A DNA stretch of 64,000 nt, taken from NCBI GenBank assembly GCA_002269645.1, contig NIVC01000507.1:372001-436000 (forward strand), in the 5' to 3' direction. Origin of the DNA: Macrostomum lignano. Lineage: Eukaryota. Of the stretch, positions 1 through 64,000 are shown one piece after another; the stretch's first letter is position 1; each line of letters starts with the position of its first letter. The position numbers were made by a program, and so were the translations under genes. Below the pieces are notes generated by a model that saw only the letters and a list, made by a program, of their open reading frames with translations, did not search any database and had not been told where the DNA came from.

Positions 1-1890
1 GCTCCTCCGTGCCCGACTCTTCTCTGACTCCGTCGATGGGGGTCGTGGCGAGCAGCCCACCTATAATTCTGGTTGCCCTCCGCTGCGTCACCTCTAGCTT
101 GCGCCAGCACGCTCTGCTGATCCATGGCATCCAGGCCGTGGCCCCATACATGATTTTACTCTCGATGAGGGCCACGTACGTCTGCCTGAGGAGCCCGCTT
201 CTCCATCCCCAGTCGCTACCGGCCAGTCGTCTCATCATCTGGATTCTGCTTTTACAAGCTTGAGCCACCTCTTGCACGTGCTTAGCAAAGTTCAGCCTCC
301 TGTCGTAGGTCACTCCTAGGAACCTGGGGTGAGGTACCCACTCCATATCTTCTCCGTTGATTCTTATGTTGATCCGCTTCGGCTCCTTGCACTTGCTACT
401 CAACCCGAACAAGGTGAGCGTGCACTTCTTGGCCGCTATCGGCAATCTCCATTGCGTACTCCACTCCTGCACCACCTCGACCGCCTGCTTGATGCTGCTG
501 GCCGCTACCTCCTCGTCTTTGCTACACGACCAGCACGCTAGGTCATCCGCGAATCCGCTCACCTCCATGTTCGGCATTCCCTCAATCCTCCGCAGCAGAT
601 CGTTAATAAAGATGATAAACAGGATCGGCGACAGCACCGATCCCTGCGGCAGTCCCTGCCTCATAACCACGCCAGCGCTGTCTCTATCTTGGTACCTCAC
701 TCTGGCCATTCGGTTCACTAGCCAACTTCTAACCCACTTCACCAACTTCCTGCTCAGTCAAAGTTCCAGCATCTTCCAAAGCAGCCCATGCCTCCAGACT
801 TTATCAAAGGCCCTCTCGAAGTCAAAGAGGGCCAGCACTCCTTTCTCCCCCTTCTGGAAAGCGTCTTCCATCGCTTGCGTCAGCCTCAGTAGCTGGTCCT
901 CGGTGGATCTGCCAGCTCTGAAACCGGCTTGGCTGTCGCTTAGCAGTGCCTTGTCTTCCAGATGGTATTGTATTCTCTTCGACAGGATTCTCTCCATCCA
1001 CTTCCCGAGGCAAGATGTCAGGCTGACCGGTCTGTACGACCCGACCAGCGCAGCGTCTTTGCCGGGCTTGAGCAGCGGTATAATCCTAGCCCGCCTCCAG
1101 TTCTGTGGGACCTGCGCTTCGTCGTACGACTGGTTGAACAACACCTGGATCGCCTCAATCATACATCCTGGTAGCGCCCTCAGCAGCTTGGGGTGGATAT
1201 TATCTTCCCCAGCCGCCTTGGATCCATCCAGCTCCTCCAACGCGTTGTAGACCTCTTCTACTGAAATCTCTTGCGCGTCTCTTCCATCCGGACCAGCCTC
1301 CGCCAGCCGCCTCGTCACCGCCCTTCTGGCCCATCTGAATCCCACCGGCGTTTTGATGTTGCTGACTCTCTTGTACTCCCTCGCGAACGCTCCAGCTTTG
1401 GCCGTACTGCTCTTATACTCCTTGCCCTCATGTAGCAGCACCCGGCTGTCCTCATTACTCTTCCTGCCCTTCAGCCTGTTTAGAACAGTCCACATCTTAG
1501 CAGCCGTGCCGTTCTTCTCCAGCAGGTGGTTCCATTCTTCTCTCTTTTTCTTGCTGATCAACTCTCTCACCTCCTCATCCCGCCTCTGCCTCTCCTCATC
1601 ATCCGCGCCTTCCCAGGCCTCGTCCCTTTCTTTCAACATTTGCACTACCTCTTCGTCCATCAGGTTCCGGTTTCTGGAGGCTATCGTCTTCGTTCCCACC
1701 GTCTGCCTCGCTGCCCTCGTGATTATGCTCCTCATCGCTTCCTCGACACTCCTGGTACTGCTGCAATCCACAGCCTCCTTCTCACAGCTCTCCTCGATTC
1801 GCTGCTTGTAACCTTGCCAGTCGGCCTTTTTCCAATTCCACCGCACCAGCTTCTTCACACGGCACTCCTGCTCTAATCTTCCGCTCGTAT
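1..1890 (-). mobile_element. Non-LTR retrotransposon (I/Ingi-like group) ORF2 reverse transcriptase, 5'-truncated, one in-frame stop; runs off the window start
   Basis: ORF 758-1858 has RWNWKKADW, KAAGEDNI, PLLKPGK, YRPVSLTS, QAGFR and DFERAFDKV. Reading through the TGA at 758-760 in the same frame gives GLPQGSVLSPILF, FADD, FLGVTYD and LAGSDWGW. Confidence 0.92.
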
Positions 1891-2744
1891 AGAGGTAGGT
1901 GAATTACGTCAACAATAATGATGCTTTTATTACAGTGTAAATCCATTTCATGTATAAGACATCGGTTTTAGTGTATACTTTTGGTACTCTTTCAACTTTT
2001 ATTTATTCGTGGAAGTTTTCACTAAGGTTTTCGCTAATCTGCTAAAGTCCACTAATTTTCAAGCATATTTCTGTCTTTAGGCATTCCGTCTTATAGCTAT
2101 AAAAGGGCCATTTTCAATTTTCAAGAGCCAGGTGTCTTAAAAGACCACGTCGATCAGTTTTTATACTTCTCTCTCTTTCTTGGTCTAGTTCTCCTTCTAT
2201 CCTCTCCCTTTGTCTTCTTTCATTTCTTTTCCCCTTTACCTCTTTGTAGCCATGGGGCACCAATGGTGTTATTGGTCCTTGACCACTCCCATAGTGAGTT
2301 GCATATGATATTAGTAATAATAGTAGTAGTGTAGCATAATAACAATAATTCAAATCCATAGCAGCTAAAAAACAACCACAGGGGCATGAGGAATGGGGAG
2401 CTTTTAGGTCGGGGAGATTATTCATAGGGATTAATTTATGTTTCCTCAAGAAGACGACGCCACACTTGATACCCCATGCCTCTATTTAATGCGTAGCTCC
2501 ACCCCCTCCCTCAAATTTTTGGCGCCCCTGTTTCTATAATTTTATCACTCCGCCATGGTAACTACATGCAAGTGTACTTTACCGCCAATTAACACCGAAT
2601 GCACTTTAAGCAAAAATATATTTAGGATAAATAATGAACTGGCACTTCGCGAGAGTCTGTTTGTGTGTACCTTCGTGTACTCTGAGTTTTTGTGTACTTT
2701 GCATTCTAGAAGGAGCCTTAGTGCCAAGTAGTTCTGAGCAACAC

Positions 2745-2935
2745 TCGTAACATTTTGTGTCCTTGAGCAAGACACTTAACTCTGCATTGTCTTCAGTTCA
2801 CCCAACTGTAAAATGGGTGCCAGCATTAGCTGGGGTAATTGAGGGTGTGTGTGGCGACCCCCATCCCATCTGCTGTCGGTTGCACATCTTGTCCATAGGG
2901 TAGCTGTAACGAAAAACTTGGTATGTGTACAGTGT
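2745..2935 (+). mobile_element. CORE-like SINE fragment
   Basis: gtgtccttgagcaagacacttaac...ctgtaaaatggg resembles the CORE segment of MIR-type SINEs; tRNA head not visible. Confidence 0.5.
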
Positions 2936-3039
2936 GTATTAAATTTAAAAGCTAAGCCCAACCCTTTGCTCAGACGACTTGATCACGTGATGCACCATTA
3001 CTATCTCACTCTTCACGTAGCAACTTCGCCAACACACAG

Positions 3040-3356
3040 AAATCGCTGCGAGTCTGAAGAAAACAAAGCCAAAGATCGAATACAAAGGCTGCTACCCGTC
3101 CGAGCAAATGGAAACGGTTCACAGTCCGCGCAAGAAGGCCATGGTTCGGCTTCAATCGAAGGACTGCAACGAAGAGTGCAAGAGGACACACAAACCGAAC
3201 GGTGGTTTCATTGGCCTCGGACGCGGCCACTGCTGGTGCGGCTACAAAGGCATCGGCGATCTGGCGGCCAATTATAATTGCGATGTGGACTGTCCGGGCA
3301 ATGTCCGAGAAGCCTGCGGCAGCACCAACTTCGTGTCCGTGTACACCATGATCTGA
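3040..3356 (+). CDS. WSC-domain protein, terminal exon (paralog 1)
   Basis: Frame reads IEYKGCY...DCNEEC...FIGLGRGHCWCG...CDVDCPGNVREACG...SVY*, a WSC cysteine pattern. Phase-1 acceptor at 3039. A candidate hydrophobic first exon lies at 2634-2727 but has a weak donor. Confidence 0.75.
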
Positions 3357-3667
3357 GATTGGAGCAACTGTGCTTATTGGGCTGGATTTATATTTGCACT
3401 TTTTAGTTTACAGACAATTTAGGCTTGTTAGTTAGAGCAACTCAGATACTCCAGAAAAGCTTGTCAAACAAGAGATTTAATATGCGACATGCACATGTGA
3501 ATGTTATTGTATTAATTTCCTGAACCAGAATATTCTTGCGCCAGCTTTTAATTTGAGTTTTTGCTTGACATTACATTAAGCATCATTGCTAATAACAGCT
3601 TATGTGTTATTCAAATTATTTTGAGAATTTTTTTGAAAAATTATTGCTCAAGATATACAGTGCCACT

Positions 3668-4082
3668 TGTGTTTATTCTGCGTTGAGGTTGATGTGGAGT
3701 GTGTTTATTCTGTGATGAGGTTGTGATGGATGTGTTTATTCTGTGATGAGGTTGTAATGGATGTGTTTATTCTGTGTTGAGGTTGATGTGGAGTGTGTTT
3801 ATTCTGTGATGAGGTTGTGATGGATGTGTTTATTCTGTGATGAGGTTGTGATGGATGTGTTTATTCTGTGATGAGGTTGTGATAGATGTGTTTATTCTGT
3901 GATGAGGTTGTGATGGATGTGTTTATTCTGTGATGAGGTTGTAATGGATGTGTTTATTCTGCGTTGAGGTTGATGTGGAGTGTGTTTATTCTGTGATGAG
4001 GTTGTGATGGATGTGTTTATTCTGTGTTGAGGTTGTGATGGATGTGTTTATTCTGTGATGAGGTTGTGATGGATGTGTTTTA
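3668..4082. repeat. Minisatellite, ~31-bp unit gtgtttattctgtgatgaggttgtgatggat
   Basis: About 13 near-identical tandem units. Confidence 0.95.
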
Positions 4083-4627
4083 AGGCCTGCTACGTGGGCC
4101 TCAGTGTAAAGTTGTGTTATCCCCATCCTCATGCAGCCTCCTCTCCACCGCCGCACCCCCTCCACCGCAGAATTGCTCAAACAGCTCAAAATTGTAACAC
4201 AATACTTTTAATGACATTTAAAGGCAATCTTTAGTCAACCAATCATTTTAGACATAGAAAAACCCTGTTGAATTTTACTTCTTAGATATTTCTGAATTTG
4301 ACTGTCTACTTTCAGTAGCAGATTGGCAGTTTGGTGCAGCTCTTGGATCGACGGATAGATCTCTAGAACCTGTTGAAGATACTCAAGCAAAAAGTCTGAA
4401 TCTGAGTTTCGGCTACTTGTACTTTTATTTTATTATGCTGCCTGCACTCAGACTCAGAGGAAGGGTCAGAGACTATAAAGCGAGCATGCACTGTACATGC
4501 AGGGACGAACTGCAGCGTCTATGGCAAAACACTTCTGCTGCATAAAAAGACGCGAGGCTCGACTTTTGACAAACCAAACTCATTCAAGACTTAAAGAAGT
4601 TTGGTAATAGAAAATAAATCCTGCATC

Positions 4628-5361
4628 ATGCTGTGCTCAGCACTGACTCTGATCATCCTTGTGACTGCTCAGGAATTCTACGAAGCCAAAGGTGAGAGAT
4701 TTGTGTTGTCCCAAGCTGACCTGTGATTATGTGCTATTACTGAGCAGTCTGCCACATTATACAGACTATTCACTGTTTAAAAACGAGCATTGAACAAGCT
4801 TTCGTTTTCACAAAATATGAAAGACTTTCGAGTTAATGCAAAAATTTTCGGCAATCTGAAATATCAAGCTTATGAAAATTCGAGCTAATGAAATATTGAG
4901 ATTTTGAAACGCCATCAAAACCTGTGGATTTCAGGTGCATCGATCGATATGCAGCCCATGATTCCTGGTAAGTCTTGCTGGTTCTGCTTCATCATTCACA
5001 TTCTTTGCTTAACTTTCTTCCTGTTTTTTTTATTCAAGCGCCTTCGAAGGGATGCTACCTTCATTTTTATCATTCTTCTGCTTTTCGCAAAGCTGCGAAA
5101 TATGCAACTGACGAAGGATACATGAGCCAACGAGTTTGCGCCACTCGCTGTTTGATGGACTCAAGAAGATGGAAATTCTTTGGCCTGCATGGTGATAGAT
5201 GGTGCTACTGTGGAGATGCAATCTACTCGGGTTCTATTACTAATTCGCTATGCGACAGTCGATGTATCAATAATGTGATTGAAAGGTGCGGCGGAAAGTT
5301 CGGAATGGAAATATTCGATCTGGTGCCGGTTCCGAAGAACAACTCTGGCGAAACTGCCTGA
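4628..5361 (+). CDS. Small secreted single-WSC-domain protein (paralog 2), ~140 aa
   Basis: Exons 4628-4691 (MLCSALTLIILVTAQ signal peptide), 4935-4967 and 5039-5361; GT-AG, phase 1/1. KGCY...CATRC...FFGLHGDRWCYCG...CDSRC...ERCGG. Confidence 0.85.
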
Positions 5362-5714
5362 CTGATGAAAAGCTGCTGCATTGAATGCTTGAACAGAAAC
5401 TGTCGTTAAAAATATGTTTTTATATGCAAAATAAAAACCAACACAACGTTTCAAACAACTGCTAAGGACTTTTTATTTGAACACGAACTAGCTAACTGGT
5501 AAAAGATTAAGTTCCAGAGCTGTGACTTGAGTGACTTGTAGAGTGTTCTACCTCCCGTTAAAAAGGTAAAAAGAAGCTAATCATAGAATGCTACTATAAG
5601 TAAGTAAGTACACGCATGTGCACCAAAATTTTGAATGAATCACGCTACCAGGAAAAGATGTTACCAGAAAAATACGCCATGAGCCATTTTCCCCTTTTAG
5701 CGCAACACGTGAAT

Positions 5715-6433
5715 TGTAATGATACTATTTTGGACCGAAAATTCGCCTATAAATACAAGCGGTCCGAAGCGGACCAGGAGCCAACTCCCGACGAGAGGAG
5801 AAGCTCCGAAGAGGAAGCCTTAGGAGGACTTCCTGATCACCAAGTCAATCGAGACTCGGTCGAATTGTTGCGGTAAGCCTTCGTTATTTGCGCCCGTTGT
5901 GTTAGAGACGTCTCGCTCAAGTCTATTGAGACTTGAGTTTATTTGAGTCTGTTGAGACTCTTGAGTCTGTTTGGACTCCATTGGTTGCAGTCTCCAGAAG
6001 GACTGCCCCTGATAGATCTTAGGAGACTATCAGTGGTTTCCGGAGCCATACCTAGAGTGCATAGAGGCACTGATAGAAGGAGGCTTAATTCAAACCGCAG
6101 TTTGGAGCAGGGATCCCATTGTTAATTTGGAAGCTTCCCATTGGTCCGAGCAACAGAATCCGGCCGGAACTATTTGAAGAAGAAAAGAAGACTCGGACCC
6201 GACCTACGAACGACAGTCAGAAGTGACTACAGACGAGATCTACACGAGATCAACATTGAAGAGATATCTCATAAGGACTCAAGGTAATTGAATACCTTCT
6301 GTTGACTTACTGGGTTGCCTAGCTACTGAGCTAGAAGTGATTGTTCCTTGATTACAGTTGAGGACTGGTAATAAGGAACACATCAGACTTTGACTGCTAG
6401 CTCGTACAAGACTAAACAGAGCGAGTTAAACCA
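5715..6433 (+). mobile_element. Solo LTR (719 bp), TG...CA termini, 6-bp TSD GTGAAT
   Basis: GTGAAT at 5709-5714 and 6434-6439 flanks TGTAAT...AAACCA; internal TATAAATA near 5748; no coding capacity. Confidence 0.65.
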
Positions 6434-7384
6434 GTGAATTTATAATCGTAATAATTAATTAGTTGGTGCTAAATTTGCAATGCTTTTCTACACGTCAGCT
6501 GATTAAAATATCCCTAGACTGGTGGATAAAGTAACATTTTACCTGTTGGATAGGGACACTCACCTTGTGGAGAGAGTAGCATTTTACCTGTTGGTACCTG
6601 TTGGTTTTTTACCTGAGTTTAACGGAAGACTACAGGCAGCTGATTGACGGCCGAGTCGGACTTGTGTCAGTGGCGACGCGAACCCCCGCAGCTGTACCGC
6701 CGCCACCTGAACGCTCCGCGCAATCTGAAGGTCACTTTGAGCCGCTGCTGTCTTCTGACATGAACCATTCGGCTACTGACCCAAGGACCACTAGCTAGAG
6801 GTTGCACTTAGAAAGATAATTTTTCGACAGGTTGTTCAAAATTTTGTTCTCTTTAACATGATGCAAAGTTTGGCGCTAAATGTAGATGTAGAAGCGGCGG
6901 GCGTACAGTAAACTAATGGCAGTACACAATATTTCATTGCATTCAAAGTGAATAAAGTTTCCGTTTTATATTTCAACCATTGCCTCCTAGTCTCAATAAA
7001 GTAGCGGACCATGCGCCGTATCCTGCTGTTTGGACTTTATAAAACAGATAATCTGTGCAGAGTTGAGTAGGCTGCAAAAAAGGCGTTATTCACTTCACTA
7101 TCAAAAATCAGTAATATCAAAATCATTAAGGCGCAGTATTAAATCTTGGCACACCAGCCTATTATATGGAGCTTTTTCTGAGGCTCAAATGTAGTGCAGG
7201 CTTCTTTAAATCAGTCAAGTACGAGCTAGAATGCTTTTTTAAAGGCACGTAAAATACACGTAAATGCACGCAAACAAGCGGGAATTCAAATAATTTTAAA
7301 ATATTTACGAGTGTTGCGTCCTGATACAATGGTAACTTCTATTGGTCCTTGTACTGATCCTGCCAAGCAGGTGGACAAGAGGTA

Positions 7385-8560
7385 AACTGATTTCCGAATA
7401 GCTCCGCATTGGTCGCTTAAAACCCGCTAGCGGACGCGTACGTCTTGGTGGATGCTATCGGTGCGATCCCCAAGTCTGACGGCAGCGTTCGAATCATTCA
7501 CGATCTTTCGAGTCCTTCCGCGGCTTTGGGGGTCAACGACAGCTATGAGCAGTCTCATAACGGAGTCTGGGATTCACTTCCGTGCACGATCTGCTGCGTC
7601 TCATCCGACCTGGCTCGGTTATCGGCAAGGTTGACCTACCGCTCTGTCGGCATCCTCCCGGCTGGCCGGGAAGCTATGCTGTGCTGGCCATTGCTGGCAT
7701 CGTGAGCGGAGGACCAGCTTCAGTGACTGGGTATAATTCAGCTGAGAGAACGACTTCGAGTCAACAGAGTTCAGAAACCTCCACATCAACTACAATGAGA
7801 CCCTGGCTTCGCTTTTCATCATCGCTCTACTCCCAGTCGGAATGGAGTTATTCAAATCAACTAGACTAAGGCCCTCCTGTGCTCGATTCCGGGATCCAGC
7901 TGCAGGCCTTTGACCTTCGATCCCGGTCTTCTCTGCTTCTCGGATGCTCGCAGTTCAAAGCGCGAGCTCGTGAACTTTTTGCTCTCTGTGTGTGTCTGTC
8001 CTACTGTGTTTGTCTCTACAGATTGCGACCGCGCGCACCCAGCGACTGTGACCCCGGAGTGAGTTCTGTTAACAGCAGCGAGTTCTCTTCACGCTGCTGT
8101 TGGACTCCTAATACTCACAGAGCTCACCAAAGACAACGCCTGACTGGCTTTCGTCTGCCGCGGAGCCCGATGCCATCTAAGCTGGCAGCCGCATCATCTC
8201 CGCCTGCTCTGCAGCAGCTCTTTGGTCGCCTGGTGGGGGTGTACGTCTGGGCGAGCCGCTTCCATCTACCGCTGGGGGTGTCGCTTCGGTGCACTGTCTA
8301 CCTGCCCTGGAGGCCTTCAACGTGACTATTAGGAGAGTCCGAGACCAAACAGTTCAAGGAGCGCCAACCCGATCGCCACTCATCTTCGCGAGAACCAGGT
8401 TGTCGAGCCGCATCAGTCTCTTATGCTCTCTGTCCTGGGGGGGGGGGGCTTGCAGCCCCTTGGCTGTCTCTACATTGATCCGTTTGTTTAAGCGGGGCCT
8501 ATCGAAATGCAGCATCCCTGTGGGCAGCTTTCTAAGGTCCCTGTTTTTTCTTTTTTCGGG
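7385..8560 (+). mobile_element. Degenerate DIRS/Ngaro-like retrotransposon remnant
   Basis: Frameshifted RT pieces IGAIPKSDGSVRIIHDLSSP...GVND, DLLRLIRPGSVIGKVDL and YRSVGILP; weaker RNase H-like ARELFAL downstream. Confidence 0.6.
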
Positions 8561-8579
8561 GTTAGCTTTGCTTGATACT

Positions 8580-9010
8580 TAACAACAACAACATACGCGG
8601 CCCTGCAAGCAAAAGGTCACAGTTAGAGCAGGGCGCGTCAGATGGCTCGCCGCAGAGCCTGGGAGCGAACGAAGTCCGCTCCGTTGGCAGTGTCGGGCGC
8701 CCCAGCGTCGCACAGCAGGCAGTCCACGTATCGACGGGTTCGTGCTTGACCCCGCCTGAACGGATCCTGCAAGGTGAGCAGCAGGACGTCCTGAACAGGT
8801 TGGGGGCAGTAGCCCTCGGCCCGGATCACGTGGCCCGCCAGTTGAAGTCGCCGCCGGCGCAGGATGATGGACGGGCACTGCAGCTTGGCCCGATCGTACA
8901 GGGCCTCGGTCCCGACGCTCTCGTCAGCTCGAAAGGCCGCACGGAGCAGCCCTGAGTGCGCCGAGTCCAGCTGCCGCTCCAGCGTAGCCGTCAGCGCCCA
9001 CGTCTCTGCG
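8580..9010 (-). mobile_element. RTE-clade LINE, 5'-truncated 3' end with (TTG)n tail
   Basis: Minus strand reads AETWALTATLERQLD...ALYDRAK...RRRRLQLAGHVIR...RYVDCL...*, an RTE C-terminus, followed by a tgttgttgttgtt tail. Confidence 0.8.
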
Positions 9011-9044
9011 TTGTTAATGCTTAATAATAATTAATAACCGATTA

Positions 9045-9172
9045 CACCTGCCGCGATGGCCAGATGTGCAACCGACAGCTCAGCCGCAGCTGTTCAGTCC
9101 AAGGACTGGGGATCGGGAATCGAACCCCTGATCTTTTAGTCGTGAGTCCGACGCTCTAATCACTAGGCTATA
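9045..9172 (-). mobile_element. tRNA-derived SINE (Pol III head)
   Basis: Minus strand tagcctagtgatt (A box) ... ggttcgattcc (B box), then non-tRNA sequence. Confidence 0.65.
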
Positions 9173-9461
9173 ACTTTAGTAGCATTCCTTGTTGTAGTGT
9201 TAATATTATAATTGACAATTGAAATAATTTGTAAATAACAACAATTTTAGTTTTTTAAAAGCTCTGTGGTATATTGTATATGAAATTTAAGAAGCGTATA
9301 TTAAATGTTTAATAATTATATTGTCAACTATAAATATTAGCGAAGTGCTTGCATATAATTGCTCATAACAATGTGCTTGGAAAAATTATTAATTAAATGT
9401 TTTACTTAATAATTACCCCGTGTGTTAGTTTAAATTAGTAACTAGCATGTCATGCTACTTC

Positions 9462-11081
9462 TTAGTAGTAGGTGGTCTCGCGCTCCCTCGTGTAAACGGA
9501 TCCGTCAGGGGTTCGGTAGCGCTCCGTGACTGTCGTGATCTTCTTGCCGCCCTCCGTTCTGGTGCTGCTGTTGGAGCCAATCAGAGTGTCGCTCGGGTTC
9601 TTCGGACCAATCGGGTTTGACTTGCCAGCGGCGGCAGCGGCGGGGGTGGCGGGGGCCGGCTGACGCTGAGTGGCTTCTTGTGAGGGAGGCGGATTGGGGT
9701 ATATTGGGGGTAGGAATTTATTCTCCTAGCTTAATACGCATATAGTTTCCTGAATTACTGCTTCAATTCTAAATTCTCCTGGGTCTGATTCTTTGTTTAA
9801 ATCTCGGTTTTGGAAATTCCCTTGCACTGGCTCATCCTTCCCTCCTACAGATTTCTAAATTCTCATTCAACCCAACGGGTTCCTAAATTCCCCTCCCAGA
9901 TTCCTTATTCTCCTTAAGAGTTTCTGAATTCCCCTTCCAGATTTCCTATTCTCTTTAAGATTTTCTGAATTCCCCTCCGAGATTCCCGTCTACGTCCACT
10001 CACTTCCACCAGGCTGCTGCTGCATGCTCTCCGGGACTCGGACTTTGCCGTCCTTAGGTGGCCGCACGTTGGCTAAAAACTGGTCGATGTAATTCCCACC
10101 TGGGCTGTACCTGCCCACCACATACACCCGACCGGAGCTCGAAACCGCCCGGCCGAAACCGACCTTCTCCGAGGCCTTCCAGACAACCTGGGTGAAGTGG
10201 CCTGCGAATGTGAATAATGAGCATATCTGAGTGAGAGGTGCGAATTGCTGCTACTAATTACAGGTTCAAATTGCCGGTAGTAATTATCTGAGAGAGATAT
10301 GCGAATTGTCGGTACTAATTATTTCAGTGAGAGGTGCGAATTGCCGGTACTAATTACAGGTGCAAATCGTCGGTACTAATTATTTCAGTGAGAGGTGCAA
10401 ATTGCCGGTACTAATTATCTCAATGAGAGGTGCGAATTGTTGCTACTAATTACAGGTGCAAATCGTCGGTACTAATTATTTCAGTGAGAGGTGCGAATTG
10501 CCGGTACTAATTATCTTAATGCGAGGTGTGTATTATTGGTACTAATTATCATAGGTGCAAATTATAGATGCAACTAGTCGGTGCTAATTGCTTCACCTGA
10601 GAGGTGAAAACATTTTTAATGTCTTTCTAAACGATGCAATAAAAAGTATTAAAAACGCAATTAACCTTACCGCAATTAACCTGATTCTCGGCGTTGAAAT
10701 CGTAGTCGGCAATCTCCGAGTACCAGTAGTCGGTAAAATCACCGCCTAAAATTTTGAAATTATTTTTTCAACTATCGACGATTTTTAAAGTACTATCCTT
10801 TTATTTCTACTATAAGTAAAGTTTATTACTTAGTTAATAAATTATGGTTGCTCACCTGGAAAATCGGTCCTCTCAGAGCTGTACTTCATGGCCACATTTT
10901 CGCCAATGTGATCGTCCTGACACCTGGAGTCGTGCTCCAGCTTGTCCTTCTTAGCGATTGTCTCCGCCCATTTCTGGGCCGCTTTGGCCAGGTCTTTGTC
11001 GTAGACTAGCGGGCCAACTTGGTGCAGGTCTCTGTAGCGATTGTGCGACTCCAGCATTTGTTTGGTGAACGTGTCAGTCAT
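9462..11081 (-). CDS. CAP/SCP superfamily protein, GAPR-1/GLIPR2-like, with a 70-aa C-terminal extension
   Basis: Exons 11081-10856, 10745-10671, 10201-10004 and 9676-9462, all phase 1, GT-AG. Motifs HNRYRDLH, GENVA, YWYSEI, GHFTQVVWK and VVGRYSPGGN. No signal peptide. Confidence 0.88.
10225..10610. repeat. Intronic minisatellite, composite ~35/60-bp units (gagaggtgcgaattgccggtactaatta...)
   Basis: Tandem imperfect units inside intron 2 of the CAP gene. Confidence 0.85.
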
Positions 11082-11239
11082 TTTGGTGGCTTTCCTGTTT
11101 TTGAAGCTGTGCGAGGCAAATTAGACGTACATGTAGTTTCTTTGATAATATGACGTGTAAAGGACTTCTTAATTTGGACTGTCTAGTGGTCTTCGGTTGA
11201 TATTGGAGTTGTTCTAGAATTGATTGCGTTTGCGAATAC

Positions 11240-11785
11240 CAGAGTTGGGGTTGTGAAGGGCCAAGTATTGGGGTTGTGAAAGGGCCTAAGATTGGGGTTG
11301 TGAAGGGCCAAGTATTGGGGTTGTGAAAGGGCCAAGTATTGGGTTTGTGAAGAGGCCTAAGATTGGGGTTGTGAAGGGCTAAGTATTGGGGTTGTGAAAG
11401 GTCCAAGTATTGGGGTTGTGAAGGGGCCTAAGATTGGGGTTGTGAAGGGCTAAGTATTGGGGTTGTGAAAGGTCCAAGTATTTGAGTTGTGAAGGGGCTT
11501 AAGATTGGGGTTGTGAAGGGGCCTAAGATTGGGGTTGTGAAAGGGCCAAGTATTGGCCCTAGTATTGGCCCTCACCTAAACTGGGTTGTGAAAGGGCCAA
11601 GTATTGGGGTTGTGAAAGGTCCAAGTATTGGGGTTGTGAAAGGTACAAGTATTGGGGTTGTGAAAGGTCCAAGTATTGGGGTTGTGAAAGGTCCAAGTAT
11701 GGGGTTGTGAAAGGTCCAAGTATTGGGGTTGTGAAAGGGCCAAGGATTGGGGTTGTGAAAGGGACAAAGATTGGAGTTGTGAATC
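11240..11785. repeat. Minisatellite, 24-bp unit gggccaagtattggggttgtgaaa
   Basis: About 22 tandem units; source of the spurious ORFs at 11074-11803. Confidence 0.95.
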
Positions 11786-13185
11786 ATGCAGTAAAAGAAA
11801 CAACCTACCTATTTAAAAATATTGAACTCCGATAGTTAAACAAAAATTTAAACGATTTGATTTCCTCACTAAACTGTGAGCCGATCTGGCGCAGTTAAGA
11901 CTTTAGAGAAAGAAATTCTGACCAAACTGTTGCAAGTATTTATATAAGCTAAGCTATATCATTTGTTTCTCCGCGATCGGCACTTTTTATTAGCTATAGT
12001 TAAACAGCTATAGTTGAGATTGAATGACTTGCTCGCCGAGCTTCGAGATAGCCCACACACACGCGCACACATGCATTTTTCGGACACACTTTGCATAGAA
12101 ACACACACACAATATGCACGGAAAAAATATATATGAACTCGAGTATAAAAAACGAAAATGGCACTAGAAGAGTGGTCTATCTGTATCAATAAGAGTCTCT
12201 GCCCGAGAGATAGCTCGTAATAGCTAGAAATCATTTAGTTCTGACTGTGAACTGCGACCACGCCTTCAGGCCGAAATGGCAAGAAAGAACGATATAATTT
12301 ACTTAGCAATTTTTCGCAATTTTGATAGTCAGAGTTGGCGGGCGGGTCGTAAAAAGGCCCTGAAACCTTTTTGATTTTTTTTGCTTATCGTCGAGATTAA
12401 AAAGGAACATACGCGGCATGCGAAGAAATTTCAAAGGTATTCATTTTTCTGGGTTTTAGGATAAGTCGATTCAATGGTGCACATCTAAATGCATTAGCGA
12501 GGAAGGACGTTTTCAGTTTTTTTTCTAAGCACTGAATTCACAAGCCATAAATTAAATTAAGAGAAGAAGTTTCTTGAAAGAGATTTAAAGCTGAGCTCAC
12601 ACCAACCATTTGTTCATTAGCAGAAATATAAAGGTGTTCCTGAGAACTCGCTATAGGACATCACAGGACATCAGGTTGTGGCTGCATTTGCCAGGCACCG
12701 CTAACCTCCAGGGAAACATCCATAGCGAGGAATCCTCGGCCCAACACACGGAGCTCTCCGACGTTTTCAGGCCCGAGAATGTCTGCCAGCTCGTCCGATA
12801 CTCCATTACTCCATTGCTTACTGCGGGTGCTTTCTTCATCCGCATTGAGGGATGTTGAATCTCCATTAGCAACAAGTAGGGAAATACAATGCTGCACTTT
12901 AGCCTAAGCAAAGAAAAACGCTCTAAAAGTTCCGGAAACATTAACCAAGTTTTAACATATGCATCGATATATTGACATTGCAAACAGATAAATGGTGCCT
13001 TTAGCAAGGAAACCATATGATTTTAAAAGCTTTGCTGAGCAGACCAATAAGCGATCGTGGATCCAATTGAAGAATCCACATGAGAAGCCATACGCTTACG
13101 TAAATGACTTAGCGGGAGGCTCAGCATCAGACTCAAGACCAATACCCGTCACATTTGTACTTGTCTTGATATACTCAAATTAGCA

Positions 13186-13604
13186 ATGATCCTTGAGATA
13201 GGGCTGCTCACCTGAGCCTGCTGGCTGTGTGCCAGTGCAGGTCCGGAGACACCTGGACTCAGATGCAGGTGCACTGCCTGTCCGATGCTGCCGCATTCCG
13301 CATCTCCAAGGCATTCACAGAACAGCACTGCAGCATTCAGGAAACGGATGCGATTCCATCCGGCATTCCCGTTGCCCAGTTCGAGCCGGCCTCTCTCCGC
13401 TGCAGTCTCTTCCGCTACCAGTCCGTGTGTCGCGACTTTGTCTCTGGCGGTGCGAGCAGCGACTGCCGAGTGCTCATCCGATTTCCGATCAAATATCCGG
13501 CTCAGCTCAACCCGAAGCTCACAAACGTGTGGCTCGGAGACGACATGTCTGCATTTGAGAATGTCGTGTGCCAGGCTGACGAAGGAAACGCATCCGTTGC
13601 CTGA
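13186..13604 (+). pseudogene. Secreted Cys-rich/LamG-like protein copy A, 1-nt frameshift and truncated by an inversion junction
   Basis: ATG 13186 MILEIGLL plus one restored C gives TLSLLAVCQCRSGDTW, a signal peptide. Near-identical to copy C up to VCQADE, then broken at 13584. Confidence 0.6.
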
Positions 13605-13855
13605 ATGCTGCAGTGCCGCTCCGAGACCGCCTTGGAGATGTAGAATGCGGCAGCATCGGACAGGCAGTGCACCCGCATCCGAGTCCAGGCGTCTCCGGAC
13701 CTGCACATGCAGGCAGGCATCAGAGCCATCAGCTCAAGCGCCGACAACAGTATCCACCAAGCTAAAACGGAACAATATATTGCAATGCACCTTTCAATAT
13801 TTATTGGCTAAAATGAACTTGTATTTAATCGTTTCTTACCTTGCATTTGAGCCAT
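13502..13855 (-). pseudogene. Copy B, inverted 5' fragment of the same family fused to the antisense of copy A
   Basis: Exon 13855-13840 (MAQMQ, gtaag donor), intron 13839-13762, exon WWILLSALELMALMPACMCRSGDAWTRMRVHCLSDAAAF...ATDAFP, then reads into antisense copy A to a stop at 13502. Confidence 0.6.
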
Positions 13856-14915
13856 GGAGTAGTGAAGTTCTCAGCAGTTTTTGACAGATGCCGAGATGCG
13901 GCTCTCAAATTCAATGCTGCTTAGCTGGTTTTAAATAAGGAAGGCTTTTAATTTTTTTGCGTTTCTTGGATGGCTTGGCTGATTAGCCATTCTGCTTACA
14001 ATGGAACGCAAGCCAAGGACATACAATGCGTGTGGGTGCATTGGCTGGCTGCATCTCCAAGCTGCACTGTTAGTCCCCATTCCCTATCCGCTGACAATTA
14101 TGTAGTGAGTCGCAAGCATTGCAGCTGTGTGGGATTTCTCGTACAGAAAACTGGCTCATTTTCCTCCCCCATCGCAAGTGTGATTCTTCAAGTTGCCTCT
14201 CCAGTTGCTTAGGTTTTCCTCAGCTTGGGTGTAGGAGCGAGACAATAGAGAAATCCCACCTGGGTAGCAACAATCAATAAAAAGAAATTAAAACAAATTG
14301 GCTCTGCAGAAGAATTGGCTCTTGAGTGTCTCATCCTTGTTAGTTGTTTAATGCTGCTGAGTGATGCCGAACAGCAAGCTATATTCCCTATTAATACGTA
14401 TAGCCTATTATAGATTTTTATTTGAGCCATGATTACCCCCGAATTAGAATTTTATTCTATATTGTACAGAAACAAATCCGCTGACAAACGATGCTAGTTG
14501 AACTAATAGTACGAGAGTAAAAATTAACACCTTGACTATTAAATGGCACTAACTTTGAAGAGATGGCGCTCTCGATCTGGGAAGATGCATCAAAAAGCCC
14601 AGGGACAAGCAGAATGAAAGCATTCAAAAACAGCAAAACTTTGAACAGCACGGTGTACGCAATGAAACCGCAGTTCAAGCAGGCGGAATACGACGAAAAG
14701 CTACTCCCAGTTCAAGTAAAAATAGTAATATTTGCTAACAACCGTCATGGTGCTGCATCATGGTACTATCAGAAAACTTTTTTAAAGCGTATTTTAGTAA
14801 TATTTAGGAAACTTCCAAGCTTCAAAGAGTGATCTTAAACCTTTAGATTTTCGGAATAAAGCCCTTGATCAATTCTGGAAGCTTGATAAACGACATTTAA
14901 AGAATTAGTAGCTGA

Positions 14916-15750
14916 ATGTATGCAGGTCAGACACAAATTCCTTATTCTGTTTCAGTCTCAGATATATTTAAAAATACGAATTTACTTCCACAGCTGCACT
15001 TGCTATTCCGCTTGTCGTTCTGTCGTTGATGGCTCTGATGCCTGCCTGCATGTTCAGGTCCGGAGACACCTGGACTTGCAGGCAACGGATGCGTTTCCAT
15101 CCGGCATTCTCGTTGCCCAGTTCGAGCCGGCCTCTCTCCGCTGCAGTCTCTTCCGCTACCAGTCCGTGTGTCGCGACCTTGTCTCTAGCGGTGCGAGCAG
15201 CGACTGCCGAGTGCTCATCCGATTTCCGATCAAATATCCGGCTCAGCTCAACCCGAAGCTCACAAACGTGTGGCTCGGAGAAGACATGTCTGCATTTGAG
15301 AATGTCGTGTGCCAGGCTGACGAAGAGACCAACCGAATTTATCCGGTCGGAGTCCAGTGGACAGAGGAGGGCGCCGCGTTCGATGGGAGCAGCTCGTTTC
15401 TGGCCATGAACAAGAGCGACATCGGGTTCGGCACAGGCGTCACGGTGCTGCTCAGGATGAAGTGGCAGCCGCAGGTGCAGCTCTTCTTCGATTTTCTAAA
15501 CTGCCTTGAATTCGAAACCGGACCATTCTACCACCGTATCTGGGAGTTCGACGCTGCTTCTAAACTCCTTTTTGTGATCAAAACCGAAGCCGGCGCCACT
15601 CCCACTCGCTATCAAACTTCGACAACTCCGCTGACTTCGAACGCCAACGAGTGGGTGAACATCGGCTTCAAATCGACTCCATCGGCTTACTCGACGTGGG
15701 GAGCGTTCGTGAACGACGCCAATTCTTGCCGACGACTTTCTTTAGCCTGA
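14916..15750 (+). pseudogene. Copy C, signal peptide + Cys-rich region + ConA/LamG-like domain, frameshifting deletion
   Basis: Exon 14916-14925 (MYA), intron to 14993, signal AALAIPLVVLSLMALMPAC. About 76 nt is missing at ~15077 relative to A and B. Downstream frame has AAFDGSSSFLAM...TVLLRMKW...EWVNIGF. Confidence 0.55.
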
Positions 15751-18700
15751 CTATTAGACCTAATTATACTATATGCTGCTTCAGAACTGCTTCAGATTTG
15801 GCAACCGACTAAATGATCCACGATCGTGTTCAAAGGAACTGTGAGGGCTATCGATATGAGCAAAGGCACCATGTCTGAGGGAGAAGATCCGGGATTTCTT
15901 CGTGGTCATCGACTGAACGATATTGTTTTAAAATATGATGGGTTTCGACCTTCGGGCTCCTTGTTAGGGAAGCCTTCGGGCCTCAGGCTCAGAAATACAT
16001 CAATTAGAGACCTGGCCCCCCACTCCTGTCAGATGGTCAGCCCCATGGTAGCTTGATCGTGTGGCGAGCAGTCTAGGTCCTATAGCTAAGAGAGGGACAG
16101 CGAGAGACGAGCAGGGAGAATTTTGAAAGTAGAAATTAGCTAATCCGCAGATCAACTAACTTGCTGCCACCAGCCCGTGCGCCCTGGCTCACCACACCGG
16201 GACTCTCGAAATCGGGCTTCCGACTAGAAGGGGCTTTGCACCTACCTGCCAACTAGTGTCTTTTTGCTGTCAATCTCGAAGTCATAGCCGATGACAAGGG
16301 ACACTGCTGGGACTAGATCGCATTGGCCATGCAGGTACAGAGGGGACTTGTGCAGGGGATTCTTGCGGTGGCGAGTCTATGGGGTAGCTACATGTACTAT
16401 TACATTGCTAAATACGAAGATATGTACTTTTGGCCTTCAACGCGCCAACCAGCCTCTCATAGCGCTGATGATAGACTAACTCGAACTTCAGAGACCGCAT
16501 GATTCATTTACCCGAGCCGCTTGGCTACCCTAGAGTGCACAAAGTACATCTCTGGCGCCGATTCTGCACTTCTGGCAGTTTTGCTCACTGATTTGATAGA
16601 TTGGTCGACTGAGAACTGCCTTGCCATTGGTCCACTGTGACCGGCGCCTACTAGCTTAGCTACTCATCTGAGCCATCGGCGAACAAAGAAATAAAACCGA
16701 TAAAAATAACTGTTAGATTTAACCTTCTCCTTAGTTCACTTCACACTTCAGATTGAATTGGAGTCTTCGACTACTAGCAGTATTATTGAATGATTTCTGC
16801 CTCAGCAACAGCACTACTGAACAAAATGAGCAAAAGTGTGCGCCTAATTCAGCTACTGCAACAGGGGACAGATAAGGGATCACCCAATCAAGCAAGTCTA
16901 GGTAGCCTCTCACCCAACCAATCAGAAACTCAACAGCCGGAGACCAGGTAATCCACAGTGACCGAATCGGCTCGATGCTCTGCAGCTGTAGACTCGGGAT
17001 GATGCTGTCACAACCTTCGCTGTTAGCTAGCAGGTGATGCTCTTAACTTGATGTTCGCTGCTGATGACCGGGGGACTCGTCCTTGATGATGATGGGGGGA
17101 AGTCGCAATCCGGGGATCAAGAAACGACGGTCAGTTCCGGGCCGGTGAAGTAGGAACCAGGCTAGAGTCGGAACAGGTTGAGGTCCGAGCGGGCCAAAAA
17201 CACCGGTTTAAATAGCCGCCAACTGGACCGCAGTTTGTTATAACGGAACACGTCGATTCTGATTGGCTGAGCCGTTTTGTTAAAATGAGCGCCGAATTTT
17301 CTGATTGGCTAAGCTTGTTGCTACCCAGAATCACGTGACCGAGAGATCCTATCAGTTCCCACAGGGTCGTAAAAAGATGACAGGTGCGGCCATAAATCAC
17401 TCAAAATCGCTACAAAATGATTTATGACCTTTCGCGTAGGATTGACAGAAATTAATGAAAAAATATACATTAGAAAGCTCTTATTAAATAGAAAGTGAAG
17501 ATAATGAAGAGAAATCGCTAATCGCTAATCCCAAGGTACTTTTAGGGGTAAAACGCATAGCTGTCAAAGCTGTCACACGCTTGAGTGAACACGAACAATA
17601 GGCTCTGACCTCATAAATCTTGATGGCCTGTCAAGATAATGAGAAAAAAGCTACCGCCTGCATCCTCTCAGACCATCTGGCGCCCGCTTCAACACTGAGT
17701 GAGGCGCAGGTGGCTGTCAGACCAACTTTGAAAGCGATGATTTATGGCCCAAAAAGCCGCGCCTATGTTATTATGACTACTAGTATGGCCAGACATTATA
17801 TCTAGTATAGATTCTATGAAAATTCGCAGAAAAAGGATAAAAATGCCCATTGCCCACTGTTAGTAGGCAAGTAAGTTTAGAGCCCATGTGCTAGCGCGGG
17901 ATTTGGGAAAAAGTGCGTCCTCATCAAATATTTTTGGCAAAAAGCAAAATATCTGTACACATGTTATAAAAGAATTTTATCGAACATCGCCACGAATAGC
18001 GGTGTTATGTCTGAAACCTATATTCTCAGCTTCAATAAATTTATTCGACTAAAACTGAGAATTTGCCTGAAATAAAGGTGTGAGCTAGCATGAGTCGTCA
18101 TCTGAGGACGCTAGCAACACACATGACGCCATGCAGCACCATAAGGCGCCAGCAGAATATGGTACCATAGCTGAAGTACACGTAGCCATAGTTTACAAGC
18201 ATTTATCGCAACTGATTCGAAATCTGCAGAGGTGGCAAAGCAATTATAACTCGCCTCTCGCCGGTTGTGTGCCTATGTCGCCTAAAGTGCGCCAGGGTGC
18301 ACACAACCCTTTGCCTGTAATAAAAAGTCTAGTAAATTTATTTCGTTTTTTTATGATTCTGCTGGATCTAATTGGGTTAAATGCACATTGTTACTATAAT
18401 ATTTATTATACTATTCTATTGTTTCTAAACTATTTCTTTGGATATTTTCAAAACTCTCTGGCAGTCTCATTTTTGACATGTCTTAACGTGATTACGTGAA
18501 CTTTATATTCGGTCGATTTTCAGTGAATGAGTTTTAGTAGGACAGTCTACCAGTTAAGTAACCGACTTCAAATTGTAGTTTTTTTGTAATACGAACTACT
18601 AACTGCTATTAAGAAGTCGAGAAGGCAGCTCTCGTGCTCTCTTATTAATTTTTTTGGACTATAGTAAAAGCATTTAGACTATAGTAAAAGCATTGTTAAA

Positions 18701-18831
18701 GTTAATATATATTAGTTGCCGTCTGTATCAGTTCCATAGTTCTAAAGGTCCGCATTTTTTCAGTCCTGAACATAATTTTGCTGTTTAGCCAACTTATCTG
18801 CCTTTCCCCATAGGCATAAATAAATCGAATT

Positions 18832-21800
18832 ATGGAGTCAGACATTGTGAGGTAAGCAAAACTTTTAGTTTTTATCCAGTTCTTGTCATTTGTGTTTTTT
18901 TAATGCTGAATTTAATAGTATAATTTCTATATATAGGCCTGTGTTTGCTAGAGGTTGGACAGGATTAAAATCTTTGGGCGGGATTGGGCTCAGGAATAAT
19001 TTTTTCTTGGGATCAGGATCAGTATTGGGATTTGGGAATTGGGATCAGGTCTTTTAGTGTATTGTAGCTTGTGGGTCCATATAAAGATAAACAAAATTGA
19101 GCTAAAAATGTCAAGATGAACAACATTGTAGAATACAACAAAATTAATGCAAAGTTTTGTAACCAACAAATTAATAATGTAATAAGTACAGCATTCCTTC
19201 GGTTTACGATCCCTGAAATTGGTGACGATCCCCATAAGAAAGATATGCAAGAGTAAGAAATTCGTGTTTTTTAATCATTTTTTAAACCAGCACAAAAAAT
19301 CACTCCAAGCCTTTTTATTTTTCTGTCGTCAAACAATTGAATACCAACCAGATTGAAACGATGCAAAGAGATCTATTCATTCACATACATTCATCAAATT
19401 GAAAGAGTTGCTCGTTACAGAACTCGTTTTAGAACTGTTCCATGCAGAGGATCCTATATATCCACTAGTGATGGATCCAAACATTCGGATTTGGAATCCG
19501 AATCCAAAAAAAAGTTTTACTTTTATAGGAATCCGAATGTTTTGGATTCGGAATTTTTTTTCCGAATATTTCTGAATGTGCTTCTAAAATTCAAATCTAA
19601 AATAAAAATTGCAAATCAAGAAACCAAAGCATGCAACCTGTTAAATAAAGAAACTAAAAACTAAAAAGAAAGAAAATCACAAGGCAAAGAGCAAAATCTA
19701 TCACGTTATTCTTTTTTCTACGATTGTCTATTTTTGCAGCAATATATGTTTAAAAAAAGTTAATAAGTAAATTTACTCAACCTAGGGACCTGTAAGACAA
19801 TAAACCTAAAGTTACGGAAATATTTTGGTAATTATTGTTTAAGTGTAATAACAGGTTTTTTCAAAATGCAAAACTGCAACTGAATGGGTCACATGGACTG
19901 TACGTACAGTAAAATTATCATAATTGCACTGTATATATATGTCACTCATTAGCTATAGTCAGTAGTACTAGAATTAGATGTTCATGTAACACAGTAGAAG
20001 TAGAACTGAATTTCCTATCTAAGTCCGTCTCTTTAAATTTGGTTTCGCGATAGATATTAGTAGAGGTCAGACAAGCAGAAGATTTTGGTCATGCGTAAAT
20101 TTTTCAAAGTCAGGCGTGATCGTGATCGTGAATTTATATTAGCATACATGTATATTGAGCTCATAAGTTACAAGTGTTGAAAATAACAAACAGAAAAAGA
20201 AATCATACTCGTATATTGATAATAGCTACTGGGCCATAATGCTGTCAAGTCAACAAATTTAAAATTTATTAATTCTTTACACATTCGTGTTCCACATTTT
20301 TTGGTAAATCAAGTAGAAAAGTTATATTTCTAATAAAAAGGTAAGCAGAAATTCACAACTGTTGGAACAGGTTTCAACAAAATTACTATCGTGAAAAAAT
20401 GGTCCTGAGTTCACGATTATGATCATATCCGACCCCTAAGATAAAAGTACGAGTACAAATATAAGCCCAGGAGAGATGGAATCTTGTCAGTCAATTTATG
20501 TGCGCACTAATTAGATGACGAGACATTTTTGTAAATTAAAAGAGTCATAGTTACTCCCGCCGTTTACCTTACACTTTTTGCTTACATTCGGAAACATTCG
20601 GATTCGGAAATGGATTTTTTTTGTACATTCGGATTCGGTTTCGGAAACTTGCAAAAATCCACATTCGGTCCATCACAAATATCCACTTCAGTTTATGATT
20701 ATTTAAATGGCAGAAATACATGTAAATGATCGTGAACCAAAGGTAGGGGTTTTTTAGTGTACCATTTCACGTCTCAGAACTATTCCATAAAGACAATCCT
20801 ATATATCCACTTTGGTTTACGATCATTTAAATGGCAGAAATACATGTAAATGATTGTAAACCGAAGGTAGGGGGTTTTAGTATACCATTTCACGTCTCAG
20901 AACTGTTCCATGAAGATGATCCTATATATCCACTTTGGTTTATGATCATTTAAATGGCAGAAATACATGTAAATGATCGTAAACCGAAGGTAGGGGGTTT
21001 TAATGTACCATTTCACGTCTCAGAACTATTCCATGAAGACGATCCTATATATCCACTTCGGTTTACGATCATTTAAATGGCAGAAATACATGTAAATGAT
21101 CGTAAACCAAAGCTGAGGAGGGGTGGCAGCGTGCAGAGAATAATAAAGCATCAAGTTACTTGGGAGCGCACGTTAACTCAAGATGACATTTCAATTGCCA
21201 ACAAGCCAACAAATAAATATATGACTACATATGTCTTCGACACCCCCCTTAGCTTCGGTTCACGATCATTTAAATTAAAGAAATACATGTAAATGATTGT
21301 AAACCAAAGCTGAGGGGGGGTTGCAGCGTGCAGAGAATAATAAAGCATCAAGTTACTTGGGAGCGCATGTTAACTCAAGATGACATTTCAATCGCCAACA
21401 AGCCAACAAATAAATATATGACTACATATGTCTTCAACACCCCCCTCAGCTTTGGTTCACGATCATTTAAATTGAAGAAATACATATAAATGATCGTGAA
21501 CCGAAGTAGATATATAGGATCCTCGTCATCGCAATGCCATTAAAGAAACCATTTGTCGGCTATTCCGTTTAGTTTTTTCTAATGTAACGAATAAGCTCAG
21601 TTTAACAATTTTTGTTTATTTTAAGCAAGCTATGATCATTTATATGAAAAATTACATGGGGATTGTGAACCAAAATGTGGGTGGAAAAATGATCGTAAAC
21701 CAAAGGAATGCCATAAGTACAAGGTAAAAAAATACATTCAAGTAATCACTACTAATACATTTAAGTATAATTATTCTATTATACTAATTATACTATTAAT

Positions 21801-24800
21801 AATTATATAATATATAATAATTATATATATATATATAATTCTATATAATTCTAAATAATAGGCCTTAATTCTAAAATTCTATAAATTTTTAATCAAAAGA
21901 CCTGTTCCCGATTCTTGTGTTTTTTAGGGTCAGGATTCTAGTCCCGCAAGAATCCAATTTTTCTTGGGATCCCAAGATTTCGGGATTGGGATTGGGATCT
22001 CGTCCAACCTCTAGTGTTTGCATGCTTTTCTTATTTGCATTTGCATGCTAGTTGTACTAAGCAAATTTTGTGTATTAGGCCCTAGTGTTTGTTTGTTTCA
22101 AAATGCAGCATGCATGACATGCAACTGAAAGAATATGTAGGCCTAGTTGTCAGCATGTACAAGTGGCATGCAATATACATTATGATGTGCTGATATGAGC
22201 CATAACCCACACTCAGGAAGGTGTCACGTGTGCGCGGGAATATATTTCAGCGTATTTTTGGAGTGTGTGCTGTGCGTGAAGCTAAAATATGAATTTTTGC
22301 GCCGAGTTCTACATTTGTTTATTGACAAATACATAGCTAGAGTACTAATGCGCCGTAGCACTAAAAACTCGGTAAAAGTCCAATTAAAACAAAACTAAAA
22401 AAACGGATAAATTTTCGTACATTATGTAGGCTTTTTTCCAACTTAAAACTTTTTTTATTTAGCTTATGTAGAGAATTTTCAAAAGAAATAGCTCTAACTT
22501 TACTTTAAAATCCAATTTTGAATTTTATTATTTGTTTTATTTACCAAGAAACAGTTTTTTTATTGATATGCTTGGAAAAAACGTAATCTTAAAGCATATT
22601 TTACGCACTGCATATGCAGATTATACATTTAGGTGACTCAATGTAAGCTATTTTTTTCTGATCAGGTTTTGCTGTGCGCCACTGTGCGCTAAAAACTTCT
22701 GCTAAGCCTTTGTTGTGCGCTGTGTGCGCCACTTCGCGCATATTTTTTGTTGATATGCGCCGGAATTTTCCGCCATAATGTATACCTTCCTGAGTGTGGG
22801 CCATAACATACATACATAACTGCTTGACAACCCAGCTACCATAAATTGTGATGGACTAGGGGTAAGTCATAAAAATATCTATCCAAAAATACAAATGTAA
22901 TACTAATTAGATGATGAGGCAATTAGTCTTAATAAGACTGTCATAAGCCTAGTTAGGCCCCTACTCCTGCCATTTACCCAAACTTGCATTAATTTTGCTT
23001 TAGGGTTTCTTTTAAATGTAAGTTGCATGGCCAGTGTAAACATACATGCGCATCCTCTAAAATTCGGTCAGCCATGCAACTTAGTTTTAACAAAATGCAA
23101 CATAGTTTTTGGCCAAAAATGCAACCTAAATGTAAAAAAAACCTTGTGTAAGTAGCATAAAGCAAATTAATGCTACTTTGGGTAAACGGCAAGAGTAACT
23201 ATGACTGTCTTATTAAGTCAAAAAGCCTCATCAGCTACTTAGTACTACTTCTTGGGTATTTTTTAGGTGGGCATTTTTGTGACTTCCTTGTTTGGCCGCC
23301 AAATCGGTCAGCTGGATCGGCCGACTTGGCCGATTATTGCGCATGTATGAGTGTAAATCAGGCAGGTTGCACATGTATAAGCCCAAAGCTAGATTAATGA
23401 ATAATGTTAAAGCTATTTTTAGAAAATGTCTTTACAACTAGAGGATAAATTAATAAAGTGTTTTTGCTAAAGATATTTAGTAGAATGTATCTATGCCATT
23501 GAAAATAGTAGCATTTGTTTACTAGGTATATGTACATATAAACTATATTGTTAGATTAGCTGTAATAGAAGCTTATATTATTTAAGTTCAAACTGCTAAA
23601 AAGGTCATTTATTGTCACAACTGCAAAGAGGCCTTGTATTGTTGCAAGTAAAAAAGGTCCTTTATAGTTGCAACTGTGATCTGCATTATTGGCATCAACA
23701 TGCATTTAATTGGAGTTGGTTTGGTTTAAAGCATTCTGGCATGCACTTAGCATGATCTAGACTATGGTGCTTGACTTGATTTACTTGACTTTGCTACAGG
23801 GCTATTAGAGGGGACATAGTGGTAATGCACAAATGCCAATGAATTCTGCTAATCCCTGAATAGCCAACAAATTGCTATGGACAAAGGGTTGGCATCACCT
23901 AGTGAGGTTCCCCAGTGTTGCCAGCAGCTATGATGCTTTCTGAAAAAGAGAGTTCAGCTTCACAGGTGGCTTAGAAATAGCGCATGAGCTGATAAACATT
24001 TTTAGCTCTGCATGATTTAGTAATTAATATGTGTGACCCAAGGTAAGCAAGTCTGGCTGGCATAAATATAGGAAAAATGCTAACAAAATGTTTAGTGGTT
24101 TTGTAAGGTTTAATGAAATGAAGGGATAGAAAGTGCTAGCTGGTGGTTCTTATTTGATTTGGTTTGTATATAAGCCAGGCAGTAGAAGAAGGTAAAGATT
24201 ATTCACAATGGGCACCATTTATTTATAGTCATCAGGAGCATTGCTAGAAACTTCTAGAACATTCTGTGCATTATAACAAAACAAAGATTAACTATGCATT
24301 CCTTTTGGATCTGCATTAATTGTATTGCTAACTCACTATAACTAATTATACAATAAATATTTATAAATATAAGTATTGAAATTAGTTTATGTAAGAGAAC
24401 TGTCTAGAATTTAAGTTGTACTCTATTGGGGAAATTTCTAGAAAGAAATGATTATCATACTGTATCAAACTGTCAAAGGTCAATATAGTTTCATCATCTA
24501 AGTTACATAAACTACAGATGATGTTGGTGGCACTATGGTGCATATGCTATGGACTTGTTTAGTGTTGGAATCCATTTGTTTATTGTTAGTGTGCATTTGT
24601 ATATTTGGTTTGGGGCATTCCATTGTGCACTTAGAATGATCCAGACTATGGTATCTTTAGTATATACAAGGGTTGTTTAATAAGTTTGTGGAAAAAGTAA
24701 CTTCCTTTAAAGTTGCAATTCTTATTCAATTTCGACTTGGCCAATCTGCCTCTGAGTGCTTGCAGATGTTTCAAAAAGCCTTTGGTGATAAAGCCCCATC

Positions 24801-27800
24801 CTAGATGATGGTATACAAGTGGTTTGGCTGATTTTGTTCTTGCTGCCTGGAGCTGGATGATGACAAATGCAAAGGCCATCCAAATTTGGCCATTACAAAT
24901 GCAACAATGGTCAGTGTCCAAAAACTGCTTGATAAAGATTAATAAGTGACTATTTGCAAAATGGAGAAACATGTTAGGATTTTGGATTCAAGCCCCATTT
25001 CTATCTTGCATGATCATCTGGGCATGAGAAAAGTGTCTGCGCGCTAGGTGTCCCACCACTTAAACTTGACCCAAATGCAAGCTTGTGTTGAGTTTGTCAA
25101 ACTTCATCCTCAACAAATTCAATGCAAGGGCTTCAAATTGATGGACAATATCCCAGGGTTTTTTGTGCAAAATTTGTATTCCTGCGACATTTTTTTCAAA
25201 TGGCACAAATTATTTGAAGGCTAGATGCTACTTTGGCACATATTAATTTTCAATTTAGCATATCCTCTTTTTTGATTTTTGAGTTTTAAATGTTGAAAAC
25301 TTTTTTATTTTTATTTCAATTTTTCATTTATTTCTTTTTTGTTTGCTTATATACATTTTGTGACAAATGTAATTAAAACCATTTTAAATGCATGTCAAGT
25401 AAACAATTTAAAAAAAATTTCATGGGCACATTGAGTTTCAAAATGACACAAGTTTTTTAGTCAAGGTGCCATATAGCACATGTTTTCAAATGAAAAATGC
25501 CCTGACAATATCCTGACAGGCCCTATTAGAATAAATGTTAAAAACCCGCAGACGCGCACTTCAGAAAAGAGTCAAACTATTTTACCGCGCTTTAGGATTA
25601 TTAGAGATGTTCCAAAAGATCTGCAGTTTCATCGAAAGCAAAATTCGCTAACTTTCCAAAATCAAAATTGAAATTTCCCGAAATCATAATTCAGAAAAAC
25701 AAGTTTAGTATGAGGAACACACTTCTTTACTTTCAATTTACTGCTTAAGCAAAAAGTAATACATGTATATGTAGTAGAAAGTAGTTTTATTTTTAGCGAC
25801 TTTTTAGACACTACCAAAATTTTCACTTCTAAATTTTTTTTTCAAAATTGAAAATTGCTCTAAAAATTTCAAATTTTGGAAAATTGAAATTGAATTTTCG
25901 GAACATCTCTAAGCTTAATAAATAACAAGTGTATAAGCCCCTTCAACAGAGGTATTATACCCATTTCCATGTATATGTATTTGCTAGAGCAGCAGCCAGT
26001 AAGAAAGGGCAGCGCGCAGGCGATGCGCCTGTGTGCGCACTGCGCTTTAGAAAAATTTCAAATGTGCGCTGGACACTGTCCACTGTTTTACAACTTTTTC
26101 CTATAGGGCTGACAGGAGATGAAATTTGGATTTACTTTTATGACCCAGAGACAAAATCCCAGAGTAGGCAGTGGATTGCCTTCAAAGAGGACGCCCCTAT
26201 CAAATTCCTACATGAGAGAAGTGTTAGCAAGGTCATGACAGCAGTCTTCTTCTAGCAGTGTGGCATCCTGCTGCCCATTCTACTCAAGGAAGGTGCCACA
26301 GTGACTGGTCACTGGTACTCAAGTGTCTGCTTGCCCTAGGTGCTAGAGTTCCTCTGTCAAGAGCAGCCAAAGAGCAGACCATGCCATTCTCTTGCACTAT
26401 AACAACACTCTAGCTCACCAAGCTAGGGTGACACAGGAGTTTCTGGCATCAACTCAGCTGACTCTGCTGCCATATCTAGCCTACTCACCCGACCTTGCTC
26501 TAGCTGACTTCTCTTTTTGAAGATCAAGCAGAATCTTAAGGGAAAGTGCTTTGACTCATGCAAGGAGCTTGAAGAGGCATTGAAAGCAGAGCTAGAAGCA
26601 GTCACTCAGGTGGAATTGAAAGACTGTTTTGCAGCATGGTTTCATAGGATGCAGAAATGCATCAATCTTTTTACCAAAAAAGATCTTGCTACCAAAAAAG
26701 CTACTTAGAATGTTACCAGAAAGCTGCTTAGAATGCTACCACAAAGCTACTTAGAATGCTACCAGAATGCTACTTAGAATGTTACCAGAAAGCTACTTAA
26801 AATGCTACCAGAAAGCTACTTAGAATGCTACCACAAAGCTACTTAGAATGCTACCAGAAAGCTACTCAAAATGCTACTAAAGAGCTACTAAAAATGCTAC
26901 TAGAAAGCTACTTAGAATGCTACCAGAATGCTTACTTAGAATTCTACTAGAATGCTACCACAAAGCTACTTAGAATGCTACCACAAAGCTACTTAGAATG
27001 CTACCACAAAGCAACTTAGAATGCTACCACAAAGCTACTTAGAATGCTACCAGAAAGCTACTCAAAATGCTACTAAAGAGCTACTAAAAATGCTACTAGA
27101 AAGCTACTTAGAATGCTACCAGAATGCTACTAGAATGCTACCACAAAGCTACTTAGAATGCTACCACAAAGCTACTTAGAATGCTACCACAAAGCTACTT
27201 AGAATGCTACCACAAAGCTACTTAAAATGCTACCACAAAGCTACTTAGAATGCTACCACAAAGCTACTTAGAATGCTACCAGAATGCTACCACAAAGCTA
27301 CTTAGAATGCTACCAGAAAGCTACTTAGAATGCTACCACAAAACAACTTAGAATGCTACCAGAAAGCTACTTAAAATGCTACCACAAAGCTACTTAAAAT
27401 GCTACCAAAAAGCTACTTAGAATGCTACCAGAAAGCTACTTAAAATGCTACCAAAAAGCTACTTAGAATGCTACCAGAAAGCTACTTAAAATGCTACTAG
27501 AGAGCTACTTAGAATGCTACCAGAAAGCTACTTAGAATGCTATCAGAGAGCTACTTAGAATGCTACCAGAGAGCTACTTAGAATGCTACCAGAAAGCTAC
27601 TTAGAATGCTATCAGAGAGCTACTTAGAATGCTACTAGAACATTACTTAGAATGCTACCAGAATGCTATCAGACTTATTTGAAGAAGAAATATTGTAAAA
27701 TACAGCAGTAGGATTAATAAAAGAGAATTTTAGAACTAGTACAACTTGGTGGCATTGGTAAAATAGTTTTTAGAAGATAGAACAGTTAGCCCTACTATAG

Positions 27801-30800
27801 CTAGTGGCATCACTGGGATATTGTTAAGAAGGAAATAAGCCCTAGGACAACTTTGGTACCATCGGTGGGATTATTCTAGAGGGCAGAAGCAAGCAACCCC
27901 TAGGATACAATAATGTTAAAATATGCATGGTTTTTTATTAGAATGAAAAAAAAAATTTTGTTACTGACTTTTTGTTATACAGCTTAAACAAAAATCAAGT
28001 TTGCCATCCCTCTGGACCATCAAGATAGACAACAATTCTGCCAGGTCAGATTTTTCCTGTAACTGCTAGTTCAATAAACCCTAGTATATCCCACAGATAC
28101 TAAAATAACTAGACAAGCCACTTAGCACATTTGTATACAAGCAAATTTCAGTTCAGTATTAAGTTGAACAAGCATTGTAATGTATTTTAAAGACAACGCT
28201 CATTTATTTACCCCCAAGCTTCCTTTCAACTCCATACAAAACCTCCACCCCTACCCTGCCATCCAAATTTTCTTACCTTCCTCAGTTCTAGTCTAGATCT
28301 GCCTTGTACATTTCAATGGCTAATGTACATTATGGATGAACCAATTAGCAAGCTGTTTATGTCTGCAAGCTTGGGCTTCTAAACTTATCAAAGTAATCTC
28401 AGCTGCCTTTATTCTTAAAAAAAATAGCTTCTGTATTCTTCTTTGCTACTGAACTGAAAGTAGAAGGCTGTTTTTGCTAAGTATTGAATATGTGCTTGAG
28501 TGGCCCATCTAGTTATTCTAGTATCTGTAGGATATATCCTTGTATACTTTGCCTCAGAGGACCCTTGCCAACCATCAAATTTCATCAGCACATTGAGGCA
28601 TTTCTAAATCACGCTCTAACTTAGTCAATGCCCTTCACCTAGGCATGCTTCTAAACTTTCAACAGGTAGCACAAGGTAACTATAGACATGTGTGCGCATT
28701 GTAAATTTCTCTGATTTATTTTATCAAGCCTTGATAGTAAGGCAAGCCTCAATTTTTAATATAATCAATTAATCTTTTAAGCACTGTCTTTATCTCGCAC
28801 TATTAGCTCCTTCAATGAGGTAATACCAAGCAACTATAAACATAGCAAGTGAAACAATGGTTATGAACAAATGGCAAAAGTTGGACATGATCAATAAAAA
28901 GTTAATGAAAATAAACTAAAAAACTAATTTCTTTGGTTTGCTCAGATGATATAAAATATAATGGCAGCCTTCTTAGCCTGCTGTGTATACCTTTGAGTAC
29001 ACTGTTGTAATCTAAGGATACCATGTGGGAGCCAAAGCTGTTACACATGCTACAAGTTTTAAATTTTATATTATCATAGATTAAATTTGATTGTATTAAA
29101 TCTTCATAGATTTTATAAGTCCTGTATAGGATCTATAAAATAAAAAGTTGATTTAAGGTGGGATTCTAATCCCCAAAAATGTTGATCCTGCCTTGAACTT
29201 TGATAAAAACTTGCTACTATATATTTTTTTGTTTAAAACAGGCAGAAAATGCGATCTGAAATGGCCAAACTAATCAATACAAACTGTGACGAACTGCTGG
29301 GCATCTGGCGCAGAATGGGCATGACTACCCAATTCCAATTGGAGTCACGGCTGCCAGTGATCCTTGGCTGGGTGTCCGATCTCATGGTTGACATGGTCCG
29401 CGGCGAGGCCATCGAAGAGATGGCTCTGTCAGATTCTGTTACTAATAAGTTAGCGGCCGCTCGTCAGTTGCACTCGGAGCTATTAGCGGAATTGTCGGTT
29501 GCTACGGCTGGGGCTGAGCGAGCCGCGATGACAGCGGAACTGACTAATCTAACTCCAGATAGGATTATTGACGAACAGTGCGGCCTTATACAGCGGGAAC
29601 AATTGTTGAATCAATTTACTGGCAAGTTGCATACGATGCGTTTGAGATTGGCGCTATTGTGTACGATTGCTCAGATGCGTACTCTGTGGCGTAGACTGCA
29701 GATTGACAGGTTGGTTCACTTCAACTTTCGTTTGAAGTATACTAATATTAGGAAGGCAATAAAAGACCTAGGTGTAGGGAGGGAAAGGAGTGGGCTACGG
29801 TAGGCAGAGGAATTGTGTAAGGGTAGGGAGAGGATCTGAGTAGGGTAGGGAGAGGATCTGAGTAGGGTAGGGAGAGGATCTGAGTAGGGTAGGGAGAGGA
29901 TCTGAGTAGGGTAGGGAAAGGATCTGAGTAGGGTAGGGAGAGGATCTGAGTAGGGTAGGGACCTCAGTAGGGTAGATAAAGGATCTGAGTAGGGTAGGGA
30001 GAGGATTTGAGTAGGGTAGGGAGAGGATCTGAGTAGGGTAGGGAGAGGATCTGAGTAGGGTAGGGATCTCAGTAGTGTAGATAAATGATCTGAGTAGGGT
30101 AAGGGAGAGGATTTGAGTAGGGTAGGGATCTCAGTAGGGTAGATAAATGATCTGAGTAGGGTAGGGAGAGGATCTAAGTAGGGTAGGGAGAGGATCTGAG
30201 TAGGGTAGGGAGAGGATCTGAGTAGGGTAGGGATCTGAGTAGGGTAGGGATCTGAGTAGGGAGATCGGAGTTAACTAGGGAGATAAAATGGGTACGGATA
30301 GGGATCGGAGAACAGTAGACAGCTGGGCAGATAGTATACCCTACTAAGGCCCGGCACTTGTTAACCAAATCGCTGCAGTCCAGACGCCGGGCGGCAGTAC
30401 TGGGAGAGCCTGGCCGCCAGCCAGGCGCCAACGCATGACACCCTGCGCCGCATGGAGGCTGAGCTGTCCAGACTGCGCCAGCTTGTTGTGCCGAAATTGC
30501 GCGAATGCATCGCCGATTGTCGCCGTGAAATCATCGAACTTTGCGATCGTTGCTTGGCGGCGCCGTCCGAACTGGACCAGCTGCGGCCTCTGCTGGATTC
30601 GCAGGACTGGACAGAGGAGCTGCTGGATCGGCACGAGGCCGAGGCTGCGCGACTTCGCCAGCGGTTCGATCGGCACTCGGATTTTTACACCTGCGTAGCT
30701 GACTGGCAGGTGAGGCTGGGGTTTGATTGGCTCTGCGATGCCTCTGTTAGTTTGTCAATTAGTTAGTTAGTCAGTTAGTTAGTTAGTAAAATAGTTAGAC

Positions 30801-30807
30801 AGTTAGT

Positions 30808-30838
<31 letters not shown>

Positions 30839-30843
30839 TTAGC

Positions 30844-30875
<32 letters not shown>

Positions 30876-31065
30876 GGTTAGTTAGTTAGTTAGTTGGTTA
30901 GTTAGTTAGTTAGTTAGTTAGTAAAATAGTTAGACAGTTAGTTGGTTAGTTAATTGGTTAGTTATTTAGTTAGTTAGTTAGTTAGTTAGTTAGTTGGTTA
31001 GTTAGTCAGTTAGTTAGTTAGTAAAATAGTTAGACAGTTAGTTGGTTAGTTAGTTGGTTAGTTAT

Positions 31066-31114
<49 letters not shown>

Positions 31115-31173
31115 CAGTTAGTTAGTTAGTAAAATAGTTAGACAGTTAGTTGGTTAGTTAGTTGGTTAGTTAT

Positions 31174-31211
<38 letters not shown>

Positions 31212-31267
31212 GGTTAGTTAGTTAGTTAGTTAGTTAGTTAGTCAGTTAGTCAGTCAGTCAGTCAGTC

Positions 31268-31302
<35 letters not shown>

Positions 31303-31379
31303 CAGTTATTCAGTCAGTTAGTTAGTTAGTTATTAGTTAGTTAGTTAGTCAGTCAGTCAGTTAATCAGTCAGTTAGATG

Positions 31380-31421
<42 letters not shown>

Positions 31422-31458
31422 CAGTTAGTTAGTCAGTCAGTCAGTTAGTTAGTTAGTC

Positions 31459-31509
<51 letters not shown>

Positions 31510-32418
31510 AGTGAGTTAGTTAGTTAGTTAGTCAGTAGGAGTAGTATAACTAGCAACTTTAATCGCATAGCAACCGTGCGCCCCATCCAGGCGGGCTGGA
31601 ACAGTCTCCAGACTCTGCTGCAGCGCCTGAAAGACCCAGCCGTTCTGAACAACCGCGGTGGCGTGCTGCTTCGACTTGAACGCGAGAAAAACGAGCCCAG
31701 ACTGTGCTGACTGCTAAGGAGGCCGAACTGGTCAATCTGGCCGCTTCCGCAGCTGGCCAGTCCAGCCCACTGACTGTCCGCGGTCAAGCTGTCGAGGACT
31801 TCCTGTCAACCGAGAAGCATCGCGCTCAAGCTGAGAAAGAGAACGAAGCTAAGCGTCGGATGGAGAAGCACGAGACAACGCTGCGACGTGAGCTGCAATT
31901 TGGCTCGAAGCCGGCCAGCCCGCTGCAGCGTCGGGTCATTCACAATTCCAGCAGGATGGTGTGCAAGGTAAGCAAAGTAAAAATTCCTGTTAGTAGATTA
32001 CGAGGCAACATAGTCATAGTTACTCCTGTTTACCTAAAATTTTGTCTTGATAAGCTGGCGAGGCGTTTTATGTTTATCAGATAGTCATAGTTACTCCCAC
32101 TGTTTACCCATACTTTTATGTGCTACCACAAACGTTCTCCAACAGTAGTTCCTCCGATGGAACTTAATACGAGTATAAAGAGCTAAAATATCCCACGCCT
32201 CGAATTCCATTCAATTAATCCCTCTAGACCCCTGCAACGCCAGCCTCTGCGATGAAGAGCACCCCGATTGGCAAAACCTCGGCCAATTATTCAGCCGCGT
32301 CGGCCGCTAAGTCTGTCGGCCGGCCGCATCTGTTGCGAACTCCCGCAGCTCACGCTGGCGGATCCGCTTTTAAAAAGCTGACTCCGGTAATCCCCTGGTG
32401 TAGTGGTAGTAGCAGTGT

Positions 32419-32484
<66 letters not shown>

Positions 32485-32559
32485 TAGTAGTAGTGGTAGT
32501 AGTTGTAATGATATTGGTAGAGGTAGTAGTATAAGTAGTAGTAGGTAGTAGTAGTAGTT

Positions 32560-32591
<32 letters not shown>

Positions 32592-34352
32592 TGTACTTCT
32601 AGTACTAGTAGTGGTGGTGGTCGTGGTGGTAGTAGTAGTATTAGTAAAATAGTTGTATATTGACACTAGCATTCTTTGTCGTTGTGGTCGTAGTAGCTTT
32701 TATAGTAGTGCTTTCTGTAGAGTAAATCGAAGCTTGCTACTAACAATAGTAAATAGCACCGCTCTTGTCTGTGGTTGTGCACGCATTTGAGCACTGCTTC
32801 GGCTGCTGTCCTTTGTGTCCGCTTTCCCGCACGCTTATTCATAATTTTTTCGTTTGTCACGCTAATATTATTTGTATATTTCAAGTATTTAAATTGATAA
32901 CTACTAATACATGTTAATAATCTTTAACATATAAAAACTTTAACTTAATCCATTCCAATCAGGCTGTACCGTCAGGTTCAGATAATCAGGTATATTTTTA
33001 ATGTAATTTAATTAGTTTTTATTACTGTAGATCATTACTGGTTCGGTGAGTTGGTTATTTGGTAATTTAGTGACTTTTTGTTCATCATTATCTTATGTTG
33101 GTGATGGTTTCTAATTTTTTTCGTGTGTTTCAATCTCTAACTACAATAATCCTTTATCCTCATATTTAAACACCTTTTTTAATTTTCAGAGCAAAATTGG
33201 CTGCACTGGAGGTCGCGTTGACAAGGTGAGACATGCTGAGATTCAGGTGTGAGACATGCTGAGATTCAGGTGTGAGACATGCTGAGATTCAGGTGTGAGA
33301 CAAGCTGTGATTCAGATGTGAGACATGCTGAGATTCAGGTGTGAGACATGTTGAGATTCAGGTTCAGGTGTGAGACATGTTAAGATTCAGGTGTGAGACC
33401 TGCTGAGATTCAGGTTCAGGTGTGAGACATGTTAAGATTCAGGTGTGAGACCTGCTGAGATTCAGGTGTGAGATACAGGTGTAAAATACAGTGAGATACA
33501 AGTGTAAAATACAGTGAGATTCAGGTGTGAGACTTGAGATTCAGGTGTGAGACCTGCTGAGATTCAGGTGTGAGACCTGCTGAGATTCAGGTGTGAGACA
33601 TGCTGTGATTAAGGTGTGAGACATGCTGTGATTCAGGTGTGAGACATGCTGAGATTCAGGTGTGAGATACAGGTGTAAAATACAGTGAGATTCAGGTGTG
33701 AGATACAGGTGTAAAATACAGTGAGATTCAGGTGTGAGACCTGAGATTCAGGTGTGAGACATGCTGAAATTCAGGTGTGAGACATGCTGTGATTCAGATG
33801 TGAGACATGCTGAGATTCAGGTGTGAGACATGTTGAGATTCAGGTGTGAGACATGTTGAGATTCAGGTTCAGGTGTGATACATGTTAAGATTCAGGTGCG
33901 AGACCTGCTGAGATTCAGGCGTGAGACATGCTGAGATTCAGGCGTGAGACGCGCAGACAAACTCCCATTCACCGTCCATCCCGCAGCTGAAATCGGGAAA
34001 ATCCTCGGCTGCCCAGGCCACCGCTCAGAAGTTGCTCCGTCGATCATTGAAGCGCTACCAGCAGGTGGCTCAACAACAGGACGGCGGCTCCGTGCTCAAA
34101 GACCTACCCGAGAAGGCCATCCAGCATCAGCAGCATCATCATTATAATCCGCTATTCCAGCCTCACGATGTCAGCATCAGCAGCTCCTATTCAGCATTTC
34201 AGTCTGGAGTTGGATTCCGAAGCAGCAGTGTGCTGCCCCCGTCCGCAGTCTCTGCCGCTGCCGGCGGGCCAATCAGTAGTGGCGGCAACTTCAAAGGGCC
34301 CAGATCCCAGTGCGACAGCGGCTTAAGCTCTCTGGCCAATCAGCAGTACTGA
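18832..34352 (+). CDS. PRC1: PRC1/Ase1/MAP65-family microtubule bundler; frameshift at 31687-31691
   Basis: Phase-consistent exons 18832-18851, 29242-29709, 30379-30709, 31591-31967, 32228-32386, 33190-33225 and 33957-34352. Motifs LGIWRRMG, LWRRLQI, DWTEELLDRHEAEAARL, KDPAVLNNRGGVLL and SISSSYSAF. Exon 1 is less certain. Confidence 0.8.
19190..21712. mobile_element. Non-autonomous TIR element, TIR RGCATTCCTTYGGTTTACGATC, 8-bp TSD ATAAGTAC; superfamily unresolved
   Basis: TSD at 19182-19189 and 21713-21720; internal ~120-bp and ~200-bp tandem units at 20690-21510 that include TIR-like motifs. Confidence 0.85.
19466..20678. mobile_element. Non-autonomous hAT-like element, TAGTGATGG...CCATCACAA, 8-bp TSD ATATCCAC
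   Basis: TSD at 19458-19465 and 20679-20686; subterminal attcgg repeats at both ends. Confidence 0.85.
22206..22800. mobile_element. MITE, 17-bp TIR CCCACACTCAGGAAGGT, apparent 6-bp TSD CCATAA
   Basis: TIRs at 22206-22222 and 22784-22800; CCATAA at 22200-22205 and 22801-22806. Confidence 0.8.
22928..23217. mobile_element. MITE-like foldback with ~55-bp imperfect TIRs
   Basis: cttaataagactgtcata...tttacccaaa...gcattaatt is inverted at 23162-23217; TSD not resolved. Confidence 0.6.
25154..25504. mobile_element. MITE CAGGG...CCCTG with 9-bp (or 8-bp) TSD ACAATATCC, inserted in the mariner
   Basis: Duplication at 25145-25153 and 25505-25513; removing it restores the MDNIL codons. Confidence 0.8.
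25521..26108. mobile_element. MITE CCCTAT...ATAGGG with 8-bp TSD CTGACAGG, inserted in the mariner
   Basis: TSD at 25513-25520 and 26109-26116; removing it restores LTGDE. Confidence 0.85.
26690..27670. repeat. Minisatellite, ~23-bp unit gctacttagaatgctaccagaaa
   Basis: About 40 variant units directly after the mariner ORF end. Confidence 0.95.
29815..30262. repeat. G-rich minisatellite, 22-bp unit gagtagggtagggagaggatct
   Basis: About 20 units in PRC1 intron 2. Confidence 0.95.
30765..31532. repeat. (TTAG)n microsatellite with tcag/ttgg variants
   Basis: About 190 tetramers filling PRC1 intron 3. Confidence 0.97.
32400..32645. repeat. (GTA)n microsatellite
   Basis: Source of the poly-Ser, poly-Thr and poly-Tyr ORFs; intronic. 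Confidence 0.97.
33226..33950. repeat. Minisatellite, 23-bp unit gtgagacatgctgagattcaggt, making up a whole intron
   Basis: The array starts at the donor GTGAGA (33226) and ends just before the acceptor at 33956. Confidence 0.93.
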
Positions 34353-36525
34353 GCTGAATTTGATTCAATTAACTATCAATCTAACCGGCCCTGTATGTCA
34401 AATTATTTAAATTGTTTGTAAATAATATTTTGCACTGCCTACTTAATAGTAGCGCAAATCCACTATAATTTAGCTATTTTTTCTTTAGTATCATTTCTCT
34501 ATTATACTACTGACACAGGCGCATTTAACTAAAATAATAATTATTAGCAGCAGTTGTCCATCAGTTGAAGTGCTAATTGGCCATTTTTTGTTTTTAATTT
34601 TTGATAGGAAACAATGGACACTCTTATTTTTGCTAAATTCTTAATCTGGTGCTTTGGCAGGTACTGCATTTTTACTCCTTTGTAATTTACAGGTGTCGCT
34701 TTTATTTTAGCGCAGGCAATTCATTTTATTCATTCATTGCAATGCTAATAAGCATGATTTATATTTATGCTACTAATCCTTAATTATATATTATTTTATT
34801 TTGTAACAATACTGCCATATTCTTTAATTAACTACTCGCAGTAGTAGGAGTTCAAATTGACACTATTAATTAAGTTGCTTCATTTTTGCCTAAATATTTT
34901 CTACTTATACTACTACTAAAAGGATGTGTCAGTGAAAAATAAACTGATGTTAACAAAAAATTCTTTATAAAAATTGTCCAAAGCGCTGCGTGGACTGACT
35001 ACTTATCATAGTAGCATAATCAACAGCAGAGATATCTATTGAGTCTGAATGATAGCCTTATGATTATTTACATAGCTTATACAGTCACATTAGTAAGCTA
35101 TTCAGTTAGTGCAAAAGTACTTCATTGTCTGTACATTAAACTCCGAGATAACTTACCTAATGTACTTTGATTTGTGAACTCAATTAGTTTAATTAAATAC
35201 AACTCCGTTCAGAGTAGCCGAAGTGAGTTCAAAGTCTAAAGGTGCTAAAACTGCCCCAGATTACACTGGCAATTAAAATTCCGAAACCGGCAAAAGAAAA
35301 GTTAAAAAAACAATTTTCGAACAATTATGAATTTGATAATAGAGCGAAATTGCGCACACGCGATTGACCGCGCTGTGTAACGCCAATCAATCAATCAGTC
35401 TACATTAAACTACTGCAAGCGCGTTTTTATCAAGAGAGTTGATTTATTTTCATTTTTGTCAATTCTTAGTTTACTTCGACCAGCACCCGACACCGAATAA
35501 TAATGCGGCGATCAGATCCGGGAACGGGTGCTACTCATAGTAGGATAAAACCAGCGGCTTTTATTGACAGTAAATAATTAAATTTGTTTGCTTACATTGA
35601 ATAGGCGAAATGAAATATTGTGTTGAGAGGCAATCTCTGGTTGCAACTTGACATTCTGACTGACAAGATAATAAATAGTTTTTTGTGGGATTTATTTACC
35701 AAATACCTTTGATAAGAGTTAGGAGAGTTTCATATTAGTAACAATAGATACAATGATTACACTTAAAAACATACAGTAGACTGTAAATCTGGTATGAATA
35801 TTATGTTAGATATTTGCTCAAACTTAATTCACAGGCTGACTTTACAAAGCGAGGTTAGTGGCAGAATATAATAATGATAATAATAATTACTCCACATAGC
35901 TTTAGATGTTCGAATTTTGAAGAAAAATTAGAGGTCAGATCAGGCCGGTGCCTCCGAAGGAAAGGCACTGGTTTTGCATTATGGATAGATTGTTATTAAG
36001 CTTTAGAATTCACTTCAAAAGGTTGGGTTTATCTTATCTGTAACTTACTGTTTCAATTTTCTTTCCGAGAGAAAAAAGTAGAAGAAAAGCAAAACTAGGC
36101 GGCAGAGGACCTCAATAGGAAACCAGAAGCAGAGATTAACAGAGAGAGAGTAGGGAAGCATTAGTTATTATCATTATTATTAATGTATATACTAAATCTA
36201 TAAATTCTCAACTCAAAGTCACATTTAAAGAGTAAACATATGACGCTGGTACAGGTAAATTATAATATTAATAAGTTAATACAATGAAATTGAAACGACA
36301 GTAAACGAGACTGCATTAACACACAAAAAACAATATAGTTTTTTAAGGACAAAGAAGGTCAGTGAACAGATGCGTGGGTTTTAGTAGTTAGATTAGATTA
36401 TATATAAAGCGATAACCCTTGTCTTGAACAAGCCTACAGATGACTCCCTTTAAAAATGCCCCCCCCCTCGCGTCACAATCTAAGTCTCTAGCACGCACCG
36501 TCTCTCAACTGTGCTCAACTTGTGC

Positions 36526-39500
36526 TCAAATATAATTAGATAGCCAGCGGAAGGCCTCGCCGTAGCCTTGGCGTTTCAGAATGGAGCACATGAACAGCTC
36601 CAATGGTCTCTGGGCCAGCTCGTTACGGCTGCGAGCGTCGCTCTTGCCAGTGGTCCGGCCGTGCAGGCCCAGATAGTAGCGCAGCTCCTCCTCTGAGGCG
36701 GCACCCGGCTTGTCAATTTTATTGCCAAGCACGAGAATTGGGGCGCTGGCAACCTGCTCGTCAGCCAGTAGGTTGTCCAACTCTACGTGGGCCTCTTCGA
36801 GCCTGATGCAGAAGTAAAACAAGATTACTGTTAAAATGGTACCACAGATTAATAAGAAGGTACTGATAATAATATCTGAGAAGGAAGCTGAGCAGACACA
36901 AAGTTTGAGCATACCAGATAGAGTCAGGCTCTGCAGGCCACATGTGGGCTGTAGTTGTCTGACCCCTGACATTTGGTTACAGTTTACTTAGGAAAATTGT
37001 ATTTCCAAAGTCCCGGGATCACATTTGCACCCAAAATGTTAAAAATAGTGATCTTGTCCAACTTTTACCTAAAGCTAGGCCTATGGTACTAGGACCCCCA
37101 TTATAGCAAAACAAAAATTTGACTACTAAAAACAGATAACTAAGATTGTTAGCTCTATTTTTGACAAAACTAAGCATATTTAAGGTATATCTATACAAAG
37201 AACACTATGACACATATATAGTTTTAAATCTCCAAAAACATAAAAAATATATTTTTTTATTTTTGCTTTAAGAAAGTCTTCTAATTTATTAAAATGTTTG
37301 TACATACTAAATAAATATAGCATTGATACTGTAATGTAATTATAATACAAATTTTGAATTTTTTTTGCTTTATATGACTTTCATATTCTTGCTTTATATT
37401 TATAGACAATTTTGATCACATCTTTCCCTAATCCTATGTATTAATACTTTTGTATGACATTTTCATATATTGCTTTCATTGAATAAAGAAATTTCTATCA
37501 TATATGGAGCTGTATACTATGGCAATTTTAATATTTACCTTCTGTTATGCAAGAGTATCCCTATATATTTTTGAAATACTTCCAATTTTCCCATTTTTTC
37601 TGAAAAATACTCATTTCTACTAATCTACATTGTCTTCTCTATTCTGAAGGTAACTACAGCTGCTGATATCAATTCGTTTGATAGGATTATAATTTTTCTC
37701 CATGGAGATGTTTGATAACTTGCTGAATGTTTTATTTAAGCTTCATTACAATTCCCTCCTGGACCCCCTTAGTCTCCAAATTTATCTACCTAATCTACAA
37801 TAAACCCCCATGCCTCTATTGAAGTTTAGGTACATAAAATCAATCTCTATAAAGATTCTCTCCACCCTAAAACCCCTTATTTCTCATGCCTTGGTGGTTG
37901 GTGGTTGTCAGCCACCCCCCTTAGGTTCGAAATTTATCTACCTAATCTTCAATAGATCTCCATATCTCCATAGAAGTTTAGGCACATAAAATCTATCCTC
38001 ATGAAGATTCTCCCCACCCTAAAACCTCCCATTCCCTATGCCGTATTGTTTGTGGTTAATAGCCCACCCTGCCCCCCAGACTTGCCTCTTCCCTCAGCCT
38101 TTGAATTTATCTACCTAATCTTCAATAGACCTCCATGCCTCTATTGAAGTTTAGATGTGTAAAATCAATCCCTGTGAAGATTCTCCCCACCCTAAACCCC
38201 CCATTTCCTATGCCCCAGTAGTTGGCTTTAAGCTACAAAAAATGAAGCTTAAATTTGAAATCAGCACCATCAAAAACCCCTACAGAGACAAAATTATGAT
38301 CCTAACAAAACTGCAACTATTTTATCTATCTAAAGTTAAAGAAGTCCAAGATATATATAAATTCATAAAAAAATTAAATAATTGATTTATTTTACAAAAT
38401 ATTCTTAAACAAACATAGGATATTTATTATATAAATATAAATACACTGTAACTGTTGCCCTTTTGACAGTTGCCCTTTTGACCTGTAACCATCTTATATA
38501 CTAAAAGGAAGTGCTTATCCCCATGGTCCCCTGCCGATAATTCCAATTTTATCCACACGGATCCATATCAATAATTTTCAGCTTATCCCCACGGCTAAGA
38601 TTGTATAGTTGTTTGTGTTTAGTTTTGTGTACTGACATCAAATTGATATTATCATTATTATTAGTAATATTATCATTATTATTAGTAATATTATCATTAT
38701 TATTAGTAATATTATCATTATTATTAGTAATATTATCATTATTATTAGTAATATTATCATTATTATTAGTAATATTATCATTATTATTATATTTTGAATT
38801 TTGAATTTTGCTAGTCTCATTCGCCTTGATCTTTTGGTCATTTGGTTGTTTTAAGCAAAGCCGGCAGCTAAGCAAATTTAAAATTAACCCTTTTACAATG
38901 ACAAAAGTATTAACAAAGTACTCAATATTATACAGTATTCAGTACATGTAGTTTATTTGGAAGATTTGTAAAACAGTGAAAACAAAAAGACAGTTTTTGA
39001 ACAGATTCATTTTTAGGCTCTTTATTCTAATAAGCTGCCATGGAGTTAAGCTGTAAATTATTGACATGGATCCATGTGGATAAAATTGGAATTATTGACA
39101 TGGCCTATAGACTTTAATGGTGGCAGCTATTTCAATAAGCTGCCATGGGGATAAGCTAGAAATTATTGACATGGATCCATGTGGATAAAATTGGAATTAT
39201 AGAGATAAGCACTTCCATACTAAAAATGAGTTATTTGTATATGGGTATGCAATTGATATGAGCTAAGTTTGAGGAAAAAAAGCCATTGGTTTGTTTGTGA
39301 AACTGCAAGCTTAATGATAAAACTTGGCCATTAAATTAGTTTTTATATCTATAAAGTGTTATTTACTTTATAGTGAGAAATCATAAAAAGTGCTAAGAAA
39401 TTTCTTATAAAATGCTTTACTTTAAGAGAATTGAAATGAGAATTGAAAGACAACAAAGATAAGCTGTTTAAATATGTAAAATTTAAAACATTATTTGGGC

Positions 39501-40149
39501 CTATTTTTTTAAATCAAGTAATCTAAACTAAATGTTAAAAGTAAAACATATTATGGGGAAAAAATAGCTTATTATATTAGCTTCGAATTTTATCATTATT
39601 GTTTTGCCAGCTAGAACTTATAATTTTTTAATTTTCAAAATATAAAAGCATCTTTTGGCTATTGCACTGGATTGACTATATAGGCCCTAAACAAGTCATA
39701 TTTTGGAATGTGACTTGTCAGTTTTAAAAAAAAAACAATCCTTTGAAAAATATGAGTTTAACATTCTAAGGAAAACAGGATAATTTTTTATCTTTGACAA
39801 CAGTATTTTTATCTTTAAAGCAGACTTACCTTTGTCTGTCCCATGCATCAACAATAAAGACAATACCATCAACTGCAGGAAAATATGTCTTCCATACTTT
39901 CCTTGCTTGTTCATGACCACCAAGATCAAAGGTTGTAAACTTCATTCCACCAATTGATAGCTCTTCTGTTGTGGGATAAAGCGTTGGATTGTGTGTACCC
40001 ATACGATCGTCCTTGAGCATATGCAAAAGTGTAGTTTTTCCAGCATTGTCTAGTCCTAAAAAGACAAGCTTTCCGCTCTTTTTCCATAGGCCCAAATAGC
40101 CGAGAATTCCAGAAACGGAGCCGGATATCCAGTCCCACCAGCCGCTCAT
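36526..40149 (-). CDS. SAR1: SAR1 small GTPase (COPII), 198 aa
   Basis: Exons 40149-39830 and 36802-36526, phase 2. [20 protein letters not shown] and [20 protein letters not shown]. Confidence 0.97.
36975..38490. mobile_element. Possible non-autonomous TIR element (GGTTACAG...CTGTAACC) with internal ~120-bp repeats
   Basis: 8-bp inverted termini and three related units at 37740-38200; no TSD found. Confidence 0.35.
38507..39216. mobile_element. Mutator-like (MULE) MITE with long TIRs and 9-bp TSD ATACTAAAA
   Basis: GGAAGTGCTTATC...GATAAGCACTTCC; TSD at 38498-38506 and 39217-39225; ~85-bp TIR; internal 21-bp AT repeat at 38635-38790. Confidence 0.9.
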
Positions 40150-41843
40150 GATTGCTAAGTTAGTTTAAAAAATTACTTAAAATATAGAAATTTTTACTTA
40201 CAATCGGTATTTAAACTGGATGCTACGTAATTTACCAGTAAGTAACAATTTAAATTTATTTGATGACTCACGCAAAAGTTTCTGGAAAGTTTTGTAATAC
40301 ATTTAAAACAAATTTTATACAGATTGTAATGCAGCTAAAAATAAAGAATACTATACTTCTAGAAATTCAGGTAAAAAATTAATATGTATGAAAAATCAAC
40401 AGCTAAAGCTATTAACAATTTATTGAAAACGCTATGGGTTTGTTTTGGTGTATTTTCATAGCAGCCAGGTCTCATTGTAGTTACGAAAGTACTGACCGAA
40501 AAAACTATAAAACACCGGACAAAAAATTTAGATTTTTCATTTAAAGAATAGTTTATAAGTTTGGAAAAATTATTTATTTTTTCATGCGAATAAATACATG
40601 TACTCTTTAGTAATATATAAATATACTCAATACATACTTTCTGTATGTATTTCCCTGAAAACAATTTTAAAAAGTCCATATAGAAATACTTTCACAAAGA
40701 ATCATCGAGGGAACAGATCGTTAGTAAAATAGAAAGTAGAAATGACGAAATATTTAAATTTGAATCTGAACTTTACTTTTTTGTCAAGCTAATTACAAAT
40801 ACCACAAGAGCAAACTGACTGTAGTAAAATATATATAAATTATACTTTGGGGGAAAGCAACTTGCATCATCTGTACAGTTTGAACAAACTCATTCTGCCC
40901 TTCATTCTGCCCTGAAACTAAATGTTTATTACTTATTAAACAGGAAACAGTGTAAAAAACAGGTTTAAATGTCAAAAACCCTCATTTTCTTCAGCTCGTA
41001 TTTTAGTTACGAGAGTTGCGAGTTTATTACGTAAAAATTACGTGAAATTGTCAAGCGGGTGAGGATCTAATTAGCACACCCGGTGTGCAATGTGGCCGAC
41101 GCCTGCAACATCAATTATTAATATAAATTTTGCTGTTCAAAGAAAGTAGTGTAGTATAAGAATCAACAAAAAACTTGTAAAATATCGCAGCTTTTATACA
41201 AATTCTATTCAACCTTCTCGCCCCACCCCCCATGTAGTTGGCCGCTCGCGCGGACTTCTCGTCTGCAGCCACCGCTCGAACTAGAGGTAACCCCCAATTT
41301 ATTCGCTCACGAACAGGTGGCGTCTACACTGTTGATGGCCACATCCTTGGATCAGAAAACTTTTGAAGTCCAGAGGAGCTATAGTGACGACCAGCTGCTG
41401 GGCGTCAATTCGCTCGCATGCATTGGGCACAGGATTTTGGTAATATAATATCTCTCATATCACAAGAATGCAGATCTAGCTTTGGCGTAAATTCGTCAGG
41501 TGACCCGGCCAGTAGATCATAGGAGAAATCTAAGACCGTTCGAGGCTTTGATATAACCTAGTACTAATTGTAGTCGCTCTATAATTGTCATCATCGAGCT
41601 CAAGGAATAGAGCCATAGTCGGAGCACTTCTTAAGTTTCAGCTGAGCTAAAAGTTCTTCATTGTATAACTACGCTATGTCCACTTGATAAATGTATATAT
41701 ACAGCGTCCCACCTACATGTACATGCATGCACATGTGCACCACTTGTAAAGAATCAAAATCCTTATCCCAGATCCCCATTCTGACAACAACAAACAAAAA
41801 ATTGTAACCACACGCATGCAGTCAGTTTTATGGCAGCGCCCCG

Positions 41844-41897
41844 TGGCAGTGTCGGGTGCCCCAGCGTCGCACAGCAGGCAGTCCACGTATCGACGGG
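41844..41897 (-). mobile_element. 54-bp internal fragment of the RTE element at 8580-9010
   Basis: Matches 8685-8738 with one mismatch. Confidence 0.8.
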
Positions 41898-42308
41898 CCC
41901 CTCAAGGTGATCTATCTAATCTATCCATCTATCTTCAAATATACGAAATTAAATTTTTATTAGGATTTTTTTAACAAAGTGCAAAGATCGATCAAGCCGA
42001 CGTCACAGTGCAGATTTTACTATATTTTTCATTAGGGGACAAAAGTACACGCAGAATTCGTGCTATAGTGTCTCAAAAAATTTTATTAACTGCACTGAAT
42101 TCAAGATGTGCAGGTCAAAATTAAATTGCTTCGCTCGCATCCTGCACACCCATCAGAAGTCCCAGCGCAGATCCATACTAGAGAGAGGGCCGCTATAAAT
42201 CACGCCTTTGGCAGTGTTGAGCGAGCTGTAAAGTAGATAATTGAATAATCGAGAAGTCATCACTAACTGTAGATAAAACTAAATACATGCAGGTCGCAAT
42301 AACTATAC

Positions 42309-43630
42309 TTACTCTTCGGCCTTAGAAACCTGTTGATTAAAAATCGAATTTGTTTGAATCAACTGCGGCCAACTAAGGGACCTGCCGCGATGGCTGATTT
42401 GGGGCTGCTGGGGTGCGGCCGCATTGTTCCAGTTCTGAAGCCGCTGGTCACCGGCTGTTGCGAGGCTTGAGTTGGCCAATCTGAATGAGTTTATTGACAG
42501 ATGATTGATTTATTATTAATTGGCTAGTACATGTAGTGAACACCTGCACAGGAGCGTCTTTTTAGACAAGAAATAAAAACTGTTAGATAAAAGCATTACC
42601 GGTTGCTTGGGGAAAAACACCTGTTACCATGGCCACAGGTGAATTATCCAGGTGAAACACCTGCTACCCAGGTGAAACGATCCTGTTACCCAGGTAAAAC
42701 ACCCGTTGCCCTGGTGAAACACCTGTTACCACAGGGAAACACCTGTTACCATAGGTGAAACACATGTTGCCCAGGTGAAACACCCGTTGCCCAGGTGAAA
42801 CACCTGCTACCCATGTAAAACTCCTGTTACCTAGGGAAAACTCCTGTTATCCAGGTTAAACACCTGTTACCCAGATGAAACACCTGTTATCCAGGTGAAA
42901 CACCTGTTGCCCAGGTGAAACACCTGCTACCCAGGTGAAACACCTGTTGCCCAGGTGAAACACCTGCTACCCAGGTAAAACGATCCTGTTACCCAGGTAA
43001 AACACCCGTTGCCCAGGTGAAACACTTGTTACCCAGGTGAAACACCTGTTACCCAGTTGAAACACCTGTTACCCAGGTGAAACACCTGTTACCCAGGTGA
43101 AACACCTGTTACCCAGGTGAAACACATGCTACCCAGATGAAACACCTGTTACCCAGGTGAAACACCTGTTACCCAGGTGAAACACATGCTACCCAGATGA
43201 AACACCTGTTACCCAGGTAAAACACATGCTACCCAGATGAAACACCTGTTACCCAGGTGAAGCACCTGACTAACAGGGGCAACTGTCAGACATGTACGAG
43301 CTTAGATAAACAGCAGGAACTTTAAACAAACCTGTACAAACAAATAAAAAATCTTTCATATGAAAACAAAATAATTCACCTCGCTCTTTGCCAGCGCCTC
43401 GTAGCGCACGGCTGCTGCAGTTCGAGCACAGAGTCAGTCTGCAGTATCGAGCTCAAAGTTCTGTCAACGCCTCGCCGTCTTCGAGCTAAAATCAAGCGGC
43501 AAAGCCAGCGGAGCAGAAGCAGCAAAACAATTAACAGTAGGAGTCCTGCACAGGTGGCCATTGCTGCCTGCCACAGCAGATTAGCGCGATGACGCAGCAT
43601 CCTGTCATCAGCTGTTGTCATATTGCTCAC
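42309..43630 (-). CDS. Uncharacterised 140-aa single-pass membrane protein
   Basis: Exons 43630-43380 and 42480-42309, phase 2, GT-AG, open through to TAA. Hydrophobic AAMATCAGLLLLIVLLLLL followed by basic RWLCRLILARRRR. Confidence 0.55.
42615..43266. repeat. Minisatellite, 20-bp unit aacacctgttacccaggtga
   Basis: About 32 units in the intron; each has a CACCTG-N5-CAGGTG inverted pair. Confidence 0.95.
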
Positions 43631-44004
43631 GGGTCTGATCAGTGATCTGTCACTATTAAATCCGTGAGCCGTATATACCCCATCCCTATATATATCGCAC
43701 CGGTGATCGATTGCAAAGTATCATGCAGCCGGGCACTAAAAAGTGCACGTGCAAAAACAGGGTCCTTGCCACACGCCAGCAGTTTTACAATCTTAATTAA
43801 GTTTTTAAAAATGATCGATAGAGAATTAGGAGAAGTTTATCCAACAGCTGAGTAATTAATGGATAAACTTGCAATTCTTAGCTCCTACTTTACGAGCTCG
43901 TACCTTGTTGGTTGTATTTACAATACATGGCACACGTACATAGATATGCATTCTGAAGCGCCTGCGCTAAACATGCTATCTGCACAGGCATGTTTCTCTG
44001 ACAA

Positions 44005-45490
44005 GGGCGATTCTTCGGGACTGTCTAGGGCGATTTTTCGGGACTGTCTAGGGCGATTTTTCGGAACTGTCTAGGGCGATTTTTCGGAACTGTCTAGAGC
44101 GATTCTTCATGACTGTCTAGGGCGATTCTTCGGGACTGTCTAGGGCGATTTTTCGGAACTGTCTAGAGTGATTCTTCATGACTGTCTAGAGCGATTCTTC
44201 GGGATTGTCTAGGGCGATTCTTCGGGTCTGTCTAGGGCGATTTTTCGGAACTGTCTAGAGCGATTCTTCATGACTGTCTAGGGCGATTTTTCGGAACTGT
44301 TTAGGGCGATTATTCGGGACTGTCTAGGGCGATTCTTCATGACTGTCTAGGGCGATTTTTCGGAACTGTTTAGGGCGATTATTCGGGACTGTCTAGGGCG
44401 ATTCTTCATGACTGTCTAGGGCGATTCTTCGGGACTGTCTAGGGCGATTCTTCATGACTGTCTAGGGCGATTCTTCAAGACTGTCTAGGGCGATTTTTCG
44501 GAACTGTTTAGGGCGATTCTTCGGGACTGTCTAGAGCGATTCTTCGGAACTGTCTAGGGCGATTTTTCGGAACTGTCGAGTGATTCTTCATGACTGTCTA
44601 GAGCGATTATTCGGGACTGTCTAGGGCGATTTTTCGGAACTGTCTAGAGCGATTCTTCATGACTGTCTAGGGCGATTTTTCGGGACTGTCTAGGGCGATT
44701 TTTCGGAACTGTCTAGGGCGATTCTTCATGACTGTCTAGAGCGATTCTTCGGGACTGTCTAGGGCGATTTTTCGGAACTGTCTAGAGTGATTCTTCATGA
44801 CTGTCTAGAGCGATTCTTCGGGATTGTCTAGGGCGATTCTTCGGGTCTGTCTAGGGCGATTTTTCGGAACTGTCTAGAGCGATTCTTCATGACTGTCTAG
44901 GGCGATTTTTCGGAACTGTTTAGGGCGATTCTTCGGGACTGTCTAGAGCGATTCTTCGGAACTGTCTAGGGCGATTTTTCGGAACTGTCGAGTGATTCTT
45001 CATGACTGTCTAGGGCGATTTTTCGGGACTGTCTAGGGCGATTTTTCGGAACTGTCTAGGGCGATTCTTCGGGACTGTCTAGGGCGATTCTTCATGACTG
45101 TCTAGGGCGATTTTTCGGAACTGTTTAGGGCGATTATTCGGGACTGTCTAGGGCGATTCTTCATGACTGTCTAGGGCGATTCTTCGGGACTGTCTAGGGC
45201 GATTCTTCATGACTGTCTAGGGCGATTCTTCAAGACTGTCTAGGGCGATTTTTCGGAACTGTTTAGGGCGATTCTTCGGGACTGTCTAGAGCGATTCTTC
45301 GGAACTGTCTAGGGCGATTTTTCGGAACTGTCGAGTGATTCTTCATGACTGTCTAGGGCGATTTTTCGGGACTGTCTAGGGCGATTTTTCGGAACTGTCT
45401 AGGGCGATTCTTCGGGACTGTCTAGGGCAATTCTTCGGGACTGTCTAGGGTGATTCTTCGAAAATATTTGGAGCGATTTTTAAGGACTTC
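44005..45490. repeat. Satellite, 23-bp unit ctagggcgattcttcgggactgt, with higher-order blocks
   Basis: About 64 units in three variant classes. Confidence 0.97.
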
Positions 45491-46005
45491 TTAGGGTGAT
45501 TCTGAGACAGTTCTGTGAGACAACCGACAATCCGAAATCCCGACATGTTTTTCGATTTCCCGAATCGTCACTCGGCGGTCTGCATCGAGCAGCTTTCGGA
45601 CACTGGCCACAGTCGTGTCTGAGATGGACGAATTTGGACGGCCTTCACGTTCATCATCGTCCAGCTCCAGACAGCCGGAGCGGAATCGACCGAACCACTT
45701 GTACACCATCGTCTGGGATGGGGCTTCACTCTCAAGGGCCTTTTGAAGCGTCTGCAAGCATTCGGAGGCAGACAGGCCAAGCCGGAATTGGACCAGAATT
45801 GCGACTCGCCTGTCGCGCTCAGTCAGGCGCAGCACTGGAGCGGGGGTTACATCACTTCTTCGGCCACTGCGTCGCAACATTTTGGCCAAACTGGCTGAAA
45901 ATTTGTGTGAAAGGTGCCAATATCTGAAGGAATAAGTTCATAAAATTTCGTTTGATTCGCTTGAAGATAAGTTTGGTTTTCCGCGAACTTATTAAGCAGC
46001 CCTCG
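45491..46005 (-). mobile_element. Mariner 5' half (TIR plus HTH region of the transposase), truncated by satellite
   Basis: TA-CGAGGGCTGCTTAATAAGTTCGCGG TIR at 46007-45980. Open ORF 45889-45491 with QFRLGLSASECLQ, MVYKWFGRF, DDEREGRP and DRRVTIREI. Confidence 0.92.
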
Positions 46006-46844
46006 TAATAATAATAAAAGTAAAAAAGTTTTTTTTCAAAAAAACATGATTCCAGCTTTTAGAAGAAAAACACAAAAAGTACAACTTTATCGAATACGCA
46101 ACAAGATAACAATTTCATAAGTTAATATATTTATTTAATAATTCTTTCTGCAAATCGAAATACAATGTCCCTCCAAAACAATGTGTAAGAGCGCGATTAA
46201 AAAGCACTTATATCCAAGAGTAAATTAATCGATAATTAGTTAGATTTATTATTAATTTAGTCCGCATAAATTAAAAGTGCACAAATCAAGGTCAAAGGGA
46301 GCCACACTGATAATTAACATATTATGATATTATATTACCCAGGTGTGAAGACAAAGACGAGCCCAAAGGGTGGCGCAGCCAGAAAGCGATTACGGCTAAT
46401 AAAGTAATTAATCAGAGATAACAAATTAATTAACAGCATAGGGTGCAGCTTCAACTAATCAATAACGCTTACGGTACGTACTAGTATATAAGCGAAAACC
46501 AGGTAAAAATAATATTAATATTTAGCATACGATACTACTGAAGCGCAGTAAGGGCAGCATCGCTACAGCAGCAGGGAGTTCGCAGAATAAGCAAACAAAC
46601 AAATATAACTTTTATAACGAATGACCGCACAATATTACTAGTATTTCATTGAAATTGAAAATAGAAATAATATATGCATACATTTATACATCGCTTAATT
46701 TACATCAGAACTACTCGCGGTGTTCTGACAGTTTTATATAAACATTAGTTGTCAACCGAAAAAGGCACTGATTTTTATCTTCGATAGTTTTGCTTCTTGG
46801 AGACAGCACAGTTTGTAAGATATTTTTGGGAGGATCTGATAAAC

Positions 46845-47140
46845 TGGCATAGCAATTGAGGATCTGGGAGGCTGGACCAGCAACTGAGGATCGGGGAGGC
46901 TGCCCCAGCAACTGGGGATCTGGGAGGCTGGCCCAGCAAGTGAGGATCGGGGGAGGCTGGCCCAGCAACTAAGGATCTGGGAGGCTGGCACAGCAACTGA
47001 CACTCTGGGAGGCTGGCCCAGCAACTGGGGATCTGGGAGGCTGGCACAGCAACTGACACTCTGGGAGGCTGGCCCAGCAACTGGGGATCTGGGAGGCTGG
47101 CACAGCAACTGACACTCTGGGAGGCTGTGGCCCAGCAATT
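46845..47140. repeat. Minisatellite, 28-bp unit ggcccagcaactgaggatctgggaggct
   Basis: About 10 units; same unit as 50580-51148. Confidence 0.93.
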
Positions 47141-47694
47141 GAGGCTCTGTTAGAATGATTAAACCTCTTAATGAGCCTTACAAAAGTTCCCAAGCCTTAA
47201 TAAATACGCACACAGAAGCTGATTTTCAAACTGAATAAATAATGTGCAACTGAGCATTAACAAGATGTCGCACAACAACAGCAAAGCAACAAGTTTGATT
47301 CCGATTCCAGTCGAATGTGAGCTGACCATTGCGGTGAAAACTGCTATGAGCACAGAAAGCACATCAAATAAGAACTCAAACACGGAAAATAATTATGAAA
47401 TATTAATTCTTACTTTCAAAACAAGCAAATAAGAATTACTAAAGTGACAACTACATGAGCAAAACAGATTAAAGCGTACAGTCTCAAGTAGGCAATTTTT
47501 GGATGGGGTAAAATTATAATCAGCATATAGACTTGGTAACAATAGTTAAACTGCAAAACGATCCAACTACAGTCTAAGTATATTTTGTTAATTAAGTTAA
47601 TTACGAAAGTTAAACAAAAATAATATAAAATCTTTGTTTAAATAATGCACTCCTACAGTACAAAAATATTTTTAAATTCATAAAGTTATAACTG

Positions 47695-48175
47695 GTGAAC
47701 CCCTGGTATCAGATTAACCTAACCGGTGAATCCCAGGTATCATAGATAAACCCAACCGGTGAATCCCATGTATCATAGATAAACCTAACCGGTGAATCCC
47801 AGGTATCATAGATTTACCTAACCGGTAAATCCCAGGTATCATATGTTAACCTAACCGGTAAATCCCAGGTATCATATGTTAACCTAACCGGTAAATCCCA
47901 GGTATCATAGATTTACCTAACCGGTAAATCCCAGGTGTCATATGTTAACCTAACCGGTGAATCCCAGGTGTCATATGTTAACCTAACCGGTGAATCCCAG
48001 GTATCATATGTTAACCTAACCGGTGAAATCCATGTGTCATAGATAAACCTAACCGGAGAATCCCAGGTATCATATGTTAACATAACCAGCGAACCCCAGG
48101 AATCAGAGATTAACCTAACCGGTAAATTCCAGGTATCATATGTTAACCTAACCGGTGAATCCCAGGTATCATAGA
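47695..48175. repeat. Minisatellite, ~33-bp unit aacctaaccggtgaatcccaggtatcatatgtt
   Basis: About 14 units. Confidence 0.93.
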
Positions 48176-48332
48176 TTGCAGAACAAATTACAAGTAACTG
48201 TCAAACTGTCAGTGTTCAGTGGCTTCAAAAAAAGAAAATCTTTCAATATTCTGTCTCGATTCGATTAAAACAGACAAACTAACATTAATGAATACAGATA
48301 TAATAGACATAAATGTACTTATAAACATACTC

Positions 48333-51300
48333 TTACAGAGGCCGGCTCAGACGTTCAACAACCGCCCGTCGACGTTGAGCCGGTAACGCTGGGGCCGCCT
48401 CCAACAGTTGTCGGGCCAGCCTGGCAACCAGTTCCCTGACAACCTCGGGCTGGGCAGCATCTACCATAGTTAAAGCCATCGACAGCTGGTCAATAGAGGA
48501 AGCTCCAGCAGACGATGTATTGGATGGATGCTGCTGCTGCTGCTGTTGCAGTCTAACGGTGGCTCCAGCCTGGGCAATGACCGGCAGCACCAATTGCGAC
48601 ATGCTGGCCGAGCAAACGTCGCTTAGATCGCCGCCGCCGGTCGCTCCGCCAGACGACGACGACGACGAGGCGGCGATGCCGCTGTTTCGCGAGGCCAACA
48701 GGCTGGCGTTAGGTTTCGGCGCCACTTTCGGCGGCGCCGGCGCCGGTCTCCGGTTATTGTCGACGTTGGCGCCGCTATTAGCGGCGGACGCGCCGACGGC
48801 AGTCGACGACTGATGCGCCGGCGGCGAGGCCTCCTTCACGGTGCCGTCGCCGAACTTCCATTTGAAAGTGCCAGCCCGGTCGGCGCCGTCTTCGTCGATC
48901 AGCGCGTCGGCGTCATCGTCGTCGTCGTCGTCATCGTCGTCGCGGTCGCCGCCTTGGGCCTTCCAGTTTTTGAAGCGTTCGATTAACTCGACCAGGTAGG
49001 CGGTCTTCTTGGCCCGCTTGATGAATGGGAATTTTAGCAGCTCCTTGGCTGTTGGCCGCTGAGGGAATTGGGAGCGGTAAGGAGCAATAAATATGCAGCT
49101 GATTGTTTCTAGCCGCCTCTAACTGGTGAGCAACTTTGGGAAGTCGGGAGAGAAATAGATAAGAGACTTTGACAAAGAGGGAGAGAGGTAAACAAGACAC
49201 CTTGAGAAAAGGGGGAGAGAGGTAGACAAGACACTGAGGAGAGAGGTAGACAAGACACTGAGGAGAGAGGTAGACAAGACACTGAGGAGAGAGGTAGACA
49301 AGACACTGAGGAGAGAGGTAGACAAGACACTGAGGAGAGAGGTAGACAAGACACTGAGGAGAGAGGTAGACAAGACACTGAGGAGAGAGGTAGACAAGAC
49401 ACTGAGGAGAGAGGTAGACAAGACACTGAGGAGAGAGGTAGACAAGACACTGAGGAGAGAGGTAGACAAGACACTGAGGAGAGAGGTAGACAAGACACTG
49501 AGGAGAGAGGTAGACAAGACACTGAGGAGAGAGGTAGACAAGACACTGAGGAGAGAGGTAGACAAGACACTGAGGAGAGAGGTAGACAAGACACTGAGGA
49601 GAGAGGTAGACAAGACACTGAGGAGAGAGGTAGACAAGACACTGAGGAGAGAGGTAGACAAGACACTGAGGAGAGAGGTAGACAAGACACTGAGGAGAGA
49701 GGTAGACAAGACACTGAGGAGAGAGGTAGACAAGACACTGAGGAGAGAGGTAGACAAGACACTGAGGAGAGAGGTAGACAAGACACTGAGGAGAGAGGTA
49801 GACAAGACACTGAGGAGAGAGGTAGACAAGACACTGAGGAGAGAGGTAGACAAGAAAGCTTCAATTAACCAGACTCACATTCTCAGGATTTTTATCCAAA
49901 CAGGCGTTGACAAAATCTTGAAAAACTTTGGAATAATTGCCAGTGAGTTGAGGCGACGGATTCTTCGGTATGAGGAACAGCACTCGCATAGGATGCAGCT
50001 CGGAGTTCGGCGGCTCGCCTTTAGCCAGCTCAATAGCCGTAATGCCTAGCGACCAAATGTCGGCTTTAAAATCGTATTCGCTCTGTTTAATCACCTCCGG
50101 TGCCATCCAGAACGGCGTGCCAACAAAGGTCACCCGCTTTGAGGTGGTGTTGGTCAGCTGCCCAGCAACGCCGAAATCTGCCAGTTTAACGTCGCCATTG
50201 TCGCTAAGCAGAATATTAGCTGCCTTAATATCGCGATGGAGTTTCCTCTCCGAGTGCAAATAATCCAGGCCTTTTAATATCTCACGCAATATGATGGCGA
50301 TGTACTGCTCGTCTGGCAGGCCGGCTTTGATGAGGTCCAGTGCGGAACCACCGCCCAGGTACTCCATGATGATCCACAGCTTGGTGCCGCGCAGGTAGGA
50401 GCCGAAATATCTGCGGATTGGGAATCCGATGGCTTAGTGAGCTTATTAAATTGGTACGATTAAATGCGCGCTTACACTACTTGAATTGCGTCAGTAGTAT
50501 GCTTGCAATTTGGCAAAAAGAACTTTATAACTGACACAAAAACAGATAGGCACGAAACAGAGTAGCCAATTATTCTATCTGGCCCAGCAACTGAGGATCT
50601 AGGAGGCTGGTGGACCAGCTACCGAGGATCTGGAAGGCTGGTGGCCTAGCAATTGAGGATCTGGGAGGCTGGTGGCCTAGCAACTGAGGATCTGGGAGAC
50701 TGGCCTAGCAACTGAGGATCTGGGAGACTGGCCTAGCAACTGAGGATCTGGGAGGCTGGCCCAGCAACTGAGGATCTGGGAGGCTGGCTCAGTAACTGAC
50801 ACTCTGAGAGGCTGGCCCAGCAACTGAGGATATGGGAGGCTGGCCCAGCAACTGACACTCTGGGAGGCTGGCCTAGCAACTGGGGATCTGGGAGGTTGGC
50901 CTAGCAACTGAGGATCTGGGAGGCTGGCACAGCAACTAAGGATCTGAGAGGCTGGCCCAGCAACTGAGGATCTGGGAGGCTGGCCTAGCAACTGGGGATC
51001 TGGGAGGTTGGCCTAGCAACTGAGGATCCGGGAGGCTGGCCCAGCAACTGAGGATCTGGGAGGTTGGCACAGCAACTGAGGATCTGGGAGGCTGGCCCAG
51101 CAACTGAGGATCTGGGAGGCTGGCCCAGCAACTGAGGATCTGGGAGAGTGATTCCGAGACCCCATCCAACAGGGTTCACTAAAGAAAGCCTGCTCACTTG
51201 GTAATGTAAGGGGAGTCGCACTGTGACAGCACGTTAATCTCCTGCTGAATATCCTCGATCTCGTCCTCCTCCTCTTCCAGATCGATAATCTTGATGGCGA

Positions 51301-51436
51301 CAATCTCCTTGGTTCGCCGATCGATGCCTTTGAACACTTCGCCGAAGCTGCCCTTGCCGATTCGTTCCATCTTGTCGTAGATGGACTCCGGGTCCGTGTT
51401 CTGGGCTCGGATGCTGATCGGCATTCCGGAAGGCAT
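48333..51436 (-). CDS. GCKIII Ste20-family kinase (STK24/STK25/STK26-like), 498 aa
   Basis: Exons 51436-51198, 50410-49879 and 49058-48333, phases 2/0. [48 protein letters not shown]; C-terminal helical region like the PDCD10-binding domain. Confidence 0.95.
49190..49856. repeat. Near-perfect 24-bp minisatellite gagaggtagacaagacactgagga
   Basis: About 27 identical units in kinase intron 2. Confidence 0.98.
50580..51148. repeat. 28-bp minisatellite in kinase intron 1
   Basis: About 20 units, same family and orientation as 46845-47140. Confidence 0.95.
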
Positions 51437-51589
51437 CGGGTAGGCGAATGTCTGTTTGCTGGCGCTTGCTTGTTGCTGTTGTCTGTTTGCAGAGTAGCTA
51501 ACTTGGTGCGTAGGGTCACTTGGTGCGTTGTGTCAGGGTGCGAAGTTTCACATATCCAACTGCAATGGGCGGGTGCGATCCGTCAATCA

Positions 51590-51965
51590 ATCTAATCTTC
51601 GCGAATCTTCTCTCAATCTAATTTCTGCGAATCTTCTCGCAATCTAATCTCTGTGAATCTACTCTCAATCTAATCTCTGCGAATCTACTCTCAATCTAAT
51701 CTCTGCGAATCTACTCTCAATCTAATCTCTGCGAATCTTATCTCAATCTAATCAGTAAGAATCTTTTCTCAATCTAATCCCTGCAAATATCTCAATCTAA
51801 TCTCGAAGTCTCTCAATCTAAACTATGCAAATCTTTTAATATAACTTCAGCGAATATTTCAATCTAAACTATGCAAATCTCTTAGTCTAATATCTAGTAG
51901 TTTTTTAGTCTTATCTCTAGGAATCGCTCAGTCTAATCTTTAGAGATCTCTTAGTAATCTAATCT
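51590..51965. repeat. Degenerating ~26-bp repeat tctcaatctaatctctgcgaatctac
   Basis: Tandem units upstream of the kinase ATG. Confidence 0.85.
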
Positions 51966-52496
51966 TGTAACATCTGTTATTACATCCTATATCACCTATT
52001 TATTAATATTTTAGAATAAGAAGTAGATTAATTGCAGGATCAACGCCTGCTAACAACAGTTGTTATAAATATTTATTTAAGATAATAAAGCTGACAGAAG
52101 GGATTAATTCAGTCTGCTGGACAATTCAATTCAAATTATTGCTTGCTACCAAAAAATGGCGATGTTTTAAAATGATTTACTTCGAATAGTACTCGTAATA
52201 GTGCGTGCAGCTGAATATTACAGATAAACTAATTTTCTAAAAAAAACTACAGGAGACCTAATTTGGTATGATAATGATTTTTAAGGTTGGTTGTAAATTC
52301 TTTGTTTTTAAGAGATCGAGTGGCGAAGGGGCAAAGCCAGTAGTAGGGTGGCGAAAAAATAAGCAAAATTAACCAAAAAATAATTGTTTATTTGTCAACG
52401 GTTTCATCAAAAGTCAGAGAAGGAATCATTGTCTTCTGCAGATCGAGCTGAAAAAATATATAAAAAAACAAAAATTTAATGCAAGCAATGCAACTA

Positions 52497-52706
52497 GAGA
52501 CACTCCTAAATCACTATAGAGACACTCCTAAATCACTATAGAGACACTCCTAAATCACTATAGAGACACTCTTAAATCCCTATAGAGATACTCCTAAATC
52601 CCTATAGAGATACTCTTAAATCCCTATAGAGACACTCCTAAATCCCTATAAAAACACTCCTAAATCCCTATAGAGACACTCCTAAATCCCTATAGAGACA
52701 CTCCTA
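52497..52706. repeat. 22-bp minisatellite tagagacactcctaaatcccta
   Basis: About 9 units. Confidence 0.93.
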
Positions 52707-52858
52707 AGTTCCATTAGAATAAAAAATCGAGAACTTACACAAAGCATACAAATTGCAAGTACTTACCCTGTCTAATCTAAATAACAGCACAAACTACAGA
52801 GACAAACTACTAATCAAAGCTTGCTGGCAGTAGTAGAGTCGGTCCCAGACCCATGCAG

Positions 52859-54056
52859 TCAATTGGGACAGATGCCAATAACGCCGCAGGCTAGGCGACC
52901 GCCAGCATTGCCGGTTGTCTTGCTGAGCTCGTGGCCACCGCGGCCAAGATCGTCAGTATCGGCGTGTACAACCAGACTGCGGCCGATGATGGAGTTGGGG
53001 CCGGTCAGGTTGATCAGCTTGTCGGTGATTTCTACGCCAGCCTGCATGTTGAAAAACAAATGCGGGGAGTACGGCATACTACTGGGAGTAGTGTCACTTC
53101 TCTTTAGGAGAAATGGGAAGAGAATGGGAATTATGTCAAATGAAGTTGGGGATTAAGTTGGGGAAGAATTCATTATTGAGGCAATTGAAGGGAAATTCTC
53201 AAAGTTGGGAATCGGAATGGAGAATTATCAAACTGGGGGATTGTAAAATGGGGAAAATTGGGGAATTGTAGGATGGGGATTTCTGAAATGGGAATTGTAG
53301 AAATGGGGAATTTTTTAATAGGAGAATTGTAGAAATGGGGAATTTTCTAATGGGAGAATTGCAGGGATGGAAATTCTCAAATGGGGGAATCGAGATAGGA
53401 AATTCTCAAACAGGGAAATCGGGATAGGTCCGAATTCTCAAATGGTAATTATAGGGATGGGGATGCCTGAAAATTAGGGAATTGTAAGAATGAGGAATAC
53501 TAACATTGGGGAATTGTAGGAATGGGGAATTGTAGGAATATGGAATTGTAGGAATGGGGAATTCTCAAACGGAGAAATCGAGATGAGAAATTCTAAAACG
53601 GGGAATCGAGATGGGGAATTCTCAAACGGGGAATCGAGATGGGGAATTCTCAAACGGGGAATCGAGATGGGAAATTCTGAAACGGGGAATCGAGATGGGG
53701 AATAGAGTAGTCAGGGAAAGGTTTCGAAAAGGAAATCAAGCCAGGTACGAGTGTTTCCCGCATTGTCAAACACTCACCCTGCCGGAAGCGTCGGCCTCAA
53801 CGTTGCCCAGATCCCCGACGTGCCTCTCCTCGTCGTCCGGAGCGCCGTGGGTCCGTTTGCACGGATTGAAATGAGCGCCAGCCGACACGCAGCCGTTCGT
53901 ATTGTCGCCAAATTCGTGCACGTGAAAGCCGTGCTTGCCGGGCGCCAGGCCTTCGACAGAGCCGGTCACCTTGACAACGTCGCCAGCCTGCTCGAAGTGC
54001 AGTGTGCCGCTAACTCCGGCGTCCCCCTTGAGTACGCAGACAGCTTTTAGAGACAT
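52859..54056 (-). CDS. SOD1: Cu/Zn superoxide dismutase, cytosolic, 153 aa
   Basis: Exons 54056-53778 and 53041-52859, phase 0. [31 protein letters not shown] and [12 protein letters not shown]. Confidence 0.98.
53110..53720. repeat. Purine-rich degenerate repeat (ggggaattctcaaac...) in the SOD1 intron
   Basis: Repeated GGGGAA/ATTCTC motifs, about 28-bp period near 53560-53700. Confidence 0.8.
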
Positions 54057-54179
54057 GATGACGTAATATCTTGTTTGATTGTTTCAACGAAACTGAAGAT
54101 AGGTCAATTATTTATGTTTAGATAAATAATCTCCCAATAACGTATAAAAATATTCACTTATTTTAATTTCTAAAATTTC

Positions 54180-55150
54180 AGGCTTCACACTCGCTAATTC
54201 ACAGGCTCCACATTCCTAAACTCACAGGCCTTACATTTATGGATTTACATGCTTCTCATTTGTTTATTTACAGGCCTCACATTCCCTGGTTCAGAGGCTT
54301 CACATTCCCTGATTCACAGGCCTCACATTCCCTGATTCAGAGGCTTCACATTCCCTGATTCACAGGCCTCACATTCCCTGATTCAGAGGCTTTACATTCC
54401 CTGATTCACAGGCTTCACATTCCCTGATTCACAGGCTTCACATTCATGGATTCACAGGCCACACATTCATTGATTTACAGACTTCACATTCCTTGATTCA
54501 GACAGACTTCACATTACTTTATTCACACAGAATTCATATTCCTTAATTCACACAGAATTCACATTCCTTAATTCACACAGACTTCACATTCCTTAATTCA
54601 AACAGAGTTCATATTCCTTGATTCACACAGACTTCACATTCCTTAATTCACACAGACTTCACATTCATGGATTCACACAGACTTCACATTCCTTAATTCA
54701 CACAGACTTCACATTCATGGATTCACACAGACTTCACATTCCTTAATTCACACAGACTTCACATTACTTTATTCACACAGAATTCATATTCCTTAATTCA
54801 CACAGAATTCACATTCCTTAATTCACACAGACTTCACATTCCTTAATTCAAACAGAGTTCATATTCCTTGATTCACACAGACTTCACATTCCTTAATTCA
54901 CACAGACTTCACATTCATGGATTCACACAGACTTCACATTCCTTAATTCACACAGACTTCACATTCATGGATTCACAGGTCACATTTACTGATTTACAGG
55001 TCACATTCACTGATTTACAGACTTCATATTCCTTGATTCACACAGACTTCACATTCATTGATTCACAGGCTTCATATTCCTTTATTCACAGGCTTCACAT
55101 TTATCGATTCACAGGCTTCACATTCCTAGATTCACATTCCTTGATTGACA
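54180..55150. repeat. ~23-25-bp minisatellite cacagacttcacattccttaatt
   Basis: About 40 units between SOD1 and GPI. Confidence 0.93.
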
Positions 55151-56705
55151 GCCTGTTACAGGCTCCACAGACTGTTCGGGACATACCCTAAAACTTTTAC
55201 TAATTAATAGAGAACTACACAGATAAAAAATAAATGAAGTCCAAGAACGCAGGTAGTCCAGTATTAATGAGCCAAATGAGCTGGGCGGTGAAGGGTGTGC
55301 CAAAAAAACCTGAAAAATTGCCTCTAGAAAAGACTGAACTTTAATATAAGCATTAATTATTAATTAAGACAGGTAAACGATGGATGATGCGCATCTAAGA
55401 CTAAATATAAGGACAGCGGACTAAAGCTACTGATTAGTACAAATGTGTATTATATAGGCTAATTATTTAAAAAAACCGTGCTCAAAATAGATTTGATAAT
55501 TCAAAAGCTAAGTATCTGTCTCAGCAGAAATTTGTAGAAGCTATAAATATTATGTATATGGCAGGTGCAAACGGCAGAATTAAGAGATTAAAGCGCTAAG
55601 GGCAAATGTAGCGCTACGAGTATGAGTAGTATAAAGCAGGTATTCTTGCTATCATTAATTGTGTTTGATCTGAAAATGATTTAGAAAACCTAGTAAACTG
55701 CTTGCAAAAACTATCCAGCACCGGATTGCTAAATATTGAAATGAAGTGAAACAAAAAGCCAAGCTTTACTAACTTCTCAAGCTAAACTTTCAAGTGTAAA
55801 TAAAATAGAACACGAAAGTGAAAAAAAGTAGAAACACACAAGGGTTGTATGCTGTGCGATATCGCTAATCTCTACGTCAGGATCGGCAAACTCCCGATCG
55901 CGGGTGACATGCGGCCCTCTAAGACGCTTGTCTCTCTGGCCCGCATTCATTCCCTGCTCTATAGGCAAAGAAGAAGTAATACTAAATTTATGAAAGTAAT
56001 TAAAAATGGATTATTATAGTCTTTAGGTATTTAGGCATTATTTAGCGATATTTTAATAACTATTAAAGATCAATACACCGAAACTTGAAGCAGCTAAGGG
56101 AAGTAGTTGTTGTGACAAAATGAATAACAGAATACAATTTTTAAAAACCACCTTAAAACCGCACAGTAATCTGATAGATAAAGCAAACTTAGAGTTCAAG
56201 AAGCTCTATTGTAGGTTGGAAAGTTTTATAATCTATCATCATTAGTAAATGTCTATTTTCCAAATTAGTAAGCTAACAGCGGTTCTAGGTGTACTATTAA
56301 TAACTAGCTAATATTTTTGTTGGCTAGGACGAAAAACGATCACAAAAACCAACTAAACAAACAAACAAATAAATAAAATTGCCTACTGAGAAAAAGCTAT
56401 TAAAAATGTCCTAGCTTGCTACTATTAGTAGGAGAATTATAAAACGAATTCAAAATAGCGTTTAATAATACTCCTAACAAAAAAGCCCAATAACGAATTA
56501 ACAGTAGGAATACCATTACATTATTCCATTCAATTATTAGTTCTTTCTTTTAGAAAAGGTAATTTTTTATTGCTGCAACACAAATGTTTTGCTACTGTTA
56601 ATTCATTTATTAATTTGGTGAAAATTAATGGTGAAAAAGAAACTTTTTTGATGCAATTTTTTTTTCAATTCCGTTGATAGTCAGTTCATTAACATATCCA
56701 AGCAG

Positions 56706-61474
<4,769 letters not shown>

Positions 61475-61999
61475 TCTTCTTCTATCGAATATACTAGTTC
61501 TTAGTTCGGATTATATAATAATAAAGGAAACACAGTTTGACATTAATGATTTAAAAGGCACTAGAAATGACAACAGTGAAAGTGTGACAATCTCTGTTGT
61601 AATAGCCAAGTGTTATCTTAGCCAATAGACCTTAACTTTGAAGAATGGTTTAAAAATATATTTTATACTTGTGTTAAACTACAGAGAAGCATTGTATTTT
61701 CATATTTCTCTTTTAGAGTTTTTACATAGCTAGTATTTTTTTAAAGTTATTTATGCAAAAGATATACACAGTATCTAAATTCAAGTATATTCTAACGCAA
61801 TCTAGACTGATGGCTACAAAAAATTATACAATGATAATAATGAATAGTAGAAAGAAACTAGCAATCTTCGCCCCCCGTTGGGGGACATCTGGATAGAATC
61901 TCTATTCTCTACAAGTAACAAAAAGACAGCCAAATAAAGCCTTCACAAAGACAACAGACAAACTGCTCAAATAAAGTGTAATGCAAAAAGAAATCATCC

Positions 62000-62165
62000 C
62001 AAGACAGCAAGCATCCCCCAGATTGCAAGCATCCCCCAGATTGCAAGCATCCCCCAGATAGCAAGCATCCCCCAGATAGCAAGCATCCCCCAAATAGCAA
62101 GCATCCCCCAAATAGCAAGCATCCCCCAGATAGCTAGCATCCCCAAATAGTAAGCATCCACCAGA
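62000..62165. repeat. 18-bp minisatellite agcaagcatcccccagat
   Basis: About 9 units. Confidence 0.93.
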
Positions 62166-62261
62166 CAATAAGTAGCTAGTGCAACAATTTCCTTAGCTCT
62201 ATAGTGACTCCTTTAAAATTGGCATGACGCTTAATTTTATGTTTGAAATTGTGTATATTTT

Positions 62262-63015
62262 GTTTGACATGGTGGCTCTTTAATGTTTGACAATTGACAT
62301 GGTGGCTCTTTTATGTTCTACATGGTGGCTCTTTTATGTTTGATTCGGGGTTTTTTAATGTCTGATATGGTGTCTCTTTAATGTTTGACATAGTGGCTCT
62401 TTTATGTTTGACATGATGGCTCTTTAATGTTTGACATGTTGGCTCTTTTATGTTTGATTCCGGGTTTTTTAATGTCTGATATGGTGTCTCTTTAATGTTT
62501 GACATAGTGGCTCTTTTATGTTTGACAATGTGGCTCTTTAGTGTTTAAAATGGTGGCTCTTTAATGTTTGACATGGTGGCTCTTTAATGTTCGACATGGT
62601 GGCTCTTTCTTGTTAGACATGGTGGCTCTTAAATGTTTTAAATTGTGGCTCTTTAATGTTTGACATGTTGGCTCTTTTATGTTTGACATGGTGGCTCTTT
62701 TATGTTTGACATGATGGCTCTTTTATGTTTAACATTTTGGCTCTTTTATGTTTGACATGGTGGCTCTTTAATGTTTGACATGGTGGCTCTTTAATGTTTG
62801 GCATGATGGCTCTTTGATGTTTGACATGGAGTCACGAATATACTTGACATGGTGACTTGTTAATGTTAGACATGATGGCTCTTTTATGTTCAACATGGTG
62901 GCTCTTTAATGTTCGACATGGTGGCTCTTTAATGTTAGACATGGTGGCTCTTTAATGTTCGACATGGTGGCTCTTTAATGTTCGACATGGTGGTTCTTTA
63001 ATGTTTGACATTGTG
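62262..63015. repeat. 21-22-bp minisatellite tttgacatggtggctctttaatg
   Basis: About 33 units. Confidence 0.95.
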
Positions 63016-64000
63016 GCTCATTGTGATATTGTAGGTACATAGTGTAGTAGGGCAGTATTTTAGGAATGGGAATTAGTAGTGAAGCAGATATGCTTTTTGC
63101 CTACTGTCAGTAGTTTAGGTTTGGGAAAGTAATTAGAGCGGGGGAAAATCGCTAGTTTTCGGGATTCTCTAGAAGTATAGAACAGTTTGGGGCTTGGGAA
63201 AGCAGACTTGTTAGTTAGTTTTATTTCCGACTGACTGGTGGCAGAGCTCAGAAATTAGGAAAGGTAAGAGGCAGGGAATATTGGGAAATTTTAAGTAAAA
63301 CTGTCGAGGTAGTTGATGCCGAAGCAGTACACCTACAGGTAGTTGATGCCTAACATTTTTGCACCAACCATTGCATGCTGTTTTCATTTTGTTTCCTTTT
63401 GAAGTATAAAACTTTTGTTAAACAATTTGGTTTTCCTGAGTCAATCCTTTGTCTCTACAATAATAGGACTAGGGAACAGGAAGCCTGGTGGCAGCGATTC
63501 TACCAAATCTCAAATCAGTACAGCAGATAATAATCCACTAGTAAAATCCTTAGTAGCAAATAGATCAACCAGTAGCCTAAACCGCGAGGAAGCGCCCATT
63601 CCAATAGTTTTGATTTTTAGTATATAGGATATATTCAAATTGTTTTTTTATTCTAGATGCAGTACATCTTTATGCCATTTTGGAATGAACGTATACCTTG
63701 TTAACAATGTCTTAGCAAACATGCAGTTCCAAAAAGTTACAAAGATAAGAAAAAGCTAATCAAAGAAATATTTACTATTGATTATCATTGACAAGATGTA
63801 AGTGTTGTAAGTTTAAGAACACAAATATAAATGCAACAAATTGTAGAATATTTGAACTATTCAATAGTCTAATATGACACTCATATGCCATGTAGCCCAG
63901 GGTTGATTGCAAGCAATTACATTAATTTGGGGCTAAATAAGAATTTTGGAATGGGACTACCCATATAATTAGCAACCTTGAAGGCCAATCCCTAGACATA

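What the first reader, a model, noticed from the sequence alone, without database searches (positions are those of the whole stretch)
24667..26665. Two related mariner copies, one stripped of CpG: a fossil record of cytosine methylation
The copy in PRC1 intron 1 (24727-24988) aligns without gaps to the intergenic copy (45790-45529, minus strand) over 262 bp. By eye the intergenic copy has 22 CpG and the intronic copy has 1. About 18 of the 21 lost sites became TG, CA or TA, while GpC sites persist. The TIR shows the same pattern (tacgagggctgcttaataagttcgcgg versus tacaagggttgtttaataagtttgtgg). Established: 5mC deamination produces this spectrum. Inference: methylation targets gene bodies or old transposons in a lineage where methylation is often thought to be low or absent.
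Basis: partly seen in the sequence, partly recalled or inferred. Interest (0 to 1): 0.8.

Follow-up and report, generated by a model that had tools for sequence, protein, structure and literature searches.

The report
CpG-stripped mariner copy in CpG-free intron block
An old, dead mariner transposon and the roughly 6 kb of non-coding DNA around it have lost almost every CpG by C-to-T change, the usual footprint of past DNA methylation, while a young copy 20 kb away is untouched; this is a clean but ordinary example of a known effect in an unidentified animal.

Summary
Copy A (24727-24988) aligns without gaps to copy B (45790-45529, minus strand) at 75% identity, with 1 CpG against 22. A third copy from a metagenome (L001) polarises the changes. 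A lost 25 of 26 ancestral CpGs, 22 of them to TG, CA or TA, at about nine times the non-CpG C/G rate. B and L001 kept 24 and 25.

The loss is regional. A sits in a 5.9-kb CpG-free block (23341-29240, o/e 0.03-0.17). A second such block (36816-39982) is the SAR1 intron plus part of exon 1. Exons and equally AT-rich non-coding DNA elsewhere have o/e near 1.

B is young, so the mariner pair alone confounds age with location. Other repeats give the location effect. Repeats in the same intron show excess CpG transitions (p about 1e-4); arrays elsewhere do not.

Historical germline CpG methylation of intragenic non-exonic DNA is the best explanation. Methylation itself, the methyltransferases and the host lineage could not be tested. 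The host is an animal but is unidentified. This is a new example of a known phenomenon. The one odd point is that neighbouring exons are not depleted.

The parts
24665..25153 (+). Mariner copy A, 5' part. It holds TA plus the 5' TIR (24665-24691), then a deletion of about 155 bp relative to B and L001 that removes the start codon and the first ~40 codons (B's frame), then the decayed HTH region with stop codons.
   Evidence: HTH_48; Mos1. CpG o/e 0.15 and TG/CA o/e 1.53.
25154..25504 (.). Nested MITE-like insertion X1, with CAGGG...CCCTG termini and a 9-bp target duplication ACAATATCC. It is CpG-poor (1 CpG where 6 are expected).
25521..26108 (.). Nested MITE-like insertion X2, with CCCTAT... 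termini and an 8-bp target duplication CTGACAGG. It is not CpG-depleted (17 CpG, o/e 1.0), so it is younger than the decay of its host sequence.
26109..26665 (+). Mariner copy A, 3' part: the decayed catalytic domain. The first D is kept (DEIW), the second D is now N through a G>A change (HYNN), and the third D is kept with the same 34-residue spacing as Mos1. No 3' TIR was found.
   Evidence: Transposase_1; Mos1, E 8e-27. CpG o/e 0.07.
23341..29240 (.). CpG-free block D1. It comprises unique left flank, copy A, X1, X2, a 23-bp array and unique right flank, and it ends at the acceptor-like site of the first coding exon of the PRC1/MAP65-family gene.
   Evidence: The flanks have o/e 0.03 and 0.11 with TG/CA excess of 1.34 and 1.14.
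26687..27668 (+). 23-bp tandem array (about 43 copies, unit TGCTACCAGAAAGCTACTTAGAA, no CpG) that abuts the 3' end of copy A.
20679..21506 (.). 123-bp and 197-bp repeats in the CpG-normal half of the same putative intron. Their copies differ mainly by CG<->TG/CA.
   Evidence: CpG transitions per cell are 0.23 and 0.13, against 0.034 and 0.035 at non-CpG C/G.
29249..29740 (+). First coding exon (ATG at 29249) of a PRC1/MAP65/Ase1-family gene. CpG o/e is 1.01.
36816..39982 (-). CpG-poor block D2: the single intron of a SAR1 gene (36816-39829, o/e 0.15) plus the last 153 bp of its exon 1 (0 CpG where 5.6 are expected; GC3 0.24).
45529..46007 (-). Mariner copy B: a 479-bp 5' fragment with the TIR, the 5' UTR and an open reading frame for the first ~120 codons. 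It is cut off at 45529. CpG o/e is 1.12.
   Evidence: (HTH_48).
44004..45503 (-). 23-bp tandem array (64 copies, 2 CpG per unit) that abuts the truncation point of copy B. It shows no excess of transitions at CpG.

Best explanation
Copy A is an old, inactivated mariner (IS630-Tc1-mariner, D,D34D type). It lies in a 5.9-kb stretch of non-coding DNA directly upstream of the first coding exon of a PRC1/MAP65-family gene. After insertion, this stretch lost nearly all CpG through C>T and G>A transitions at roughly nine times the non-CpG C/G rate. The SAR1 intron 8 kb downstream of this stretch did the same. This is the mutational footprint of spontaneous deamination of 5-methylcytosine in the germ line. 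The pattern implies regional CpG methylation of intragenic, non-exonic (probably repeat-directed) DNA, set in a genome whose default state is unmethylated (CpG o/e near 1). Depletion grows with the time a sequence has spent in such a region. Copy A and its flanks are almost CpG-free. Repeats of 92-93% identity in the same intron are part-way there. A recent MITE inside A is untouched. Copy B is a young truncated fragment lying in DNA that shows no CpG hypermutability. Shown: the direction, the context specificity and the regional extent of the CpG loss. Inferred: that methylation is the cause, and what the methylation is targeted to.
For: On A's branch, 51 of 55 changes are transitions and 47 of these are C/G>T/A. 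CpG sites changed at 26/52, non-CpG C/G at 19/110 and A/T at 4/150. Of 26 ancestral CpG, 25 were lost (13 TG, 6 CA, 3 TA), while B kept 24 and L001 kept 25 (statistics). Over 633 columns of A against L001, 44 of 46 CpG were lost. In 400-bp bins with arrays masked, CpG o/e is bimodal, and all 14 bins below 0.25 lie in 23.5-29.3 kb or 36.8-40.0 kb. The unique flanks of A have o/e 0.03 and 0.11, with TG/CA in excess. Controls of equal G+C have o/e 0.83, 1.01 and 1.33 (18852-23340, 40151-41500 and 46008-46800). The SAR1 coding sequence follows the domain, with GC3 of 0.49, 0.24 and 0.71. Repeats in the same intron show CpG hypermutability: 12/28 CpG sites against 9/101 non-CpG sites carry transition variants (p 1e-4). 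Arrays and duplicates at 10.2, 13-15, 44-45.5 and 47.7 kb show none (CpG 0.080 against non-CpG 0.090 per cell). In the inverted-repeat family of D2, the 3 CpG of one copy are CA or TG in the others. Preferential methylation of transposons inside genes is described for cnidarians (PMC8857917).
Against: No methylation data are available and the rest of the genome could not be reached, so 5mC, DNMT1/DNMT3 and UHRF1 are untested. Exons bordering the depleted blocks are not depleted (o/e 0.79-1.2, with many synonymous CpG). This is the reverse of the exon-biased gene-body methylation usual in invertebrates and is unexplained. Non-CpG C>T is also raised on A's branch, about 6 times the A/T transition rate. 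This excess appears in arrays across the window, so it looks like a genome-wide bias. MITE X2 inside the block has o/e 1.0, so current methylation there is unproven. Variant counts in tandem repeats are not independent events. Only one outgroup copy was found.
Confidence: 0.6

Rival explanations
1. Fossil of a methylation system that no longer acts. Non-exonic DNA was methylated in an ancestor and methylation was later lost or greatly reduced. Old sequence (D1, D2) keeps the scar. Everything now CpG-normal is either younger than the loss or was never methylated.
For: MITE X2 inside D1 has CpG o/e 1.0. Arrays elsewhere show no CpG hypermutability. About 24% of the window is tandem arrays, which suggests fast turnover of non-coding DNA.
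Against: The 123-bp and 197-bp repeats in the same intron are only 7-8% diverged, yet their differences are concentrated at CpG, so the process acted fairly recently. Repeats of similar or greater divergence elsewhere lack the signal, which points to place rather than time.
Confidence: 0.15
2. Age alone. CpG is hypermutable everywhere in this genome. A is old and B is young, so the contrast carries no information about location.
For: B is young: its differences from L001 fall mostly at third codon positions, its frame is open and its TIR is identical to L001's. A's changes are spread over all codon positions and include stop codons.
Against: AT-rich non-coding DNA elsewhere has o/e 0.83-1.33, and exons (which are old) have 0.8-1.2. 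The 64-copy array next to B has diverged about 15%, with CpG transitions (0.098) no commoner than non-CpG ones (0.130). The duplicate at 13338-13584 and 15079-15325 has 24 CpG dinucleotides (48 CpG sites) and no CpG transition. The o/e distribution is bimodal with sharp edges.
Confidence: 0.1
3. Hypermutation by a cytosine deaminase or a RIP-like process, directed at repeated DNA and independent of 5mC.
For: A's branch is almost purely C/G>T/A (47 of 55 changes, only 4 transversions), and about 40% of those changes are outside CpG.
Against: The same non-CpG C/G>T/A bias is seen in arrays all over the window, so it is a background bias. C>T and G>A events are not clustered by strand (51 runs against 51.9 expected). 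The preference is for CpG and produces a TG/CA excess, not the TpA excess of CpA-directed RIP as known from Neurospora (from general knowledge). Unique flanks and part of the SAR1 exon are affected as well. No RIP-like process is known in animals (from general knowledge).
Confidence: 0.05
4. Local differences in AT-biased mutation or in GC-biased gene conversion produce AT-rich, CpG-poor patches with no role for methylation.
For: D1 and D2 are AT-rich (G+C 0.30-0.36), and GC3 in SAR1 swings from 0.24 to 0.71.
Against: CpG is lost far beyond what the non-CpG C/G rate predicts (p 1.7e-11). Patches just as AT-rich keep CpG at o/e near 1.
Confidence: 0.05

Closest known systems
CpG depletion by 5-methylcytosine deamination in mosaically methylated invertebrate genomes (bimodal CpG o/e; methylated transposons inside genes, e.g. 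cnidarians, PMC8857917; repeat and gene-body surveys, PMC8857923)
   Same: CpG>TpG/CpA decay occurs at several times the non-CpG rate. CpG o/e is bimodal, with depleted domains in an otherwise CpG-normal genome. A transposon copy inside a housekeeping gene is affected.
   Different: Depletion is extreme (o/e 0.03-0.17, lower than a typical vertebrate genome). It is confined to intron-like DNA with sharp edges. The adjoining exons are CpG-normal, whereas exons are usually the most methylated part of invertebrate gene bodies (from general knowledge). Methylation itself was not observed here.
CpG decay of ageing transposon copies in vertebrates (e.g. Alu, L1, Hsmar1), used as a molecular clock
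   Same: Old copies lose CpG to TG/CA about ten times faster than other sites, and young copies keep them.
   Different: In vertebrates the decay is genome-wide. Here it is regional, and repeats elsewhere in the window show no CpG excess.
Repeat-induced point mutation (RIP) of fungi
   Same: It produces massive C>T/G>A change in a repeated element with few transversions, creating stop codons.
   Different: The host is an animal. The preference is for CpG with a TG/CA excess rather than for CpA with a TA excess. Unique flanks and an exon segment are affected. There is no strand clustering.
Mariner transposons of the Mos1/Hsmar1 type
   Same: HTH_48 and Transposase_1 domains are present. The match to Mos1 transposase spans 299 residues (E 8e-27). 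A 27-bp TIR is flanked by TA, and the D,D34D spacing is kept.
   Different: Both window copies are dead. A has stop codons, one frameshift, two nested insertions, a 5' deletion, no 3' TIR and D>N at the second catalytic residue. B is a 479-bp 5' fragment. The only close relative found is one metagenome contig.

Membership tests
Mariner (IS630-Tc1-mariner superfamily) | Transposase with an N-terminal paired HTH (HTH_48) and a DDE/D catalytic domain homologous to Mos1 | tested here: met
   For A: Pfam Transposase_1 at E 2.1e-8 and HTH_48 at 1.5e-5; PDB Mos1 3hos at E 8e-27 over residues 4-302. For B: HTH_48 at E 2.7e-9.
Mariner (IS630-Tc1-mariner superfamily) | D,D34D catalytic triad | tested here: inconclusive
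   In A's conceptual translation the first D (DEIW) and third D (LADF) are present. The spacing equals Mos1's in an ungapped stretch of the alignment. The second D reads N (HYNN against HDNA), a G>A change consistent with decay. B and L001 do not reach this region.
Mariner (IS630-Tc1-mariner superfamily) | Terminal inverted repeats at both ends, flanked by a TA target duplication | tested here: inconclusive
   A 5' TIR of 27 bp preceded by TA is present in A, B and L001. No 3' TIR was found in the window at up to 3 mismatches. A's 3' end runs into a tandem array and B is truncated.
DNA carrying the footprint of germ-line CpG methylation | CpG transitions to TG/CA much more frequent than non-CpG C/G transitions, polarised by an outgroup | tested here: met
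   26/52 against 19/110 (p 2.7e-5). 25 of 26 CpG were lost, 22 of them to TG, CA or TA. The saturation-corrected ratio is about 9.
DNA carrying the footprint of germ-line CpG methylation | Regional CpG deficit with reciprocal TpG/CpA excess, not explained by G+C content | tested here: met
   D1 and D2 have o/e 0.03-0.17 with TG/CA at 1.14-1.6. Controls matched for G+C have o/e 0.83-1.33 with TG/CA at 0.97-1.14.
DNA carrying the footprint of germ-line CpG methylation | 5-methylcytosine present at these sites, and DNMT1/DNMT3 encoded in the genome | not testable with these tools
   Only 64 kb of an unidentified genome is available, with no methylation data. Nothing in the window encodes a DNA methyltransferase (ORF list; Pfam).
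Invertebrate gene-body methylation (exon-biased, transcription-unit wide) | Exons of the affected gene are CpG-depleted at least as much as its introns | tested here: not met
   PRC1-family exons have o/e 1.01 and 0.95, and SAR1 exon 2 has 0.79. Only the last 153 bp of SAR1 exon 1 are depleted.
RIP-like or deaminase hypermutation | Strand-coordinated clusters of C>T, a non-CpG target preference, and restriction to repeated DNA | tested here: not met
   Runs test z = -0.18. CpG is preferred (0.50 against 0.11-0.26). The unique flanks are depleted.

The most novel reading that the evidence does not exclude
The host may belong to an animal lineage that lacks DNMT1/DNMT3 or is reported to lack 5mC. 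The only named relative of the window's LINE-like RT is from the flatworm Macrostomum, and the highest-identity named GPI hit is a trematode. Both hints are very weak. If so, these blocks would be direct sequence evidence of lost or overlooked CpG methylation. Alternatively, this genome may methylate intronic or repeat DNA while sparing the flanking exons, with boundaries at splice sites. That would be the reverse of the exon-biased pattern described for invertebrates.
Probability: 0.15. Interest if true: 0.7.

Novelty: new member of a known kind. Interest (0 to 1): 0.35.

Why it matters
The pair of copies plus an outgroup gives an internally controlled measurement of CpG hypermutability, about nine-fold, in an unsampled animal lineage. 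The window shows that the effect is regional. This predicts which segments a methylome would find methylated: the putative first intron of the PRC1-family gene and the SAR1 intron, but not the exons, the promoter-proximal DNA or the apparently intergenic region that holds copy B. If the host proves to be a lineage thought to lack methylation, or if the sparing of exons is genome-wide, the finding would bear on how methylation targeting evolved in animals. Otherwise it is a clean textbook case.

Tried and rejected
1. More copies of the family. A degenerate TIR pattern and a protein-alignment scan of the JGI metagenome contigs both found nothing. The protein search found a single relative (P0001/L001). 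The polarisation therefore rests on three sequences.

2. Host identification. GPI hits reach only about 73% identity, spread over arthropods, fungi, a trematode and bacteria. The N-terminal PRC1-like exon has no homologue. Relatives of the RT ORF reach at most 50%, with one named hit in Macrostomum lignano. Rfam and tRNA scans were empty. A paper search for the sample code found nothing. All that is established is that the host is an animal, from a GCK-III kinase exon scoring 287 bits against human STK25.

3. Homology of the two 23-bp arrays that abut the two copies. The best cyclic match is 12/23, with permutation p = 0.13, so it was rejected as unsupported.

4. Strand asymmetry of C>T against G>A, as a test for a transcription-coupled process. 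It was suggested in the 323-column set (30 against 15) but is absent over 633 columns (53/159 against 49/184).

5. A 3' TIR beyond either array. None was found.

6. Other dispersed repeats linking depleted and normal DNA. The mariner pair is the only one in the window.


Full report
OBSERVATION. 24727-24988(+) against 45790-45529(-) is a 262-bp ungapped alignment with 197 identities (75.2%). CpG is 1 against 22 and GpC is 16 against 17. Of the 21 CpG lost, 18 became TG (12), CA (3) or TA (3). blastn gives E about 1e-48, and this is the only dispersed repeat pair of its kind in the window. The quoted TIRs are exact (24665-24691 and 45981-46007). They differ at five positions, all C/G in B against T/A in A, and three of these are CpG.

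Copy A (24665-26665) is a mariner. Its conceptual translation matches Mos1 transposase over 299 residues (E 8e-27) and Pfam Transposase_1 and HTH_48. It is long dead:
- It carries stop codons and one frameshift.
- The second catalytic D reads N, a G>A change.
- About 155 bp behind the 5' TIR are deleted.
- It holds two nested MITE-like insertions with target duplications: X1 at 25154-25504 (ACAATATCC) and X2 at 25521-26108 (CTGACAGG).
- No 3' TIR can be found.

Copy B (45529-46007, minus strand) is a 479-bp 5' fragment with an open frame (HTH_48).

DIRECTION OF CHANGE. One relative was found, a 945-bp ENA metagenome scaffold (L001, protein P0001, 80% identical to B's ORF). It is CpG-rich (o/e 0.94) and its TIR is identical to B's. 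In the three-way alignment (323 shared columns), A's branch carries 55 changes.
- 47 are C/G>T/A transitions, 4 are A/T transitions and 4 are transversions.
- Per site, CpG positions changed at 26/52, non-CpG C/G at 19/110 and A/T at 4/150.
- Of 26 ancestral CpG dinucleotides, A keeps 1 (13 TG, 6 CA, 3 TA), B keeps 24 and L001 keeps 25.
- 13 of 20 ancestral GpC survive in A.

CpG against non-CpG gives Fisher p = 2.7e-5. At the non-CpG rate about 17 CpG should have survived, giving binomial p = 1.7e-11. Corrected for saturation, the CpG rate is about nine times the non-CpG C/G rate. Over 633 columns of A against L001, 44 of 46 CpG are gone.

The non-CpG C>T excess, about six-fold over A/T transitions, is real. 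The same bias appears among the units of tandem arrays all over the window (C/G transitions 0.09 against A/T 0.013 per cell), so it is a background property of this genome. C>T and G>A events along A are not clustered by strand (51 runs against 51.9 expected). That argues against a RIP- or APOBEC-like burst.

THE EFFECT IS REGIONAL, NOT A PROPERTY OF THE ELEMENT. With tandem arrays masked (24% of the window), CpG o/e in 400-bp bins is bimodal. The main mode is near 0.9 and a second mode lies at 0-0.2. All 14 bins below 0.25 fall in two blocks.
- D1 (23341-29240) holds copy A, X1, a CpG-less 23-bp array and 2.9 kb of unique flanks. The flanks have o/e 0.03 and 0.11, with TG/CA in excess at 1.34 and 1.14.
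- D2 (36816-39982) is the single intron of a two-exon SAR1 gene on the minus strand (o/e 0.15), plus the last 153 bp of its exon 1 (0 CpG where 5.6 are expected).

Within that one gene, GC3 runs 0.49 (codons 1-55), 0.24 (codons 56-106, inside D2) and 0.71 (exon 2). The regime therefore acts on synonymous sites too. Non-coding DNA of the same G+C elsewhere is not depleted: 18852-23340 has o/e 0.83, 40151-41500 has 1.01 and 46008-46800 has 1.33. The exons have 0.76-1.2. AT-biased drift alone cannot produce this pattern.

AGE VERSUS LOCATION. B differs from L001 mainly at third codon positions (32 against 14 and 12). Most of its divergence therefore arose in active elements under selection, and B itself is young. 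The mariner pair cannot separate age from place.

Other repeats can. The 123-bp and 197-bp repeats at 20679-21506 lie in the CpG-normal half of the same putative intron, and their copies are 92-93% alike. CpG sites there carry transition variants far more often than other C/G sites. The rates are 0.227 and 0.132 against 0.034 and 0.035 per cell, and 12/28 against 9/101 sites (p = 1e-4).

Arrays and duplicates elsewhere show no such excess:
- The 64-unit array next to B: 0.098 at CpG against 0.130 at non-CpG.
- 10224-10562: 0.094 against 0.090.
- 47689-48177: 0.071 against 0.077.
- The 97.6% duplicate at 13338-13584 and 15079-15325: 0 transitions in 96 CpG cells.

In D2, three CpG in one arm of an inverted-repeat family are CA or TG in the other copies. 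The window therefore supports a real location effect. Depletion scales with residence time: A and its flanks are stripped, the 20.7-21.5 kb repeats are part-way there, and MITE X2 is untouched (o/e 1.0). These counts are of cells and sites in repeats, which are not independent events, so the p-values are indicative only.

MECHANISM. The best-supported explanation is germ-line CpG methylation of intragenic, non-exonic DNA, probably repeat-directed with some spreading. Over time this erased CpG by 5mC deamination. It acts in a genome that is otherwise unmethylated (confidence about 0.6). It resembles the preferential methylation of transposons inside long, active genes described for cnidarians (PMC8857917).

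What does not fit the usual invertebrate picture is that the exons bordering D1 and D2 are CpG-normal and rich in synonymous CpG, with the block edges at the acceptor sites. Exon-biased gene-body methylation is therefore not what is seen. The rival explanations are a fossil of lost methylation (0.15), age alone (0.10), deaminase or RIP-like hypermutation (0.05), and compositional drift or biased gene conversion (0.05).

WHAT COULD NOT BE TESTED. Neither 5mC itself nor the presence of DNMT1, DNMT3 or UHRF1 could be tested. The host is also unidentified. It is an animal, from a GCK-III kinase exon scoring 287 bits against human STK25. GPI hits stop at about 73% identity, the N-terminal PRC1-like exon has no homologue in 5.8 billion proteins, and the RT ORF's only named relative is from Macrostomum lignano at 50%. 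The claim about 'a lineage where methylation is thought low or absent' cannot be evaluated.

The PRC1 label holds at family level: the joined exons hit Pfam MAP65_ASE1 at E 3.2e-15. The ATG at 29249 is 8 nt downstream of an acceptor-like site, and the upstream 5'-UTR exon it implies is unverified. D1 may therefore be intron 1 or upstream DNA.

VERDICT. The phenomenon, CpG decay as a footprint of mosaic methylation and of methylated intragenic transposons, is well known, so this is a new example of a known kind. Interest is modest, with an unexplained twist in the exon sparing and the extreme depletion. It would matter more if the host proves to be a lineage thought to lack methylation.

Noticed in passing
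whole window (e.g. 3668-4080, 11245-11783, 26687-27668, 33226-33950, 42644-43268, 44004-45503, 49214-49855, 54270-55136, 62261-63019): About 24% of the window consists of minisatellite arrays with units of 16-60 bp (many of 20-28 bp), plus (GTTA)n of 198 copies at 30746-31536 and (GTA)n at 32400-32646. They lie in introns and between genes. This density is unusual and may help to identify the host.
   Followed up: partly
26687-27668 and 44004-45503: Both mariner copies run directly into a 23-bp tandem array on their 3' side, in the same relative orientation. The unit consensuses match at 12/23, which is not significant (permutation p 0.13), so the adjacency may be chance in a genome this rich in arrays.
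   Followed up: yes
36526-40150 (minus strand): A two-exon SAR1 gene whose third-position G+C swings from 0.49 to 0.24 to 0.71 along 199 codons. The swing tracks the CpG-poor block rather than any gene-wide codon usage.
   Followed up: partly
29249-29740, 31704-31930, 36526-36815, 49880-50367, 59640-60330: Exons next to CpG-free intron DNA keep CpG at o/e 0.8-1.2, with many synonymous CpG. This is the opposite of the exon-biased methylation footprint usual in invertebrates and is unexplained.
   Followed up: partly
tandem arrays throughout the window: Variants among array units are dominated by C/G>T/A transitions (about 0.06-0.13 per cell) and A/T>G/C transitions are rare (about 0.01-0.03). 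This indicates a strong genome-wide GC>AT transition bias independent of CpG.
   Followed up: partly
25144-25520 and 26109-26116: Two different MITE-like elements inserted into adjacent target sites inside copy A (ACAATATCC and CTGACAGG, sharing one base). The older one is CpG-poor and the younger is CpG-normal.
   Followed up: partly
49214-49855: A 24-bp unit is repeated 26.8 times with 100% identity between two coding regions of the GCK-III kinase gene, and it is open in two frames on the minus strand. It is either a very recent expansion or under strong homogenisation.
   Followed up: no
13338-13584 and 15079-15325: A 247-bp duplicate at 97.6% identity inside two overlapping-ORF regions with no Pfam match. 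It has 24 CpG dinucleotides and no transition at any of them.
   Followed up: partly
758-1858 (minus strand): A non-LTR retrotransposon ORF (RVT_1) that stops inside the RT domain. Its best relatives are 46-50% identical, and the only named one is from the flatworm Macrostomum lignano.
   Followed up: partly
4975-5361: An ORF with a WSC (carbohydrate-binding) domain (Pfam E 6e-10). The gene it belongs to was not examined.
   Followed up: no
L001 (ENA ERZ28573510, scaffold BUSI22-1_SAMN19433715_METAG-scaffold_1027747): This is the only close relative of the mariner family found in the protein collection and metagenome contigs searched. It is an environmental metagenome scaffold, not a named genome. 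It has an intact TIR, an open reading frame over the N-terminal 141 codons and full CpG content. The sample's origin could not be confirmed from the literature search.
   Followed up: partly
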